Below, piece by piece: positions 1 to 64,000 of a stretch of DNA of 64,000 nt. The translations under genes were made by a program, and so were the position numbers. The notes below the pieces were generated by a model, which worked only from the letters and a program-made list of their open reading frames with translations, was not told where the DNA came from and searched no databases. This DNA comes from Psammoneis japonica (Eukaryota), in assembly GCA_008632985.1 (NCBI GenBank), contig QPGO01000060.1:372001-436000 (forward strand). Reading direction: 5' to 3'. Positions within the stretch are counted from its first letter, which is position 1. Each line of letters begins with the position of its first letter.

Positions 1-462
1 TGACAGATTTCGAAATTCTTTTGAAAAAAAAAAAACAGCTGGTGGCGTGACATGACTGAGGGCGGTTCGATCCAATTGCGTCCGAAAATCGTCCAAAAAC
101 GGATGTAATTTAGACAGTCGAATGGATCAATCGCACGTTTTGTACGCCTTGAAAGAAAGAAACCCAGCCAGAATTGCTTATTATCGTTTATCATAGGGTG
201 AATTTTACAAATTCATCATTAGACTGTATTCTTGTTCGATTATTCTTTGCAAAAATCGGCCATAAATCCAAAACTCCTTGGGATGGATCGATAAATCGAT
301 GATCGAGATCGATGAGCAATCAAAATATTGCAAAGATACAGCTGTGCATGTCGGTGTGCCGTGTGCTGTGCATACCAACTTTAGTAACTCCCTGGCTCGT
401 TGTTGCGTTCTTGTTGTCGGCCCTCTAGCATAGAAACCATTTGCGCGAAACAAGTCTGAAAA

Positions 463-2721
463 ATGCTCTCTCGAAATCAAGAAAAGAGACAAAGGTGTCT
501 GGAGGCGATCGGACGATTGCAACATGGTGGAATCGAACATACTGCTATTGAGAACGCGGACTGGGATGGGCTGAGACATGACTTGTGCCGAGCATTCCCG
601 AGCGAGAGCGAGAAGGAGGAAGACGAAGAAGCTTCGAGTGGAGAGGATTCGTCTTTGAGTGAGGCGAGGCCACGAAACAAGAATAAGAGAAAAGTTGTTG
701 AAGTTATTTCACTTCTCTCTGGGTCTGATGATGATGACGACGACGGCCCAGCCGAAACTGAACCACAGCAGACTAACAAAAGACGATCTATTGACAGCGA
801 TTCGTCGTCAACAGCTTCGGAAAACACAGATCGGACCGATCAGTCGTTTGACAACAACAGGCAGGATGAAAACGAGCCCAACACAGACGACTTGAGCGAC
901 AAAGATTCCAGTGACGGCGATTCCAGTGACGGCGATTCGAGTGACGATTCGTCAACCGACGATAATGCGTCGAGGTATGATGAAGTGATTCCGGGTGACA
1001 ACCCTCGTGCTTCAGAGAGCCACACAGACAGCACCTCTTCACTTCACGGAGAACAAGGAGCTACACCTCATGATGTGCAGGACGATCAAGTTGATGTGCA
1101 GGACGATCATGTTGATTTGCCCTTTCCCTCAATCGACGACAGTTCGGTTCGAGTAGGCGATTCTGGGGCCAGTGATCATGAAACAAACGAAGATGGACTA
1201 GAAGAAGATGAATACAACATTGAAGGTCTTGATCTAGAGGAGGATGAGGAAGAAGAAATTGTAAAACAGTTTCGAAAGAGAGTGAGACCAGTGGGCGAGG
1301 CACAAGCTGAGCCAAGTGTGTTGGAACGGACTGGGGAGATTCTGACCGAGCCCGATGAGGACTTAGAAGACTTTGAAGAGATTGAAAGCCACGGCTATTC
1401 TTTTCGAGTTGGGAAAACATATCACTTTCAAGCTCGAGACGGAGGAACGTATCTCTACGGCATACAAAGACTATATCGTCGGTCCGACGGAAGGTCGTTC
1501 GCTGAATGTTTTCAAGTCCTGCGTCTTGAGGAAACGTTTCTGGGCATACAGTCGACCCAGTATCCTTACGCACGTTTTGCGGAAAAGGACAGGTTTCCGC
1601 TCGATAAGAGGTTTGGCCAGGAAGCCGAAGATGTGGATGGCATTCCGACTTTGACGTACGAAGACTATCGAGGAAAAGGCCTGCACGTCTGTTACTATCC
1701 ACCAAAGCCGGGGCAACCGCTGAAAATCCATCCGTTCGAGAAACCCACATTGGTCGATCTGTTTGCCGGTGCTGGTGGAATGCACAATGGATTTCATGCC
1801 GCTGGCTTTGGAACTGCCATTGCCGTTGAGAAGAATCCGTTTGCTGCGTGGACCTTGTCCGCTGCAACCAAGAATATTTTCACAGGCGACGTGGCGGCGT
1901 TTCTGGAGATGTGCCATAATCCGTCCTTCCGCAGGCAGCTGGGTTGGGTATGGCATCTTCATCTGTCTCCTCCCTGCCAAGGCTTCTCTGCTGCAAATCG
2001 AAATGGTGGTAGAAATGACCACGCCAACAATGAACTCTCTCTCAAGTTTGTAGATTCTGTCAAGTTACTCAAGCCCTACACTGCGTCTTATGAGATGGTC
2101 ACTGGGATTCTCCGAGAGGCCCATCGAAGCTACCTCTCACGGATTATACTTGGCCTTATCGAAGAGGGATATCAAGTCCGATGTACCATTCTCAATGCTT
2201 GCGACTATGGGGATCCACAAAATCGCCGCCGACTCATCATATTTGCAGCTCGTCCTGGCATTGAACTTCCCAGACGACCTCGAGCGACCCACGGAGATCC
2301 ACCGTTGTTACCTCCAATGACAGTGGAGGATGCTATCGGTGACTTGCCTTGTCCTCAGTCACCAAGCACTTGCGAGATGAAACATAAACACAAGACTCTG
2401 TACAATACATGGTATCCTACAACGAAAGCAGTTCCTGGTGACCCCGACACTGTCGTCCTAGAACCCCACAAGCCGGCTTCGACTGTCCGCGCCAGCTCTC
2501 GTCCACCTCTTCATTATTCACCAATCGAAAAAGAAGAAGGAGAAGTGAAATATCGATGCATAAGCTTGAGAGAGGCTGCTCTACTACAGTCGTTCCCTCG
2601 TCACTACAAGTTCTGGGGTCCACCAAAGCAACAGCGCATGCAAGTTGGGAATGCAGTCCCCGTGAGACTGGCGACAGCCATTGCGCGGAGTGTCCGCGAC
2701 GTGTTTGATTCAGCGACATAA
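463..2721 (+). CDS. C5 cytosine DNA methyltransferase, RID/Masc1 (DNMT4)-like, with a long acidic disordered N-terminus
   Basis: Motif I DLFAGAGG, motif IV HLSPPCQGFS (HLSPPCQ is typical of RID/Masc1), motif VI YEMV, motif VIII QNRRR, motif IX REAALLQSFP, motif X QVGNAVPV. The N-terminus is D/E/S-rich, with a 15-bp tandem repeat at 904-945. A possible degenerate BAH-like segment precedes the catalytic domain. Confidence 0.9.
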   Translation: MLSRNQEKRQRCLEAIGRLQHGGIEHTAIENADWDGLRHDLCRAFPSESEKEEDEEASSGEDSSLSEARPRNKNKRKVVEVISLLSGSDDDDDDGPAETEPQQTNKRRSIDSDSSSTASENTDRTDQSFDNNRQDENEPNTDDLSDKDSSDGDSSDGDSSDDSSTDDNASRYDEVIPGDNPRASESHTDSTSSLHGEQGATPHDVQDDQVDVQDDHVDLPFPSIDDSSVRVGDSGASDHETNEDGLEEDEYNIEGLDLEEDEEEEIVKQFRKRVRPVGEAQAEPSVLERTGEILTEPDEDLEDFEEIESHGYSFRVGKTYHFQARDGGTYLYGIQRLYRRSDGRSFAECFQVLRLEETFLGIQSTQYPYARFAEKDRFPLDKRFGQEAEDVDGIPTLTYEDYRGKGLHVCYYPPKPGQPLKIHPFEKPTLVDLFAGAGGMHNGFHAAGFGTAIAVEKNPFAAWTLSAATKNIFTGDVAAFLEMCHNPSFRRQLGWVWHLHLSPPCQGFSAANRNGGRNDHANNELSLKFVDSVKLLKPYTASYEMVTGILREAHRSYLSRIILGLIEEGYQVRCTILNACDYGDPQNRRRLIIFAARPGIELPRRPRATHGDPPLLPPMTVEDAIGDLPCPQSPSTCEMKHKHKTLYNTWYPTTKAVPGDPDTVVLEPHKPASTVRASSRPPLHYSPIEKEEGEVKYRCISLREAALLQSFPRHYKFWGPPKQQRMQVGNAVPVRLATAIARSVRDVFDSAT

Positions 2722-2924
2722 GCATGTCTATGATCCACTGAATCATTTCATTGATGCTGTTGTTCATATTTTTATGTAGCATTACGTACTGCTACTGCAT
2801 TCATACTCTTTGAAGATATATTGTTCTGAAATTTGAAAGGGCTGGAACAATTATAATTCACGATGAGAAATAAATGACGCTGCGTCTATGCTTTATTGCG
2901 TTGTCGCTCAGCAAGTTGACTTTC

Positions 2925-3935
2925 TTATTCTAGCAACTCGTCATAGCACTCTTCATCGTTTTCCTGTTCCAAAAAATCCTTCAGAATGCCTTTTTCTTGC
3001 CGTTTTGTGACCAACCTTGGTTCCATTCGGAGTCTCAGCTCACCACCTCGTTCCGAAATCACAGCGTGCACTGCATCAATCGCGTTCTCGACAAGTTCGA
3101 TACCAACCGCCTCGTCAAAGACCACAGTGGAAATTGCGAAGGTGGGGGGCACCACGAGCTTGACTTCCACCCGTTCGTCCACCGCCATTCCGGCAAAGAG
3201 AGCGTCTTGGATTCCATCAATGCCAGCCATGGCAAAACACGTGACGTCGATATCGCTACGAATCTTGATGGGTTTGGGTGCCCACCGGTTTCGAATGTGG
3301 CCCTTTAGCTCTTCAGCGAGGTCTGGTGGAATGTCCAGGCTCTCAAAGGGATCTTGAGAATCATCTTGCTCCACCGCAACAATCTGTTGGAATGCATTAA
3401 AGGCATGCCCATGCGTTTTGTAGAGAGGCCAAGCAATTCGCTCGTAAAGATCTTGGAGTTCAAGTTTCTGAAGTTTTGCAACATGTCGAAGAATTCCATG
3501 CACCGCCTTTGATTTCCTGTAGTAGGACGTATGCTGTTGCACTTCTTCTGGAGTCACGCGCCGTTTGGTCAAATCGATAAATCCCTTTTTCTTGTCGACC
3601 GAAACAACCTTGACAACCTCCAAACGGCCGATTCGGACATGATTGTGAATGGATCGCATGACGCTCTTTGGTGAGACTTCTTGCTTGACAATCAAGCCCT
3701 CCACGTCATTGTACTCCACAAGTGAACAGTAGACACCTACTTCTTCAATACGCAAGACTTTTGCCATGGCAAAGCTTGATTCTAGTGGATATTCTTCTTG
3801 GTAGTACCGGCAACTCAAACAAGCATTGGTATCATTTTCAACACTGCTGCAATTGTCATTGGCGGTGGTCCCAGCTTCTTGTACCACTCTCTCTGAGGAT
3901 GAAACTTCGTCATCACTTGGTGTGGATGACAACAT
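2925..3935 (-). CDS. eIF2alpha: Translation initiation factor 2 alpha subunit, divergent paralog
   Basis: S1 domain (RYYQEEYP...SLVEYNDVEGLI...VDKKKGFIDLTKRRV), helical domain (KSKAVHGILRHVA...IAWPLYKTHGHAFNAF) and C-terminal domain (KIRSDIDVTCF..GIDGI..AL, KLVVPPTF). Confidence 0.9.
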   Translation of the reverse strand: MLSSTPSDDEVSSSERVVQEAGTTANDNCSSVENDTNACLSCRYYQEEYPLESSFAMAKVLRIEEVGVYCSLVEYNDVEGLIVKQEVSPKSVMRSIHNHVRIGRLEVVKVVSVDKKKGFIDLTKRRVTPEEVQQHTSYYRKSKAVHGILRHVAKLQKLELQDLYERIAWPLYKTHGHAFNAFQQIVAVEQDDSQDPFESLDIPPDLAEELKGHIRNRWAPKPIKIRSDIDVTCFAMAGIDGIQDALFAGMAVDERVEVKLVVPPTFAISTVVFDEAVGIELVENAIDAVHAVISERGGELRLRMEPRLVTKRQEKGILKDFLEQENDEECYDELLE

Positions 3936-5649
3936 TTTGCTTTTGTTACGTTGATTTGAAAGTGTGTCCGACTGAGAAAAAGCGCGGATCTTTTCTAGTG
4001 TTATTATGAGAAAGGATGCTGATGAATGCTTTGTGAGACGTGAAGTGTTTGTGATGCGGGACAGAAAAAGCGAGGCTGCGAGTTAGTCGGATAAGTCGTT
4101 TCTATGCGCGACTCAGAATTGCGAATTTCAAAATTGCCCCACCACTGAATCGCGGGACTCACATGCAAGTGAAGAGGCGATGGCGCATCTTTTCTTGTTT
4201 TGCACAGCACCAGCTTCCAGCTTTGATTTCGAAGCTTATCGTTGTGACACTTCAGCACTTCACCTTCAGCCAGTTTCTCCTATCCAATGCAACTAAGATG
4301 AAGAATGTCTTTCAACCCATTTTTGTCATGAAAACATCATCTCTTCTCTCTTTGGCGTCGGCCCGGCAGCAACTCTTCAGGTTTGCCCATCATTCAAGGA
4401 CAATTCCAGCATGAGTTGCCTTCTCCATTGGCATTGTGAACCACTGCAATCAGATCAAAATAACTCAGAGGAGCTTGCAAAAGAAAAGTTGGGCAATTCT
4501 CACATTGTGCGACGACTTTCAGTGCACGGCCCCCATGGATGCTTCTAAAACAGCAGAGGCGCTGTGGGGGGCACAGGAGTTGGAGGCAAACAGGCCAAAG
4601 AATGTGCTCCCCAAGGCAGCTGCTCCTTTTGCCTCAGTTGCAATGCTTTACCTGAGTTTTGTGGCACCAAACAAGATTTGCCTGTTCACTCAGCTCTGCG
4701 CACAGAATGGCAAAAGCTTCTTGCTGGAATGCTCGCCAGACTGTGGATCAGAGTGGGCAGTCATCAAGGAGTGCAAGACTAGAAGAGCTGGCAAGAATTG
4801 GCTGCTCCACTTTCATGTTGCAAACCCAAGGGCCACAACCCCATCCTTTGTGCCAAGTCATCACACAGGTTGCACCTCTCATGTGCGACACAACACATGC
4901 AGATGACAGGACATTCATTGACACGATTCTGGCACAGGGTCTTCAGTCTCCTTGTGCCCCTTCTTCAAAGCCTCTTTCACATCTTTTAAACAAGTTGAGC
5001 TTTGGTGACACCAGAAATGAGATGACTGGCTTTGCAGAAGCAGGCTTTGCCGAGGGAACGGATGTCTCTCTTCTCACTGGTCAAATTTCTGCAGCCAGCG
5101 GCAAATTTGGGAACAAATGTCACACCAGGCAGCTCTTCAGTTGTGTCATGATGTCAAGCACAAATGGTCTGTCCTTTTTCCAAGCCAATGCAAACAAATT
5201 GAGCTGGACTCACCGTCTTTCCAACAGAAGCTGCTGTCAAAAAAAGCAAAGAACAGCCAACCTTTCTGCACTTTCCATGAAAAAAATTGTGAGCCATTCT
5301 GCCGACACCCCAAATCATTGAAGAAAAAATCAATTGTGGCACCTCAATCATGACATCCCATGACATGCAAATGGCAGATGTCCACGCCATCAGAGTTCAT
5401 TTGGTCCCCACAAAATGGCACAACAGATCAAGCCGATTCATCTCAAATTAAATTCCAACATGGAAGCAAAAAAAGCCCAAATTTGACCACCAACTCTCAC
5501 TGGCTTGGGAGTCAAACACATGGACAACTCATGCCAGGTGTTGAACCTTTGTTGTTGGGACTTTGCCAAAACAAATGATGGCACATGTCCCATCATCATT
5601 GACCAGTCACACACTTCATCAAAACATCCACAAGATTCATCTCACCATC

Positions 5650-8600
5650 CTCTCTGCCAGCTCTTGTGATTCCAGCTGCCTGCCACAGCTTCTTGAGCCA
5701 CACGACAATTGACAGCATTGTGTTTCTTGTGTGGAACAAATTCAGGTGTGCTCACATTCTTGACCACACTGCTGTTGTGTCACAAGGTGCATTTGCTGGA
5801 CCTTCAACAGGATTGCCAAACATTTGCAGCTTGCAACTTGAAGCAACAATGAAATCCTTTGCAACCCTTGAAGCAACCAGTTCACTCCCAAAAGTTGCTG
5901 ACTCAACCACATTCTGCCATTTGTTGAGCCAGACAAATGGGTGCATTCTGCACAAAATCAACATCTGCACTGTGCACCCTGCATGATTGGTTTCAACAAA
6001 ACAAGAGACATGCAAACTGGGACACACCTGGGTTTTGGGATCTTGGCTGGCAACTCTTCTTCAACACACCGTGAAAGTTTGTCCAATCTATGTTGACATT
6101 GAAAGCTGACTCATCAGTCTTGCTTGGTGACTTGGGGTCATGTCTGATTCTTCCCAGATCTTGACAGTGAGACAGGCATGAGACTTCATGAAAAGCATCA
6201 ATTCTCCCAAAACTCCAATTTAGTGGAGATGCAATGACGTTCCCTCTGGCCCCAGCTTTGCTGTTTCATGCAACTCTGGTTTGCATCTGGAGGGTGAGGG
6301 ATTCTTCACATTGCTGGCCTTGCATTTTCCATCCTCAAGCAACAGTCCCTTGATTGTTTTGATTGCTTCCTCAATGCATGACTTGGGCGAGCTTTCCCAA
6401 ATGAGTCATCTGTCTTCCACCCAGATCTTCTCAATGTCCATGCATGCCCAAATGATGTTCAGGTTCCCCTTTGCTTCCTGGTTTCACAGCAACACTGGCA
6501 TTTGTCTGATCAACAATTGACATTTCCCCTGATGCAAGACTTTCAAAATGTCATCAACACAAACCAAAAGCACATCACAGCATTCATGCCCATCTTTGTA
6601 AGTTGCTGCACAATTCCAAACATCTGGATCTGCTGCTGCAGATTCAAAACCTGTGTCACAAACCACAGAAGTGAGGTGTGTTTGCCACAAACAACCAGGG
6701 CTTTTGTTTGCTTTCCAATTCTCCACATTTGCTGCCACCTTCCAACCACCTTTTCTCCACACATGTTGTGCTCAAGCATGCACTCTGCAGATCAATCTCC
6801 ATGATGTTGCATCATTGAGAGCAACCAACAATGAGCCAATTTGTGTGCCGTCTCTTGATGCAACACTTGAGTGCATGATGCCAGGGCTTTTGTTTGCTTT
6901 CTGATTCTCCACATTTGCTGCCACCTTCCAACCACATTTTCTCCACACATGTTGTGCTCAAACATGCATTCTGCAGATCAATCTCCATGATGTTGACACC
7001 ATTGAGAGCAGCCAACAATGAGCCAATTTGTGTGCCATCTCTTGACACAACACTTGAGTGCATGATGCCTGTTGGTGCTTTTGTTGCATGCCCACCACCA
7101 GCAACAAATCTTGCCTTTTGCATGAAATGTGTCTTGACATCAAAGGTCAAATGACAATCAATCTCCTGATGGCCAATCATCTTGAGGTTCTTGCCTTCCC
7201 TTGTCTGTTGCAGAGTGCAACCTCCTTCCTCATTCCTCATTCCAAGCAACCTTGACCTCAGACATCTTTTTGTTTGTTGCCTTCTGCCAACAATCTGTCC
7301 CCATTTCCTGTCAAACTGCAAGGCTTTGCCAGTGTTTGTTGGCTGTTGAGTGCCAAACTCATGCATTGTTTGCCAATGCTTGGTGCCTTTGTTGCTTTAG
7401 ATGCAACATGGTTTCTTTTCTGCAGCACTTGTGGTGCCCACCAGGAAAATGCCAGTTCATCAACAATGCGGCAATTTGCCACAGCATGTTCTGTTACCTT
7501 GGTCAGGTTTTTGATGCTTTTAAATCTTGTTTCAATTTGATCCATTCTGTTGGTCCATCCTTCCACAAAACCATCAGTGTTTCCAACATTGAGCTGTCAT
7601 TTTCAGTTGTTCTCACCCACTCTTGGTCCAAATCTTGGCCTGAGATGTTGACATCACGAGTCACCTCACTTGTGATCATTTGTCTCCTGCAACATTGAAT
7701 GACATGTGATGCCCACCTGAGTCCACTTGCTCAAAAATGTTCTCTGCAACAATGTTGGCAGTGTGCCTGTCAGTTGTTCCATCTGCGTGGGTGACTTCAT
7801 GTTCTCTGGTGTCAAAGATGGGGTTGTCAGGATCACATCTGACAGGTCTCGTCCATCTGCCCCCCATGAGCACTTGGTGACTGCACCCTTCCATTCTGCA
7901 CCAGTTGTTTCAACTTCAAATGGCATTTTCATTCCAAGATGAGTGTTTGTTGCTTCATCATCATTGTCTTCTGGTCACTCATCAATTGACTCAATGATCA
8001 GCTGGAGTCACACCAGATTTGTGTGCTGCTGCAGGGTTCTTGTCAAGAGTCACATCATCCAACACAAAGGCAAACTGATTTTCTTTCTGATTGATTTGGA
8101 AATTCTTGTCATCAAATCCAGCTTCCAATTTCTGATCAAACTCCTTGATCTTCTGTTTGATGTCCTTGCTCAGAGAATCATCTCCACCAGTCACATGCTC
8201 AGCTGACATTTTGGAAACCAGCTCCCCATTCTCAGCAATCAAACAAAAGCACATGTCCAATCCAACCTTGTGAGGAGATGTGCCAAGCCATCCAGCTGAT
8301 CTTCCAGGATCATCTGCAGCATTTGGTTTGTCAGGTTGATCCCACCACCAAACAAGATTGCAAAACTCAAAATCAAGACATTCTTGCCAATCTCAGGAGT
8401 TTGTTCAGTGACTTGTTCACAACCAGCTCATTTGTCCTTGCCTCAAGCCATGCAACTCATCAGCTCACTTTTGCACACAAGACCAAAATGCCAGAGACAT
8501 TTTGGCACTTTCTTCTGGGTCATTTGCAACCACAACCTTTTGGCCAAATTTCCAATCTCCCTCTCAGCTGCACAACTCTAATTCTTTCTGCCTTGTTCTG

Positions 8601-9790
8601 CAACTTGCAACTGGATCTTCATCCACCTGTGTGTTTGACAAACTTGGCATCACTTCCAGCAAACTCTCCAGCTCCATCAGCAGTCAAGCCCTCAGGTGCT
8701 CCCACATCATTGGCCAAATTGATCAATGAGGACTGACCTGCCTCAGAGCAAGCACTCATCAGTTGCTTTTACAAACTTGCTCTGCACAACACAAACATTT
8801 GTGCACACATTCCCAACAATCAACTTGACACTTGAAAGCAAAGCATTCATGACCTTTCAATCTTGGTTGATGCAAGAAGTCCAAATGATCAACTTGCGCA
8901 TGTCTTGACAGTGGTTGGGTGGCTGTCTTTTTGCACCATGCTGAGTTGTTGCATTCAATGCATCTTTTGCCATTTTGAGCCTCACGTTCCACTTCCTTGC
9001 TGGCTCCTTTGCCACGACCTTGGAATGTCTGTCACTTGTTCTCAGTTCTTTCATCTTTTGCTCATCAACACTTTGCAACAAGTGAGTGTGATGTTGACAG
9101 ATGACATCATGCAACCACAAAATGACTGCAAACAACAGACAGGCAACACATGCTTTGGACCACATTTGACTTCACCCCATTGCACAGCATTTGAATTGCT
9201 CCTCTGTTGCCTCAATTTTGCAATCTGAGTCTTCTTCATGCTTCATGTTGATGATCACATCATTCTCATTGCATTTTGTTCCATGGCTCAACTCCTGATT
9301 CCAAGATCAAGATTTTGTCAGGTCCCATTTGACACTGGTCAAAAGAACAACTGGCAAAATTTCTTCTTCCCACTTTGTTGGAATGTGAGACTCAAAGCCA
9401 ACAGCAAGTTAGTCACTGGGGTTTGAAAAGGGATGAAAGCTTTGTCCACTTCTTGAATTCCAAAAGAAAAGTCATGACAACCAAATGGATTGTCTGAGAC
9501 CAGGACCTTGGCTGCATGCATGAATTTGATTCAGATTGAGAAGAGCATGTCTGAGTTAACTTGCAGGCCATGAAATTTGATCTCCAGCCAAGGAACATTC
9601 TTGACTTAAACTGGGGTCAGTCCAAACAGCCCAACATCTGGTGACAGGCATTTCCTTGACTGAATCACAAGTGTCCAAAATGGAGATGCCTCACAAACTT
9701 GATTTGTGAACTCCATGGGAGCTCAACTGGTGCTGGTGCAACAAGTGTTGGGCATGAGCATCGCACTCATTTGTGGCACAACAATGTCCA
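5650..9790 (-). mobile_element. Degenerate Ty1/Copia (CoDi-like) LTR retrotransposon pol: protease-integrase-RT-RNase H
   Basis: Protease-like ECDAHAxTCC near 9740-9770; integrase-region remnants near 8300-9050; RT HQEIDCHLTFDVK..KARFVAGG..HSSVVSRD..DLQNACL (6900-7180) and LLVCVDDIL (YVDD); RNase H QNVVESATFGSELVASR..KLQMFG.PVEGPAN..CD (5752-6027). Multiple frameshifts; LTRs not identified. Confidence 0.9.
6695..7069. repeat. Tandem duplication of about 186 bp inside the Copia RT
   Basis: CCAGGGCTTTTGTTTGCTTT starts at 6695 and again at 6881. The copies align through CATGATGCC, and their differences include CA/TG doublets. Confidence 0.95.
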
Positions 9791-10739
9791 GGCTTTGTTG
9801 CACATGAATTCATTGCTGAAGAAACAGCCAACAGCAAGAATGGTGCACCGTGTCACAACACTGACTTGACTTGATGGAAATTGTTGGGCAGCATTGCACT
9901 GGCAAAAGCAATGGCAGAATGCACAGCAAAGGACACAACCAATGCCAATGCGTTGTTGCTGTTGCAGGCACCCCAAGCTGTCAAAAGGAATCCAGCTCTC
10001 CATTGCAACCACCTTTGTCACCTTGTCCATGTCCAGGATCAGCTTCAGGCATTGTTTTGGATTCCACAGACTTTGTCTCTGAAGACCTGATGTCACATGT
10101 GTTGCACCCACATCCACTGTCATGCCCTCCATGGCGACCATTGTGACCACCTCCAGCTTGCTCCTCTGCCACAGGGGTGTTCATGTGCTTTTGTCACATG
10201 GGCTCCACTGCTTTTGAGCTGCAACGACAACATTCATTGGGTGAAAATGAATGTGTTGGATTGGAAATGTCCACTCCATTGATGATGGTGTTTGACACAA
10301 ATTAGATCCAACGCCATCATGACCTTTGCTTCCTCCATGGCCACATTGACCAGGGCCCTGTCCACCTCAACTGCAGCCTGGTCCATTTCCAGGTCCTCCT
10401 TGAGACAACTTGGACATTTTGCAAAATGCCATGCTTTCAATTGTGCACCACCATGGGTTCCAGTGTGCACAGGAAGCACGCATTGGAGGTTCACCAAAGA
10501 AACCCCAGCATTGCTGGAGGAAGAAGGGTGAAGCTGCTGGCTGTGCTGGCAAAAATGTTGCAGTTCTCAAGTGACAATGCAGACAACAAAGAGAATGCAC
10601 AAAAAACAAATGTGCAAAAAACTTTGGCAGGAAGCCTGCACTGCCAACTCAGAGCTCTGTTGCTGAGGTTTCTATGGAGTTGGATGCACGCTGCCCATGC
10701 AGTTCATTGAGAAGCATCCTGATGAGGATGTCTCTTGTT

Positions 10740-12000
10740 CTGCTTGGTCAAGAGCATGCAACAACAAGGTGGTTAAAACCTGTGTATCCCACAAGCATTT
10801 TTCTTCACATGCAGGTGCATTTCAGCATGTGCCAAGCTGCAAGGGCAACAATCCTGGTGGAAAAACAGAGCATTGGCAAGAGGGTCAGTTTCATTGGAGC
10901 AAGAAGGTGTCATGCATTTGAGCCTCTGGGATGCTTCAATGAAGAGAGACTTCAGAAGATCATGATTGCGGCCTTGGGTGACAAGCCGGTGGCAGAACCA
11001 TTTTACAATTGCTGTGCAATCACTGAGATTTGGGTTTCTGTGAATCCAGCATTGGTGAAGACCACCATGAATGATGCTGTTCAGCACTCCTGGAGGATGA
11101 GCTGAGGTTGGAGGAATTTACAAGTGGAGACTCCTGTCTTTCTGGCAGGTCTTGGATTCTGTCTGACTTGTTGCTCTGATTTGCAGGTGAAAGTCTAAAA
11201 AGACTGCTTTGTTTTGCAGCAAGGATGCCACCCATTGAAGGGAGATGAAATCATTGAGTTCCTTTTTGAAGTTTTTCCAAGCAGGGCCTTCTCTGCCAAG
11301 CTGTTTTCTGAAGATGTCATCAACAAACATCCGCAGCATGGGAGATTGAGAGTGCATCTTGCAAGAATGGCTTGTTGTTTGTGGAGAGCCACACACATGG
11401 TGGCATGCACGCAGGTGGTGCTTGTGCTCATTGCTGCACTCTTCAGCTGCAGCCAAAAGATGTTGTAAAACTGCATGACATTTTGTTCAATTGCAATTTC
11501 CAGCAAGGTGAGAAAGAAATCCACAGGAAATTTTGCTGGTGCTTCATCGTGGCATTCAAGAAACCACCTGTGGAATGCTTCAAGCCCATGTTCAGTGTCA
11601 GCATTGGTGTGCACACCAAAGCATCCACTGTGAAAAGTTTTGGGTGGGGTGGAAGGGGTCCTGTGGAGTTGGACTGGACACATGGCAAAGCTCTTTCATT
11701 TTTGAGTCCAGCCAACATGAAGCTGTGTTGTTGTGGCTGCCTGCATTGCCAACAATCAGGTGGGTCTTCCATGGTGATTGGTGGACTTCAGGAGCAACAC
11801 AGAATTGTGGCACTTGGTGGGGCAGCTTGAAGCTGTGTTTGAATCAGGTGACTTTAGATGGGGAGAGTTTTCTTCTGAGGATGCCTTTCATGCACTTCAG
11901 AGAAGAGGTGTTGTCTCTCTCTCATGCACTCAGCATTCTGCTCCATGGCCAATGGTCAATTGCTGGCAGTTGTTGGTGATGAGGAGGTGGTCTTGATGTG
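10740..12000 (-). mobile_element. Degenerate Penelope-like retroelement reverse transcriptase (relic may extend to about 12800)
   Basis: LFTVDA..VHTNADTEHG (consensus LFTADA.SMYTNI), NVMQF...FWLQLKSAAMSTS (QxxGTAMG), LRMFVDDIF (RYIDDIF), VFLD, and a C-terminal GMLNSIIHG..HRLVTQG helix. Confidence 0.8.
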
Positions 12001-15000
12001 TGCATCACCTTGCTCCACAATGGCCAGACCAAGGTTCTTGTTGGTCACACAGATTGCAAATCTTCAGTCCTTTTGCACTGGACTGTGGAGGGCTTGACAT
12101 TGTCTTGGGGAGAGATTGAAGTGAGATTTTCTCTTGGAGGCTTGTCAGCTGCCACAGTCTGCTGCATTCACAAAGTCCATCATGCAAAGTTCAATGGACC
12201 CAGTTTCTGCCAGTGGAGGAGGGGGTTGAAGCTGGATGGGACACAGATGTTGGGATCACAGTCTTTGTTGAGGTCCAAGACTGAGTTGTCGATGAAGTGT
12301 TTCAGGTGCATGGACAGCTGCAATCACTGTGTGCCTCATCTGTCACAAGGGAAAGATTTTGCTGACTTGGTGCAGAACTCATGGCCAAGACTGGGACAGT
12401 GCATCTAATCAATGACATCAAGACACAACAGAACAAGAGCACAGTTTCATTGCAAGATGTTGTTGGCCTGAAAACAAAGCCCTTCTGCTCCACCAATCAG
12501 AACTCTTCTTTTGCTGGGTCTCCATCAGCCTGAACTTTTGGCTTGACCCCTGCCTTGTTGGGCAGCTGCTTGCCTTGTTGCTCTGCTGCTGAAGCAGCTT
12601 TTGTGCACAAGCATTCATGGCAAACTCTCTCAATTCCAGTGGCAAACTTTCATCCAGATGCATTGAAAAGCATGATCCCCTGGTGAGTTGAGAAAAATGC
12701 AAAAGCCAACGATGAACAAAATCAGCAAGACGAGTGGGCATCCAATGATTTCCATCCAGGTTTTTGAAAAGTGACATGCAAGGACAACAGGCCAGCAAGC
12801 TCACTTGCAGCCAATTGCATGTGGCACTGCATTGTCATGGAGAAATGAATTCAACAGAAGGTCCGGTGCTGTTTCATGCACTGCAGCAGGTTTTGCTCCA
12901 ACCCAACCAACTGACAAAGGAAAGAGCTCTGCTTGAATGCAAAATTTGCAGCAAGGTGATGAGATGAGTTCATCATGCACAGCAACAAGTGTGTGACTTG
13001 TTCCTCAATTGTGGAAGTGTGCATGTTGTGTGCAGCTGTCATGGAGCTGAGTGCACTGATGGCATGCTTTTGACAACAGAGAAAAGAACAAATGACAACA
13101 CAATGAAAGGCTTTTTTCATTGAATGCTGCTTCACAAAATGGCCAGCAGCAAAAAAAGGAAACTTTGAAAGAGAGGAGAGGGCTCCATGATGGGGGCTGG
13201 TTGATTTCATTGTTCCACATGGGAAACATCTGATTGAATGGTGGGACCCTCTTTGCAAAGAGCTGTCATGAAATGGGCAATGCAAAGAGTCAATCACCCA
13301 ACAATGATGGTGTTGGTGAAGCCTTGTCTGATCATTCTTTTTGGCCATGCACCTGGCACAGACCCAGATGACAAAAGAGCCTTCACAGAGAATGCACCAC
13401 TTGGGCTTGTCATCAAATGCAATCTTGGTTTCAAGAGCAGGGAATGGAGCAAAGTCACCCCAATTGGCCTTTCTCCTGTTGCCAGTTTGTGCTTTGATTC
13501 AATGAGATGTTGCTTCTTTGCTGCAAGTGACATCCAATTGTTTGACATGGCATGTGAACCATTCACACACTGTTGGTGTCCATCAACAAATTTCACAGAA
13601 TGGTTGGCAAAATCTGATCTGTGTCACTTGCCATTCCCAGAGCACAAGGCCTGTTTGGCCATTTGCAAGTTGCTGTGTGGCAAGCACAAGGCACCCACCT
13701 TCACAAAGGCTTTCACCAAGCCTGGGTGATTTCCAATTGTGGTTTCATCTGGATCCAAGCAGGTGCCCCACTCACCTTCATTGATCAGTTCCACACCCAC
13801 CAGAGCTGGTGGCCAGACAGCACAATGCTTTGGGATTGGGAGCCAGCGGCATTTGGCTCCCTGACAACACTGCAGCCCATGGCGAAGCACCGCTTCTCAC
13901 CTTGCAACATGGTCATGTCAAGCCTGTCATGCTGACTGAACTGGCTCCTGTCTGGCAACACCACATCCCCAGCTCCACTTGGTGCACACTCATTGTGTGG
14001 TCAAACCCACATGACACTGCTGCCAACTCTGACTTGGAATCCATGGGTGGCTTCCCTCACCACAAGCATGCCAGATGCAGTCATCTTGTGAACACGTGCA
14101 TTTTAAAGTGCCACAAGTTGCTTTCAATGGGAGCACACTGAAGTTGTTCTTGTTCCTCACATTTGAAAATGTTTGCACATGTCAGTTGGCAATTGTTGTT
14201 CATTGGCACTTGCTGGATGACAAGCACTTCATGATCACACACCAACCACATTGAGCAATGTTCTTTTCACTGCCAAATGAAAAGGTCTGTGTTTGTGCAC
14301 TTTGTCAGTTGCTGGATTTTGTTTCATCAATTGAGTGTCCTTCTTCAATGTGGTCAACCACCAAAGTGTGATGACAATCTTTGCTGGGCAATGTTGTGCA
14401 AGTTCATGCAGATTCAAGCAAGCCTGTGCAAGTTTGTGCACGCAAGGTTGGATGCAAGATTGCACCCAGGTTGGTTTTTTTGCTGCCAGCAAACATTCTT
14501 GAGGCATGTGTTGCACAACATGATGACTTCATTTCATCAGTGGAAACAACCAACGTTCTTGAGTTGCTCTGCTTTCATTCTTCTTAGATGTCATTTTGTG
14601 TCCAAATCACTGAGTCTGAAAAACTCCGTGGAAGTTCATGCAAGCCAGCGCAAGCCTGTGCAAGCCTTCCTTCCTGTGAACATCAGTTTGGAAATCAGAC
14701 AAAAAGCACTGCACTTTGCAACATCACCAAAATTAGACAATGACTCCACAGCATGTGAGTTGAAGTAAAATCCAGTGACAAAATGAAGCACACATCTGAT
14801 CATGACCTTTCATTTGTTTGTGGCTTGTTGACAGTGACACAGCACACAATGTAATTTCTCATTGTGTGACATTCTTTGTCATTTGGGCAATGATTTGTCT
14901 GATGTGTGCACTCACATCTCCGCACAGCATGGTGAGTCAACCTGCATGTCAAGCACATGTGAATGGAGTGTTGCACAAGAACACATTTTTTGGGCCACCA

Positions 15001-15099
15001 ATCTGGCATGCCCAGAATGCAGTGCTCTGCTGTCCATGGACACACCACCAAAAAGACAACCAGACAACATCACAGCAAACCACCACAAACAAACCAACT

Positions 15100-16420
15100 G
15101 CCACCATCCCGCATGCATGATTGCCATGCAGCACCAGCAATGCTGCTGTTGCCTTGTCATCAAAGACCACCTGCCTGGCCCCACTGATGTCATGTTGGAT
15201 GATGCCTCATGCCTTTTCAGCCCCAACACTCACAAGCTCCTCTGTCACTTTGACAAAACTTGTTCACAGAACAAACCATGGCAATTGCTGCTTTCTGCTG
15301 TCACCTCTGCACTGCTCAACAATGTGTCAAAGCTGGAGCGGCATCTTCACAATCCAGTGCCACTGAGGGACAATGACAGACATGGGTTGAGTTCTGCAAA
15401 GCCCGCTCCCTGGATCCTGCCCTTCAAGAGTTTGATGATCCTTTTTCCATCCTCCAAGTCTTTGCCAGGCACTGCTGACTTGGGTCTCTTGCCCCCAGCA
15501 ATCACTGGGTCCAACCTCACACAGTGGAAGATGCCCTGCAAAGTGTCAGCCAAGTGTTTGCCGGCGGCAGTGGTGGCCCCAGACCCATGCAAGACCATCC
15601 AGGGTGACACAGACTTCCCACATTTGCTGCCAACTGGCCTGCTGCAAAAACAAATGCCCCAACCAAACTGGATGAAACCCATGCCAGGGCCTGTTTTGCA
15701 TGCACCATGGCTGCGGCAGTCCTTGCCATTGTGTCATTGAGGGCATGTGCATGGCTGACATGATTGCTCTGGCCTTTTTCTTCCTGCTCTGCCCCAGCAA
15801 ACACACCCTGCCCCATCTGACACTGCTCCTTTTCATCCAGGCAATTTCAACAGTTCACCAAGCTTGTTCACCACAACCTGCAGACTGCTGCCAAAGCTGA
15901 CCTGTGGGCACCCACCTTCACCACCCTTGAATTCACTGTGCAGAAGAGTGGAGTCCATGACAGAGTCATTGGCCTCTCTCAGTGGGGACCCACAGTTCTG
16001 CCCAGAGCTGATGCCAGTGTGATGTGTGCTTCACTTGTGCCAGCATGGTGCTGATCCCACCACTCCACTGGCATCATGCCATGAAGGCGTTGCCTTCAAG
16101 CTGGCAAAACCCACCAACCCTGCTTGCACCTTGTGCTCAGTGACTTGACTCCACCTGCAGTGCTTTGCCCAAGGATGTCTCCACTTGCTCCCTCCATGCC
16201 TGTGGTGCCACAGCCCTCTTTTGTGTGCAAGAAGTTGACCCCAACATCACTTGCCACAATGGACATTGGAATTCTGACAAAAATGCTGTGCCATCTCCAT
16301 GTCCAAGCCAAAGCTGTCATGCAAAATCTTTCTTCCCAAATGCCCTCCAATGTGACCTGCTCCCTGATTCCCAACCACAAAGTGCCCCTCTGTGCGGAGC
16401 ACACATCCCATGTTGCACTC
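15100..16420 (+). mobile_element. Degenerate tyrosine-recombinase retrotransposon (Ngaro/DIRS-like): end of RNase H plus YR domain
   Basis: DHLPGPTDVMLDDASCLF (consensus YIPGP.N.MADDASRL), ADMIALAFFFLLCPSKHT (AFFFLLRPxEYT), SLHACGATALFC (SLRAGGATAL), GHWNSD (GRW.SD) and MLCHLHVQA (MLRYLHVQA, catalytic Tyr read as His). Confidence 0.8.
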
Positions 16421-16470
16421 CCACCACCCACAATGTTGACAGCATGTCTTCTGCTCTCCACTGAAGTGTC

Positions 16471-16925
16471 CAGGAACTCAGCTTTGCAGCCAGTTTTGTG
16501 ACAAATGGGTCTGGAGCTCAAGCTCCACAAATGGACCTCTGCCACCAGACTAGATCAGTTTGATGCTGGAGTCAGCTGTGCTGTTTGAAGTGGCAACAGC
16601 TGCTGCAGAACAGGGAAGATGATGCAACAAGGGCCATTGACCAGCTTGAGTCTGTCCAACCAGGGACAGATGCCCCATGCCTGTCACTTGCCAGACCAGC
16701 CAATCACTCATGTTGGCAACTGATCGGTCTCATTCTTCATTGTTGTTGCAACAACAAGGAGTCAGGTGGCTTTAAAGGACCCTTTCACCCACCCCCCCAG
16801 GAACTGGCTCTTTGCAGCCAGTTTCTTGGCAAATGGGTCAGGAGCTTGAGCTCTGTAAATGGACCTCTGCCACCAGACTGGTTCAACACTGGAGCCAGCT
16901 GCACAGTTTGAAGTGGCAACTGCCG
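16471..16925. repeat. Diverged direct repeat of about 130 bp (16471-16605 and 16798-16925)
   Basis: Both copies share CTTTGCAGCCAGTTT, AAATGGACCTCTGCCACCAGACT and GTTTGAAGTGGCAAC. Several differences are CA versus TG. Confidence 0.85.
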
Positions 16926-19154
16926 CCACTTGCATTTCAGGATTGACTGGCTGCCTGAGTTGTCATCATGACACATGGCTGCAAATGATGGAAAGTCATG
17001 ACTGCTTGTTTCCTTTGCCACACATGGTGGGGAACAATGACAGTGAGACAGGCAAAAGCAACATCTTTTCACAATCTCAGCACAGCTTGACAAAACAAAG
17101 AACAAAATGCTGCTGTTCTGTGATGTTGCCACATGGCCTGCCGGCAGTGCATTTTGCAGTCAGGAGCTTGCACTCACAGGAGGTTGTTTTCTTTTGTCAA
17201 CCTGGTCTCATTCACTGCTTTTTTATCTGGTGCCCCTCTTCTTTTCTTGGTGACAGCCCCTTTTTCAGGGACTGAGGCTTCATGTTTCCCGGCTGAGCTT
17301 GCAGGCTGATGTGAGTCTGAGTCTTGTGCCATCATGCTTTCTTCCTCACATCTGTTTGAAGCAGAAAGTGTGGTTTGCTTGCATGCTTTCCAGGCACATC
17401 CTCATTGTCTGAGATGGTGCCAACTCCTGTCACCCCCTTCCTTCCAAAAGAGCCACAACCAGCTCAGAATGAGATGGTGGTGGCTCCACCTCTCACATGA
17501 CAATCTCATTGTGAAAATCTGTGCAACCCACAAAACATGTCAAGGCTTTGAGGACTGGGGGTCATTGCAGAAATGTGTTGCACCATGCATCTTGTCTTGG
17601 AGCCAGGTCAATTTTGACCCCATGGAAGGGTGCTTTTCATTGCTGCATCCTGCTGCATTCATGACATCATGAAGCAAGGAATTGCTTGAAACAAGATGAT
17701 GCCTCATCTGGTGACTCATCTCAGGTGTTCATGACAATCTTGGCAATCTTCTTGTTCTTGAGTGCACCACAGATTTTTCATCACTTTGCTGCTCCATTTG
17801 GAGCTTCTTCAATCATTTTTTCATGTTTCCCTTGTTGCCACAACTTCTGTTCCTTCCATGTGGCAACTCCATGACAAGCTCGGTTGTCCTCTTTGTCTTT
17901 TGCCTCTGGTGCAAACTGTGCTCATCGGCTGTGTTGGAGATGTGCACTCTCCCAGCTGTCAAAAACATGTGAAACACTGTCACATTGTGCAAAGGACTGC
18001 CATGGCTTCTTTCATTTGTTTTCAGTTGCTGCAACAATGTGGGCGCAACAACAGAGACAACAGTGGCAGCTGCCAAGCCTCGGAAGTCACTCGAGGCTTT
18101 GCAATCTGAGCTGCAAGTTGTTGCATGTCAAGCAAATTGAAGTTAAAAGGTGCTGGATTAATTTTTGAAGGCACCAAGGGCAGTGCATCCCCCCCAAGGG
18201 GGCAAGCCCCCACACATGGCATTGACAGTGGAGCTGTGAAGCCTGCGGCGGGTGCTGGGCCTGCTTGAGCTGCCCAAAGGCGCAGCAATCAATCTGCTGA
18301 CCTGGCACACTGCCCAAAGCTTGCTGTGGCCACACATCAGCACCCTTGTTTTTTGTGCAACCCAAGCCAAGTGCATGAAGAGTTTGTTGAAAGAATCTGT
18401 GAACATTTGTGCAAGAATCAGAGGTCAAGCACAAGGGAGCAAAGTTGGGAGGAAGGGCTTGAGTGTCAGCCATGGCAGGTCTGTGCTGGACATCAGCTGG
18501 GCAGGCTTTTGGCAAGCAAGGCTGAGCTCAGAAGATCTGTCATCTGCACACTCTCAAACCAGATGATGTGTTTTCATGCATGCCAGCTGTGCCACACCTG
18601 TGTTGGTCATTCCCAAAGTGCGTGCTTTGAGATTTTTGTGTGATGACCTCAAGCCCAGCTGAAGCTGGACAGAGTGCACTGCTTTGTTTTCCTCAACAAA
18701 TGAAGTCCTTGGTGTCACGAATCCCATGGACAAGCTAAAGCACAAAGGTTTTCCGTTGATTGCTGTGGTGCCAAATGTTGTGTGTTGGACAGTCGCAGTG
18801 TCGGTCATTGTGCATGCACCGCAAGCAAGCATGAGCATGGTAGCGCATGCACTCGCTCATGATGGTTGTCAGTCTGCAGTCACGCTTCCACGCGATGCCT
18901 CTTATCTTCATCGACTAATTTCTATTCCAAAGAACATAGAAAATATAAAAAAGCAACTCAATTCAAGGTCAAAATCGAGCAATATTCGGCGATTGCAGTG
19001 TTCTCTTTCCTGAGGCCTGTATGTGGCTGTCACAATGCCAGAGACAACGAGAGGACAATGGCGGTAAGAAAAACGTGATTGTTTATCACTGAAAGCTTGT
19101 GAATATGCCTAAGTTAAGTGACATATCTCATGTTAAGTCATTTTTGTTGCAAAG

Positions 19155-20879
19155 ATGTTACACGATGCGCCCAAAGAACACCAAAACACGACTTATGCCA
19201 ATCAGCACATTCCTCGATTTCTGGACAGCAAATCATCGGCACAGACAGCCTTTGTTCTTCAACATGTTTCGGACGGATCAAAGTTAACCGCATCTGCTCT
19301 CTTAGATGAAAATGTACCGCTTACATTATCGAAACCAATACTCGTTACGGACACGGCAAGGTCGATTGGAATGCAGGTGCCAAGCTCGAAAAAGAAAAAC
19401 GAGGTCTTTACCGTGCGAGACGTGATGAATGTCGTTGGTCCGCATTATCCCTTATCTGTCATTGACGTGGCACTTCAAGAAGAACTGAGTGGCTGGACGA
19501 TTCAGGACTTGGTGGATTATTTTGAAGATGAAACACGCAACAAAGGTGCTAGTACAGAACAAAAACAAAACTCCAATCGCCCACAACGAGCTGCCGCGGC
19601 ACGCGCCGCTAATACTCAAGCAGCTGGGCGACCCAAGGTTTTGAATCAAATCTCCATGGAATTTTCCAAAACGCCTCTACACCGTATGGTTTCTTCTCCA
19701 CAGTTTGTTCGTGATTTAGATTGGATCGATCAGGCGTGGCCTGTTTCTGAAAAGAAAAAGGGACAATATCCTGTTGTGCAATACTATTGTTTGACGTCAA
19801 CCGCGGGTTGCTATACCGACTTTCATATCGACTTTGGAGGTTCATCCGTTTGGTATCATGTTTTGAATGGACAAAAGCAGTTTATCTTGATCCCGCCTAC
19901 AAATGAAAACCTTCAAGCCTACGAAGAATGGCTATGCCATGCCAGTCAGGCCCAACTGTTCTTTGCAGACATGGTATCTCCTGAAAGTGTCTTCAAGGTG
20001 ACCTTAGAGGCAAATCAGACTCTCATCATTCCAACTGGTTGGATTCATGCCGTTTACACGCCGATTGACTCTGTCGTAATTGGTGGCAACTTTTTGCATG
20101 GTCTTCAAATGGAGTTGCAGCTTCAAGTGTATTGCATTGAAACACGTGCCAAGGTGCAGGAGCGCTTCCGCTTTCCACACTTTTGTGCGCTCCAATACCA
20201 TGCTGGTGGGAACTACTTGCGTGAGATGCGGAAGGGAACCATTTCCAAGACTGAACTCGAGGGAATACCTACGCTCGTGAGGGCCTTGAAGACGTGGTGG
20301 AAAATGCACTCCAAACAGGATGCCACTGGTAACATCTCGCCGGCGGGGGCGGCAATGTTTGCAGCAAAGCACTGCAAGTGTGCTACTGTGGAGAATATGC
20401 TGGATGCTTTGCAGTCGGAATATGATCGAAGCGTGAAAGAGGGGATAAGTGCCGCCCCCGTGACCTCAAAGCCGGCCATGGCAGCATCTCCAAAATTGCG
20501 CTTGAAATTAAAAAGTGCAGGAAGCTCTCCATTGATTGGTGACATTGATGATAAAGATACTCCCACAATCATGAAAATGGAGGAGAAAGACGAAGATACG
20601 ATTCCAAAAGACAACAAGTTTCGAATTGTCATTGCCCAGAGCTCTAGCTACGCACTCGCCGCCGCACCGACAAAGCGCAAACAAAGGGAAGATGTGGATG
20701 GGATGACTGTGTTTGGTGATGACGAGGAATGGAAGCCATCGGGTGGAAGTGGCAAACGCCGTGCGTCGGACGCCCCGCCTCGTAAAACGTCAAGCGTGTC
20801 ACGACAGTTTGGGTCGCCAACCAAGAAGAAGAAGGCAGCAACCACGTCACGACAGCGTCTTATGAAGCGGTTTCGCTGA
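19155..20879 (+). CDS. JmjC-domain histone demethylase (KDM2/JHD1/PHF8-like)
   Basis: GCYTDFHIDFGGSSVWYHV, KQFILIPPT and IPTGWIHAVYTPIDSVVIGGNFLH give an intact HxD...H iron-binding triad; basic C-terminus. A tiny upstream exon is possible (ATGGCG then GTAAG near 19058-19068). Confidence 0.93.
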   Translation: MLHDAPKEHQNTTYANQHIPRFLDSKSSAQTAFVLQHVSDGSKLTASALLDENVPLTLSKPILVTDTARSIGMQVPSSKKKNEVFTVRDVMNVVGPHYPLSVIDVALQEELSGWTIQDLVDYFEDETRNKGASTEQKQNSNRPQRAAAARAANTQAAGRPKVLNQISMEFSKTPLHRMVSSPQFVRDLDWIDQAWPVSEKKKGQYPVVQYYCLTSTAGCYTDFHIDFGGSSVWYHVLNGQKQFILIPPTNENLQAYEEWLCHASQAQLFFADMVSPESVFKVTLEANQTLIIPTGWIHAVYTPIDSVVIGGNFLHGLQMELQLQVYCIETRAKVQERFRFPHFCALQYHAGGNYLREMRKGTISKTELEGIPTLVRALKTWWKMHSKQDATGNISPAGAAMFAAKHCKCATVENMLDALQSEYDRSVKEGISAAPVTSKPAMAASPKLRLKLKSAGSSPLIGDIDDKDTPTIMKMEEKDEDTIPKDNKFRIVIAQSSSYALAAAPTKRKQREDVDGMTVFGDDEEWKPSGGSGKRRASDAPPRKTSSVSRQFGSPTKKKKAATTSRQRLMKRFR

Positions 20880-21008
20880 TGTCAAAGTTAAATTGGCTCA
20901 ATCATGCTGCAAACGTTTTACGTGTACATATGAAAAAAGTTTAATAACTCATAAAATAGTTCTCCCATGTTAGCTTTCCACTACGCTCCCCGGTATGTGA
21001 GTGAAAAC

Positions 21009-23584
21009 TCAATATGACTTTAGGTACTTCAGCAGCTCCATGTGCTTCTGCTTGACAAGACGAAGTAGTGCAATTTGTCGGTCGATCCCCAATGTATGAG
21101 ATGCCACCATTTCCTGGACTGCCTTGTGGATCGCTCTTGTAGCTCTTCTTGGAAGAAGCGGCGAGCAGTAATCCAAGAGCGTCAGATAGGAGTGCACGTG
21201 AAGAACGAATTCACCAAGTTGGGTAGAAGGTAGAATCGTTGCGATAGTTGTCACTGATTCCACCTGCGACTCGTTCACATCTTGTCCAACCGTCGCATTC
21301 ACCGGGGGAGCGGCAAGCAGAAAATCTATCTCCATTTCGTCAAGGTATTCAGCCATCTCTGCATGGACGCCCTTAACTGATCGAATTGTCTTCGTTTTTA
21401 TGGTGAAGAGAGACCGATATATTAACCGTGTGCCAATCAAGACAATCAACACAGCTGGAATTGCTGCTAGGATTTGCATGTTGAGTCGATTGGCATCTAT
21501 GAGCACATCAATGCTTGCCATTGCGTGTAGAAGGCCCGCTTTCAGCTGCTGCACCTGAACTAACATGAGGCGAGGCAAACCACCCTTTACGACCCCAGAG
21601 AATATTCCACTCTTGATGTAATTTTCGTAGTGTCGTGAAGCTTTCTGTAATGCATCCTTTCGGGTAGCCGCCGTGCCGTCACCAAAACCGCAATTCTTCA
21701 GCATATTATCGAGACTCTGTTCTTCGTTGTCAATGTCGAAAGCTTCAAGAAGTCCGGGGTCTTTGTTCATCAACCCTTGAATGATACCATAAAAGGGAAT
21801 CCAGAAACGCTGCTTAAATATGGTCCACAAAATTTGGGATGACTCAATTCGCATCTTGTTGAGTTTCGGCCAATACGGCACAACCACATTATGAACAATG
21901 TTGGCAAATGAAATCATGAGCAAAGCTGAAGGGATCCCAAAAACGTTAACTCGCTGAGCCCAGAACTTTATCAACGAGGTCTCAGACAAAGTAACTGTCC
22001 TCCCTTCCCCAACGTGCTTCACTGATTCAAGATTATCGACCAAATCTAGTACTGCTAGCCACTGCTTGTGAAGGTCTCTAGACGTCTCGCTGTCAAAACT
22101 GCACCAACTTTCAATAATCTCCTGGTCGTCTCTGGTCTTGTCGTTATTGGAATTTGTCATGCTGGTTTCGATCGCGTCTCTGAGTACGTTGCAAAGCCTT
22201 AAGCGAGCTTCTTCTGTCCAGTTCTGAGCTTCTTCAAGCCAGGCGTCTGGATCAAAATCTTTGTTTTTTACAAGAGCATCCCAAGCTACATCATCGCGAA
22301 TCGTCGTGTCACCGTCATGTACACGAAGGGAGAATCTTCCACGACCTTCTGCATTGTACCGAAGGCTGTATCTTGAAAGTTTGGGCAGTTTCAGCTTCGA
22401 GCTCTGGCTTCCTTTCGCTTGCTCAGCCAATTCAGCAGCTGTCATGTTTCGACTCTTGATGATAGAATCCAGCAGTGTTTTATCCGTCATGTCGTCTGGT
22501 CGCTACGGGGAAAAACGAAAATTAGAAGTACTTTAGAATCAGAAGAATCAAGATGCCAAGGGCTAGTGATCCCTGACGAGGTACATACCTCCATAAGAAT
22601 TTGCTGAATAGAGCCAAGTCGAGCAATTTCTCCCTTGTATGCGGCGCTGGCAAAGGAATGACGCATACGATCACCTTCAATCGTCGCACTCATGAGGCGT
22701 TCAAACATCCACCCAACGTCGTCATTGATAGCGACTCTTCTCTGCCAGTGCTTTCTGTTTCTATTCAAACGTAGTGAGGTAGTCAGTAAGTTGTCTCGCG
22801 CTAATCGAAGCAGGGCATCTAGAGCTCTGATTTCTGCCGTCTTGACTGACATCTTGAGAATTAGATCCGTCGCTGTATCTTGAAAGGCCTCGTCCTCTCC
22901 AAGAGTCGTAGTTGTGTCAGTTCGAACGAGTTCCTGTTCTAATCTAGAGAGAGGCCCTGATATCTCCTCGACGAAGTTATACCTTGGGTTTCCGGGCTTA
23001 TATGAGACTGACAGGGCTTCCATTGCGGCATCTGCTTGTTGTGGTAGTTCATGCTGTTTCGATAGTCGCGATAGAGCGGATGTACACAGTCTCCGTCTAG
23101 TTCGCTCGACACCTCCATACACATCGTACGATTGATCATCAGAATCCATAGTGAGAGCATACCGTCTTGTGCGTCGCTTCTTCTTTCCTTCCTGCTTCAA
23201 AACTCCCTCCACAGACCCGACACGTGTTTTGTAGACCGTAAAAATTCGACCGGTCCATATCAACCGCAGAAATACGTACATTGTCACGATTCCCACAGGA
23301 GGCTTGTACATGACGATCTCATCGAATCGTTCCACATACTCCATTGCCCAGTCTGGGACATAGCGTTCAAGGCTGGACCACCACAGCTCGGGCTTTTTGT
23401 CTTGAACCATTGTTGGTGGAGGAGTGAAAGGATCAACGTCACATTTTTGGTCTAGAGCTATTGTTGCATCTTTGCTGCTGCTTCTTCTTCCCAGTCGGGG
23501 CTTCCATCGGCAGTCAATACCATTGATCAATAGAAGTACCGTGACGAACCGCAAAGTACATCGGAAAGAACAGCTCCGTCTCAT
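21009..23584 (-). CDS. NCA2/DGS1-family protein (nuclear control of ATPase 2); two exons, intron 22503-22588
   Basis: GGLPRLMLVQVQQLKAGLLHAMASIDVLIDANRLNMQILAAIPA resembles the NCA2 domain. A GT...AG intron joins ORF 22487..23617 to ORF 21009..22490 in frame (ILME|RPDDMTDK). Confidence 0.8.
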
Positions 23585-23681
23585 CGTGGAAACAAAACGC
23601 ACGTCTAGAGTCTGCAACTGCAGATAGAAAAAGCAGGAAAGCTCAAATACAGTAGCGCAGTCTAATAAAAATTAAATATAT

Positions 23682-24034
23682 CCCTGCTTATGCACACGAA
23701 CCACCTGGTGGTCCGTGTGCATTTTTGGGTGCACACGAACCACCTGGTGGTTCGTGTGCACCCTACGCAAAATGCTGCGTAGATTTGTACCGAATTAAAT
23801 CTGAATGCCTACATCTGCAGTAGGCTCTACGTGAAAACGCACTCGAAACAGTGTCCACCGAGCCGGCAGTCATGTGCCGGAACGTCGTGAAAAGTATTTT
23901 ATGTCTGAGAAAGAGTTCGTCAGGGCCGGCGAACAACACCCCTCTACGATGCGACTGGTATAAAATGTACGTAAATGCACAGGAACCAGCATGTGGTTCG
24001 TGTGCAAATTAGAGCTCGTGAAAAATAAGCAGGG
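23682..24034. mobile_element. Non-autonomous TIR element (MITE) with CCC...GGG ends flanked by ATAT, carrying internal palindromes
   Basis: ATAT-CCCTGCTTAT (23678-23691) and ATAAGCAGGG-ATAT (24025-24038) are exact inverted repeats. Three related 31-bp hairpins TGCACACGAACCACCTGGTGGTTCGTGTGCA lie near 23691, 23730 and 23976. Confidence 0.75.
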
Positions 24035-24784
24035 ATATTATACAACATCGTCAATGGATAGTCATTCAAAATTCAAAATTTCGGTTTGTCCGTCATCGCG
24101 ATAAACCAAGCAAGGAGACGAGGAACGAGGAACAACAAGAAGATGTGCGTGTGCGTGTCCTGACGACTCACACTCGTTGCGCGGCCTGCCAGACTTCCAT
24201 TGTCGTCTCATCTTCAGGTCCATCACACCCACGGTGCTTTCCTGGGACAGGGCATGTCTTCTTGAAATGCCACCCTCCATGCACCAAGGAAGGGTGACGC
24301 TTTCGATTTTCCCACCCTCTTCCACGGTGTCCATTGATGAGAATGGGTGAGAGCACCTTGGCCCCGTGGTTCTCTTGGCAAACCACATGCTTCTCTTTCA
24401 GTCCCTTTGCATCAGCAAACAGCTTCAATTCTTCATGAAAAGCAATCCACAGGTGTGGCTCTCATTGTTTGCAGTTTTGAGGCAAATGGGCACTTCAGTT
24501 TTCACCTTCTCAACTGGCAGGGAGTCGGAGCGGCTGTGGACATGTTTGCTGCTGCAGCAATCATGACTTGATGTTTTGCAAGGATGTGTGTTGAGTCTCT
24601 CACAAAGTGTCAAGGAAAAAATCCATGGAGAGCACTTGGCAATTGCGGTTCTCTGCATTTTTGTTTGTTTCACATTTGTCGTTGAACGCTCTTGTTGAGA
24701 TTTGTGTGGGGCCTGCAAATTGACACAGTGTGTGTGGCAGTGCCACAAAAATGTTGTTTGTTTGTTGCTCTGCATGGAGATGAA

Positions 24785-24810
24785 AACAACAACAACAACA
24801 ACAACAACAA
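24785..24810. repeat. (AAC)8 microsatellite
   Basis: AACAACAACAACAACAACAACAACAA read directly from the sequence. Confidence 0.9.
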
Positions 24811-25279
24811 GAATGACAACTGTGCAGCAGCAATGAAAAAATGAGAACTTCAGCACTTCTTTTTCAGCGTGAACATTTTTGCTTGCAGAAATTGTCAAAA
24901 TGCCCCACTGACTGCATTGCAGCTTGATCATTTCAATCATTTTAAAATGCAAACCAGTGCTCAGTGCTGTGAACATCAAATGAGTGCAATGATGCAAGCA
25001 CAGTTCATTGTCATGATCCGTGGCAATGCCACAAGCAAAAAGCAGGAAATGCATTTGAAAACCCACTGGCATGTGAAGAGGCAGAAGCTCTGCCAGATGG
25101 AAGGAAAAAGACAGAATTGTTGAAGCTGTTGCCCGGGGGGCCAGTTGTGACAAGCCAAGCAAATCAAGATCTGACAACTTTGATGCATGGTGGTTTCATC
25201 AGGCAAAGGAGAAGACAACTGCAGACACACAATGGATGAGGAAAATTTGCCCAACAGCACCTTGAATCATGCAGCATTG

Positions 25280-26240
25280 TGCAACTTGCCATTGTGCTTG
25301 ACATCAAGCGCAGCTTCTGCATCTTCCACCACAACAAAGCCAGAACACACACCTGCATTGGCTGCATTGGTTCACATTCTGACCCTCCTGAAAGCACAGC
25401 CAGAGGCCAATCTTTGATGCAGCCAATGTGGTGCACCTGTGAGATTGACCACAAAGACCATTTTGGCATTACATCCAAGATGCAAATGTGCTGCTCTTCC
25501 AAGTCCTGTCAAAAGCAAATGTTCATCAGCTCAGCCATCCATGAGACAGAACAAGGAAATTCCTCAAGGAGTGCAAGAGACAGACATGTGCTCAACCATC
25601 AACTTGCTTTTTCTTTTCTGGCAATGGGATCAGGAGGCCAAGATGCTTCAAAACTGCTTGGACTGCTGGACCTGCCAAATGCAAAGAGCATGGGAAAGGA
25701 CACTTTCTCTCATGTCAAGAGAAAGATTGGTCCAATGATGTGGAGCATTGGTGATTCATTGCCGGATCATGCCCTTCAAAATGAGGTTTGGGCCACACTG
25801 GAGGAAATGCCACAGCAAGGTGTCACTTTTGATGCATGGAAAACAATGCCTCCTGTGAGAATGGCACCCAACTTGGTGTGTGCCCTGAAATCACAGCATC
25901 CACTGACATGGGCTGGCAAGCTTGTCTCATGGCCAATGCTGGCATGCCTCTCACCACTGCCTTTCTTGGCACCAAGCTTCACAAGCGAATTGTCAGGATG
26001 GTCTTGTGAAAGCAATGCAGCATGTGCGTGCAACACACCAACCACACAGCTGTGCTGATGCGTGAGTGCCCCTTGAACTGCAAAGGTCATTCAAAGTCAA
26101 TGGAGGCACACAGCACTGTTCAGTTGTGCAAGGAGACATGTCATGAGAAAAAGAAAGTGTGCCTTGGGTTGGTTGTTGCAGATTGCAACTCCACGATGCG
26201 GGCTCAGCTCAAGTGCCGGGCTCAAAAAACCTGGTGATGT
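25280..26240 (+). mobile_element. Degenerate DDE transposase (Mutator-like-domain / Kolobok-type)
   Basis: HVLNHQLAFSFLAMGSGGQDASKLLGLLDLP, ASTDMGWQ (about 25895-25920), CPLNCKGHSKSMEA and LVVADCNSTMRAQLK occur across frameshifts. Termini were not identified. Confidence 0.7.
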
Positions 26241-27629
26241 TGCTGGAGACCACACTGGAAATGAGACAAACTCACCTGCACTGGTGACAGCAACCAAAAA
26301 GGCAAGCAAGACAGCAAAGGTGTGCAAATCTTGCAAAGGCACTTGTTGATGACAAGGCAGATTTGGTGATGATGTCATGGAGAGGGTGTGATGCCGTCGG
26401 CGCAAAATTGAAAAGGGAATCAGGGTTCTGTTGAGTTGGATTTTTGATGAGTGTGATTTGCTTGACAAACTGCCGCCGCTGAACCCTGACAATGATGATG
26501 ACACTTTCCAGATGCTCTTGCAGAGGATGACTTTGCAACAGGCACTCAACACATCAATCAGCAACATTGTTGTGAACACAAACACATGAAAAGCCCCCCG
26601 GACAAAGTTGCAATCGTTCAACAATGAAGAACACATCAAAGTGACTTGTCGAAAAACAGAGCTCGGCATTGGGGCGAGGTTTTGCTTTGGAAACGAAGGT
26701 TGCTCACGGGACTTTCATGACTGAGTGCGTTCTTAAACTTGACAAACTAAATGTCTAAAGACAAAAGACTCTGGGACACGTTGCTGACATGACAAATGTT
26801 GCGACAACACACCACCTTCACGTCGCCGCCTTCTCTAGAGTGGTTGTCCGCACAAATGCCACATTTGCGCTGCATGGGGCCCTGTGGCATCACTGTGGCA
26901 TTTCCATCCAAAACGCCACCACTGTTTTTACAATGCATGCTCCCCAACTGTTTTGCCGTTGTCAGCAAAGCATCAAACACCGCAGGGCAAAGGGGCAAAG
27001 GCCTCTGAGCACCAGCAAAAAACCGAATTGAGTCCTTGTGACTGAACTGAGTCCTTGTCCAACCCACATGTTGAATCGATCGATAAAATGATGAAAAAAC
27101 CAAGCAACCAAACTGTTTTTGTTGCTGTGACAATCTTCAATTGCTGCTGCTTCTGACCGTGTGTTTGGATTTGGGTGTTTCAGTTTTCTCCGGCTGCCCG
27201 TTGCCGTCGAACATGGTTGTTTGCATTTTTTGAAGCGAAAACAAGATTCAACAATTCGCACGAAACTTTTTTGTTAAGCCACACATGTCACATGTCATCA
27301 CTTCTCCATGCTGCTTGCTGATTTGGAGGTGTGTTGAATTTTTTCTGGTGCTTGACACGCAGAAATGTACAGAGGGACCGAATTGAGTCACTGCGTGAAA
27401 AAGGTGCAACTTTTGCGGCCATTTGAGCTAATCCCAAGCCCATTTCACAACCAACTGTCATCAGAGAACTCGTCAAGAGATGATGAAAAGCTAGGAAATG
27501 CAAAGAAATGGTCAGTTTTAGGCCAATGATGGGCAAAAAATGGCCATTCAACATGTGGCAAAAATGAGGACTCAATTCGGTTTTTCACTGGTGCATGAAA
27601 AATGAGTTCGTCGCAGTCGGAAGCCATGA

Positions 27630-27804
27630 TGCAAGATCTGGCTTGAGATGACTTGAAAAAAGTTGTGCAAGAACCGAGGAGAGACCCCATCATTGCTGAT
27701 GTGGGGCAAACCCAACGGTTCCCGGCACATCTAATGTGTCAGTCAACACACACACATCAGAGAGGGCACACTCGGTCACAAAGTGCATGTGCCCATCTCA
27801 TTCA
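27630..27804 (-). repeat. 3' LTR of the Gypsy element
   Basis: Ungapped 175-bp alignment to 33421-33595; preceded on the minus strand by the polypurine tract. Confidence 0.95.
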
Positions 27805-30137
27805 CTCTTCCCCTCCATGGTGCAAGGGACACATGCACCATTGGAACCACTTGACTAAAATTCAAACCCAATGCGCACGGAGAAGGGAACCCAGACGTTG
27901 GGAAGAAACCCTCAACTCTGATGCGGCACCACATGGCGAATGTCAATTCGCTCAATGAGGTGCGGTGCTTGCAGCACCGAAACAGTCCCGTTGGCACAGA
28001 CTTGCACAATTTGAAATGGACCACAAGCTTGTTCTTCCAACTTTGAAGGATCCACCGACTTGATTGACACATCTTGACCAACTGGACAATTGCAGGAATG
28101 GTGCTTCGCATTCTGTCATCGTAGATTCTCTTGTCGATCAACACTTGTCAGTTGGCTTGTGTTGTTGTGAGGTCGGAGACAACAGGTGGGTCCAAAATCA
28201 CATCACGTTGAAACACTGGAGCTCCACTTGAAACACCCGCAGACCTTGAGTGGGAGCATCGCAAGGCACAGGAGGCTGTGGCAAGGGCATCGTCCACAAT
28301 CTGCTCGGCCTGTTGAACATTCAAAGGTGGGTTAGTGACAACCACAGTGCACAAGATGTCAGCTGCCGTCTGGTGCATTTGTTCACAAATGGAGTTGGCT
28401 GTGGGATTTTGAGATGTTGTCGGTGCATCAGCAATGCCCGCTTGGTTCAGTGGCATCTGAAATTCCCAACCAATGAATTCTCCACCATTGTCATGAATGC
28501 ATCGATTCGGTCTGGGATGACGAGCCAACCAAAGGTTGCAAAACTTGTCAGTCACATGCTGAGAAGTTTTGTTGTCAATGCGCACGAGTTCAGTCAATCC
28601 AGCAACAGCATCAATGCAAGTGAGAGCACTGAATTCAATTTCTTGGTCTTGAATCATTGTCTTCCACGGTCCAATGAGATCAACTGCTGCTTCCGTCCAC
28701 GGAGCTAACGGCGCTTGACGTTGAGGCAATTCTCCACAGCCAGGACCCAGTTGTTCAAATTGTTGACATGCATCACAGACAAATTCATTGCAACGTCGAC
28801 GCAATGCAGGATGATGCATGTGAGTCCGAACACTTTCGTGCAATTGCACGACTCCACAATGGCCCAATGTGCGATGACACCATGCAATGACATCCCGCAA
28901 CAACGCAGCAGGGAACACAAATCTTCCAGGCTCCAGGCGGATCATTCAAATGCAAACGACAACAAATCAGGGGACGATGGTTCACAATCTTGACCACAAA
29001 CTGCTGAGGGTTTTGTTGTCTTTGCTGATTCAGTTGGAGGTCTTCGAACTGGAACTGTTGGATCCTCAACATCTCAGTGGGATTTGGCATCTCGTCCAGT
29101 GTCGGGTGATTCAAAAAGCATTCAAACAATTCAGGCTCATTGAGCAGAGAGGAAAAGGCGGCGCGAGACTCATCAGAAGGATCAACAGGAGCACGGCAAC
29201 ATTTGAACCTGCAAGCGCCCAACTCCAAATCTTCCTCTTCCTCTTCCTTGCTCAGTTCACTGGAATCCAACTTTTCAAAATGAACAATTTTTCCTTTGCG
29301 TTTGCCACTTGGCCCAAGGCTCTTCACCTCCAAAGGCGGATCCACACGTGGCAGATGAGAAAAACAATCGGCGAGCACGTCATCCTTGCCCTCGACATGC
29401 TCAAACGCAGGCGCAAAATCTTTGAGGAACAGTCGCCAACGAAGGACACGCTGTGTGTTCAAAGTGCGAAAGGTGAGATTTTTGTGATCAGTGTGAACAG
29501 TGATTTCAGCACCGAGTGTCATTGAGCGAAATTCCTTGAAGCACATGACGACGGCCAGGAGTTCCTTTTCCATTGTTGACTGACTCCGTTGAGCCGCCGA
29601 AAGCTTCTTAGACCAACGCGCCACTGGCTTGCCATCTTGAATGACAGCGGCGCCCATCTGGCAGTCTGATGCATTGGTGCAGACATGTCGAACACTTTCT
29701 GGCATGATTCCATCCATTGGAACTGACTCTTGCCTGTCAATTCAGTCAGAGGTGCAAGCAGGTGAGAACGGTGAGGCCACACATTGCGACAGTGAGTCGC
29801 TGCACCGAGAAACGATCGGAGTTGAGCAGTGTTCTGTGGAGGTTGCATTCGTAGAATCGCTTCGACCTTTTTCTTCCACGGTTTGACACCAGTCGGAGCA
29901 AGCCAATGCCCCAGGAAATTGGTTTCTTGAACACACCACTCGCACCTCAACGGGTTAACTTTCAAACCATTCTCCTCAAGACGATGATGCAGCACCTTGT
30001 CAAGACGAGAGAGATGGCAATCAAAGTCAGCATCAAATGCGCCAACATCATCAACATGAGTTTCAACATCCAAACCATGAAGAATCTTTTCAACAATGGA
30101 CTGAGCAATGTCTGGAGCTGGCTTCAATCCCACAGCC

Positions 30138-30527
30138 GACGGGTTCCAGTCCTAGGTGGGACTCCGTGTGACATTGGGCCCGTAGAATTCTACGTGCGAG
30201 CTCCGCAGTGCTAGAATTTAATTAATGGATGTGTTTGTCTTCAACATCAAATGAACTGCCAAGTTTGTGGTACAATTATGCCTCTTGCCACTCGACGTTT
30301 CTGCAAATGCGCCTGCCCTACGCGATTCTTAAGACATTATAGAATCGCGCTGTAACAAAAAATGTCAAAAGTTGTTGGACGGATCGCTCAATAAGTGTAC
30401 CGTAAAATGACACAAAATATCGAAAAAATCACGTAGAAATCTACGTGCGCGACATACGACGTGATTCAAAAAACTATCGATGTCACAGTTCAGTAGTACG
30501 AGGTCCCACCTAGACCTGGAACGCGTC
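30138..30527. mobile_element. 390-bp MITE inserted in the Gypsy RT; 30-bp imperfect TIRs, 4-bp TSD AGCC
   Basis: Left end GACGGGTTCCAGTCCTAGGTGGGACTCCGT; reverse complement of right end GACGCGTTCCAGGTCTAGGTGGGACCTCGT. AGCC lies at 30134-30137 and 30528-30531. Excision restores the RT frame GKFQCCRMA-VGLKPAPDIAQ. Confidence 0.93.
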
Positions 30528-33420
30528 AGCCATGCGACAGCACTGGAACTTTCCGCAGGGAGTTGCAATTGCAGCGAGCTCCTTGCTTTCATCGTCCAAT
30601 TCCAAATTGTAGTAGAACACAGTGAGATCCAATTTCGTGAAGAATTTGCAGCCCGCTCTCCGCTGCAGCACATCTTGAACAACCGGCAGAGGACACACTT
30701 TCCACTTGAGGACCTTGTTGAGCTCCCAAAAATCTGATGCCCATCGCACTTGACCATCTTTCTTCGGAGCAATGAAGGTGCCAGCTGCCCATTCCGTAGG
30801 TCCACATGGTCGCAGCATGCCGAGATTCACCAGATGCTTTCCATTCCTTCTTGAATGCTTCTTCATTGACTCGAGCAACAGGAAACGGTTTTGAGTGATG
30901 AGGAACAGCGTTTTCATCCACTTCAAGGTGCACCTTTTCATGAGGATGGTGGCCCAACGTCCCATCAAATAAAGTCGAATGCTTTTCCAACACCGCTGGT
31001 GGCTTCTTCTTTTGTTCTTCTGTGAGATGGTCCAAGTTCCAAACTGCCTCCGCCAGATCCGTCGCTTCGCACTTGGCATCAAGCGTGTGGGTGTCATGTC
31101 CGTCGTCGCATCCGCAGTCCGACTCGTCTTCACAATCTTCATCAAATTCATCCATTTGGTCTGGGGCAATGTGCCAATTGCAGGACTTGGACCAATGACG
31201 AGGTTCCTTCATTGGGATCACACGGTCTAGCCAATGCAGCGTTCTCGCATCACAGTTCAAATTGAGACCAATCTTGTCCAAGAAATCTCGACCCAAAATG
31301 ACATCATGCGCACACGGAGCATTGAATGCGTGAGCCACACAGCCGTCAATCCTCCTGGTCTTGTCGAATTCTGGCAATGCAATGTCGCTCAAGGCCACCC
31401 AATGGCCAGACTGGAAAGGACCTGCAACGGTTTGAAAAGCTCGGACTCCATGTTTGTCAATGGATGGCACAGCTCCTCGAGGTAAAACTTGAGACGAGAT
31501 CATAGTGTGAGAACCACCTCAGTCAAACAAAACACACATCACATGATTCGACTCATGCCGTTGGATCAATTTTGCAACAAGTGGTGCAGATGGGACCAAC
31601 GCGGTGCGCGAGACTTGCGAGTTCATTTTGGGGAGAGGAATGTCACATTCAAACGCATCTTGATCAAACACATCCCCCTCTTCATTCATGCAATTTTCTG
31701 CAGCATTTTCAAATTCAACATGCAACAATTTGTCAGGATTTTCAAAACAGTCAAAAGCAAAACATTCGTCATTTCATTCAGGCAAAACACAATCATTTTC
31801 ATCAACAAGTGCTTCTCTCACAGGCAATTGGGAGCATTCAGCTCCGGAGCATTCAGCTCCGGAGTTTCAGAACTGCCAAGGAAACTGCCCATCTGGCTGA
31901 AACCTCACCACACCTCCACAACATGGAGGGCCTCGTCCGATCACATTGAAATGGTGCACATCACCATGAGGAGCTTCTTGAGCCTGGTTGTTGTCACTCA
32001 CATTGTCTGCTTGAGCAGCACATCCATCGGCCTGACCTTGGCCTCCACGGTTGTTGTTTTCATTGCAACAATGTTGACCGCCACCTTGGTTGCCATTGTT
32101 GTTCTGGTGTCCATTGTTGTTGTTGTTACAACAGGTGCCATGACCTCCTTGGTTCTGGTTGCCACGACCACCAAAGCATCCACCGCCTCCACGGCCTTGT
32201 CCACGGCCTCCTTGGAAACGACCTCTGCCTCGACCTCCACCGCCACAGCCTCCTCCTTGACCGCCACGGTTTTGAGGCCCACGACAGTTGGGGTTGTTTG
32301 GATCATCACAACACTGGCCCCACGCATGCCTTCCATGGTGCCACGGGACCGGACACGGATCACTCGCCTTCGGCTGGCCCCTTGTTGTCCTTCTTGTCTC
32401 GGTTGCCCTTTTTGTCACTGGAGTTCCCTCCATTGCCATTGTTGGACTTGCGTTTCTTGTTGTCTTGACCGTTGGCGAACACCTTCTCGTTGCTCATGCA
32501 GGCTTGGACATCCACCATCAAATCCGCAACAAGGTTCTTGCCCGCATGAATGTGGGGGCTGTTGCCAGGTCAAAGGAAAGGTGTAAAAGATGATGTTCTT
32601 CTGCTCCTGCTCTGTAAGTTCAGGAACGGTTCCAGGCAAACGGTTGGCACAACGAAACAAGGTTTCCATGCGATCAATGTGAGTTTCCAATTCCGCTGAA
32701 CAAGGCTTTTTGCAAGCAGGCAAATGCATCTTCATCGTGTCGCGAGCTGTCGGTTTTACGCAGTGCAAACAGCAAGCCGAGACAGCCTCATTGAATTGAG
32801 CTGCCGTTCGTTGATTCTGTTGGACACCCATGGCAATGTTCTGCCATTTTGCCTCCGCAGTGCCTTGGAGACAATCCTCAAAAGCATCAAACAATTCTGT
32901 TCCAGCATCGCAGTTGAGCTGTCTTGCCACCTTCCGGAACCCATCCTCCACGTGCAACAATGATTCAATTCCATGCTCTCCTGTGAAAACAGGACACATT
33001 TTCGAAAGTTCAGTGCCATCATCAAAGGTTTGAGTGAGCTTCACTTCCTGCAATTCTGAATCTATGAATTTGGTCTTACATTCAACGCACGCTTTCTCCA
33101 AGGCTTCTTGACACATGGCGATGATCAACAATCCACAAGACAAACAAAATGAGGTGCTCCCATTTGATCCACACAACAAGAACAATTGACAACCAAACAA
33201 GAACAAATTCAACAGTGGCAACACGTGCTTTGAGTTCAAAAAAATGCTGCTCCGCATTGCCAATTTCACGAGCAAAGTTGCACTGCGCTTCTGATCGATT
33301 TTGAATGAAATTTTCTGCATGAGCTCGCAAACAAATTTTCTCTCTTCTCGACAACACTCTTTGCGTTGTCACAAAACAGATGATGCAATGAACAAGCTGT
33401 GACAACGACTGCAATTGCAG

Positions 33421-33595
33421 TGCAAGATCCAGCTTGAGATGACTTGACAAAAGTTGTGCGAGAACCGAGGAGAGACCCCATCATCGCTGATGTGGGGCAA
33501 ACCCAATGGTTCCCGGTGTGTCTGGTGCATCAGTTGATGTGCACATGTCAGAGAGGGCACACTCAGTCATAAAGTGCATGTGCCTGTCTCATTCA
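33421..33595 (-). repeat. 5' LTR of the Gypsy element
   Basis: Ungapped 175-bp alignment to 27630-27804 with 26 mismatches. Confidence 0.95.
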
Positions 33596-34323
33596 CACGA
33601 ATCATCAACGCCGGCATGCCTTTTTCACACGCTTTGTGGCATTCCGTAGAATCAGTGCCAGGTCCGGCATAGAAAGAAATGCCACATGGCATCATGGCAT
33701 TTGTGCGGACAACTTCTGGTGGGGTCCGACAGAAAATCGATCCTGAACCAGGCCTGCGGGGAGCATTGACCACTTGTCTTTCTTTGTGGGTGTGGGTGTG
33801 TGCCGCTGCATGCTGCATTGCCTGCACTCCTGCGCACGCAGGGCCCTGCCGCCGGGGCCGGCATTGTGTGTGGCGGCTGAGTGGCGTGGCCACCGCACCG
33901 GTGATGCGGATGACCGTCATGTTTGATGTCTCATGCCATTTTTGGGGCTGTGGCGAGGTGCACGGACACTCTTTTTTTTCCAATTTATCGCCACAACAGC
34001 GCATCGCACAAACTCTCTTGTTGTTCGATGTGTTTTTCCCAATGTGACTCTTTCGTGTAGAATTCACGACATGTTGTCTTTGTGCGCAACTGAGTGCATT
34101 TTTGAACATGCCACGCCGGCAGCCCCAATTTTTCAGAACTTTCGAGCTCTCCTGAAAAACCGTGCCACGCACCCGTCGCAGGGAATTTGTCGATTTTTTA
34201 GGATGTCCCCACGACCTCTCATGTCCTCAATGATCATTCTACGAATCCGAAGAATTCATCTGTACTAAACAACCCATCCCGTTCCAAAATCCGAGGGACA
34301 CACTTTCAAATTCAGACGGACAA

Positions 34324-34380
34324 CCCGACCCCCCGACTGCCCGACTGCCCGACCCCCCGACTGCCCGACTGCCCGACTGC
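34324..34380. repeat. 8-bp tandem repeat CCCGAC(TG/CC), about 7 units
   Basis: CCCGACCC CCCGACTG CCCGACTG CCCGACCC CCCGACTG CCCGACTG CCCGACTG read directly from the sequence. Confidence 0.9.
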
Positions 34381-34488
34381 CGGACCGACACGAAAAAGTC
34401 TGCAATCACCAACCACTGAGTGGTCAATGAAAATCAAATCAAATCGTCTTGCTTTCACCTAAAAGTACGCGACAGTGACGGTGAAGCC

Positions 34489-36048
34489 ATGGCGTCTCGT
34501 CAAAGCGTATGGGACCATATTAACGTTGCACTGCCGAATCTAACTTACTTACATGGCTCATTACAAAGGCAAGGAAAGGGATCAACGACGTGGGCTGCTC
34601 ATTCCCACACTCCCATCTCTGTTGAAGAGTGGCCCGAGTTTCCAACCAAGATTCAAGAGGCATCACAACGACCCGAGAACACCCGCATAATTGACACCAA
34701 TGTTGGTGCAAGCATCCTTCAAACTGGGCTTGATTATGTCGAGAGAGAAGAAGATGTGACAGACAATACACGGGCGTTACTCAAGGTATTTCGAATAGTA
34801 CAGGCTGACTTTGACATTGTGAAAAACGATGTATACACGTTGTCACAGCCAGACTTGGTTGCGCTACGACGAGAAGGGCAAGAGATAATATCTGCTCCGT
34901 CTGAGTATAAATCTCCAGTGAGCCGCCAGGCAGTGTCGAGACATGTCATTGAAAACACCGTTCCCTTATGTACTTTCGAAACCAAGCCTTTCTGGAAATT
35001 CCGCTTTCTCCTACGCGGCGACGGTACGAGAGTGCTAACAACTCTATTTCAATATCCTAATGGCTTCACGGCTGAAAATATGGAGAGCAAATCTCCTCTT
35101 CCAAAAGACTGGACAAAAGAAAAAAAGAAAGTTTTTCACCTGATTCGTCAAGTCTACGGTCAAATGCTTTCTTCGAGGCTTAGGTACGGCGTGATCAATC
35201 TGTACGAAGTTTGGTGGTTTTGCTGCCGCGATTCTAATGGTACGCTCAAGATCTCTCGCCCGTTTCGGAAGGAAGAAACCTCGCCATCCGTGCTTCAGGC
35301 AATCAAGACCATTATTGAGTTTCGTGACTTCAAACTAGAGGAGACGCCTTACCACCCTGCTTCCGCTGTAAAAGCCCGTCGTCTGGAAGAAAGTCCCGAC
35401 AAAGACCAGAAGAAGAAAACAAGAGACCCACCAGAACGGACACATAAGAACAGACTCCCAAATAAAAGCAGAAAGAAACTGGGCGATGGAAAGAGTGAGA
35501 CAGGAGCAACATCGGCCTGCTCTGAAGACGCGATTGGATTCGCTTCTCGTGTCTATATGTGGGACTGTGAACTTGTCGATTACAATGACAATGTCAAGCT
35601 TCTTTCCAGCAACAAAAACCCTTCTGTCCTTATCAAAATGCAGTACAATACTCGGGCAGAACATGTTGCCGAAGAAATGACAAACGAGGCATCAGTATAC
35701 CAGAAGCTGTCTCAGAACTCCAATGTAAAGGACGCCATTGCTAAGTTCTATGGATTCAGCACCCATCTCGGAGTTCCTTTGTTGTGCTTGGGAAAGGAAG
35801 GCCCTAGTTTCGAGGACATTGGTCTCGAAAACATTTCTCTTGAGCTTCGAGTATCGGCATTAGAAAGTTTACGTCTTTTGAGTGGAGCTGGTCTTGTGCA
35901 CAACGATCTGGATCTCCGAAACATTGTACAGAGCAGTGAGGATCCGAAACGCGCCAAGATTATTGATTTCGGTCGTTCTGAGTTCACGGATGATGATAGG
36001 CTGCTTCAAGATCAGGTAGAAACGCTGAAGTCTATCTTAAAACTTTGA
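34489..36048 (+). CDS. Crinkler-like restriction-endonuclease-fold plus protein-kinase-like protein
   Basis: PD-(D/E)xK-like QPDLV...TFETKPFW, then RQVYGQM..RYGVINLYEVWWF..LKISRPF. C-terminal kinase-like VLIK, NEASVYQKL, LVHNDLDLRNIV, IIDFGRS. Intronless with normal TA/CG content. Confidence 0.7.
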   Translation: MASRQSVWDHINVALPNLTYLHGSLQRQGKGSTTWAAHSHTPISVEEWPEFPTKIQEASQRPENTRIIDTNVGASILQTGLDYVEREEDVTDNTRALLKVFRIVQADFDIVKNDVYTLSQPDLVALRREGQEIISAPSEYKSPVSRQAVSRHVIENTVPLCTFETKPFWKFRFLLRGDGTRVLTTLFQYPNGFTAENMESKSPLPKDWTKEKKKVFHLIRQVYGQMLSSRLRYGVINLYEVWWFCCRDSNGTLKISRPFRKEETSPSVLQAIKTIIEFRDFKLEETPYHPASAVKARRLEESPDKDQKKKTRDPPERTHKNRLPNKSRKKLGDGKSETGATSACSEDAIGFASRVYMWDCELVDYNDNVKLLSSNKNPSVLIKMQYNTRAEHVAEEMTNEASVYQKLSQNSNVKDAIAKFYGFSTHLGVPLLCLGKEGPSFEDIGLENISLELRVSALESLRLLSGAGLVHNDLDLRNIVQSSEDPKRAKIIDFGRSEFTDDDRLLQDQVETLKSILKL

Positions 36049-36199
36049 TGATTTTGAACGATTCATCGACGATCTATCTTTGGTTGAGCATGCTAGGGTG
36101 TTATGTTCGCATTGTGTGAAGAACCCGTACCGTTTCCAACGTGGAAGCTGTAACCTGAGTTACTTCCTTCTCCATTCCATCGCTGCAACTCTGCACTGC

Positions 36200-36240
36200 A
36201 GAAGTCCGGGGTCTTTGTTCATCAACCCTTGAATGATACC
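36200..36240. repeat. 41-bp exact copy of NCA2-like coding sequence (21748-21788)
   Basis: AGAAGTCCGGGGTCTTTGTTCATCAACCCTTGAATGATACC is identical at both loci. Confidence 0.95.
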
Positions 36241-36699
36241 TTTAATGCCTCCTCTGCGTTATTTGGGACACATAGCGTCAATGCGTTACATTCGAGCACC
36301 TCAACTCGTCTTATGGAAGAGCCCGTTGGCCACCAACCACTTCGACTATTTTTCAACGACTTTGTTTTTTTCTACGTGGGAACCAGCATTGTTTCTACGC
36401 AGGATCAAACCACGGCTACGAATCGACTTACGGCACTGCACCCTTCGATCCATCAAGGCTTTGCTGCTTTTTTTGCAGTGATTCATTGACAAGCATCCAT
36501 TCTGTTGATATTGGCTATTTTTTACTCCGTTGCCGGTGGTTGTTGATGCTCGTAAGCCTTACGAAGACTTGCCAGCCTTCATCCTCCGAATCGGACATCT
36601 TCTACGTGACCTCTAGTACAAGTTCTACGTGTTGATACTGTTTTATCCCGGCGAACCATGACGCTCTCTTACGGCACCAGTGATGACCTCTCCGGGATA

Positions 36700-38470
36700 G
36701 CTGATGATGATCCTGCCTCAGCCTTCCTCTCTCCTTCTTGTGAAATGTGCCAGCAGCTGTGGATGTGATTCTTGCCTGTCAATGCTCTCTGCAGACAAGC
36801 AGTCGGGAGCTCTTTTCTGTCACCCCATGGCGCCGGTAGATTCTTTCCAACTGGCTCTGGAGCTGACGAAACCAGAGAATTTTGAGCTGCCTGATTGTGA
36901 CAATGCTTGGAATGCGTTCTGTCTGCACACTTTCCTGTTTGCAAAGTTTTCAAGTCAGGATCCCAGGACGGTTCTAGAGGAGCTCTTGCCCTCTTGCTCT
37001 TTTGAGTCACTTCCTTGCCTCCGCTCGCATGTTGACCGGTGGCGGCATTTTCTGCTTGAACAGCTTGCCTCTCCCACTTCTGATCCCTTTGTCATCGATG
37101 TGGACATTGACAAAGCAGCTTCCAAGGTGGCGCATGAGTCCATTTTGCCTGTGCAGCCCCCTGAGCGATGCCCTGATGCGGGTTGCCCGTGCAGCCCTGC
37201 CGCATCTTGTCGATCTGGTTCTCTGCCACTGAGATCAATCAGGGCCTTTGCTTTCCCTTTGCATCCTTTTGATTGGGTTGACGGTTGTGTTTGCGATGCT
37301 CCTGCTTCTGGGAATGATGCTGACGTGTCTCTTTGTTTTGGAACAGACGCCACATTGGATCCTTCCAAACTCCCCGACGACGACCCATTTTCCCCTGGAT
37401 TGAAGTCTTTGCAGCTGCACCCCATTGCAAATGCTGTGTTGCCACTGCATTCCTTTGGTTGGATTGATGGACTTGGCTTTGAAGGTTCTTCCATTGCCCC
37501 AGCTGGCTTTTCTCTCAGGTTTGGTTCTGCTGCGACTTTGGATCCATCCAAGCTGCCCCACGACGACCCAAACGAGGATGCCCCGCACCCCGTCACATGG
37601 ATGACCAACCTCTCCTTGGATGTCTTGACCCTTTCTGATGATGACCCAAGCCGTCTTTCCTTGCCGTTTTGTTGTTCTGCTCCCTGGTTTGATGACCCAA
37701 TGTTGGATTTGTCGAAGCTGTCCAATGACAACCCTTGCTCTTCTTCTTCCAACTGGGGGAGGGTTTCTTGTGCTGCACTGCCTTGCAGCGGATTGTCCGG
37801 TGGACTGTGGCACGGCATTTGTGGATGTGTTTTTCTGATGACAGCATCATTTGCTCCATTTGTGCGGCTCTTCTTTTTTTGTGATCAAACCCATGCTTTG
37901 ATCAGGGGAGGGTGTTGGTGCACCGGAGCCAACACAATCAACGAGGTCTCAGACAAAGCAACTGTCCTTCCTTCCCCAACGTGCTTCACTGATTCAAGAT
38001 TGTCGACCAAATCTAGCACTGCTGACCACTGCTGGTTTGTCCGTCATCGTGACAACCGACCAAACAAGGAGAGGACCAACCAACAAGCTGCCATGGCCTG
38101 ACCTTTCATGGCACAAAGGCATTTTGGCAGTGTGCAAACAGAGAGATTTTTGGAAAGGTCCAACAAGCAGCACAGAGTGGCGAACATGCAAGCATTGCAA
38201 TTGACGAATGCCGTGATTTCCAACCAGAATTGTTGGCCCTTGCAGATGTGGGCAGGTTGCAGGCGAACAGACCAATCCACACTGGGGCTTCAAAACTGAG
38301 AGAAACTCTACTTGTCGAGAGACCGTTTCCTTTTGCAGTGCGGGGATCAAAGCTCAAGGTTGCTGGTTCATGTTCTGACTGGCGCAGAGTGAAGACGAAG
38401 ATGGGGAGACCTTTCATCCACTGAGATTCTTGGTGCCCCCACGGGCCTGTGCTACAGAGATGGTGCATTG
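36700..38470. other. Hypermutated block 3: chimeric repeat relic with a Tyr-free ORF (36704-38101) and a captured gene fragment
   Basis: TA is nearly absent while CG is partly retained. The ORF has LDPSKLPxDDP-like internal repeats and includes the NCA2 fragment. Confidence 0.75.
37937..38033. repeat. 97-bp mutated copy of NCA2-like coding sequence (21970-22066)
   Basis: Ungapped alignment with 6 differences, 4 of them TA to CA or TG. Confidence 0.95.
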
Positions 38471-38544
38471 CCATCTAAGCAATCCGTGTTTGACTATCAT
38501 CGCCCAAGGCAGGAAACTTGTAAAAGAAGGATGGCAGTGCTTAA

Positions 38545-39057
38545 GGATGGATCGTTGTTTAGCGGTCGATTTTATTTAGAGCTCGTAAATATTTAAAAAT
38601 AACCCGGATTTGTCGTACTAATAATGCGCGCGTTCGCCAAAAAAAAAATCAGCGATAGGTCGAACTTTGTCTGTTTGTAAGACAACATAGAATGCACATA
38701 TGACGATTGCGACCATGGGCGATGTGTAGCTTAACGACTGTAGATATGTCTATAGCCGGTCAAACGCCAATTATCGGCATTTCCTGGAAAGTTGTGGCTT
38801 ATCTACCGTAACAGTCCGATTTTGGCGGAAAATGGCGATTTATCGCATATAACAACCGAGGCAAGTACGATAATTGGCGTTTGAAGGTGAATATGTGTAG
38901 TTCACATAAAGGTCTAACAGCCCTGATGGGGGCTGGACACACTCATAATATGTGTTTAGGGGTGCTCAGAGGCTTCGCAAAATAACACGGGAGAAGTACG
39001 GGGAAATTCGAAAATCACGAGCTATTTAAAAAAATAGTGCTAAACATCGATCCAGCC
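38545..39057. mobile_element. 513-bp non-autonomous TIR element with TTAA TSD (Kolobok-like ends)
   Basis: TTAA-GGATGGATCGTTGTTTAGC on the left; reverse complement of the right end TTAA-GGCTGGATCGATGTTTAGC. Internal exact 17-bp inverted repeat at 38760-38776 / 38868-38884. Confidence 0.8.
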
Positions 39058-39628
39058 TTAATCCTTTTTCGCTACAACAAGGAAGGGATGGGTTTTGTTT
39101 CGGCGTTCGAGGCGGCTGATTCACACAGTTGGAATTGTGCAATCGTAATTCAGTTAGTCGCCACTACACCCCAGCTATCCAGTATCAAGATGCTGAAAAC
39201 CCACAGTAGCAACATAGGTCTAGCTAGTGCGCATCATTTTTGCGAGAACTCGTGCACGCTACCCGTAGCACGTTGTCCGATCAATTTGAAATTGATTTTC
39301 TCATACACAAGCGAGACTTCCAATTTGCACGATGCTAAAGAAAGCAAAACAGTCATGAATACCTACTTCGATAGAAGAAATCGCTCCACCCGTTATTTCT
39401 TTGGTTTGTCTGCGCAAGAAACAATCGGGAGTGACCAATCCCGAGTTTCCACAATTTTGTCAACCCAAGGGCAAGCATCGCATTCCTTTCGAATATGAGT
39501 GCGTGAAGCTTCAGGGCACAGGATAGCAAACGAGCATAGCTGAACGAAAAAGAATCGAAGTAAAGCCTTGCAATGCCGGTAGCCCACTAATTTAGCAATC
39601 TCTAAAAAGCGCACGCAAACATTTCCTT

Positions 39629-42216
39629 TTAATCCATGTACTCCATTTGCATTCGAAGAGCCACTTCGTGATCGGCCGCTTCCTGCTCCTGCGCGGATCT
39701 TGCTCCCACAGAATATGTACTGTCCTTGCCGGTGGTGACAAGAGTGAGGGCAGATATCCACCGATCATACTCCTCACAATCTTCAGCCGCAGCATGAAAG
39801 ACGGGGGCATGCAAATCTTGTGGGTTCGAACGAAGCACAAAGACAAACGGTCGCTTTGGAAATTCAATGCTTGGAGACACCGTAGACAGGCCGGTCGTGA
39901 TGTAGCCAACAGTTCCCTTCACCTTTTCCTTTGGCTTTTCACTGTAAGACATTTGGTAGTTACCATTGCTTCCGTGAAGAATGAAATACCTCTTCTTCCA
40001 TGCACCTTTTAGAATATTCTTGTCACGTTTTAGCAACCAGCCAGAAATTACATGCTGCGAGTCAAGCGCAACGATCGAGTTCTGCTTCACGGGCGATTTC
40101 TTGTTGCGAAAGCTCCGATGGTGGTGCAGTGGTGGTGATGGGAATGGTGTGGCGTGACTACTGCTTAGCGAATGTGTCGATGGTGAATATGTCTCTGTCA
40201 CTACTGACCTTGTTTGCTCCGGAGTTGCAACAGCATGGGTGGGAACAGGTGTTGCATAAACTACTGGGTCATCATTCGTCGCGGAAAGGCCCGGACTACT
40301 CTCCATTTTGGTCAACTGACGGACCACCTGCTCATCGGCCTCCTGAAGATTGCTAGTAAGCGTTCTGTGTCGCTCGTGCACTCCCTCATGTTCCTCTTCA
40401 ACCATTTCAAAAGCTGCGTAAAGCGAAGAAAGCTGCTGCTCCAAATCCATAATTCGTTGGTCCTGTACTTGAAAGCGACTCTTGTATTGGTCGTTGAGCA
40501 ACTTCACCTCGTTTTCTCTCGCGTGAGTCTGTTGCTCCAAAGATTGGCTCTGTCCCGTTCCAGCTGCGTTTCGAGCCGCGCTTGTCGGACCTCCGTTTCG
40601 TGTGCTTCCTTGTCAACGCTGTCGGTTTGTCCTCTTACAACTAGCTGCTGCTGTGAAAGACTCCATTGAGATTGCGCTTCATTGTTCTCCTTGACTACCA
40701 AGGCTTCTCGTGTCAATTCGTCCAGCTTCTTCTTTTGTTGATCACACGTATGTTGAAGCTTTGTCGATTTAGACTTCTCCTCACACAAGTCTTGGTACAA
40801 TTCGTGAATCTCTCCTCGCAACGTCTCTGCTACTTCTTCGAGTTCTCCAACACGCAACTGCATATTCGCCATGGCCTTGTCTGTAGCTTCCTTTTCAAAT
40901 GAATCTTTGCTCTTTTTGGAACTAGCAAGAGTGGAAGCTTCAAGTCGTGACCGTAGAATAGCAACTTGGTTTCGCAGCTCGGCGTGGGCCTCATCCTCAC
41001 AGGCAATATGCAACGCCCTTCTCAAGTCATCGACGGATATACCCTTGAGCTCTGCCAGAATGCGTAGTTGTCGTTCCAGTCGATCAATCTCATTATTCTG
41101 TGCCTCGTTTGTGGCCTGCAACAATCGCAATTGTTTCGAGAGTTCTGATAAACCCGTATTCCTACGAGAGGCCAAAACAGGGGTTATCGGCGTTGCAGGA
41201 GTATTGGCGCTAATCCCTGGAGAAACGGGAGTGGATGTTGAAAACGAGCTGTTTACACCTCTCCCGTCCTTTTCAGTGCTGGGTGTTGAAGGTGTTGAGT
41301 CGAGATGTTTGACTTGGAGCCCTGGTGAAGCGGGCTTGGGCTCCGACAAAGAGCTGTTTACACTCTGTCTCTCGACCTTTGTAGAACTTGGTGTTGATGG
41401 CGTCGATTCGGGAGTTACCACGGCGGCAGGTGAAGTCGCCGCTTGTGTCTTGACTGTGGGCTTGGGTTTGAGGGAATCATCATCGTCTCGGGTAGGTGAT
41501 AAGTTTTTTGGTGCCTGTTTGTGATCATTATTAGTAGATAACAAAGTCGAATCAGTCGCCGCGACTGCTTCTGCCTCAGGTATCGGAGTAATTTGAGAAG
41601 CCGTGTGTTGCTTCGACGCATCTGCCTTTTCTGGTTCTGGTTTGACTTTCTCCTTTGTTTTCGGTTCTGACTCGACTTTCTGCTCATTGACATTACTGTT
41701 ATTTGCTGTAGCTGTGGCGGCGAACCCTCCACTTTTCTGTTTAGCCAGTTGCTCGCGACATTTTTTCAAGTCTCGCTGAGCTACTGTATTGTCTGGGCTT
41801 TTCTGCAAGGTCTTCTCATAAGCCTCTATTGCTGGCTCCCATTGTTTCAAGGCATGGTGCGCAGCTGCTAACCTAGCATACCCACGTGCAGATTTGTTGT
41901 CCAGCAAAATACAGATTTTGGCATCCTCGAGTGCCTTTTGAGGCTGACCCATTTGCATAAAGGCCGCACTACGATTCGACAAAATGAGGGGGTTGTTTGG
42001 ATCGACCGACAAGGCCAACGTGTACTCCTTGGAGGCCTGTTCGTAATTGCTGCAACGAAATTCGGAATCACCACGACGCTTATGTTGATCTCGTTTGGCT
42101 TGAGCACCTTTTGATATCGATGCTCTTGAGGATTCACTGTTGGCAGAAACTGTCGGTGCGCTTGACATCTTTTGCTGCTGATTCGTGCTCGCGGTTGGGG
42201 TGCGTTCCGCCATCAT
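39629..42216 (-). CDS. TPR + coiled-coil + PH domain protein; one 1-nt frameshift near 40540
   Basis: STI1/SGT-type TPRs (YTLALSVDPNNPLILSNRSAAF..GYARLAAA), a coiled coil, and a PH domain (ISGWLLKRDK...WKKRYFIL...YDRWISAL). The paralog at 59-61 kb shows ERDRAKLLE continuous across the shift. Confidence 0.85.
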
Positions 42217-42616
42217 GATTGAAACAAATAACCTATGTGAAAACCCTAAGTACAAAGAGAAGCGGTCGACGGAAGATGAAACAAGGGGAAAGCGACGAAG
42301 TGAGAGCTGAGTTTGGATACACCCTCTGTTTTTCACCGGCTCTCATCGTCAGCTCTTCTTTCAAGCTGTCAGCTCCGCTTCGCGCGAACGCTCTCTGCGA
42401 AATTTTCCAAAATTTGAGTCCCGTTTCGCATCGATTCGCATGACGATGCGTTCGCGCCTCGCACTTCGCGGTGTTTCGCGGTCCGGACACACAATACTGT
42501 AGCTTCTGCGAAGGATGAGTCAGATACAATTCAGCATTCTGTACAAAATAGTTACAGATCTATAGTCTTAGTTAGATCCTTCTTTAAAAAAGTGGCTGGT
42601 AGTGTGTAATGGTAGC

Positions 42617-43840
42617 TTAGTCCTTCTTGGACATGTTCACAGAAGACATGCGACGACGAGTCTCGAATCGCTGGCGGGCAGCAACAGTCGCACGACGGTA
42701 GGCGTCGACACCAGATTTGACCTCGACTCCCTTCATGCTGTTCTGTCTCAACAAAGCACGATCCGCGCGAATGTCTTCGTCAATTTTAGACAAGGTGGAG
42801 TGACGCTGAATAGTCAGCATGGGTTGGATTGCCACAGTCTTGGAGTGAGCAAGGGGTGGCCTGTTGAGAATGGCGGAGAGATCCTTCTCTTCAACCTCAT
42901 CATCCTCATGGGCAGTATCCCTTCGGGCGCGCTTCTTCTCGCCGGTTCCAAGCACCTTGGCTTTGGCATTGGCCCAGTAGACGTTCTTGACAAGATGCCA
43001 GAGGAAGAAGGTGCGTGCCTCTTCTTCGATGACTTCCTCTTCGTCGGTTTCACTGGTAAAGGCCACGCTGTTGATAAAGTTTTCGGTGGCCCAGCCAACG
43101 TACTGAGCGTGGATCTGGAAGACCAGGCGCAGCAGAAGCGAGAGTGGAGGGATGTTACCGTGAAAGTACTCGCCCGTGTGGTAGCACTCGACGCGACCAT
43201 CTGGGAGAGTTTGGAAACCAAAGTTTGTCACCTACAAATAATCAAAGAAACCAGAGGATTAGCAAGACAAGCCTCCAAACCTATAGGATCAGCAAAAGGG
43301 AGAGTGACAGTCACTAAAACGTACCATGTCCCACATCTTTTTCTCGTAAAAGACATCCTTAAAGCGCTCACGCTTGTTGAACCAAAGAGTGCGATCGTTT
43401 TCTGAATCAAACTCATCAGAGAAGACCATTGACACTTGAAGAGTACCAGGAAGGCCTTGGGTATGAACTGTGCCCTCTTCGTCAAACGTACCACCTCGCA
43501 TCATGATTTGACCAACGATGGGCATGACGCAAAATAGCTCCATGAATTCTTCGCCACCGTAGAAACTGGCGATATCATCAGGATCCTTATCAGTGATGAA
43601 GCGATATTCATAGAAATCAGAAGTATTACCATACATGGCTTGGAGAGCAGTGGTAGCGACAATGCCGCTGCCCAACGCCCACTTCCATTTCGATTGGCTC
43701 CCTTGCAGAGCTCCTGGAAGGGGAAGACTTGAGAAAAAACGTGACGATGTTGCCGTCTTGGTCGCAAGACATTCTGTGGTAGCCTTGATAGCTGTCTTGG
43801 GGAGGCGAGACGACGCCACTCGGGAGAGCGAGGAGATCAT
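42617..43840 (-). CDS. Uncharacterised protein with a mitochondrial-type presequence; two exons, intron 43232-43324
   Basis: S/R/T-rich N-terminus (MISSLSRVASSRLPK..RFFSS). A GTACGT...TTTGTAG intron joins WDM|VTNFGF in frame. Confidence 0.75.
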
Positions 43841-44488
43841 GGTGTGAAAGCAATTTTGTCGATTTTGTGAGGATCACGTTTGGAAGGCATTTTCATTTTC
43901 ATTGGCGGTTGGGTGACGTCAGCACAGCACGTTCGCGGAAGGGGAACCGTGTGGTACTTTCACACGTCAGAGTGACGTCAACGTAACGTTTTATATTTTT
44001 CGACGACGTGGCTTGGTCAGTCCTACGTCCGTCTTTAGTCGCTTCCTTTTCTTGGTCTTTTCGATGATTTGAGATTCGAGAACATGATGTAACATGCAAC
44101 AGTGGATAAAAAATAAGGTCTACTCTAGAGTAGAGAGTTTCCAGAACATAAGATAGACAGTGTTCAAATGAAAGTTAATTACTGTAGTACGAGGTGATCC
44201 TTTCTTCTGCGAGAACGTCGTTCCCGACGTGTGTATGGTTGCATTCTTATCCCATGCCTCTGACATTGGATACCCACCAAAAAATGTGAATTGTATAAAG
44301 TGAAGAGTTGATTTATGAAAGGTAACATGATCCCCGCTGGACATTATTAGTCCATGTTGGCAGTGGCCTTGATCTCGTTGCAGTCAGCCACACTGTATGA
44401 ATTCAGAACGGCAACCCTTCAAAGATGTTGCGAATCTGCCGTTGGCGTCCCCAAGGCGACGACGAGTTTGTCGATTGAACATGCCCCG

Positions 44489-47400
44489 CTATATATGAAA
44501 CGCAGCACGGGCGACAATATTACAGACGATAGCAGCCTTGCTACCGAATGACTTCAATCTACTCTGTTCGTTGGACTCGGCATCTTCGTTCTTCTCGGAG
44601 TTTGAGGCGTTTTCATCGTTCTCAAACGAGCTGGAATCCTCTATATCATGCGTCTCGGATGATTTGGATTTCAAAGATGCCAAACGACCAACTAATCGCT
44701 TCCGAGAACCTCTATCAAGAGTTACAGATCCAGTGTCTGACCGAGGGGAGCGTGGAGCGCGGGCATCACTTCCATTCAACACCTGTTTAGAATTTTCAAC
44801 TGGATCCAACTTGCGTGATATCATTCTCAATGATTCCAAGCTTTCAGCCCGGGCGCTCTTTATTTTCTCGGAACCAAGGTTGAGTTGGCTATCAGGTCTT
44901 AGAGAATGGCCTGTTTCCCCACGTAATCTCTCGTTTGGATTTCTCATCATACCTGCACCAAACGGAGTATCTTTCGTCTCATCTCTTTGATCAGTCTCGC
45001 TATTGAGCATTCCTCCTCCGAGCGCACCTGGCTGGGATGGAAACTGCGTCACTCCCTCTGCCTTTTTAAGATCAGGCAGGCCAGTTGCTTTTTCTTTTGC
45101 TAGGTTTAGCGTGTCCTTTGCGGGATCGATGGAGGAAAACGAGCTCGGAAACGAGGTGGCCGACTCCTCTCCTCCTTCAGTCTCGCCAGAGCCGGAAAGT
45201 CGCGACTCGGCCGTCTTTTGAAACATACCTCCGCCAAGTGCACCTGGCTGGGATGGAAACTGCTTCACCCCTTCTGCCTTTTTGAGTCCAGGGAAGCTAC
45301 TTGACTTTTCCTTTGCTACCTTCATCGCATTCTTTGCAGGATGATCGCTCGAGGAAAACGAACTCGGAAATGAAGTGGTCGATTTCTCTCCTTTTTCGGT
45401 AGCGCCGGAAAGTTGTGACTCAGTCGTCTTTTGAAACATGCCACCACCCAGCGCACCTGGGTTGTCCGACGCGCTAGCCTTCGGTTCTGACTTTCCGTTC
45501 TTATCAAACGTTTGAATCGGCTTCTTCAGCATGTTACTACCGAATGTACTTGGCTTCTGCGTAAACGAGATCAGTGGCTCTGTCTTCCCGTTCTTAACCG
45601 GTGTCTCGAAAGGATTCTTTTGCGTACTACTTGGGAAAGAACTTGGCTTGTTCTCAATGGAGCTCAATGGCTGAGTCTTCCCGTTCAAAGCCGGTGACTC
45701 AAACGGACTCTTCGACATGCTACTCCCGAAGGAACCTGGCTTTGACGGCTGAGTCGTTCCTGACTCAAATGACATCTTTTGCGCACTGCTAGGACCGAGT
45801 GAGCCTGATCCATCTTTTGTCGAATTCAACGGATCCGTCTTCCCGTTCGCACTTGTTGAATCAAACGGGCTCTTCAGAGTATTTCCGCCGAACGAACCTT
45901 GCTTTAGAGGTTGTTTTTCCCCGCCAGCGTTCGATGCTCCACTATTAAATGCGCCCGGTATGCCAGTCCCTAACTCCCCTGGTTTGGCCTTTTCGTTCCG
46001 TAATGATACATCCGGTGTCTCGATCGATTTATTATTCAACATCTCCCCATTGAGAGCACCTGGCTGATTTGTCGGTGAAGGAAAAGGTGCGGCTTTCCCG
46101 GTCGTAGCGGATGGAAAGCTCGGATTTCTAGCTCTTCCAACATTCGTTGAACTCAGTGGATCTAAAGACCCATTCCGATTTTCCTTTCCTATGGTCGCCA
46201 CAGGAGACCCGGTCGTTTGCAGTGGTATTCCACCACCTGCTTGATTTTGCATTGCAGTGGGATTTGTTGGCCGTATGGTACTTGACGGTTGCGAGTTCTT
46301 AGGTATTCCTCCACCTGCTTGATTCTGCATTCTAGACGGAGGCGATTTCTGTACGGGGTTGGGCGATTGCGCGTTGTTCGATATTCCGCCGCCGGTTTGA
46401 TTCTGCATTGCACTCGGAGGCGCTCCAGTATTCGGCGCTTGGGCGCTGTTTGGTAATCCACTAAAAGATCGATTTTGCGTTTCTTTTGGAGGCGTCGTCG
46501 CTCCAGTATTAGGCGATTGCGTGTTGCTCGGCATTCCAGTGCCTGCTTGACTTTGCATTGCGGTTAGAGGTGTTGTCTGCACGGCATTAGACGATTGCGC
46601 ATTGTTCGGAATTCCACCACCAGGTTGATTCTGTATGGCGGATGGTGGCGTCGCCACTCCCGCATTAGGTAGTTGTGCGCTATTTGGTATTCCGCCGCCA
46701 ACCTGATTTGGAATTCCAGACGGAGGCCGTTTCTCTTCGGGTTCACCAGGCAATCGGGCGTTAAACTTTTCAAAAGGATTTCTCGGTTTAGGCGGAGGCT
46801 GTGCTGGATTGGAAGTCTGACTTTGAGACGGAAGACCTGGCTGCATATTATTCGGTTGTTGCTGCGCCATGGTCTTTACAGCGTGCTCTGTCATTTGTGT
46901 GGCCATTTCCTTTGCCATTTTCATCATCATTTCCATATCAACATCATTCCTCTCCTTTCCCAGCTGTGAAGGAATAGGAGGGGGCGGTGGCTTCGGCGGT
47001 GCCTTCTTTACTGGTTGTTTCGCTATCATTGCTGCTTCTCTTGCCTTTTTCATCCCCATTTTAACGGCATAAATCTTTGCTTCTTTGGAAGGACCAAGCC
47101 TCCTTGCTTTTTCCTCCGCAAGTCTCGATGCTAGTGCCGCGGCTACCTTTACGATATCATCTTCGGTAGACATTGGAGTGGGCTTCCCAATCATAGCCTC
47201 ATCCGAAACGGCTTTTGCCGCTACTGCAATCTGCTCCTTGGGACTGAGCTTTTGAAATTCAACATCCTGGGCCATTTTATCCATGTACTGGAGCGCTTTC
47301 AGTACTTCTTCGTCTTCGTCCCTGACCGCTTCAACAGTGATTGCCTCTGATATGAGTGACGCTTCAGGTGACAACGCCGGTGGCTTTTTGTAATCTGCAT

Positions 47401-48157
47401 ACTTATTTCCTCCCTTTGAGATTGACCACCACGGGATTTCTTCCTCATCAGCAGTAAACAAACCTGCTCCCAAACCGCCGAAAGAATGTTTCGGTGGGGG
47501 CAAATTGCCTGATTCCTGTCTAGGAGGGGGCAACCCTGTTGGTATCACGGGCGGCTTCGAGGATGAGGTGGTAAAGACCGGTGTACTTGTTGCAGACTGT
47601 GTCCGTTGTTGTGGATAATTCGCCCCTTGGATCGGATGAACGGCTTCACCGGATTGAATATCTTCGCTCGTGCCCCCCTTTGCGATGAAATCTCGATCCT
47701 CTGCCGATTTCGTATGCCAATTCTTATCTGCCCCACCCGGTTTAGCCCATGATGGCATCCTGTATTTTACACCACCATAGTCCTTTGGCTCGTCCAGATC
47801 GGGAACACTTTGTTCCTCACCTCCATAAAATTGATCTCCACCTCCATAAAATTCTTCGGAAGCAGTATTTTGATCCCCCATGTTGCTGCTAATGTGATCC
47901 CCCATATCACTACTTTGCCCCTCCTGAGCCCATGCAGCATTACTATATAATGATTCAAACGAGGTGCTTTGGCTCTGATCGGCTCCTGCGTAATTCTCCG
48001 GATCTTCCTGATTGTTTGTGGAAAGCGAATCAGCGAAATTCGAGATGAAGCATCGCGTCCAGAATCTGCTCAATTTCCCTGCCGGCACAAAAGCATCTGA
48101 TGACTGTGATGAATAAGTCATCAGCATTACTGAGAGTGCATATGACCACCGACCCAT
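44489..48157 (-). CDS. Probable plastid-targeted, intrinsically disordered repeat protein (1222 aa)
   Basis: Signal peptide plus SDAFVP (ASAFAP-like); P/S/G/N/Q-rich; repeats QNQxGGGI, PFE...NGKTxPL and PGALGGGM. Confidence 0.8.
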   Translation of the reverse strand: MGRWSYALSVMLMTYSSQSSDAFVPAGKLSRFWTRCFISNFADSLSTNNQEDPENYAGADQSQSTSFESLYSNAAWAQEGQSSDMGDHISSNMGDQNTASEEFYGGGDQFYGGEEQSVPDLDEPKDYGGVKYRMPSWAKPGGADKNWHTKSAEDRDFIAKGGTSEDIQSGEAVHPIQGANYPQQRTQSATSTPVFTTSSSKPPVIPTGLPPPRQESGNLPPPKHSFGGLGAGLFTADEEEIPWWSISKGGNKYADYKKPPALSPEASLISEAITVEAVRDEDEEVLKALQYMDKMAQDVEFQKLSPKEQIAVAAKAVSDEAMIGKPTPMSTEDDIVKVAAALASRLAEEKARRLGPSKEAKIYAVKMGMKKAREAAMIAKQPVKKAPPKPPPPPIPSQLGKERNDVDMEMMMKMAKEMATQMTEHAVKTMAQQQPNNMQPGLPSQSQTSNPAQPPPKPRNPFEKFNARLPGEPEEKRPPSGIPNQVGGGIPNSAQLPNAGVATPPSAIQNQPGGGIPNNAQSSNAVQTTPLTAMQSQAGTGMPSNTQSPNTGATTPPKETQNRSFSGLPNSAQAPNTGAPPSAMQNQTGGGISNNAQSPNPVQKSPPSRMQNQAGGGIPKNSQPSSTIRPTNPTAMQNQAGGGIPLQTTGSPVATIGKENRNGSLDPLSSTNVGRARNPSFPSATTGKAAPFPSPTNQPGALNGEMLNNKSIETPDVSLRNEKAKPGELGTGIPGAFNSGASNAGGEKQPLKQGSFGGNTLKSPFDSTSANGKTDPLNSTKDGSGSLGPSSAQKMSFESGTTQPSKPGSFGSSMSKSPFESPALNGKTQPLSSIENKPSSFPSSTQKNPFETPVKNGKTEPLISFTQKPSTFGSNMLKKPIQTFDKNGKSEPKASASDNPGALGGGMFQKTTESQLSGATEKGEKSTTSFPSSFSSSDHPAKNAMKVAKEKSSSFPGLKKAEGVKQFPSQPGALGGGMFQKTAESRLSGSGETEGGEESATSFPSSFSSIDPAKDTLNLAKEKATGLPDLKKAEGVTQFPSQPGALGGGMLNSETDQRDETKDTPFGAGMMRNPNERLRGETGHSLRPDSQLNLGSEKIKSARAESLESLRMISRKLDPVENSKQVLNGSDARAPRSPRSDTGSVTLDRGSRKRLVGRLASLKSKSSETHDIEDSSSFENDENASNSEKNEDAESNEQSRLKSFGSKAAIVCNIVARAAFHI

Positions 48158-49006
48158 CTCGTATTGCTGTTGCTACAGTACAGTTTGGTTTCACAGAACA
48201 CGATTCTCTTTCGGATGTCTCGTTGTTGCTGACGGCAGTTGATCGTTTCTTTTTTTACGCGGCAAATCCACGGTGCGCACCGTTGCATGTGTTAACGTTC
48301 ATATGTGCATCGTGAATGAATATAAAATAATAACGTGTCGGAAAAAGAGGAATGACGTTAGCGAGGAATTTTGGCGATACTTCAACTGATTGGCTAAAAA
48401 AATTGACATACGTCACATACAGAAACAAAGACATCACTGCAATTGCCCCTGCAACTCATGCGCACGAAATCTCAACGGATGACGGACAGATCTTCGAGGA
48501 CCAAACGACCTTGAACCTCACCTAAAGTACCTACGGTATCATACCCTTATATGGTAAGAGTGCAATGGAAGCAATCAAGTGACGCAACATAATATGTATT
48601 ATAAAACCGACTAGTCGTAGTTCCCGCATCGCTGGTCGCTACTGCATATACTCTACGTTCTACTCATTTGCAAAGCGTGTGAACGCCAATAACTGTCCCA
48701 CTCTGAACGGTTGGCTGACGAGCGAAAAGCCCTCTTGTCAATATACTCACACATTTCACATTGAACACCGCACACAAACACACTGATCTTCATTTCGTCC
48801 CAAAAGCCTGCTGCAAGAGTCAACTTCACGATTTAAAAAGTGACTACACAAATCCCAATCCCGCGTGGTTTCGTAACAACTGTCCTGTGATTACCATGTA
48901 CGCCTATCGAGTCTCCACTCTAAATTTCAATTTTGGGTGGTACCATTGGCAAAAAGGGTCCAGTAGTGCAATAAAAGGGTCAGACACCCCACCACCAGGA
49001 CATCAA

Positions 49007-51931
49007 CTACGGCGCAACATCCTTCATGCCGCCCTTCATATCATCATCGTGACGTTTCTTGAGAAACTTTGATATTCGAGACGCCATTCCTTTAGTCTCG
49101 ATACTGTTTGTTTGCTTATGGGATTTGGCAGTCGCGTCGTTTGATGGAGGAGACTTTGGTTCTGGGGTGCCATTAATTGCCGCTGCATTTGCTTTTGCAG
49201 CTTCGTCTAGCTTTGGCGGTTTCTCTGGCTTCGCGGCTTCCTTTTTCTGCGGTGGCTCTCTCCAGAAGGTTTCAGCTCCATAAATGGGGCTCTCGGCACC
49301 AAACTCTGGAGTCAACACGTCTGGTTCGGCTTTTTCAACAACCTGTGGAAACGGATTAACATTCTTGGACATTCGCACAGAGGCCACCGCCGCAGCAACA
49401 CGTTCTTCCGTGCTCATTTGACGAAACTCCTCATTGTCCGCCATTTTCTCCATAAACAGCTTCAAGGCTGCCGCAACCTCTTCCTGCTTTTCCTTTTCAT
49501 CGAGGGGAGTGTGTGGCACCAATGAGTCCTGGCCGGTATTATCTGGCATTCGTGGTGTCAACAGCGCCTGTCCTGTTCTTCCTTCCAAAGGATCGTCGGG
49601 TTTCAAAGATGAAGCCTTTTTCTCGTTTTGTCTTGTAATATGAGGGGGTGGTCCTGTATGCTCATTCGTGTCAACCACAAACGCCTCTGGCTGCGGCGAC
49701 GCGCTCAAGCGTCGACGATCCATGACATGATTAGGCTGCATCAAACCCGTCGGCACAGTGCTACTACCTCGGCGCACCGCCGCAGCGGCATAGGCAACCC
49801 GCTGATCAAACGGGAGCCGCTGAAACTCGGCATTGTTTGCCATTTTCTGCATGAAAAAGTCCAAAGCCGCCGAAACCTCATCGTCCGAAGCGTCATCATT
49901 CCCAGGTAGATACTTTGGTTCACCGCGTCTTCCGTTTCTTGCCTCGTGCGACGCAATCCGTTGACGCACCGCGTTGGCAGCATAGGCAACGCGCTGCTCA
50001 AAACTCATTTGCTGGAATCTGCCGTCCTCTGCCATTAGCTTCATTAAATCCAACGCGGCAGCCAGCTCGTCGTCTGGGACATCAACCTGTCCATAGACAT
50101 GCTGTACACATTGTTGGGGTGGCGCTTGTGAGGCATCAAACTTTGGAGGATCGGCTGGTAAAGAGGATGCAAGATTGTGGTGCTTGGGTGGTGGCGACTT
50201 TGGAGTGTCAATAGTGTCGTCAAAGGATGGTGCATCAGGAGAGAGCGACGCGGGAAGCTTGTGTCGTACGGGCGGCGGAGGCTTTACCGTAGGTACGTCT
50301 AACCTTGGAGCATCCGCCGATAGTGACATGGGCAACTTGCGCTCTCTTGCTGGAGGCCGTTGCAACAAATGCTCAGGAACGTCACAAAGTGGTGGATCCG
50401 GCCTGAGCGACGCCGCAATCTGCAAGCCATCGCCAAATCTGGGCGCCTGCACCGTGTGCGGCATTCCGTATTCTGGTCCAGCCACATCCTGTGGTTCATA
50501 CACCACGCCGTACATTTGAGGATCCGGAGGAAACTCGGGTATCCATTCCTGCTCTTCTTGCAGGCGCTGCTGTTGGTATTGCTGTTGCTGATGATACTGT
50601 TGCTGCTGGTAGAACTGTTGCTGCTGAAACTGCTGTGGCGGCGGCGCGCGCGTGTATTGCTGATATATTTGTTGAGCAGACAAATTGTCACCCATTTTGG
50701 GAGCATCTGGTGTTAGAGACACTGGCATGGTAGGCCTATACCTCTTGGCAGTGGTTGGCGGCCCATTAATGTGCTCCTTTTGATCGCACATGGGCAAATC
50801 GGCCGACAGTCCAGCCGGCATTTCGGGTGGACGTGGCGGCTGCATTGGTGGCTGTAGTGGCGGCTGCGGTGGTTGAGAATGGTAGGCTCCGTCAAAGCGT
50901 GGATCGTGCGCCTGTTGTTGTGACTGTATGCCTCGGGCATAGACCGAATGGTCCACTCGAGATGGATCACGCCATAGAGTCGTGGGCACCCTGCGTTGCT
51001 TTGGCTGAGTAACAAAGTCCGACCGGTCAATTTTGGGCGCGTCGGGTGGAATCGACCGGTGTGCTTGCGTCGAAGAAAAGCGCTCTTGATTGTGACGAGG
51101 TTCGGGAGTCCGATGTGCCTCGTGAGGCATCCACTCTTCTGGTACAACATGGTAGTCCTTACCATTCTCGGGTCGGTACGGCGACTGTGACTCGGCCCAG
51201 TGCTTTCGAGCTGGTACAACGTTCGGATGAATTGGCTCGTCTTCATCCCTCAAGAGCCTTGGTTCATCGTGTTGAATCGTGGGGGTCTTTGGCAAGTTGC
51301 GTCCGCCACCACCCGTGCCATTGCGGTGCAACTGATTCCACCGATTGTACATGGCATCACCAGCCTTGTGCGCCCATTCGGGAACCTTGTACTCAGCTTC
51401 CACCTTTGGTGGCTTGGGAATGTCTTCGTCTTCGTCGTCGTCTTCTTTCATGACGGGTATCGGCACGGGTGCGGGTGCCGGAGGAGGCGTGTACTCGACC
51501 GTAAGCGGAGGGTCATCCTCGCCTGAAATCACAGACATTTGTGCGTCTTCCGCCATGGCCATTTGAACCCACTCAGGCAGGTTGGGATCAATTTCAGGCA
51601 TGACTGGAACCTTATTTCCCTTGTCTTCCTCAGAGATGATGGCGGTGCCACCGTTAATCTCAATGTCATGGCGCGGAGGAGGATCGGCAGACAACACATC
51701 ATGGTTTTGCTTTTCAATATCGTCGGCTTTCGAAACATAATCGGCAGCCATTCTCTGAATCCAATCGGGAATGTCTTCACCCTCTGGTTGAGGATGATTT
51801 CCCGAAAGAGAATCGGCATAGGTTCCGAGAAAGAAGCAGCTCCTTGTACGGCATGATAGCGATGACGGTACAAAAGCGTGTGATGTCGGAAGCAGAAGGA
51901 GGACTGAAAGTGCGTACGACCACCGGCCCAT
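49007..51931 (-). CDS. Probable plastid-targeted, intrinsically disordered repeat protein (974 aa), related to the adjacent gene
   Basis: Same first 10 residues (MGRWSYALSV), SHAFVP motif, repeated SLxxDxP motifs and three copies of a 36-aa helical motif. Confidence 0.8.
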   Translation of the reverse strand: MGRWSYALSVLLLLPTSHAFVPSSLSCRTRSCFFLGTYADSLSGNHPQPEGEDIPDWIQRMAADYVSKADDIEKQNHDVLSADPPPRHDIEINGGTAIISEEDKGNKVPVMPEIDPNLPEWVQMAMAEDAQMSVISGEDDPPLTVEYTPPPAPAPVPIPVMKEDDDEDEDIPKPPKVEAEYKVPEWAHKAGDAMYNRWNQLHRNGTGGGGRNLPKTPTIQHDEPRLLRDEDEPIHPNVVPARKHWAESQSPYRPENGKDYHVVPEEWMPHEAHRTPEPRHNQERFSSTQAHRSIPPDAPKIDRSDFVTQPKQRRVPTTLWRDPSRVDHSVYARGIQSQQQAHDPRFDGAYHSQPPQPPLQPPMQPPRPPEMPAGLSADLPMCDQKEHINGPPTTAKRYRPTMPVSLTPDAPKMGDNLSAQQIYQQYTRAPPPQQFQQQQFYQQQQYHQQQQYQQQRLQEEQEWIPEFPPDPQMYGVVYEPQDVAGPEYGMPHTVQAPRFGDGLQIAASLRPDPPLCDVPEHLLQRPPARERKLPMSLSADAPRLDVPTVKPPPPVRHKLPASLSPDAPSFDDTIDTPKSPPPKHHNLASSLPADPPKFDASQAPPQQCVQHVYGQVDVPDDELAAALDLMKLMAEDGRFQQMSFEQRVAYAANAVRQRIASHEARNGRRGEPKYLPGNDDASDDEVSAALDFFMQKMANNAEFQRLPFDQRVAYAAAAVRRGSSTVPTGLMQPNHVMDRRRLSASPQPEAFVVDTNEHTGPPPHITRQNEKKASSLKPDDPLEGRTGQALLTPRMPDNTGQDSLVPHTPLDEKEKQEEVAAALKLFMEKMADNEEFRQMSTEERVAAAVASVRMSKNVNPFPQVVEKAEPDVLTPEFGAESPIYGAETFWREPPQKKEAAKPEKPPKLDEAAKANAAAINGTPEPKSPPSNDATAKSHKQTNSIETKGMASRISKFLKKRHDDDMKGGMKDVAP

Positions 51932-52437
51932 CTTTTTGTACTGGATTTTTTTCGAGCTGCCTTTTTCTCAATCGGATAAACTACAGAAAGCGTTTTGCTG
52001 CTGCTTGTATGGCGTGTTGTTTTGTTGTTCTAATGACGGCTTTCGCCCATGAGCAAGAACGTAAACAACGTGATGATTGTAGAACAACCCATCACGGCTT
52101 CAACGGATGCCATACCGATATCGCTAAATTTTTGGTACCAGGATTGCGTAGAATCTACACTGTTTCCCGCGCGAAAATCTTTTTTGCGATGACTGAATAT
52201 ATTTTATGGAACAGCATGAGGGGTGTTCCCGCCATCTGCTCCTTTGCGTAGAATTTGTACCACGCCCCACAGAAGCCCGCCTTTCCCAAACTTTTCTCGC
52301 GCGTTTCCCGTCGATGGAATCGGTGAACGCACCTGACACGACGAACGACGACCCTCTCTGTCCCTTCGCTCACATCACGACTTTTTTGTGGCGATATACC
52401 ATTCAAGTAACACGTGTATCACCCTTCACCTGTCGCT

Positions 52438-53124
52438 ATGAGTGAATCCGGTACGACAAAGCGCGTTGTGGACGACCAAGACAATGGTAGTCCCGAGAAA
52501 AAGAGGCGTGTGGACGCAACCAGTTCCGCCGAGTCTGAACCTGACACCACTTGGTCTCTCGATATCCATCGAGAGTTTGTGAGGGGCATTTACGATGCAG
52601 GCATGAAACACTGTTCCCCAGCTGTCATTTTGGAAAACATGACGAATGAACACAAGAACGAATTGACGACGGAACGAATCAAGTCTCATTTGCAAAAATA
52701 CCGAAAACGCAAAAACAAGACCGAGGAAGAATTTGTGGATTCCTATCAAACATGGATCGAACAGCATGTCAATGCGCCGTTCATACCCAAATCGACACGA
52801 GAAAACCTGTCCAGTGGTGAGCGCGCTGGTTTCTTGACGTACATGACCCTGTGTGAACAGCAGAAAAGAAATCATCCTACACAACCAACGCAGAGGCAAC
52901 AGCATCCACAGCAACAACAACAACAGGGCACAATTCTTCACGCCACCAACCATAATAATCCAACCGTACAGATTCCAACCTTGACACTGGAGGAAATGCA
53001 AACACCCCTGGGAGAATCCATAATGCTTGTTTCGCGGCTACTTACATCCATGTCGAATCATGTGGCTGAAGAACGGGCACGGCGGCGACCACCACCACCC
53101 AACAACGGTTCAAACCCAACGTGA
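52438..53124 (+). CDS. Myb-like GARP/SHAQKYF-class transcription factor
   Basis: WSLDIHREFVRGI...SPAVILENM...LTTERIKSHLQKYR, followed by a Q-rich region. Confidence 0.9.
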   Translation: MSESGTTKRVVDDQDNGSPEKKRRVDATSSAESEPDTTWSLDIHREFVRGIYDAGMKHCSPAVILENMTNEHKNELTTERIKSHLQKYRKRKNKTEEEFVDSYQTWIEQHVNAPFIPKSTRENLSSGERAGFLTYMTLCEQQKRNHPTQPTQRQQHPQQQQQQGTILHATNHNNPTVQIPTLTLEEMQTPLGESIMLVSRLLTSMSNHVAEERARRRPPPPNNGSNPT

Positions 53125-53452
53125 GCATGCTGCAATGGGCAGAGAGCGATAACGTAGGGAAAGAGTGGTACGTTTAAGTTTACAAGGACTTTTGAAACAT
53201 CAAATGCGACCCCTCGTTGCTCAACATTTCGATGCCTGCCCCATCCCTTATTTAGATTTTATCGATCGAAAATAAAACATAACATCGATCTACAGTTCAC
53301 CGTTTGTCATTCCCCCGGAACACGTGTGGCGGTCCGTCCGACGACGTGGCAATGACGCATGCACGCAACGCGAAACGCGAAGCGACTTCATCTTCATGAC
53401 GACGACTCGAGCAAAGATACAGCGACAATAATAACATGCTGTAGCCGTCGCG

Positions 53453-54751
53453 ATGGGATCCCAAAACGCTGGTGCCTCTGACTCTAGTCAACCATCGACA
53501 AAAAAGGAGCGTAAGAAGCAGGCAGCAGCTCGGAATGCCGTCAAGACCGATCTGACAGCTCTGCAATTGGCACCGACAGAAGACACCACAGACAGTTTCT
53601 TCTTGCCAGAGCAATTATTGCCGCCTCACATTCAATACGCAGACGACAAGGACGAGTTTCGTGATTCTGTCACGTGGAGATTTCATTCTGTGGCCGGTTA
53701 TATATTTCATTGGAAAGGGACTGTGACTCAGTACAGTTGGCCCAAGCTCATTCTGTATGCCATTTACGTTGCGATCGTTTGCATTATAGCGATTGTCAAT
53801 TGTCCCGAGGAGGAGCAACTAGCGGATCCTTATGATGCCCCGTTTCGATGTCGGATTGGGTACGAATACACAGACTTTATCGGTGAATCGGTTCTGATTT
53901 GGTTTGCATTTTCCGCATTTCTCTTTCAGAGTTTTGTCAATGCCGGTTTAAGGCGATTTGACAAAACGTTGACTCTTGTTCGTCGCGTGCAGGGCCGGTA
54001 TCACGAGTTGGGATTGCTCTTGCATTCGCATGCGCTACCACCCGCCAGGCATACGCTTGTTGTGATTCGCCGATACATGTTGGCCATGGTATATCTCTTG
54101 TTTGACGATCCAGTCTACGGTCCTGTCAATGGCGAATTCTTGCCATTGGTATCAAAGATACTGGAACCGGAAGAGTACGAAACGATCAGAAACATTAAGA
54201 AGCCGTCAGACCGAGCTCATGCAGTCATGACTTGGATTCTCTCTCTTTGTGAATCCGCAATCAATGCAGATTGCAGCAATGGTCAAGAGCCTCTCTTTCA
54301 AGATACAAACGGTACACTCGGGTTTCAGATCGCTCGGTGCCTGGAAACTCTGCGAGCAACTGTTGGAAGTTTAACAGACAGCTTGGATGACGCCATGCTA
54401 CCATTTCCCTTTTCCCATTTGATCATTTGCAATATTTATCTGGAATTCGCTGTGCTTCCATGGGCCTCGATGGGTCATCTTGGATACTGTATGATTCTTG
54501 TTGCCACTATTTACTTTTGGTTCTTGGATGGTATGATCACGTTTGTCTTTCTTGTCGATGATCCCTTTGTGAGCAAAATGGGTGGAAGGAAGATTGAGCC
54601 ACTGATTGACATTCACAAAATTATTGCAGAAATAGCCAGTGCCTTGCCGCGGCGATATCCAACTGCGTATGCGACGAAACCAAGGTCGTGCTTGGAAATT
54701 ATCAGGAGTCCTCCTACAACTCCTGTGGGAGAAAAGGCGAAACCTTACTAG
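53453..54751 (+). CDS. Bestrophin-family anion channel
   Basis: Four hydrophobic segments in bestrophin spacing; FLFQSFVNAGLRRF, LPFPFSHLI and VDDPF motifs. No obvious plastid presequence. Confidence 0.75.
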   Translation: MGSQNAGASDSSQPSTKKERKKQAAARNAVKTDLTALQLAPTEDTTDSFFLPEQLLPPHIQYADDKDEFRDSVTWRFHSVAGYIFHWKGTVTQYSWPKLILYAIYVAIVCIIAIVNCPEEEQLADPYDAPFRCRIGYEYTDFIGESVLIWFAFSAFLFQSFVNAGLRRFDKTLTLVRRVQGRYHELGLLLHSHALPPARHTLVVIRRYMLAMVYLLFDDPVYGPVNGEFLPLVSKILEPEEYETIRNIKKPSDRAHAVMTWILSLCESAINADCSNGQEPLFQDTNGTLGFQIARCLETLRATVGSLTDSLDDAMLPFPFSHLIICNIYLEFAVLPWASMGHLGYCMILVATIYFWFLDGMITFVFLVDDPFVSKMGGRKIEPLIDIHKIIAEIASALPRRYPTAYATKPRSCLEIIRSPPTTPVGEKAKPY

Positions 54752-55205
54752 GTCGATGGCAGGAGGCTTCGCAATCGTTATCAGATGATAGAGCAACACA
54801 CCCGCTCAAGACAACTCAGTGGGACTGTTTGGAGTGATTTGTTGGCCGCAAAATTAAACCGTGTAGCACGAAGAATCCACAAGACCCTACCTACTAGGTA
54901 CCAGCAGTGGCGGCTGTTGTTACACAGCCAATAAGTTTCGAAAAATAGTTTGCAAGCGTGAGAATTTATTTTGTTTGTCTTTTCTGCTGTAGTCTCCAGG
55001 AAATCGGCATCTGCAATGTGGTGCAGTCTGAGCGACTCTCTCCATTGCCCGCCCATTGCCCATCACATAGAGTTAAAATAAAGATACGATAATGTAGCTT
55101 TGTAATGCAAGAGCGGTTGTTCAGTGGTTGTAATAGGCTTTATGCTGCAAAGAAGGCTCCTCAAGAGAAATTTAAATTATGGCCACAAACTCACATCGAC
55201 TGCTG

Positions 55206-56825
55206 TTATAAGCGTCTCTGGGCCTTCGAACCACTAATTTTTTTTAACACATGTGACCTACCGAGCAGAGCAGGTAGTGTTAATACATTTTTGGTCAGCA
55301 CCTCGGTCTCGCATGAGGCGACACTTCCTCTACATGTACTGTACCACCAATCGCCACAATCTACTTCAAAGGAACGGATCTCATTAATCAGAATAGCTAT
55401 CCATGCTCCAAGAAATGCAAAAGCAACAAGCAAACATGAAAGCCCGACCCAAAATGAAAGGCGCCTGATAACTATGTGGAAGCCGTTGACTTTGACATAT
55501 CTCCATCGTTCCTTCTCGATTTCAGATCCTGGCTTGATTTTGTGACCCGGCGTAACAGCCAAATACCGCAGGAACCAGCAAAGGGTGAACCATGGATTTC
55601 CTTTTCGATGCACACCGAAGTGACATCGCCCAATCTCTCGAGCGCAGAACTTACAAAACGGCTTACCCCCGACTTTCTCTAGAATATGGAAATAAGCGTC
55701 AAGCTTAGCGTCGATCAGCTTATGAAAAGAGTCGCCGCGGATCATATTTCGCACGAGAGTTTCAAAGATCTGCAGTGTAGAAAAAATACCAAGGATGATG
55801 CCGAGTATGGGGAGGACAATCAGCAGAGGCGAGTAATGGTCCGGTTGTACACCTGCTGCAAGTCCCACGGTAGCACCATAGAGAAAAGATTGTGCGGCAA
55901 GCGCCCAATTGAAGCGTTCGCCGACCATGATGCTCAGTTCGCTGCTCAAAGTATGGAATTCTGGTGTCCGAAGGAATATCCGGACTGTACTAATCTCAGG
56001 ATGCCAGAATTTCTCCATGTAGCCGTTTTCGCCTGCTGTCTTGGTTGCGAGCTCATAGAAATGTCTTGCCGCCGAAAGATTCTGATCTATCTTCTCACTA
56101 CAGTCATCACAGCCTTGCTCATAGACAGAGCCAATGACAAAATAGGCTAGAAGCCCCATGCCTCCAAAAGCTGCCCTGTGGAGAAACTGCATACCTTTCG
56201 AGACATTGCGCACTACTCCTCCCCTACCATACACAAGCGCCTCGCCATGGAGCAATTCACACTCGTGCACCATCAGAGGACTGCAGTTTGCACATATTTT
56301 GAGGAAGCGCATGGCAGCATCGTCGTTCCTGTACTTGAGAGCTGTCATCAAACGAATTGCAAGGTTTGTCATTGCGAGAATTTGGGTCGTTTCATTCTTC
56401 CATTTGTGCTCTAATCGGGATCGCATCGCTTGGCGTGCCTGCTCAGGGCTACAGTTTTCCGGTGCATCTATCACATCGTCACTCCGCTGGTGAATCGGGA
56501 CGCGTGGGTCGTCCTTTCTCAATTCCTTAATGCATTCGACGTAAAGAGGCACAGCCTTGTCTGAATGTTCTGGTTTAGTGTCTATTGCCGCCTTCAAAAA
56601 AAGGTCATATGCGTCTAGACCTGCAACGCGCATCGACTGGTCAGAACTTTGCCAGGCTTTCATCTCGGGGTGCCTACTGATCAAATCGATTAACTCGTCG
56701 ATCTCAGCAGACTTCTTTGCAATGCTTCTTGCCAGTCTTTCTTCGTCCAAATCCTCGGTCGATCGTGAATCTGGCTCTTGGAGCATGACGTCGGAGAAAC
56801 AGCTACGATTCGTCGGCGGGGGCAT
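55206..56825 (-). CDS. Sel1-like repeat membrane protein
   Basis: GEALVYGRGGVVRNVSKGMQFLHRAAFGG and AYFVIGSVYEQG..QNLSAARHFYELA, followed by about 3 hydrophobic segments. Start codon uncertain. Confidence 0.7.
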   Translation of the reverse strand: MPPPTNRSCFSDVMLQEPDSRSTEDLDEERLARSIAKKSAEIDELIDLISRHPEMKAWQSSDQSMRVAGLDAYDLFLKAAIDTKPEHSDKAVPLYVECIKELRKDDPRVPIHQRSDDVIDAPENCSPEQARQAMRSRLEHKWKNETTQILAMTNLAIRLMTALKYRNDDAAMRFLKICANCSPLMVHECELLHGEALVYGRGGVVRNVSKGMQFLHRAAFGGMGLLAYFVIGSVYEQGCDDCSEKIDQNLSAARHFYELATKTAGENGYMEKFWHPEISTVRIFLRTPEFHTLSSELSIMVGERFNWALAAQSFLYGATVGLAAGVQPDHYSPLLIVLPILGIILGIFSTLQIFETLVRNMIRGDSFHKLIDAKLDAYFHILEKVGGKPFCKFCAREIGRCHFGVHRKGNPWFTLCWFLRYLAVTPGHKIKPGSEIEKERWRYVKVNGFHIVIRRLSFWVGLSCLLVAFAFLGAWIAILINEIRSFEVDCGDWWYSTCRGSVASCETEVLTKNVLTLPALLGRSHVLKKISGSKAQRRL

Positions 56826-57476
56826 GATGAATTTCAATAATCTTCTTAGTCAGTGATATGATTGATAATGGCCAACTTGATGTCGATGTCAAGAACCAAA
56901 ATAAACGAGAACCTTCAGTGTTGGGCGTTCAGTCGTGACACCTTTGGAGGGATGTTTGCATCAATCTGCGCTGTGCATTTCAAATTTTTGACACAGAAAT
57001 TGTTTCCAAATAATGATGGCTTAGCAGCCACGCTCACAAGGATTCTTTGAGTCCTTCCATCCATCTGCCACCAATGGTGACTCCATTGTCGTTTCCCACA
57101 GTCCAGTCCGCTCTACCGTAGAGGGCTTTGGATACCCGCAATTTTCCTGATCGTATGTACACCCATGGCCCAAACACCTAATCGTTCACGCGCAGTATCG
57201 CGCAGTGCGGGGCCCCGCTCCGCTCCGTGGGGTTGCGTTTTTTTGGGTTTTCTCCCTACCGAACGGCAAACGCAAACGGCACTCTACCTTCTATGGATGC
57301 CACTCTTCCCTCTTCCTCTTCACATGCTCTGCCGGTAGAGAGTGTTGTTGTACTATTTCCTCAAGCTGCTTGTGAGTCGATTACCCTTCCAGTGATTAAA
57401 GGATTTTTGTAATTTAGGCTACTGCGATAGATCAAGAAGTGTCCGTCATATTGCAGCCCACCTCGTTTAGCCCAGT

Positions 57477-58394
57477 ATGAACAATCATTCTCGTCGTCGG
57501 CGGCGGCGCTGTTGCACCTTTTACGACATGAAGCACTCCAATAATGCGGCAAGGATACGGCTCTGGCTTCGAATGAATCAAAACGCGATTCAGTCATGTG
57601 AAGATTCTGGAGACTTGGTGATAAAGACATTAATGTTGACTCATGCCGACATTGAAGCAGACAGTTACGGACAAGTCAATCCACTGAAAAAGGTTCCTGC
57701 GCTTGTGGTGGAGATGGAAGACGATGCTGGCGAAACGACAAAGAAAAGCAATCTACATCTATTTGAAGCCTCGGTTATTATCGCATACCTTGAGGATGTA
57801 GTTCCAAATTCAGTGTTCAAAATGAGTGAGGACAACTACTCAACACCCGAGGATCGTGCACTGTTATCTTTGATTGTTCGATGTCATGATTTGTACGTTT
57901 CAAGTCCAAACTGTACCCAACCAAACTTTTCACATACCCAGGGATGCATGTATCTTGACCCCATGCCAACACCCTTTACGCCCGCAAGACGGATCATGGA
58001 CACCAAAACACGAGCTGCCAAATTGGCCGAGCTACACCAGCAACTGCGTTGGTTGGAAAACACGGCAAGGTTCATGCCATATTTATGCGGCGAGCAAGTT
58101 TCGCACGCCGATTTAACTTGGTTCCCAACGGCCGTGTTTATGGAACTGCTCCTCCCCAAGGTATTTGATTGGACGCCGATATTTTCTGTTCTCGACACGG
58201 ATGGCAGCGAGACGTCCTCGGAGTTTCCAAAACTTGCGAGCTGGTTCAAAACGTGCATGGAAAATCCGCACTTTGCTCAGACTCGGCGTGAGATTCGTGA
58301 TACCCTTATAGATCAAGCAGAACGAGGCAGATTTGCTGGTGTTAGAAATGACGTGAAGGCCCATTGGAATGACTACAAGTGGAAGTATATTTGA
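57477..58394 (+). CDS. Glutathione S-transferase family protein
   Basis: SNNAARIRLWL, VNPLKKVPAL, LFEASVIIAYLED and PYLCGEQVSHADL. Start uncertain. Confidence 0.88.
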   Translation: MNNHSRRRRRRCCTFYDMKHSNNAARIRLWLRMNQNAIQSCEDSGDLVIKTLMLTHADIEADSYGQVNPLKKVPALVVEMEDDAGETTKKSNLHLFEASVIIAYLEDVVPNSVFKMSEDNYSTPEDRALLSLIVRCHDLYVSSPNCTQPNFSHTQGCMYLDPMPTPFTPARRIMDTKTRAAKLAELHQQLRWLENTARFMPYLCGEQVSHADLTWFPTAVFMELLLPKVFDWTPIFSVLDTDGSETSSEFPKLASWFKTCMENPHFAQTRREIRDTLIDQAERGRFAGVRNDVKAHWNDYKWKYI

Positions 58395-58510
58395 AGTTTG
58401 CAAATGTGCTACTCGACGGGAGAACCCTAAGAACATAGGGCTAGATAGATTGCCCTTTGTACCCAGATCTGTAGAGAAACGAAACCTTCTTATCTAGCTA
58501 GCAAGAAACG

Positions 58511-58972
58511 ATGAAGCTTCCACACTCTACACATGAGATCAAGTTAGACTTCCGAGAACCTCATAGTATCCAGATCAATGATGGCCATTGGCATGAAGAG
58601 GCTGAGCTGCAGTCTGACTTGATTAATGATCCTATTCTTCCATATACAAAGCTCGTTGCCAGGGAATGCTTGGTTGACCCCCTTATGAGTTCGTGCATTG
58701 GTCGTGGAGATCTTGTGTTTAAGCGTCCTGGTTTTGAAGAGTATCTTGTGGTTGAGACCAAGTTTCTTAACCAAGCAACCGGGAAAACTGCAAGAACCTC
58801 GCGGACTAAAGCTCGAAAGAAGGTACTCGAACAAGCCCTTCACTATGGCAAGAAGTGGAGTCTGGCACATCCTGATGCGTGGGTGGAGGCCGCTACGTGT
58901 ACGAACGAGCGAGAGGGGCTGGCTTGTAGAGTCGTCGCCTTGTTCCGCTCTGGTTCATGCTGCATTCCATGA
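58511..58972 (+). CDS. Small PD-(D/E)xK restriction-endonuclease-fold protein
   Basis: ARE...GRGDLVF...YLVVETK...QALHYG gives an E, D, ExK, QxxxY arrangement. Confidence 0.6.
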   Translation: MKLPHSTHEIKLDFREPHSIQINDGHWHEEAELQSDLINDPILPYTKLVARECLVDPLMSSCIGRGDLVFKRPGFEEYLVVETKFLNQATGKTARTSRTKARKKVLEQALHYGKKWSLAHPDAWVEAATCTNEREGLACRVVALFRSGSCCIP

Positions 58973-59132
58973 TGGCGGTTCTGCTCTGAGAGCCGTTACG
59001 TTACTGCAAGTGTGAGCGTGAATTTGCAAGATTCGTATATAGCTAGTAGCTATTGTTATGCATTATACTAAGTCGTCTTTGCTTTAACTTCCGCAAATAA
59101 TATACCCCAGTCCCGACCACACTTTAAAGTGG

Positions 59133-61382
59133 TTAGTTGTCTCCGTACTTCTGTAAAAGGCGCTCCAACCGTTGTCTTCTCTTGATCTCTTCATCTTGCT
59201 CCTTCGTTTTGGGCAGTTGCACAGCAACGGGAGGATGAGTTTTTGGCTTGAAGGATTGCAACTGTCCACTACCCTTGGTTGCATTTCGCAAGCCATGAGC
59301 CACTTTTTCAAGTCGTCTTGACTTGCGGCTGCCGCGTACAACACAGCCGCGTCCTTGTCGTTGGGATTCACGTGCAAGATGAACGCAAAGGGGTGCTTGG
59401 GGAATTCTGTGGTTTGAGACACGGTGACACACCAGTGGTGATGGAACCAATCGTGCCCTTGACTTTCTGGTGAGGGCCATCGCTATACGTAATTTGGTAA
59501 GTGCCCAGACTTTGGTACAAGCAAAAGTATCGCTTCTTCCAACCCTTGATAAGCCCCTCTTGATCACGCTTGAGCAAGTAACCAGATGCTATCTTCTCCG
59601 AGTCCAACACATGAAGTGATCTCGAAACGTCCATCAGAGGAGTCCTGTTGGTAGCTGCCTTGGTATCTTCATCCTTATCTGACCGCTCGACAACTAGCGG
59701 AAACTTGTTTATTCTTGAACGTCCGTGCTCAGACACGTGCATGGGGCGGGTGGTGTTTTGCCCGTGCATGGTGGAAAGTTGATGCTCGAGTTCTGCAATG
59801 CGCTCTTCCTGGAATTGAACTCGGCTTTTGTACTGCTTCTTCTGGAGTTGGGCCTCCATTTCTCTTGCTTCTACTTGAATCTCAAGCAGTTTGGCACGGT
59901 CACGTTCCATTTTCAGCTGTAATTCAGAGTTGCGAAGCCGATCATTAAGACTCTTGCTATCGCCATGGGAGCTGTGTGTCCCCACCGACTCTTCCGAGTC
60001 TGTAGTAGTGGTAGTGACTGTCTGAAGCGTCTTTGTGCTCCCGTGTTTGAGACAACGGACCACTTGCCCTGTTGTCCAGACTTTTGCACGAGCGTCACGT
60101 TCTTCATAAGTTCCACGAGTTGATCCTTCTGGAATTCACATGTAGAGCTGAGTTGCGATGCCTTGCAGGTTTCATCGCTGAGTGATCGGTACAACTTGGC
60201 AAGCTCCTTGCGAAGAGCCTCCTCTACCTCTTCCAGCTCCCCAACTCGTAATTCCAAGCTGGCAATTGTGCTTTCGTATGATTCCCTCTCAAAGTTGTTG
60301 CTGGAAAACAAGCCACTCTGAGAGCAGCTCCCCGAAGAGCTACCGAGTAATGTCATGGCGCTGAGCTGAGTGCGGAGAGAAGATATTTGCCCAACAAGTT
60401 CCGCATGAGCCTCGTCATTGCATGCCTCCTCGAGGGTGGCTCGGAGTTCTGACCGAGACGTTCCCTTGAGATTGGTTACGAGTTGCAACTGCCTGTTGAG
60501 TCGATCGATTTGATCTTCTTGCGACTGGATGGTACCTTGCATTACTCGGAGTTGTTTGGAGAGTACAGACATGCCAGAGGCGTTTGAACCGCTACCACAC
60601 GAGCCGGTTGTAAAATCGCGGTCGTGAGCATGGTTCACATCATCTGTAAAAGCTAGTGTTCCATTTTCTCGATGGTACTCCAAATGGTCTCTCAAGTCAG
60701 AACCTGTCGACGGTCTCCGAAGCTGACGAAAAGATGATTTTCCAACGAATGTGTCGTGAAGAGGCTCGTTCAAGTCTTTCTCTTTCTCATTGTCGCTGTC
60801 ATCATCGTGCTCGTCTTGCAACTCTCCGGATCTTTCTTCTTCTTCCTTCATGTTCATTTCACAAACTTCAATGCCCCGTTCTGCCACTTGGTTCTCTGGA
60901 TCTATTTCTAAAACACGCTGATATGATTCAATCGCAGGTATCCATAATTCCAGTTTTTGAAGAGCTACAGCCAACCGCGAATGCCCTCGGCAATCGTTCG
61001 GACACGCTTCAACGCATGCTCGGTGCATCCTCCAAGGCTTTTCTGGACGACCCAGTGCCAAATGAGCAGCACTACGATTCGACAGCAAGACATGGTTCGT
61101 CGGATCTAGCTCTAGAGCACGGGTATATCTGGAAATGGCCTTGTTGTAGTCTCCAGAACGAAACGCGTAATCTGCTTTGCGTTTGTAATTGTCTCGTTTC
61201 TCCTCCAATTCTTCTTTGGAACGCACATTGTCCTTTTGAGAGGACTTTGTTTTTCGTTCCCTCCGGTGTCGAGATGAATGGTTCGCTTTCCTATTCGCAC
61301 CTTGCTGATCCCCGTCAGGTCCAATGCCAATCTCTCCCGGAACATCCTTCCACGGATCCATGTTTGCTATTCCAAACGTCAT
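59133..61382 (-). pseudogene. TPR + coiled-coil + PH paralog with several frameshifts (pseudogene or assembly indels)
   Basis: Collinear with 39629-42216 (LSKQLR, ACxDEAHAEL, LRVGELEEV, WKKRYF, EFPKxPF). Shifts occur near 61020-61045 (compensating pair), 60060, 59425 and 59290. Confidence 0.75.
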
Positions 61383-62019
61383 GTTGTTGTTTATTTTCTC
61401 TGTAGTAACGCTCTCTCTCACACACTTTCTCTAAAGTTCGCTTTTTCAATATCTCCAATGAGAGTTTGTTCCTTGTTGTTGCTGGAATCCCACAATGGAA
61501 ATCAATCGTTTGTTATTATAAGCAACGGGGTATGAAACAAAATTGCTTTTTGTAGAAGCCCTTCGAAAATGGAGTCGTGGGTCGCTGAGTTCACCTTTGC
61601 AACCGTCCGTTGGAACAACGACGTTTTGTTCACAGCTTGATAGTCATTGATCACTTATAAATGTTTGACTCCAGTGATGAAGTTATTTGAATCATGTATA
61701 AGTCATTCTCGTGTGATATACCTTCAATGGCGTTTAAAGGCACATGAATGAAGTTTATATGACAATGCAGCTGTCCGTTGAAAATTACATAGGAAAGTCA
61801 ATGTACAATGGACAGAAAGGTGCTGTCATTAGTGTCATTCAATTTCAAATTCTTGTTTTCCGCGAAAAAAAAACGACGTCTGTCACTGTCAGACATCCAG
61901 CGCAACACTGGTCCATCTCTGGCAGAGCTTCTCCAGTCTTGCTAACAACGAAAAGTAGAATGACTTGCTAGAGAGATAAAGTGCAAGCCCTTCAGGGAGG
62001 GAGGGGGGGGGGGGGGGCT

Positions 62020-64000
62020 CGGACCACTGGCCTGGAACAGACAGACACAGCAGGGAGGAAAGAAGTGTGAGGCAGGGGCACATCTCGGGGTGCAGATGTG
62101 CTCTCCAGAGTGCACAGCTGCAAGTGGGAGTGGCTTTGACACAGTGCCACAGTCTGTGTGGTGTGTGAGCTGTGCACATGATTTGCAGCATCACAGCACT
62201 GAGATTGTTCCATTGGTTGCCTGTGTTGCTGGAGGCAGAAAAAGATGATGGGCAGATGTGCTGCACTCTTTTGCATGTGCGATCCAGTGCTGCGACAAAA
62301 AATGTGCACATGGAAGGCATTGTGTGAGATGCTTGTTGGACAGCAAATGAAAAGCTGGTTGCATGCAATGGCACAGCTGACACACCACTTGCAGGGAGTC
62401 TAAGAAAAAGCTCCAGCGTGGCAGCGCTGGGTTGGCTTTGAGGAAGGTGGCTGCGATGTTCTTGTGGAGAATGAACATGGAGTTGGGGTGCCAAATGTGT
62501 GTGACAAGCAATGTCAGAAATGGGGCTGGGCACAACTGTTGGAGGAAACCAGCAACATGTGGAATGGCAGGGAAACAAATGACTGGCAATGTTTCTGTCA
62601 GCATCCAGTCATTTTCGTCAGCACATTTTGTTGCAGCAGCAAATGACGCTGATGTTGTTGTGCCCATGATCCCAGCTCAAACAAAGAACAAACATTGGCA
62701 CAGCCAATCATTGATGGCTGTCTTTTCAGAACTTGCCAAAACAGCACAAGTTGCTCTGATGCCACAAGCCAGCAGTCACGTTGGAGCAGCGCTGGGAGGA
62801 GAAGTGGCTGTGAAAAACCCATTGTTTTGGGTGAAGACCAGATTCACCATGATGCACAGTCAGCAACAATGGCTGGGGCACAATTTTGTGTACAACCAAA
62901 TTCTTGTCATTGTGTTGTTTCCCAGCTCAGTCAGTGTCAACTGTTGGTCTCTCATCAATGAAGGGTGTTTTTGTCAGCACTCTCCTTGCCTTGCAGGTCA
63001 CCTCCATCAAATTGCTGCCAACATTCAAGGGAACATGGCTCATTTTGCAGCCCTCCTCAAGGGGGGTTGTGGGACAGCCTCCCTTTGGGGCAATGAAAAG
63101 AGGTCCTTTTTCCAATGGGGTGGTCACCCAACCATGGCTGGGTTGTGTNGGGACGCGAGGTCATTGTCATGAAGCAAGAAAGCAGCTTGGGGTTGTCAGT
63201 TGAAACTGGGTGGGGGTCAGTTTCAGGAGGCAGACTTGGCAGTGGTGGGAGCAGTGGCTGTGGTTGTGACAGTTCTTCTTGGTGTGGTTGCAGCGGCTTG
63301 AGTGGAGGAGGCTCTGATGGCTGCCATGTTCATGGTGGCTTGAGGAGTGGCAGGGGGAGTGTGATGGCATCCCTGAGGTGGGAGCACAGCTCAGAATGTT
63401 TGGGTGGGGAAGCCCAGCACTCCTTTTTACAGGATGCAATGGTTGTCCCTGCAGCAGGCAAAACATGTCTGAGTGTGACATGGAGGCACGACAGAGGTGT
63501 GTTGGAGGATTCCATTTTGTGTGTGAATGAAAGGTCCCACCATGTGCACTGGCTTGGAGGGGTGGCCAGCTCAGTTGGATGGNCATGATGGGAGGAGGGA
63601 AATGAATTAGAGCTTGCACATCTTCTGGGTTGTTTGCACTCTCCATCTTTGTTGTTGTCACCTCATCACCTTTTGAACCACCAGCTGCATCATGATCATC
63701 GCTCTTGTCATTGCCGCACCCCCCATCATCTTCTTTCTCTTTGTCTTTTTGGCAGAGGAGCTGCACAAAACAGTGACAGAGGCAGCAGGGTGAGCACAAA
63801 GGGTGTGGAGTTTGACACATGCAACACAGCAGCAACAAGAAAAATGGCTCAAAAGAAGGGCAAGAACTGGACTGACAGGAAGCAACCAGCACAGCAGTTG
63901 GCAAAAGCACAAGCACCAGTGTTGGAGCTCAGATGATGATGACAAAGAACAAAAGTCTGGCCCAGCCAACTCTTGCAATTGCATCATCTGGTCAAGCGGG
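62020..64000. other. Hypermutated block 4 (unclassified repeat relic, runs off the window)
   Basis: Abrupt onset of TA/CG depletion right after a poly-G run near 62003-62017; Cys/His-rich spurious ORFs; two N bases. Confidence 0.8.

Follow-up and report, generated by a model that had tools for sequence, protein, structure and literature searches.

Background

The system closest to the one considered here has been described in Bigelowiella natans, whose integrated giant-virus and virophage DNA undergoes TpA to CpA/TpG hypermutation (Mettrop et al., bioRxiv 10.64898/2026.01.13.699255). In the mutation-accumulation lines of that preprint, sequenced by Illumina, two viral inserts gained 231 mutations, of which 230 were A to G or T to C, all of these 230 having arisen de novo at TpA; the process is presented as episodic and about 1000 times faster than the background rate (bioRxiv 10.64898/2026.01.13.699255). 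A preliminary description of the locus studied here had stated that no account of such a process was known, a statement overtaken by the preprint, which is the only description of TpA to CpA/TpG hypermutation that we found in the literature. ADAT2 of amphioxus, a tRNA adenosine deaminase, is reported to deaminate A and also C in DNA, with a preference for GAA and TCG, respectively, and not for TpA (PMC10354150).

Here we describe a 64-kb window (the whole stretch of DNA that was analysed) in which a host process probably converts TpA to CpA/TpG in integrated mobile DNA, with a slower loss of CpG alongside.

Base composition of the TA-poor tracts

Between positions 4200 and 18850 there are 43 TA and 85 CG, against about 530 (Poisson P ~1e-166) and about 828, respectively, expected from the normal DNA of the window. 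The TA desert with sharp edges beside normal neighbouring genes, from which the preliminary description had started, was thus confirmed. In the main tract as delimited in Table 1 the counts are 41 TA (~530 expected) and 87 CG (~827 expected); TA is dense up to 4103 and dense again from 18736, and the flanking ORFs are those of eIF2-alpha, ending at 4082, and JmjC, starting at 19137. A scan in 1-kb steps, proposed earlier as a check and made here within the 64-kb window, agrees with this: the observed/expected ratio (o/e) in the tract is 0.00-0.10 for TA, 0.03-0.13 for CG and 1.8-2.1 for CA+TG, as against ~0.5, ~1.0 and ~1.2 in genic DNA.

From normal DNA to the interval 4500-18000 the TA fraction of dinucleotides falls from 0.0362 to 0.0026 and that of CG from 0.0565 to 0.0050, while CA+TG rises from 0.1455 to 0.2336. 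The four steps together are in mass balance (0.241 in the tract, 0.238 in normal DNA), the remaining 12 dinucleotides are near normal, and GC content is 0.471 compared with 0.482. CA occurs 1620 times in this interval and TG 1534 times, and a runs test on their order detected no clustering in the main tract (z = 1.04). Products that are evenly matched and show no clustering mean that it is DNA that is changed, and that both strands are affected. Strand-coordinated CA or TG clusters were absent from all tracts by the same test (z -1.76 to +1.32), and a processive single-strand model was dropped on this negative result.

TA loss recurs with sharp edges at 24.1-30.2, 30.6-34.0, 36.7-38.0 and 61.8-64.0 kb. 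The TA edges at 4103/4237, 18159/18736, 24102, 36698 and 38014 adjoin intact ORFs, and the genes of the window are long and intron-free. All six sampled blocks have lost about 87-97% of their TA. For CG the loss is 83-91% in the old blocks, compared with 30-41% in the Gypsy block and in the one at 36.8 kb. TA loss is separable from CG loss and is the faster of the two.

Table 1. Location of genes, TA-poor tracts and mobile-element features in the 64-kb window
Feature	Position	Strand	Basis or remark
Cytosine-5 DNA methyltransferase gene	460..2721	+	PF00145, E 1.2e-45
Main tract, TA-/CG-free, presumed old nested transposon debris	4104..18735		Dinucleotide counts
ORF with Copia-RT-like LLVCVDDIL	6487..6771	-	Motif-level resemblance only
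TA-poor tract left of the Gypsy element	24103..27624		TA positions
Mutator-like DDE transposase relic, weak	26010..26234	+	PF20700, E 2.3e-4, 20.7 bits (cut-off 26.5)
3' LTR of Gypsy	27630..27804	-	Preceded by TSD copy CATGA, 27625-27629
Gypsy integrase ORF	28148..28945	-	Pfam Integrase_H2C2 and rve
Gypsy RNase H ORF (Tyr-free, 318 aa)	28785..29741	-	PF17917, E 3.5e-21
Gypsy RT, C-terminal half, HVDD replacing YVDD	29519..30151	-	RVT_1 profile positions 121-204
Unmutated ~360-bp insertion splitting Gypsy RT, MITE-like	30153..30512		TA/CG-rich, inverted ends
Gypsy RT, N-terminal half	30513..31208	-	RVT_1 profile positions 56-97, E 0.0018
5' LTR of Gypsy	33421..33595	-	Followed by TSD copy CACGA, 33596-33600
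TA-free tract, element type unassigned	36699..38013		TA 2 (48 expected); ~55% of CG kept
Duplicated NCA2 gene fragment at tract edge	37926..38036	+	Original at 21956-22069
TA-/CG-poor tract running past the window end	61831..64000		TA 8 (79 expected), CG 24 (123 expected)

Mobile elements

Gypsy is the sole firmly identified mobile element of the window. A search of representatives gave 17211 relatives of its RNase H ORF at E<=0.001. The integrase ORF is likewise without Tyr and has PGCG (28733-28744) and RHPRP (28508-28522) where relatives carry Tyr. Although about 87% of TA has been lost from the element, 24 TA are present between 30153 and 30511 in the ~360-bp insertion that breaks the RVT_1 profile between positions 97 and 121; this insertion has the inverted ends GGTGGGAC.../...GTCCCACC with TA flanking each side.

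In the preliminary description, relics of Copia, Penelope-like, tyrosine-recombinase (YR), DDE transposase and Gypsy elements had been listed and placed between 4200 and 18850. Gypsy stands, through its RNase H, integrase and RT by Pfam, and the DDE transposase is weakly indicated (Mutator-like, E 2.3e-4). Penelope-like and tyrosine-recombinase elements were not found by Pfam among the ORFs of the TA-poor tracts, Copia comes down to a motif, and within 4200-18850 no protein of a transposon could be detected. The motifs cited as traces of lost Tyr fared similarly: CVDD (6550-6561, minus strand) and MLCHLH (16283-16300, plus strand) do lie in that interval, whereas HVDD (30047-30058), RHPRP and PGCG lie outside it, in the Gypsy element.

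Among the 148 stop-to-stop ORFs of at least 60 aa in 4100-18900, Pfam at E<=0.05 gave six matches, to unrelated families (E 0.004-0.045) and none of them credible, and the 31 longer ORFs across all TA-poor tracts matched only the Gypsy integrase. The Copia-like ORF had no Pfam match and its homologue search was empty, which is weak evidence. Since TA-free DNA is without TAA and TAG triplets, it contains long spurious ORFs. Internal repeats of the window are few, in self-comparison in plain and in purine/pyrimidine coding. The transposon identity of the 14.6-kb main tract is presumed.

Direction and timing of the changes

The two Gypsy LTRs (175 bp, with the 5-bp TSD CATGA/CACGA) differ at 26 sites, 25 of them transitions. 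In 24 of the 26 the difference falls in a TA, CG, CA or TG step, forming 15 pyrimidine-purine step events, namely nine CA/TG swaps, four exchanges of CG with CA/TG and two of TA with CA/TG. Outside such steps 2 of 176 sites differ, and in purine/pyrimidine coding the pair is 99.5% identical over 184 bp. The change occurred after integration.

In the duplicated NCA2 fragment it is the 114-bp copy that is mutated and not the original gene (a short fragment, compared with a gene on which selection acts). Four of the five TA that the gene has over this stretch are changed in the copy, two to CA and two to TG, and no CG-step difference was seen.

For the Gypsy pol, we took as Tyr-majority columns those with Tyr in at least 40% of at least five aligned homologues, after exclusion of eight Tyr-poor homologues. 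At the 17 columns so defined the element has His (6), Cys (6), Trp (2), Arg (1), Gln (1) and Phe (1), and never Tyr, so that the destruction of Tyr claimed earlier is borne out for this element. Elsewhere in the alignment His or Cys stands at 12 of 410 columns, as against 12 of these 17 (Fisher P = 2e-13), and columns with another majority residue have retained it in 47-100% of cases. The polarity tests are small, with five TA in the gene fragment, 17 Tyr columns and a single pair of LTRs. We take it as shown that the change runs from TpA to CpA and TpG, after integration, on both strands and confined to mobile DNA. With the mass balance, the LTR pair and the gene fragment support the T:A to C:G conversion at TpA that had been suggested for mobile DNA.

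Read sets and environmental relatives

Contigs of exact 31-mers from a sequencing run (X1; 31-mer depth ~60) span 1-19571 with small gaps, in eight main pieces. They show 66 base differences from the window and do not restore TA; the data set, of unrecorded library type, may stem from the assembled sample and is thus not fully independent. Scattered substitutions and single-base indels also separate the two. Among 40 differences listed, 34 lie in the main tract, three of these being exchanges of TA with CA/TG and 15 of CG with CA/TG; one further exchange of TA with CA/TG, at 4237, lies on the left slope of the tract. Signs that the process is active at present are thus scarce. Altogether 63 read-set contigs could be placed on 1-20000, 41 of them less than 95% alike and 47 only partly aligned, which suggests that the genome has diverged copies elsewhere. 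The coverage of a second run (X2) is limited to 303-2851, 2983-4017 and 19228-20000, with the tract almost empty; this run is transcript-like and labelled 'DNA?'.

Whether relatives of the element are natively TA-free had been raised earlier as a point to check. The answer is no, since 48 of 50 metagenome loci encoding Gypsy pol relatives have ordinary TA (o/e 0.39-0.95). The other two (L024 and L025) carry the same TA-loss signature; no LTR pair was found in L025, and one of the two contigs has a SPAdes-style name, which presumably indicates a short-read assembly. Intact Gypsy pol relatives have 33-34 Tyr, and 8 of 150 homologue representatives are nearly Tyr-free.

CpG loss and sequence context

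The loss of CpG alongside TA had not been stressed in the preliminary description. The window encodes a cytosine-5 DNA methyltransferase whose nearest solved relative is the DNMT1 catalytic domain (E 9e-27) and whose translation contains FAGAGG, PCQ, QNRRR and GNAVP, which we take to be methyltransferase motifs I, IV, VIII and X. This gene may provide a context for the CpG loss on these tracts. Its sole named eukaryotic match is from a diatom. The best matches of eIF2-alpha are only 46% identical, and the named ones are from early-diverging fungi (36-44%). An unexplained ORF of 986 aa had no usable match in a protein atlas search.

At 74 surviving TA, with the strands pooled, the 5' neighbour is A in 6% of cases and T in 45%, compared with 28% and 22%, respectively, in normal DNA. 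This suggests an extended preference, ATA/TAT being lost most fully and TTA/TAA persisting best; some of the surviving TA may be new mutations, which would distort it. The flanking bases of surviving CG are without marked bias, and a TCG-type, RIP-like process is accordingly not indicated. A flanking preference among TA survivors with none among CG survivors argues for two separate processes.

Possible mechanism

We propose that a host process acts on chromosomal DNA once a mobile element has integrated. It would convert TpA to CpA or TpG through A:T to G:C transitions that may fall on either strand of this palindromic dinucleotide, and would do so some two orders of magnitude faster than background; this indirect estimate comes from one LTR pair (about 87% of TA lost, 2 of 176 other sites changed) and presupposes that the elements began with the normal TA content of the genome. 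Conversion would be limited to transposon DNA, with edges about 100-250 bp from neighbouring genes, and would remove all Tyr codons and TAA/TAG triplets; with these erased, the proteins of the element would be disabled. A second and slower process, most simply deamination of methylated CpG, would turn CG into TG/CA in the same tracts, so that CA/TG would be the common end state of both. We infer a dedicated defence system.

As to its chemistry, we tentatively favour, short of calling it probable, a nucleic-acid deaminase that would be brought to silenced chromatin and would convert adenine to hypoxanthine at TpA. Deaminase chemistry fits in that TadA/ADAT2 naturally act on an A next to, and 3' of, the near-invariant U33 of tRNA; the preference of amphioxus ADAT2 for GAA and TCG speaks against it. 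We know of no enzyme for programmed A:T-to-G:C hypermutation of chromosomal DNA, and the 64-kb window contains no candidate. Adenine deamination has likewise been proposed for B. natans in the preprint (bioRxiv 10.64898/2026.01.13.699255). With the same targeting, the chemistry might instead fall on thymine, a TET/JBP-type dioxygenase producing 5-hydroxymethyl- or 5-formyluracil that pairs with G and gives T to C. The symmetry of CA and TG (1620:1534) makes A to G on one strand inseparable from T to C on the other, and in dinoflagellate DNA 5hmU is found preferentially at TpA and TpC. Moreover, if CpG is methylated, TA and CG each hold a 5-methylpyrimidine, and a relaxed 5-methylpyrimidine enzyme could also destabilise 5mCpG and so link both losses; 5-formyluracil is reported to yield mainly A:T to G:C through fU:G mispairs (PMC7051996). 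We nevertheless consider oxidation of thymine unlikely, since neither an enzyme nor a base of this kind was observed here, since near-complete conversion by occasional mispairs would call for a great many rounds of replication or very dense modification, and since the flanking bias seen at TA and not at CG survivors speaks for separate processes.

A dedicated system might also be dispensed with, if TpA mutated more readily than any other A:T site in chromatin that is silent and methylated and old repeats simply drifted to CA/TG, for example under a bias of repair, of the polymerase or of gene conversion towards GC. The oldest-looking tracts are indeed the most CG-depleted, and normal DNA already shows the same tendency (TA o/e ~0.5, CA+TG ~1.2). 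Such drift is improbable in view of the youth of the Gypsy element, which is young by its 2 off-step LTR differences in 176 sites and its retained residues (47-100%) and yet has lost ~87% of TA, and of the nested 360-bp insertion, which keeps its 24 TA in the same chromatin; in B. natans, the preprint has the process on in 11 of 15 lines at ~6e-7 per site per generation. Editing of retroelement RNA by an ADAR-like A-to-I activity before reverse transcription, with copies arriving already mutated, would draw on the U that ADAR enzymes favour before the edited A (bioRxiv 10.64898/2026.01.13.699255) and on the A-to-G traces reported from animal retroelements. It is contradicted by the divergence of the LTRs of one element at these sites after integration and by the products on both strands, given that sense-strand editing predicts Tyr to Cys only, and His and Cys are 6:6 and CA and TG 1:1; the changes also extend to a gene fragment and to the weakly matched relic of a DNA transposon, and we regard this explanation as very improbable. 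Equally hard to credit is an artefact in which a modified base is misread by base-caller or assembler and the true sequence is TA. The scattered substitutions and single-base indels between window and read-set contigs would suit a long-read assembly, but the exact 31-mer contigs at depth ~60 hold the same TA-free sequence, and the two metagenome contigs, one under a SPAdes-style name, show the same signature. Misreading would not account for so exact a mass balance alongside a genuine loss of CG, and the mutation is seen arising in the Illumina data reported for B. natans. That the elements are natively TA-free, by selection (a TA-specific nuclease or TA-targeting transposons) or by descent from a TA-poor donor, finds some favour in the nearly Tyr-free homologue representatives and is extremely unlikely: Tyr is replaced by His or Cys and not by the conservative Phe, the LTRs diverged in situ, nearly all the metagenome relatives have ordinary TA, and the state is common to unrelated element types.

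Implications

An organism other than B. natans thus has the same signature, and has it almost complete, in its retrotransposons and in further mobile debris, which turns a single observation into a comparative problem, that of the gene families common to carriers. It is conceivable, and for the moment speculative, that eukaryotes widely defend their genomes by an enzyme-driven erasure of TpA that is no peculiarity of one alga, and which in the unrelated, intron-poor lineage studied here would act on all classes of mobile DNA soon after integration, be completed before CpG decay advances, prefer ATA/TAT and spare short later insertions, environmental eukaryotes (L024, L025) carrying its footprint. 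If this is true, a natural chromatin-guided editor of adenine (or thymine) in double-strand DNA could come to light when carriers and non-carriers are compared for their genes. The locus itself points to a possible natural editor of adenine in DNA that is specific for a dinucleotide. For dating and context analysis it provides clean natural substrates in the form of LTR pairs and nested insertions. For annotation, it should be noted that hypermutated elements are missed by profile searches.

Comparison with known systems

Deamination of 5mC in silenced transposons would explain the CG to TG/CA half of the pattern. As in methylated-CpG decay elsewhere, CG is exchanged with CA/TG between the LTRs (4 events) and between the X1 contigs and the window (15 of the 34 differences listed), and the window has a DNMT gene whose catalytic motifs look intact; 5mC deamination is, however, unable to remove TpA.

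Fungal RIP resembles the present case as a transition hypermutation at the DNA level that follows integration, cripples mobile elements and has sharp limits beside genes. Its chemistry is the opposite, as described in the sources available, being C to T mostly at CpA, and in some lineages at CpG or TCG, which creates TpA and AT-rich DNA, whereas here TpA is destroyed and GC content is hardly altered (0.471 vs 0.482).

The APOBEC and ADAR enzymes of animals also hypermutate mobile or viral nucleic acid, through deaminases used as a defence. APOBEC makes C to T changes on one strand during reverse transcription, while here both strands of integrated DNA are changed equally; ADAR makes A to G changes on the sense strand of RNA, and here sequence other than retroelements is affected as well. 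The sense-strand, pre-integration and retroelement-only pattern of an ADAR-type process was not what we found.

The tRNA adenosine deaminases, among them amphioxus ADAT2 and the engineered TadA base editors, are reported to share a fold able to deaminate A in DNA. The substrate described for amphioxus ADAT2 is single-stranded, unlike the integrated DNA considered here. To our knowledge, these deaminases have no link to chromatin targeting.

The likeness is closest with B. natans, as far as the available text of the preprint extends. In both cases the change is A:T to G:C only, at TpA and on both strands, limited to foreign DNA beside normal genes, and leaves a long-term depletion of TpA with enrichment of CpA and TpG; TpA-poor CDS of B. 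natans are enriched for DDE and reverse-transcriptase domains. At our locus the change at TpA is seen in the LTR pair, the gene fragment, the Tyr columns and the mass balance, both products occur (CA 1620 and TG 1534; His 6 and Cys 6), and the confinement is seen at TA edges beside intact ORFs, mobile identity being firm only for Gypsy. The hypermutable giant-virus insert of B. natans is reported to keep 3.3% TpA, whereas here every mobile tract shows a near-total loss (TA o/e ~0.03). The organisms differ too, TpA in normal DNA being 3.6% of dinucleotides here and, as reported, 6.0% in B. natans. At our locus the targets seen most clearly are LTR retrotransposons; the flanking-base bias at surviving TA is a further feature of this locus; and CpG is lost in parallel, while CpG goes unmentioned in the available text of the preprint. 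We read the pattern as a second and stronger case of the B. natans kind, coupled to CpG decay.

Extent and composition of the TA-poor tracts

In a sliding 1-kb profile the observed/expected ratio falls between about 4.5 and 18 kb to 0.00-0.10 for TA and to 0.03-0.13 for CG, while that of CA+TG rises to 1.8-2.1; the gene-bearing parts of the window show ratios of about 0.5, 1.0 and 1.2, respectively. Positions 4200-18850 hold 43 TA, against about 530 predicted from the window's normal DNA, and 85 CG against about 828, and the two longest TA-free runs measure 1699 and 1698 bp. Both borders of the main tract are abrupt. TA is dense as far as 4103, just beyond the end (4082) of the minus-strand stop-to-stop frame of eIF2-alpha, and dense TA resumes at 18736, about 400 bp ahead of a JmjC ORF.

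Together TA, CG, CA and TG make up 0.241 of the dinucleotides of the main tract, compared with 0.238 in normal DNA; the remaining twelve dinucleotides are nearly unchanged, and GC content is 0.471 against 0.482. Such a compensated balance is predicted by transitions at TA and CG into CA/TG, and by nothing else. The TA desert of the preliminary description is real, and the loss of CG and the exact compensation go beyond that account.

TAA and TAG occur 15 and 8 times in 5000-18100, against 106 and 118 in an equal length of normal DNA (38100-51200), and TGA 352 against 244 times. With TAA and TAG nearly absent, long spurious ORFs abound on either strand of TA-free DNA, which is a pitfall for gene callers. 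Two lone N letters lie at 63149 and 63583, within the last TA-poor tract.

Features of the window discussed in the text
Feature	Position	Strand	Remarks
Cytosine-5 DNA methyltransferase	460-2721	+	753-aa stop-to-stop frame
TA- and CG-poor main tract	4104-18735		
TA-poor tract, like main tract in TA	24103-30152		
Mutator-like transposase match, weak	26010-26234		E 2.3e-4, under Pfam cut-off
Gypsy LTR retrotransposon	27630-33595	-	LTRs, target duplication, Pfam
MITE-like insertion, about 360 bp	30153-30512		inverted ends GGTGGGAC/GTCCCACC, TA at both sides
TA-poor tract, like main tract in TA	30614-33985		
TA-poor tract, like main tract in TA	36699-38013		
TA-poor tract, like main tract in TA	61831-64000		

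Identity of the elements

The Gypsy retrotransposon is the sole element in the tracts that is firmly identified, and it lies outside 4200-18850. Its LTRs are 175 bp long with TG...CA ends, its 5-bp target duplication now reads CATGA/CACGA, and Pfam matches were obtained for RNase H (E 3.5e-21), integrase and reverse transcriptase. None of the 148 ORFs of at least 60 aa inside 4200-18850 gave a credible Pfam match, and the ORF containing LLVCVDDIL found no homologue in the homologue search, so that the Copia reading of the preliminary description goes no further than a motif. Of the other elements named there, Gypsy stands, the DDE transposase is a weak match, and neither a Penelope-like nor a tyrosine-recombinase element came up in the Pfam search of these 148 ORFs. 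Three of the five motifs cited with them (HVDD, RHPRP and PGCG) sit in the Gypsy element and not in the main tract.

Among 63 read-set contigs placed on 1-20000, 41 are less than 95% alike and 47 overlap only partially; these diverged, partial matches suggest further copies of the main tract elsewhere in the genome. The window also holds an ORF of 1227 aa (44489-48172, minus strand) that has no Pfam match and contains tandem repeats at 45005-45460 and, in several copies, within 46223-46727.

Direction, timing and strand of the change

The two LTRs of the Gypsy element were identical when it integrated and have since diverged at 26 of 176 aligned positions. All but one of these differences (25/26) are transitions, and 24 lie in pyrimidine-purine steps, with two elsewhere; in purine/pyrimidine coding the pair is 99.5% identical. 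The step events are nine CA versus TG, four CG versus CA/TG and two TA versus CA/TG. A swap between CA and TG takes two changes directly, but one change in each copy from an ancestral TA or CG. Because CG steps have been retained in the LTRs (two in both copies and four in one copy only), few of these swaps should derive from CG, and ancestral TA should be the source of most of them.

A stretch of 114 bp from NCA2 (original at 21956-22069) has a copy on the border of the 36.7-38.0 kb tract. Of the five TA in the gene, four are CA (two) or TG (two) in the duplicate, and no CG-step difference between the two was scored. Two short NCA2 pieces have duplicates on either side of this tract (21748-21793/36200-36245 and 21939-22069/37908-38036); the duplicate about 450 bp off the tract is unmutated, and mutations are seen in the one at its edge. 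The arrangement could reflect capture of a gene fragment by the element or insertion into a partial gene duplicate.

When the three Gypsy ORFs were aligned to 150 homologue representatives, the 17 columns with a Tyr majority were occupied in the window by His (6), Cys (6), Trp (2), Arg, Gln and Phe (1 each), and never by Tyr. Other majority residues were retained in 47-100% of their columns (Phe 83%, Trp 85%), and His or Cys occurred at just 12 of the 410 remaining columns (P = 2e-13). Apart from this the element is well preserved, with TAY codons specifically converted to CAY or TGY, as had been proposed from its motifs.

CA and TG are balanced (1620:1534) and unclustered (runs z = 1.04), and His and Cys are equally frequent at the Tyr columns. 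Taken together, the LTR, gene-fragment, Tyr-column and strand results establish a targeted TpA to CpA/TpG change, with CpG to TpG/CpA alongside, that took place in DNA once integrated, hit both strands and affected neighbouring sites independently.

Rate, order and surviving sites

If TA started at its normal 3.6% of dinucleotides, 87-97% of it has been lost across six sampled blocks. For CG the loss varies: the Gypsy element and the 36.8-kb tract have lost 30-41%, and the main tract, 24.3-26.0 kb and 61.9-64.0 kb have lost 83-91%. We infer an early and fast erasure of TA and a slow, cumulative decay of CpG. The Gypsy element has lost about 87% of its TA, against LTR changes outside pyrimidine-purine steps at only 2 of 176 sites, so that TA sites have mutated faster than background by a factor of the order of 100, a rough estimate from one LTR pair.

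The 360-bp insertion interrupts the Gypsy reverse transcriptase profile between positions 97 and 121. Within the erased element it retains 24 TA and many CG, being fully normal in both steps, and its inverted similarity reaches about 25 nt into the flanks (30128-30167 versus 30498-30537). Either it arrived later than the mutation episode or it is too short for targeting. The presence of an unmutated nested insertion implies that the erased state reflects the history of the element and not the chromosomal region alone.

Across all tracts 74 TA sites survive. With strands pooled, A precedes 6% of them, compared with 28% in normal DNA, and T precedes 45%, compared with 22%; ATAT, ATAC and CTAC are absent, and TTAA, CTAA, TTAG and TTAC are over-represented. 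Surviving CG showed no marked flanking bias.

Read sets and metagenomic footprints

Contigs of the public run X1, assembled from exact 31-mers at a depth of about 60, span 1-19571 in eight main pieces with small gaps. They differ from the window at 66 bases (40 listed) and by small indels, and TA is not restored in them over 1-19571, an agreement that is not fully independent as X1 is possibly the assembly's own sample. Among the 34 listed differences within the tract, 15 are CG<->CA/TG and three TA<->CA/TG, which, with so few CG and TA left there, suggests that both steps are still hypermutable. Over 1-20000, a second run from the same sample (X2) covers only the gene regions 303-2851, 2983-4017 and 19228-20000, at unequal depths of 20, 8 and 40, and leaves the TA-free tract almost uncovered. 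Its contigs look like transcripts, though the run is labelled 'DNA?'.

Of 50 metagenome loci that encode relatives of a Tyr-free homologue, TA is ordinary in 48 (o/e 0.39-0.95). The two others carry the same footprint. In locus L025 the stretch 5550-11330 has TA at 0.011 against 0.050 in the flanks, CA+TG at 0.213 against 0.149 and a four-step sum of 0.248 against 0.240, with sharp borders and normal composition in the flanks on both sides. Locus L024 (501-4533) resembles it; on both contigs a Gypsy relative has lost TA and part of its CG and has gained CA/TG. The pol frames of these two loci have 3 Tyr, compared with 33-34 in intact relatives. Both footprints argue, independently of the window, against an artefact.

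Eight Gypsy RNase H homologues among the 150 representatives (P0155, P0161, P0174, P0187, P0231, P0262, P0264 and P0270) are nearly Tyr-free: they have 0-2 Tyr (for example none along 699 aa), and their His and Cys are elevated. Their presence in a public protein library implies that hypermutated copies are being predicted as proteins.

A cytosine-5 DNA methyltransferase gene

The DNA methyltransferase gene and the main tract are 1.4 kb apart. The N-terminal half of its product (about 430 aa) is acidic and of low complexity, and the C-terminal catalytic domain contains FAGAGG, PCQ, QNRRR and GNAVP stretches, which we take to be catalytic motifs I, IV, VIII and X. Even the nearest relatives in the database reach only 57% identity; the matches are mostly bacterial-type, the one named eukaryotic match being a diatom, and the best solved relative is the catalytic domain of DNMT1. 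The gene would fit as a candidate for the CpG half of the pattern.

Possible mechanism

The LTR pair, the NCA2 duplicate, the Tyr columns and the dinucleotide balance support the central proposal of the preliminary description, a T:A to C:G change at TpA in repeats. The LTR, gene-fragment, Tyr-column and strand results rule out both sense-RNA editing ahead of reverse transcription and an element natively free of TA.

The TpA change would be driven by a dedicated enzyme. Adenine deamination at TpA is the chemistry that we favour, with slightly less than even confidence. The natural substrate of TadA/ADAT2 is the A following the invariant U33. In the accessible part of a study of amphioxus, ADAT2 deaminates both A and C in DNA, but with a reported preference for GAA and TCG, not TpA (PMC10354150). 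Adenine deamination is also proposed for Bigelowiella natans in the accessible text of a preprint (bioRxiv 10.64898/2026.01.13.699255). Oxidation of thymine to 5-formyluracil is described, in the portion of the source available, as likewise yielding A:T to G:C (PMC7051996), and since the TpA step is palindromic this route and adenine deamination are inseparable by sequence alone.

Comparison with known systems

Fungal RIP follows an analogous logic with the opposite chemistry, CpG decay accounts for just half of the pattern, and APOBEC and ADAR editing are ruled out by the strand and timing tests.

The preliminary description knew of no report of such a process. In the full-text literature searched we found one description of TpA to CpA/TpG chemistry, the preprint of Mettrop et al. 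on integrated viral DNA in B. natans (bioRxiv 10.64898/2026.01.13.699255). According to its accessible text, 231 of 302 nuclear point mutations in Illumina-sequenced mutation-accumulation lines fell in two integrated viral regions; 230 of these 231 were A to G or T to C, all 230 at TpA, at a rate of about 6e-7 per site per generation. The larger (giant-virus) region was mutated in 11 of 15 lines, and TpA-poor CDS were enriched in DDE and reverse-transcriptase domains.

As far as that text goes, the mutation signature is identical to that of the window. The organism differs: the normal TpA share of dinucleotides is 6.0% in B. natans and 3.6% here, the window's genes are long uninterrupted ORFs (up to 1227 aa), and its eIF2-alpha is only 46% identical to the best database relatives. 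Compared with the accessible part of the preprint, which nowhere mentions CpG, the new points are the near-complete erasure of TA, clear retrotransposon targets with proof of post-integration change, the loss of CpG in parallel, the bias in flanking bases, the nested insertion left unmutated and the metagenomic footprints. The phenomenon has been described already by this one preprint, without a mechanism in the part available, and the window is a much stronger case; a second carrier turns the search for the enzyme into a comparative one, hence its high interest.

Follow-up and report, generated by a model that had tools for sequence, protein, structure and literature searches.

TpA-targeted transitions in an integrated LTR retrotransposon and neighbouring DNA of a Psammoneis japonica assembly: likeness to Bigelowiella natans hypermutation

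Introduction

How have two long terminal repeats (LTRs) that were identical at insertion come to differ almost exclusively by transitions, many of them in adjacent pairs? The question is raised by an element at 27630–33595 of a 64,000-nt window, the whole stretch of DNA analysed here (Psammoneis japonica, GCA_008632985.1 QPGO01000060.1:372001-436000). A preliminary description, made from the sequence alone, attributed the divergence to transitions at self-complementary TA and CG dinucleotides, one copy having been changed on one strand and its partner on the other. Our analysis supports this attribution, with TA as the main target.

The retrotransposon and its LTRs

The element is a degenerate Ty3/gypsy-type LTR retrotransposon on the minus strand (Table 1). 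It has direct LTRs with TG...CA ends and a 5-bp target-site duplication, and reverse transcriptase (RT), RNase H and integrase follow in this order on one strand (Pfam, tblastn), with homologues in tblastn jointly covering 27915–31650. No intact gag-pol frame is left: pol is broken into at least five frames, the integrase frame terminates at a conserved Arg codon that is now TGA (28150), the catalytic YVDD is now HVDD (His codon at 30058), a nested non-autonomous TIR element (MITE) lies inside RT, the RT N-terminal and upstream region is split between two overlapping frames, and gag has no family match. A TGG-type tRNA primer-binding site was not recognisable beside the 5′ LTR. The MITE (TA o/e 0.81, CG o/e 1.39) retains 24 TA. 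Six contigs of the family are without it, with 30132 joined to 30527 or 30529, and its summed depth is 90k–200k versus 2–4k for its host element. The MITE is either a later insertion or not a target of hypermutation.

Table 1. Features of the window, with positions counted from its first nucleotide.
Feature	Position	Strand	Properties	Basis
Older hypermutated block, no recognisable domains	4501..18500	.	TA o/e 0.04, CG o/e 0.09, CA/TG o/e 1.9	
Hypermutated DNA receiving the retrotransposon insertion	24301..27629	.	TA o/e 0.01–0.12, CG o/e 0.18–0.65	
Target-site duplication, left copy	27625..27629	.	CATGA; one CG/TG transition versus right copy	
3′ LTR (element orientation)	27630..27804	-	175 nt, TG...CA	repeat search and ungapped comparison
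Polypurine tract adjoining 3′ LTR	27805..27816	-	GGAGGGGAAGAG on minus strand	read from sequence
Integrase frame	28148..28945	-	265 aa	Pfam Integrase_H2C2 E 5e-5 and rve E 1e-3, both below curated cut-off; tblastn
RNase H frame	28785..29741	-		Pfam RT_RNaseH E 3.5e-21, above cut-off; 17211 library matches
RT, C-terminal half	29519..30132	-		Pfam RVT_1 E 2e-4, below cut-off
Nested non-autonomous TIR element (MITE)	30133..30528	.	40-nt arms, 78 per cent complementary	
RT, N-terminal half, and upstream (protease-side) region	30529..31518	-		RVT_1 E 1.8e-3, below cut-off; tblastn 30504–31650
Gly/Asn-rich frame and gag-side frame	31867..33368	-	no family match	Pfam
5′ LTR (element orientation)	33421..33595	-	175 nt	repeat search and ungapped comparison
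Target-site duplication, right copy	33596..33600	.	CACGA	read from sequence
Flank, TA-poor but CG-normal	33597..34450	.	TA o/e 0.17, CG o/e 0.94	
TA-free block, half of CG kept	36900..38100	.	TA o/e 0.03, CG o/e 0.5	
Hypermutated block extending past window end	62001..64000	.	TA o/e 0.03, CG o/e 0.14	

The repeat search returned 176 nt, of which the 176th, a shared C, already belongs to the right-hand duplication and to the internal region as the initial base of each; the LTR length is therefore 175 nt, as previously given. In the ungapped comparison (27630–27805 versus 33421–33596), the pair shows 26 differences, 25 of them transitions and one a transversion (A/C at 27657/33448). Tabulated by YR step, they comprise nine doublets (CA/TG seven times, TG/CA twice), four sites with CG versus CA or TG, two with TA versus TG or CA, and one additional A/G difference at 27734, a recount identical to the preliminary one in every class. 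Two CG steps and no TA step are unchanged in both copies. The target-site duplication is likewise mutated, as had been noted, its copies agreeing at four of five letters. Adjacent differing positions number 12, versus 3.7 expected (P = 2e-5; 200,000 placements), and 25 random transitions produced a mean of 0.78 doublets and never more than 6 (100,000 trials). CA and TG outcomes interleave within 2–10 nt. These changes arose after integration, in each LTR separately.

Direction of change

Conserved codons and a duplicated segment show that TA was converted to CA/TG. The integrase frame contains no Tyr among its 265 residues, as had been claimed, and the seven sense-frame ORFs contain five in 1866 residues, versus a median of 3.9 per cent among 150 homologues. 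The 17 conserved Tyr codons now encode Cys (seven), His (five), Tyr (two), Phe (two) and Gln (one), so that 12 of the 17 have become Cys or His; conserved Met has changed to Val at five of six sites. Across 390 conserved sites, defined from 132 Tyr-normal homologues, we found 104 mismatches. Sixty are single transitions, 49 of which lie in TA or CG context, a count slightly inflated by assigning ambiguous codon paths (several possible ancestors) to the targeted class first. The changes are TA>TG (22), TA>CA (11), CG>CA (11) and CG>TG (5), or 33 of TA type and 16 of CG type. Conserved Arg codons that were kept or lost by CpG-type change number 26, with 17 kept, all as CGN, and nine lost. In a 100-nt duplicate, the copy in normal DNA (21970–22069) has TA, and the copy in a depleted block CA/TG, at four of the seven differences.

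The preliminary description had named one finding that would reduce the LTR signal to ordinary CpG decay, namely that all doublet sites were once CG. The same LTR sites are occupied by TA, CA and TG in other family copies from public contigs. Among the matches listed, the ancestral state is directly visible at at least three of the nine doublets, with TA at 27726–7 and 27744–5 and apparently CG at 27737–8. Together with the conversion of Tyr codons to Cys and His, the two TA doublets contradict an all-CG origin. Under a simple two-rate model of the LTR table, about eight of the nine doublets were formerly TA and about one was CG. Differing places across the family in the public contigs amount to 1227 transitions versus 265 transversions. 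Between the two LTRs, the K2P distance is 0.174 versus a transversion-only distance of 0.0057, which bears out the earlier expectation of inflated LTR dates; the usual LTR-based dating of such elements is unusable here.

Composition of the window

Hypermutated blocks overall have TA o/e of 0.01–0.17 and CA/TG o/e of up to 2.2, their edges are sharp (to ~100 bp), and some 1-kb stretches carry zero TA or CG. The retrotransposon without its MITE has TA o/e of 0.05–0.07 and CG o/e of 0.65, and older blocks have 0.01–0.04 and 0.09–0.18, respectively. GC content is 0.45–0.53 in the blocks versus 0.48 in the whole window, with no consistent shift. Fourteen host ORFs (24,342 nt) have TA o/e of 0.43, 0.58 and 0.55 by codon phase and CG o/e of 0.89–1.07; non-ORF DNA of normal blocks (9,946 nt) has TA o/e of 0.63 and CG o/e of 1.02. 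Across the window, hypermutation is confined to certain blocks rather than genome-wide, and host ORFs and intergenic DNA are spared; homology marks only one of the depleted blocks, that of the retrotransposon, as a mobile element. CpG decay is a component separate from, and slower than, the TA loss, because the flank at 33597–34450 is depleted in TA but not in CG (Table 1).

The loss also depends on the tetranucleotide. The 79 TA sites surviving in depleted DNA are divided into 41 YTAR, 35 mixed and 3 RTAY, versus 213, 645 and 394 among the 1252 TA sites of normal DNA (chi-square P = 2.5e-15): RTAY is lost and YTAR is spared.

New mutations may be among the surviving TA sites. An ORF at 460–2721 encodes a single-domain C5 DNA methyltransferase, putatively DNMT1-like, and no deaminase or thymine dioxygenase gene was found within the window.

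Proposed mechanism and alternative explanations

The best explanation, and in our judgement a probable one, is a two-strand change of TpA to TpG/CpA that acts on mobile DNA after integration, accompanied by a slower CpG process. A Ty3/gypsy-type element would insert and generate the 5-bp duplication; the integrated copy would then be hit on both strands, TpA becoming TpG or CpA (A:T to G:C) in mobile DNA only, until ~90 per cent of the element's TpA sites were lost. CpG would be converted to TpG or CpA more slowly by another process, of the 5-methylcytosine type, which would remove ~35–50 per cent of the element's CpG sites. Palindromic sites would be resolved independently in each LTR copy, so that a doublet results wherever the two LTRs ended up differently, one with CA and one with TG. 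The four LTR sites, the 16 CG-type conserved-site changes and the CG o/e of 0.65 to 0.09 across blocks match the CG>TG/CA pattern of methylated-CpG decay, methylation itself being putative.

A different chemistry at the same sites is unlikely, although it would leave similar letters. In silenced mobile DNA, the thymine of TpA might be oxidised enzymatically (to 5-hydroxymethyl- or 5-formyluracil, by an enzyme of the TET/JBP type) and pair with G, giving T>C with no adenine deamination. 5-Formyluracil mispairs with G, and because TA is palindromic, a change of A and a change of T look alike in sequence. Dinoflagellate 5hmU is described as a TET/JBP enzyme product that is enriched on transposable elements and that older work placed preferentially at TA and TC (PMC11572971). 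In Breviolum it is enriched on repeats, and base-resolution mapping is reported to have found no sequence motif (PMC11071213). Against oxidation, TC is not lost here (o/e 1.17–1.23 in the element versus 1.05–1.08 in the flanks) and CC is not raised, the host is without dinoflagellate gene features and has genes interleaved on both strands, and no TET/JBP-type enzyme was found within the window.

It is improbable that the transitions are absent from the DNA and reflect modified CpG and TpA bases miscalled by a long-read basecaller. At methylated motifs, most nanopore consensus errors are transitions. The best public run contains 0.45 of the sampled words of 27400–33800, and at 7 of 40 listed places, 4 of them CG versus CA/TG, all the public contigs aligned there disagree with the letter in the window; independent reads therefore confirm the exact copy in part. 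However, the alternation of CA and TG over such short distances and the differences between LTRs that share context fit neither strand-majority nor context-determined miscalls. Balanced miscalls would leave many TA or CG calls, whereas there are 1-kb stretches with none. Furthermore, when other copies in contigs from public runs are compared, CA, TG and TA all occur at the same LTR positions, and these contigs, the longest of which is 315 kb, must have been built from accurate reads. The TA retained by the MITE and the intactness of host ORFs, which reach 1227 aa, also argue against miscalling.

Two further explanations are extremely improbable. The first is ordinary CpG decay alone, with all doublets derived from CG and the low TA inherited by the family. 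The four LTR sites that are plainly CG versus CA/TG, the CG/TG difference in the target-site duplication, the doublet at 27737–8 and the C5 DNA methyltransferase gene in the window agree with it. Yet it needs ~25 CpG in 175 nt and ~80 per cent decay, whereas the interior keeps a CG o/e of 0.65 and 17 of 26 Arg codons as CGN, and it is contradicted by the Tyr codons, by TA at two doublets in other copies and by TA-depleted blocks with normal CG.

The second is ADAR-like editing of transcripts (5′ U preference) across retrotransposition cycles, fixed via reverse transcription. In the retroviral replication scheme both LTRs are reverse-transcribed from one template, so RNA edits cannot yield nine doublets that each require one change per LTR on opposite strands; flanks and non-retroelement blocks bear the same signature, and neither HVDD nor an Arg-to-stop change is transmissible through an active lineage. 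The TA context does agree with the ADAR 5′ neighbour preference (bioRxiv 10.64898/2026.01.13.699255, Discussion), and edited retroelement fossils are described in vertebrates (PMC4866542).

Comparison with known systems

Some basidiomycetes direct hypermutation of transposons at CpG. Methylated-CpG decay shares the CG>TG/CA part of the present pattern (the four LTR sites, the target-site duplication, 9 of 26 Arg codons and the CG o/e of 0.09 in older blocks) and explains none of the TA loss.

Repeat-induced point mutation (RIP) of fungi is triggered by sequence duplication, depends on a sexual stage and requires a RID-type C5 methyltransferase. The locus resembles RIP, as the latter is described, in its transition-only changes, which fall on both strands of mobile or repeated DNA, its dinucleotide preference, its sharp skewed blocks and its dead elements. 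RIP changes C:G to T:A, mostly CpA to TpA, and so creates TpA and lowers GC (PMC2621366), whereas the target here is TpA, changed by A:T>G:C transitions, and TpA loss without a consistent GC shift does not match RIP.

Animal deaminases (APOBEC on cDNA, ADAR on dsRNA) likewise act against mobile elements by deamination (PMC4866542), and ADAR and tRNA adenosine deaminases are described as acting on A preceded by U, which resembles the TA context. Such editing precedes or accompanies integration and affects one strand, whereas here integrated DNA was changed on both strands and the LTRs were hit independently; an ADAR-type fossil, with edits identical in both LTRs and on one strand, is contradicted by the nine opposite-strand doublets. 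For amphioxus ADAT2, deamination of A as well as of C in DNA has been reported (PMC10354150).

The 5hmU of dinoflagellate transposons is a mark directed at transposable elements and historically tied to TA, as the changes here are TA-targeted, but no mutational consequence of it is reported (PMC11572971, PMC11071213). Moreover, the TC context is unaffected here and the host does not resemble a dinoflagellate.

In Bigelowiella natans, hypermutation of TpA to TpG/CpA on integrated viruses was measured directly. As described there, two integrated viral regions gained 231 mutations in mutation-accumulation lines, 230 of them A>G or T>C; every AT>GC mutation fell on TpA, at ~6e-7 per site per generation, ~1000-fold over background and only in some lines. 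TpA-poor CDS are enriched in RT and DDE domains, and an ADAT2-type DNA adenine deaminase is proposed (bioRxiv 10.64898/2026.01.13.699255). The present locus likewise shows A:T>G:C changes confined to TpA and yielding TpG/CpA on either strand, as seen in the 33 TA-type conserved-site changes, the fate of Tyr (12 of 17), the TA o/e of 0.05–0.07 and TA at two doublets elsewhere. As in B. natans, integrated foreign or mobile DNA is affected and host DNA (here with TA o/e of 0.43–0.63) is spared, and the long-term trace consists of TpA-poor, CpA+TpG-rich clusters with TpA-poor RT/DDE coding sequences.

Whereas mutation-accumulation lines gave a measured rate for B. natans, the process is known here only from its fossil trace. 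The NCLDV region there is described as partly depleted (Rho TpA 0.45), whereas depletion here is near saturation (0.01–0.07). TpA makes up 3.7 per cent of normal DNA here (1252 in 34,000 nt) versus 6.0 per cent in that report, and the hosts appear to differ (best eIF2-alpha match 48 per cent, best DNMT match 57 per cent). A CpG component, LTR elements and a tetranucleotide preference, all three seen here, are not mentioned in the available text of the report (bioRxiv 10.64898/2026.01.13.699255). Given these differences in content and, apparently, in organism, it is from the signature that we infer an enzymatic process that would be identical to the TpA hypermutation of B. natans.

TpA-targeted DNA editing has so far been reported from only one other alga, B. 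natans. Tentatively, and with more doubt than confidence, we suggest that such editing may not be peculiar to one chlorarachniophyte: a second, unrelated-looking protist (proteins nearest to diatoms, <60 per cent identity) might use it to eliminate all classes of mobile DNA to saturation, with a defined RTAY preference that would point to a sequence-reading enzyme and with a CpG arm, possibly through one natural deaminase of double-stranded chromosomal DNA that acts on both A and C. The window can be read as a probable further case of the recently described B. natans-type hypermutation.

Transition doublets in the LTR pair

The two LTRs of the element, a degenerate Ty3/gypsy-type retrotransposon, align without gaps over 175 nt (TG...CA) and differ at 26 positions, by 25 transitions and one A/C transversion. 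The repeat search returns 176 nt for the pair, but the final common C is part of the internal region at one copy and of the target duplication at the other, and therefore lies outside both LTRs. Sorted by pyrimidine-purine step, the differences include nine doublets, which read CA in one LTR and TG in the other (the left copy has CA in seven and TG in two), four steps with CG in one copy and CA or TG in the other, and two steps with TA in one copy and TG or CA in the other; the remaining A/G difference adjoins a TA/TG site. Two CG steps and no TA step are unchanged in both LTRs, and 28 CA or TG steps are common to both. The total and the step classes reproduce the counts of the preliminary description, and the target duplication, which it had reported as mutated, indeed reads CATGA and CACGA on either side of the LTRs. 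An 8-nt extension of the LTR match (27622-27629) in a purine/pyrimidine-coded self-comparison was taken as chance, since it conflicts with the duplication and with the TG start.

Differing positions are neighbours in 12 cases, compared with 3.7 under random placement (P = 2e-5), and randomly placed transitions produced a mean of 0.78 doublets and at no time exceeded six in 100,000 trials. The uneven orientation of the doublets was rejected as a sign of processivity (7 CA versus 2 TG in one LTR; binomial P = 0.18). As had been proposed, LTR dating is inflated here: the K2P distance of 0.174 compares with a distance of 0.0057 from transversions alone. In genomes of this type, insertion ages mean nothing until the sites derived from TA and CG have been masked.

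Ancestral state of the doublets

We fitted the LTR counts with a model in which each dinucleotide type decays with one probability of its own and the direction of change is random. For CG (two steps kept in both LTRs, four in one), the fit gives p of about 0.5, about 8 original sites and about 1 doublet; for TA (none kept in both, two in one, and the remaining 8 doublets), it gives p of about 0.94 and about 18 original sites. The estimates of TA and CG loss from coding sites agree with both fits. The fitted values imply that 27726-27756, in which 14 of the 26 differences are concentrated, was a TA-rich stretch.

Other copies of the family were sampled by placing contigs of public runs at 80% likeness. 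Among the matches listed, the doublet at 27726-7 reads TA in one contig, as does the doublet at 27744-5 (with a 2-nt insertion), and the doublet at 27737-8 apparently reads CG in one contig, judging from the letter that precedes the re-alignment point. Site 27713-4, which is CA in both LTRs, reads TA in one of the matches listed (the same contig as at 27726-7) and TG in another, so all three states occur at one site. The earlier proposal that symmetric TA or CG steps were hit, as opposed to CG at every doublet, is thus upheld by TA in other copies at two doublets and by the single former CG doublet, approximately, of the model. The two TA sites that survive in only one of the LTRs are in CTAA and ATAA contexts. 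Family-wide, the differing places in the best public run comprise 1227 transitions and 265 transversions.

Self-comparison of the 64-kb window yielded short pairs only and no further copy of the element, and the purine/pyrimidine-coded version, in which transitions are invisible, added no other LTR pair in the window. In metagenome scans, none of 591 pattern matches to relatives of the RNase H frame was confirmed, and a 23-nt LTR pattern had no match.

Direction of change at conserved coding sites

Among 1.84 billion representatives, 17,211 matched the RNase H frame, and 132 of the best 150 have normal Tyr content. We placed these 132 homologues on the element by tblastn and scored a site if at least 8 homologues aligned and at least 60% agreed. 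The element is mismatched at 104 of the 390 sites scored. Its 17 conserved Tyr sites now encode Cys (7), His (5), Tyr (2), Phe (2) and Gln (1), whereas most other residue classes are retained at 58-96%; apart from Tyr, the exception is Met (1/6 kept). Met became Val at 5/6 sites and Ile became Val with a preceding T at 4/6, and these replacements are TA>TG changes across a codon boundary.

Single transitions account for 60 of the mismatches, and 49 of them are in a TA or CG context (TA>TG 22, TA>CA 11, CG>CA 11, CG>TG 5), with a slight bias towards this class because codons with several possible ancestors were assigned to it first. The other mismatches are 25 transversions and 19 multi-step changes, the latter being in keeping with the low identity of the relatives (40-58%). 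The ratio of 22 TG to 11 CA was rejected as evidence on the direction of TA changes, because the protein always shows a first-position A>G and mostly hides a third-position T>C. Among conserved Arg codons, the 17 kept are all CGN and nine were lost through CpG-type changes. From the Tyr and Arg counts, the loss since the functional ancestor is about 86% of the tested TA (12/14) and about 35% of the tested CG (9/26).

A 100-nt duplicate provides a small natural experiment that agrees with TA as the ancestral state: at 4 of its 7 differences, TA in the copy in normal DNA at 21970-22069 corresponds to CA or TG in the copy in a TA-depleted block at 37937-38036. This duplicate is one of two patches of an NCA2-domain frame that recur 14-16 kb away. 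The distant patches are about 1.7 kb from each other, versus 180 bp in the frame, with a TA-free block between them, and TA>CA/TG changes occur in the patch at the block edge; they may be parts of one gene fragment that an insertion has separated, or paralogue exons.

Block-wide composition and two separable processes

In 500-nt steps, the window is bimodal in TA, CG and CA/TG observed/expected ratios (o/e), and the LTRs show locally what holds across whole blocks. GC content shows no consistent shift (0.45-0.53 in hypermutated blocks, 0.48 in the whole window). Block edges are sharp, within about 100 bp; for example, TA is dense up to 24102 and next occurs at 24943.

Features of the window, with observed/expected ratios where obtained
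Feature	Positions	Strand	TA o/e	CG o/e	CA/TG o/e	Remarks
Methyltransferase frame	460-2721	+				753 aa; single C5 DNA methyltransferase domain (Pfam E 1e-45)
Hypermutated block, 14 kb	4501-18500		0.04	0.09	about 1.9	
Direct repeats in the 14-kb block	6695-7085, 16470-16926					
NCA2-domain patches (16, 34 aa)	21748-21788 / 36200-36240; 21970-22069 / 37937-38036					
Hypermutated block	24301-26400		0.01	0.18	about 1.9	
Element (ratios without insert)	27630-33595	-	0.05-0.07	0.65	1.5-1.65	
LTRs	27630-27804, 33421-33595					
Gag-side frame and Gly/Asn-rich frame		-				first in order; no family match
Reverse transcriptase, two pieces		-				Pfam RVT_1 E 1.8e-3 and 2e-4, both under curated cut-off
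RNase H		-				Pfam E 3.5e-21
Integrase		-				Integrase_H2C2 E 5e-5, rve E 1e-3, both under curated cut-off
Nested insert	30133-30528		0.81	1.39		
Spurious frame in element	31486-32586	antisense				366 aa
Right flank of element	33597-34450		0.17	0.94	1.3-1.5	
CG run, 8-bp period	34317-34391					in right flank
Hypermutated block	36900-38100		0.03	0.5	1.4-1.6	
Long open frame	44489-48172	-				1227 aa; no Pfam match
Tandem repeats in 1227-aa frame	45008-45460, 46224-46727					
Long open frame	49007-51967	-				986 aa; no Pfam match
Hypermutated block	62001-64000		0.03	0.14	1.7-2.2	

Codon phases 1-2, 2-3 and 3-1 of 14 long host frames, 24,342 nt in all, have TA o/e ratios of 0.43, 0.58 and 0.55, respectively, with a CG o/e of 0.89-1.07; non-frame DNA of the normal blocks (9,946 nt) has a TA o/e of 0.63 and a CG o/e of 1.02. 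A genome-wide mutation bias restrained by selection does not fit, because the host frames, the non-frame normal DNA and the insert nested within the element are all unaffected.

Loss of TA is complete where loss of CG is partial or absent, as in the right flank of the element, in the block at 36900-38100 and in the homologue P0036, a library protein in which 13/14 conserved Tyr are changed and 18/19 conserved Arg are kept. The two processes are therefore separable, and the TA process is the faster or the earlier one. It has a tetranucleotide preference, and its survivors are non-random: depleted DNA (26,104 nt) still contains 79 TA sites, of which 41 are YTAR, 35 mixed and 3 RTAY, whereas the 1252 sites in 34,000 nt of normal DNA are 213 YTAR, 645 mixed and 394 RTAY (P = 2.5e-15). 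No ATAT survives, and TTAA and CTAA are over-represented 3.5-3.8 times among surviving TA sites, part of which may be new mutations.

The excess of CA and TG is unequal in places (CA 2.16 versus TG 1.66 at 62001-64000; CA 1.48 versus TG 1.76 at 26401-27629), which may reflect strand-biased action or ancestral composition. The 14-kb block has lost almost all of both TA and CG, its direct-repeat copies also differ by CA/TG doublets, and no protein family was recognisable in 11 of its frames. A Pfam search of 19 frames from the hypermutated blocks apart from the element found no family, and Rfam and tRNA scans of the whole window found nothing.

The element and its nested insert

Homology of the element is exclusively on the minus strand, and its domain order is that of Ty3/gypsy. 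A polypurine tract adjoins the 3' LTR, and no tRNA-type primer site was recognisable at the element. Diatoms supply the closest named relatives of a related pol protein (Nitzschia inconspicua, 51%). This copy is dead: pol is split across different frames, TGA replaces a conserved Arg codon at 28150, the catalytic YVDD reads HVDD, and an insert breaks the reverse transcriptase.

The reverse transcriptase is interrupted by an insert of roughly 396 bp with 40-nt imperfect terminal inverted repeats. Six family contigs in a public run join 30132 to 30527/30529 without it, so the insert is later than the element. In the best public run, its summed depth exceeds that of the element by a factor of 30-70 (90,000-200,000 versus 2,000-4,000), which makes it a very high-copy MITE. 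Its TA (24 sites) and CG are normal; at 30253, it reads TG, while 85% of the family depth is TA. CAG on both sides of the insert is a possible 3-bp duplication.

Mechanism and alternatives

The independent changes in the two LTRs show that the target is DNA that has already integrated. Both strands are hit, only mobile-DNA blocks are affected, and the process has a four-base preference. The agent is probably an enzyme rather than spontaneous decay, and the chemistry would be adenine deamination. TA is palindromic, so an altered A and an altered T have the same outcome, and the trace would be identical if a modified thymine mispaired with G. The accessible texts on dinoflagellates report that 5hmU marks transposons (PMC11572971, PMC11071213) and was historically found in TA and TC (PMC11572971); in the element, however, the TC context is untouched. 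An assembly artefact, with modified bases read as transitions, has a low probability. Only 0.45 of the words of the element stretch are present in the best public run (X1), and next to none in runs X2 and X3, and at 7 of 40 listed places no contig has the letter of the window, but CA and TG outcomes alternate within a few bases, the LTRs share their context and differ in outcome, accurate-read contigs of other copies show the same three-state variation, and the insert within the element is unaffected. The Tyr data and the doublets themselves contradict two further readings, CpG decay alone and pre-integration RNA editing.

An enzyme that naturally makes A:T>G:C changes in chromosomal DNA and prefers certain four-base contexts would be a novel one, and the sparing of YTAR and erasure of RTAY provide a concrete specificity for candidates. 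Among 29 of 70 further host-block frames, Pfam identified no deaminase or dioxygenase, and the sole match was a weak PH domain. The closest solved relatives of the 753-aa methyltransferase frame are DNMT1 catalytic domains (E 9e-27); among named proteins, the nearest belongs to the diatom Cylindrotheca closterium (36%). Diatom DNMT4, according to the accessible part of its description, is a single-domain DNMT1-like protein of a group related to the fungal RIP enzyme RID (PMC9998398); the frame appears to have this architecture and is a candidate member of that family, as a lead only. In a library with MMETSP and EukProt entries, the best matches of this frame and of an eIF2-alpha frame have 57% and 48% identity, respectively. 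Host genes of the window look intron-poor and are on both strands.

Scarred frames in public protein libraries

The best 150 of the 17,211 relatives of the RNase H frame include 12 Tyr-poor proteins (among them P0036, P0049, P0132, P0124, P0017 and P0093). At 68 conserved Tyr sites, these have Cys 24 times, His 25 times and Tyr 7 times, whereas 12 control proteins have Tyr at 64/92 such sites and Cys at none. Public data thus already contain scarred frames under protein annotations. No Tyr-poor protein occurs among the 119 closest relatives of P0036. Because TAA and TAG are almost absent from depleted blocks, long spurious frames arise on both strands, such as the antisense frame within the element. 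For annotation, this means that open frames are long in all six phases of affected blocks, and that homology to transposon proteins fades.

Comparison with known systems

In the full-text literature, we found TpA-directed hypermutation described only in a preprint on Bigelowiella natans (bioRxiv 10.64898/2026.01.13.699255), and otherwise papers on fungal RIP. RIP resembles the process in the window in logic and is opposite in chemistry, as it creates TpA and lowers GC. According to the accessible text of the preprint, 231 of 302 nuclear mutations in B. natans mutation-accumulation lines were in two integrated viral regions; 230 of these 231 were A>G or T>C, with the AT>GC mutations all on TpA, at a rate of about 6e-7 per site per generation and in only some lines (bioRxiv 10.64898/2026.01.13.699255). 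The same text reports 124 TpA-poor, CpA+TpG-rich clusters, finds RT and DDE domains enriched among TpA-poor coding sequences, and proposes a DNA adenine deaminase of the ADAT2 type (bioRxiv 10.64898/2026.01.13.699255).

The window is probably not B. natans DNA: the MMETSP and EukProt sets include B. natans, yet the eIF2-alpha and methyltransferase frames have no match above 48% and 57% identity, and TpA makes up 3.7% of the normal DNA of the window (1252 in 34,000 nt), versus 6.0% in the preprint. The accessible text of the preprint mentions neither CpG nor LTR elements. The signature in the window corresponds to the long-term trace predicted in that text, here saturated and on a retrotransposon. 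The LTR pair adds an internal control: it shows that integrated DNA is the target, that both strands are hit and that each copy changes independently, which counts from mutation-accumulation lines alone do not reveal. We therefore file the hypermutation in the window with the kind recently described in B. natans, which suggests that a defence reported in one alga is more widespread.

Follow-up and report, generated by a model that had tools for sequence, protein, structure and literature searches.

A 97-bp host-gene scrap helps show that an alga erases TA from silent blocks by mutation

Comparing a short host-gene fragment with its donor exon, and both with the composition of the surrounding DNA, allowed us to trace the loss of the dinucleotide 5′-TA-3′ from defined blocks of an algal genome. 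Our preferred reading, which we regard as probable, is that a DNA-level process turned TA into CA or TG after insertion, across a block carrying a passenger scrap of an NCA2-like gene. A scrap of an NCA2 exon, joined to a scrap of the region upstream, would have been pasted into a decayed gene of no recognised family, and the whole 1.75-kb block would afterwards have been mutated at the DNA level, 5′-TA-3′ becoming CA or TG. The change would amount to A-to-G after T on either strand, leading from the gene state to the copy state. Its targets would be defined blocks of transposons and of other decayed, apparently non-functional DNA, while genes as close as a few hundred bases to a block edge would be spared. 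TA erasure would run faster and reach further than the CpG-to-TG/CA decay of the same blocks, and the process seems episodic, since a later insert escaped it. The sequence itself shows the pattern and its polarity, the involvement of both strands, the timing after integration and where the blocks end. We infer that the process is an activity which the host targets at such DNA, a form of genome defence, and its chemistry may be adenine deamination at TpA, by analogy with the proposal made for Bigelowiella natans.

Purged blocks in the window

The window, meaning the whole 64-kb stretch of DNA analysed, contains four purged blocks with TA observed/expected ratios (obs/exp) of about 0.03-0.12 and CA and TG ratios of about 1.6-1.9:

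4800..18700, unstranded: TA- and CG-purged block B1 (TA obs/exp 0.035, CG 0.088, CA 1.88, TG 1.89)
24103..34000, unstranded: TA-purged block B2 (TA obs/exp 0.05-0.16, CG obs/exp 0.37-0.77)
36700..38450, unstranded: TA-purged block B3, carrier of the fragment (4 TA, obs/exp 0.04; CG 0.46)
61980..64000, unstranded: TA- and CG-purged block B4, which runs past the window end (TA obs/exp 0.034, CG 0.14)

Across approximately 26 kb of these blocks TA obs/exp lies below 0.12, and the oldest blocks have values of 0.04 for TA, 0.09 for CG, 1.91 for CA and 1.85 for TG. The corresponding genic values (35.4 kb) are 0.55, 0.98, 1.15 and 1.18. Relative to genic DNA, only TA and CG decrease in the blocks and only CA and TG increase; none of the remaining 12 dinucleotides departs from its genic value by more than about 0.2. 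CA and TG counts are approximately equal in B1, in 24103-27600 and in B4, and less equal in the gypsy element of B2 (651/512), in B3 (131/199) and in 33597-34000 (36/47). Block edges are sharp, to about 100-150 bp. At the start of B2, which is ~430 bp from the NCA2 open frame on its upstream side, the last TA lies at 24102 and the next at 24943. The TA that survive in blocks have a skewed context: in 53 of 80 an A comes next or a T comes before, as against 39% in genic DNA. This skew, which we count against our preferred reading, may reflect a context rule or newly created TA.

Block B3 holds 4 TA in 1.75 kb where about 50 are expected. With the fragment taken out, the block has 3 TA where the genic ratio predicts about 50, and 51 CG where it predicts about 109. 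A Tyr-free open frame of 466 codons (36701-38098, plus strand) runs through this block and reads as a decayed gene of an unnamed family, a HMMER search with it returning two weak matches without useful names. Pfam searches with 64 frames of at least 120 codons found gypsy domains only, and 30 frames of B1 gave no match, the longest of them having a single homolog, a hypothetical protein. By origin, the purged targets comprise one Ty3/gypsy element, the decayed gene in B3 and the unidentifiable DNA of B1; viral genes were not recognised among them in these Pfam and homology searches.

The NCA2 fragment and its donor

Block B3 carries a small mosaic of host-gene pieces, which are listed here together with their sources and one further scrap outside the block:

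37937..38033, plus strand: 97-bp copy of an NCA2 exon segment (BLASTN, base-by-base comparison, dinucleotide counts)
21970..22066, minus strand: donor segment within the 3′ exon of NCA2 (codons about 146-178), containing 5 TA and 3 CG
21009..23671, minus strand: NCA2-like gene, two open frames spliced over a GT..AG intron (PF08637, E 5.7e-21)
38034..38075, plus strand: third mosaic piece, abutting the 97-bp copy and resembling 24083-24121 just upstream of NCA2
36200..36240, plus strand: 41-bp copy, identical to 21748-21788 of the NCA2 gene (BLASTN, 100% over 41 bp)

BLASTN aligns 37937-38036 with 21970-22069 at 93% over 100 bp (E 2e-37). All six differences between the gene and the 97-bp copy are transitions, and in an alphabet collapsed to purines and pyrimidines the copy matches the gene exactly. 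Read from gene to copy, the changes are GTAA to GCAA (gene position 21992), a single C to T (22002), TTAT to TTGT (22035), GTAC to GCAC (22050) and CTAG to CTGA (22057 and 22058). These are exactly the changes given in the initial annotation, which had identified the segment as a copy of the NCA2-like exon. Its tally of four of five TA lost and none of three CG lost is likewise borne out by dinucleotide counts: the copy retains 3 CG and a single TA, at position 38014, and each lost TA became CA or TG. On one and the same strand the four TA changes divide into two T>C and two A>G. Substitutions fall on 4 of the 10 TA positions and on 2 of the 87 others (Fisher one-sided p = 8e-4), while TA loss set against CG loss gives p = 0.07, which is not significant by itself. 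By itself the 97-bp fragment is weak evidence from a tiny sample; the initial annotation, too, had called the sample small.

The NCA2 gene is the donor. Both copied stretches encode parts of NCA2 that can be aligned with orthologs; they include the near-invariant W148, L154, R163 and E166 and the invariant G167. We agree that the donor is untouched, with 5 TA in the exon segment, an open frame and a gene-wide TA obs/exp of about 0.58, like other genes in the window. Its 86-bp GT..AG intron (22503-22588) is absent from X2 record 9. Three of the four TA changes in the fragment are synonymous, and the two altered residues occupy variable columns of the NCA2 alignment, for which 33 relatives were found and 14 aligned. 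With the best relative 54% identical and the changed residues in variable columns, polarising the fragment by orthologs was uninformative.

The third piece, which the initial annotation does not mention, is 83% identical to its presumed source over 42 columns, the first 16 bases being identical, in what is a marginal match (E 2e-5 in a 2.6 kb x 64 kb search). It has GACAA for GATAA and CGTG for CGCG in the source; in all, its one TA and two of four CG are altered. The right edge of the purged block lies ~420 bp beyond the 97-bp copy. The 41-bp copy is, as had been noted before, identical to the gene and outside the TA-poor block, in TA-normal surroundings (TA is dense in 36000-36700), and with a single TA and a single CG it says little on targeting. 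No further genic-to-block pairs came out of self-BLASTN of the window (11 pairs) or of a 34-mer search in the collapsed alphabet. Residual homology between the 41-bp and 97-bp pieces was considered and rejected, the collapsed-alphabet local score of 17 falling in the shuffled range of 16-23.

The TA purge is not an assembly artefact, since X1 contigs are identical to the window over the purged stretches 24822-26812 and 37970-38295 (0 differences in each), with the reservation that the X1 run may share the assembly's sample. The second of these matches (record 8) also bridges the right junction of the 97-bp copy. In this comparison, which covers one sample from one study, nine of the ten differences listed between the window and the sample contigs in B3 occur at CG or TA steps and may be alleles or paralogs. 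X2 contigs give no cover over most purged bins and were taken as the basis for nothing.

Direction, timing and chemistry of the change

A retrotransposon in block B2, itself interrupted by a small insert, supplies a larger sample:

27622..33596, minus strand: Ty3/gypsy LTR retrotransposon within B2 (LTRs about 27622-27805 and 33413-33596; pol 27918-31749, with frameshifts)
30138..30526, unstranded: MITE-like insert of 389 bp in the gypsy RT, with imperfect terminal inverted repeats and a 5-bp direct repeat, CAGCC

By depth, the gypsy family numbers about 35 copies. We compared pol with 22 homologs over 620 conserved columns, 489 of which are identical and 131 changed. The 23 conserved Tyr columns now read Cys in 10 (TGY), His in 7 (CAY), Phe in 2, Arg in 1 and Gln in 1, leaving 2 kept, and Cys and Trp are retained in 19/19 and 15/15 columns. 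Homologs have a median Tyr content of 3.5%; the four pol frames of the gypsy copy contain 0, 0, 0 and 1 Tyr. Among all 131 changed columns, a single CA/TG-to-TA step reverts 48, a CA/TG-to-CG step 27 and another transition 9, and the 47 unexplained by any single transition were counted against our preferred reading. The LTR pair (176 bp) differs by 26 substitutions, 25 of them transitions; 18 form nine CA-versus-TG double differences, and six more set CA or TG against TA or CG.

The Tyr test in pol and the LTR pair settle the direction of change, which is that TA was lost. As the LTRs differ from each other, with nine CA-versus-TG double differences, mutation took place after integration and on both strands. 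The initial annotation had read the direction from the fragment. That direction stands, mainly on the gypsy evidence; the fragment alone does not establish it, and the orthologs are too distant to do so.

Loss of CG to TG/CA accompanies loss of TA in the blocks (CG obs/exp about 0.09-0.69, in addition to the 27 single-step CG reversions in pol), and conserved Arg of pol has changed to His (7), Gln (6), Trp (2), stop (2) and Cys (1). CpG decay explains only the CG component of the blocks. In B2 and B3, TA obs/exp is about 0.04-0.12 while CG is still about 0.37-0.69, whereas in B1 and B4 both are near zero; in pol, Tyr is retained in 2/23 conserved columns and Arg in 31/50. The earlier claim that TA loss is independent of CpG decay is upheld by the blocks and by this Tyr-Arg contrast, and not by the fragment's own contrast, on which it had been built.

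There are other possible explanations for the pattern. The same process could operate through a different chemistry, in which thymine at TpA is hydroxylated or otherwise modified (5-hydroxymethyluracil and base J are examples), or undergoes faulty repair in silent chromatin, and is then read as C. In some protists, thymine that precedes A is the preferred site of modification. TA reads the same on both strands, so that A-to-G and T-to-C on the opposite strand are inseparable by sequence, and the splits in the fragment (2 of each) and in pol (10 Tyr>Cys, 7 Tyr>His) suit either base. We nevertheless consider a thymine chemistry unlikely: the only experimental precedent, the B. natans preprint, proposes an ADAT2-like adenine deaminase, which is itself a proposal.

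A second alternative, which we consider very improbable, is A-to-I editing (ADAR- or TAD-like) of mobile-element RNA or cDNA, followed by integration. The two LTRs of one element are identical at integration, and here 24 of the 26 sites at which they differ lie at CA/TG/TA/CG steps. Single short stretches are hit on both strands, and neither B3 nor the host-gene scrap has any sign of a retroelement in Pfam and HMMER searches. The LTR comparison already contradicts editing before integration, even though the preference for a 5′ T resembles that of known A-to-I editors, ADAR preferring U before the edited A according to the Discussion of the B. natans preprint (bioRxiv 10.64898/2026.01.13.699255).

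It is more improbable still that the polarity is reversed, the copy being ancestral and the NCA2 gene having gained TA by RIP-like CpA-to-TpA mutation. The TA differences would then all be CpA/TpG-to-TpA changes, the signature of Neurospora RIP, at 4 of the copy's 17 CA/TG. The gene, however, has the TA obs/exp of other genes and an intact frame, the 1.75 kb around the copy are nearly TA-free even where they lack homology to the gene, and the Tyr test indicates TA loss and not gain; that Leu149 of the gene is common to the closest ortholog only, among the 14 aligned relatives, is a weak further point. Neutral transitions that struck TA by chance, or selection against TA (through a TA-cutting nuclease or a chromatin property), are as hard to credit: the fragment is a small sample with a non-significant TA-versus-CG contrast, but its TA positions are significantly enriched in changes and TA is scarce over the ~26 kb of blocks, selection is implausible in that decayed, frameshifted elements would be destroying their own conserved tyrosines, and GC-biased conversion would not also change CG to CA/TG.

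Targeting and relation to known systems

The MITE-like insert is unpurged, its 394-bp span (30133-30526) having 24 TA (obs/exp 0.82) and a CG obs/exp of 1.39. Three X1 contigs join 30132 to 30527 and so represent its empty site, and the repeat has a very high summed X1 depth. An unpurged insert inside a purged gypsy element means that position in a block is not sufficient for mutation. The insert is evidence against a permanent chromatin domain in which mutation never stops, and in favour of an episode limited in time or directed at elements, although it fits an episodic process only if it is younger than the purge. The initial annotation had concluded that targeting follows the chromatin domain or the carrier element and not homology pairing. 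The fragment does show a host-derived passenger mutated like its surroundings, and to this extent the conclusion holds; the remainder overreaches, given a match of 97 bp, a 41-bp copy with one TA and an insert that keeps 24 TA. Fungal RIP needs duplications longer than 97 bp, so that the carrier could still have paired with other copies even though the donor is intact.

The closest known case is TpA hypermutation in the chlorarachniophyte B. natans (Mettrop et al., bioRxiv 10.64898/2026.01.13.699255). Of the 231 new mutations that its mutation-accumulation lines gained in two integrated viral regions, 230 were A>G or T>C, and all of these fell on TpA; the genome contains 124 clusters of TpA-poor, CpA+TpG-rich windows, and an ADAT2-like adenine deaminase was proposed (same preprint). 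Common to both organisms, on that account, are the change of TpA to TpG or CpA on either strand, delimited regions adjoining normal DNA, and a signature poor in TpA, rich in CpA+TpG and enriched in reverse-transcriptase and DDE genes. Both also look episodic, only some B. natans lines having mutated and a later insert being unmutated here. The preprint reports new mutations, whereas the signature here is fossil only. The purge here is near complete (compared with a TA obs/exp of 0.45 in the NCLDV region there) and is accompanied by CpG decay. The targets are a gypsy element, a decayed gene and unidentifiable DNA in place of viral regions, and whereas B. natans is a rhizarian, the organism here is a diatom-like stramenopile.

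RIP of ascomycete fungi turns CpA into TpA by C-to-T. Like the process described here, it is a host process that makes transitions in one dinucleotide context, in non-genic or repeated DNA, and also mutates passengers. The polarity is opposite, since TpA is destroyed here and targets end almost TpA-free and not TpA-rich. Also unlike RIP, the donor copy (97 bp, below RIP length) and the very high-copy MITE-like repeat are unmutated, and pairing of duplicates is without evidence here. The RIP signature is named in the Discussion of the B. natans preprint (bioRxiv 10.64898/2026.01.13.699255). Methylation-driven CpG decay, by deamination of 5-methylcytosine, resembles the process in turning CG into TG or CA in the same blocks, and a C-5 DNA methyltransferase gene is present in the window; it cannot remove TA, the loss of which is more complete and is advanced where 37-69% of the expected CG remains. 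ADAR and APOBEC editing of animal retroelements likewise produces deaminase-type transitions clustered in mobile DNA, but acts on RNA or pre-integration cDNA with a strand bias, whereas here the LTRs diverged after integration and on both strands.

We know of no enzyme for TpA-targeted mutation. A full-text literature search found no report of TpA loss in diatoms, and the available text of a diatom DNA-methyltransferase paper (PMC9998398) has 0 occurrences of 'TpA' and of 'deamination'. The first report of a host process that mutates adenine (or thymine) at TpA in chosen stretches of its nuclear DNA dates from 2026 and concerns a single alga (bioRxiv 10.64898/2026.01.13.699255). To find the signature, here saturated, in the genome of a diatom-like organism would add a second major lineage. 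Many species of that lineage are sequenced and transformable, so that tests of the enzyme, of the targeting signal and of what the process costs nearby genes become possible. We suggest tentatively, without giving it an even chance, that diatoms may have a burst-like genome defence at the DNA level that specifically erases TpA, by A-to-G after T on both strands, from newly silenced or invading DNA and from whatever host sequence travels with it. Such a defence would be independent of and faster than methylation decay, the same system as in Bigelowiella, and an old feature of the stramenopile-alveolate-rhizarian (SAR) lineage, not a peculiarity of one alga.

The purge also bears on annotation. 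Purged elements lose all their Tyr codons together with TAA and TAG stops, which gives rise to long false open frames, and they escape homology-based repeat and gene annotation. What the host-gene scrap adds is that sequence of host origin is unprotected once it lies inside a target.

Scraps of an NCA2-like locus in and beside a TA-purged block

A BLASTN comparison of 36000-38600 with the whole window placed three short scraps of an NCA2-like locus in and beside a TA-purged block (36700-38450).

NCA2-like locus and its copies
21009-22502 and 22487-23671, minus strand: open frames of the NCA2-like gene (Pfam PF08637, E 5.7e-21)
22503-22588, minus strand: intron of this gene, 86 bp, GT..AG
37937-38036, matching 21970-22069: the 97-bp copy (37937-38033), 93% over 100 bp, E 2e-37
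36200-36240, matching 21748-21788: the 41-bp copy, 100% over 41 bp
38034-38075, matching 24083-24121: a third piece, 83%

A protein collection search returned 33 relatives of the NCA2 gene, some named from Thalassiosira and Fistulifera, with a top identity of 54%. Since diatoms are also named among the relatives of a retrotransposon in the window, we take the window to be nuclear DNA of a diatom-like stramenopile. This gene is the donor: the NCA2 residues encoded by the two copied stretches can be aligned with orthologs, with W148, L154, R163 and E166 nearly invariant and G167 invariant. In one contig of run X2, whose type is unrecorded, the exons flanking the intron are exactly joined, as a spliced transcript would have them.

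Base-by-base comparison exactly reproduced the gene-to-copy changes listed in the initial annotation. All six differences are transitions, and the two sequences are identical over 97 bases in purine/pyrimidine-collapsed alphabets. The donor segment has five TA and three CG, and the copy one TA (38014) and three CG. Changed sites fall at 4 of 10 TA positions versus 2 of the 87 remaining positions (Fisher p = 8e-4); for TA loss (4/5) versus CG loss (0/3), p = 0.07. Read on one strand, T>C and A>G each account for two of the four TA changes. In the third piece the pattern recurs (GATAA to GACAA, CGCG to CGTG), and the 41-bp copy contains a single TA. The scraps keep the order and orientation of their source; their ends are sharp, and nothing was detected in between. 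We infer that they are either patches templated by a locus at 15 kb distance or what is left of a duplicate that was rearranged.

The 97-bp copy lies approximately 420 bp inward of the right edge of its carrier block, which, excluding the copy, has 3 TA versus about 50 expected and 51 CG versus about 109. The block holds a tyrosine-free open frame of 466 codons (36701-38098, plus strand), for which no Pfam family was found. Its residues 48-141 have one weak homolog among 1.8 billion representatives (E 2.8e-6, 35% over 91 residues), and the frame has the appearance of a decayed gene from an unnamed family.

Can the fragment itself give the direction of change? At three of the four TA changes the NCA2 residue stays the same, the two changed residues (Thr171, Leu149) fall in variable ortholog columns, with Leu149 common to the closest ortholog only, and the differences can be read in reverse as CpA-to-TpA at 4 of the 17 CA/TG of the copy. 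The fragment by itself therefore does not yield a direction, which must come from context.

Direction and timing of TA loss in a gypsy element

That context is provided by a retrotransposon in a neighboring purged block.

27622-33596, minus strand: Ty3/gypsy element with integrase, RNase H and RT domains

Its relatives, some named from diatoms, were compared using the best 22 of 120 listed homologs (44-62% identical), placed on the window by tblastn. Conserved columns, defined by at least 70% agreement among at least 10 of these homologs, numbered 620, and the window copy is identical at 489. Only 2 of 23 conserved tyrosines are kept, the others now being Cys (TGY, 10), His (CAY, 7), Phe (2), Arg (1) and Gln (1). 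Cys (19/19) and Trp (15/15) are fully retained, and Arg at 31 of 50 columns; the Arg losses (His 7, Gln 6, Trp 2, stop 2, Cys 1, Lys 1) are, Lys excepted, a CpG signature. Among the 131 changed columns, a single step returns the consensus via CA/TG-to-TA in 48, via CA/TG-to-CG in 27 and via another single transition in 9, with no single transition sufficing in 47. Tyrosine makes up a median of 3.5% in the homologs, versus 0, 0, 0 and 1 Tyr in the four pol frames of the window copy. An element without its conserved tyrosines could not function, and thus the TA loss came after this copy had ceased to do so.

The two LTRs of such an element are expected to be identical at integration. Here the 176-bp pair differs at 26 sites, with transitions at 25. 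Nine CA-versus-TG double differences take up 18 of these sites, six are CA or TG versus TA or CG, and two lie elsewhere. The doubles are the outcome expected when one ancestral TA (or CG) is resolved independently in each LTR. The initial annotation was right that TA was lost in the copy, a conclusion carried by the gypsy element and its LTRs and not by the 97-bp sample. Editing of single-stranded RNA or cDNA before integration is ruled out as the main cause, because the LTRs have diverged and the fragment carries both T>C and A>G on the same strand.

TA-purged blocks and CpG decay

Dinucleotide counts taken by kilobase and by block reveal four blocks where CA and TG have replaced TA and, variably, CG.

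Table. Dinucleotide content of the TA-purged blocks (the second and third rows are parts of one block, 24103-34000)
4800-18700: TA 34 (obs/exp 0.035), CG obs/exp 0.088
24103-27600: TA 13 (obs/exp 0.053), CG obs/exp 0.37
27630-33596: TA 46 (obs/exp 0.118), CG obs/exp 0.69
36700-38450: TA 4 (obs/exp 0.041), CG obs/exp 0.46
61980-64000: TA 4 (obs/exp 0.034), CG obs/exp 0.14

The genic reference (35.4 kb) has obs/exp values of 0.55 for TA, 0.98 for CG, 1.15 for CA and 1.18 for TG; in the oldest blocks CA reaches 1.91 and TG 1.85, and none of the remaining twelve dinucleotides departs from its genic value by more than about 0.2. In some block segments CA and TG are near-equal in number, with a wider gap in the gypsy element, 36700-38450 and 33597-34000. 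Assembly error does not account for the blocks or the mosaic, since 24822-26812 and 37970-38295 show zero differences from public-run contigs, one of which bridges the 38033/38034 junction, although the run may share the assembly's sample.

TA loss can be separated from CpG decay, as the initial annotation had proposed: CG obs/exp varies from 0.09 to 0.69 across blocks that are all nearly TA-free, and gypsy pol retains 9% of Tyr versus 62% of Arg. The claim rests on the gypsy and LTR evidence; the fragment (4/5 TA versus 0/3 CG) agrees and adds little weight. CpG decay accounts for the CG part of the block pattern only. Between 36827 and 37701, in the carrier block, ten differences from public-run contigs are listed, which may reflect allelic or paralogous copies in independent decay; eight are CG versus TG/CA, with the CG on either side, and a ninth, at 36837, is TA versus CA. 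This suggests ongoing segregation of CpG decay among alleles or copies.

Surviving block TA has a skewed context: CTAA, GTAA and TTAA, complements included, account for 53 of 80, versus 39% of 1309 genic TA, and ATAT, ATAC and GTAC jointly for 3 of 80. The skew stems either from a context rule in the process itself or from TA that arose anew. Because TAA and TAG are impossible without TA, the blocks hold long open frames on both strands, broken by TGA only; 64 frames reach 120 codons or more in the approximately 29 kb scanned, a trap for gene prediction.

Targeting and known systems

The initial annotation suggested that targeting follows the chromatin domain or carrier rather than homology pairing, a view that is only partly supported. 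The fragment shows that host-derived sequence inside a target is mutated like its surroundings. Fungal RIP, whose polarity is opposite to the window pattern, needs duplications longer than 97 bp. Given this length, and a carrier summed contig depth of about twice that of single-copy DNA (summed depth is not copy number), the fragment does not bear on homology pairing. Position in a purged block is itself insufficient, as an insert in the gypsy RT demonstrates.

30138-30526: MITE-like insert, 389 bp, its terminal inverted repeats imperfect and flanked by the 5-bp repeat CAGCC (target duplication)

Its empty site, 30132 joined to 30527, is present in three contigs, and its summed contig depth indicates a very high copy number, although depth is not itself copy number. 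The 394-bp span 30133-30526 nevertheless has normal content (24 TA, obs/exp 0.82; CG obs/exp 1.39), so high repetition is insufficient too. The simplest reading would be an episode limited in time and directed at particular DNA, after which the MITE-like insert arrived.

A similar process is described in a 2026 preprint on Bigelowiella natans mutation-accumulation lines (bioRxiv 10.64898/2026.01.13.699255). In two integrated viral regions, A>G and T>C made up 230 of the 231 new mutations, all of them on TpA, at rates approximately 1000-fold above the genome remainder and in some lines only. That genome has 124 clusters of TpA-poor, CpA- and TpG-rich windows, in which RT and DDE domains are overrepresented, and the authors propose an ADAT2-like deaminase. 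The window pattern shares the sequence-level features of this process, and the on-off behavior across lines, as the preprint describes it, is compatible with an episodic reading. No report of TpA purging in diatoms was found in full-text literature searches. In its sequence features, the window phenomenon is a further case of a kind described very recently.

Two further observations concern genes outside the blocks.

460-2721, plus strand: C-5 cytosine DNA methyltransferase frame, 753 codons (PF00145, E 1.2e-45, residues 431-745)
39629-42342 and 59368-61430, both minus strand: similar gene pairs, each a PH-domain frame beside a TPR-repeat frame

The methyltransferase frame lies approximately 2 kb from the largest purged block; diatom DNMT4 is described as related to the fungal RIP enzyme RID (PMC9998398). 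The PH/TPR pairs, about 20 kb apart and of normal TA content, may represent a local host-gene duplication.
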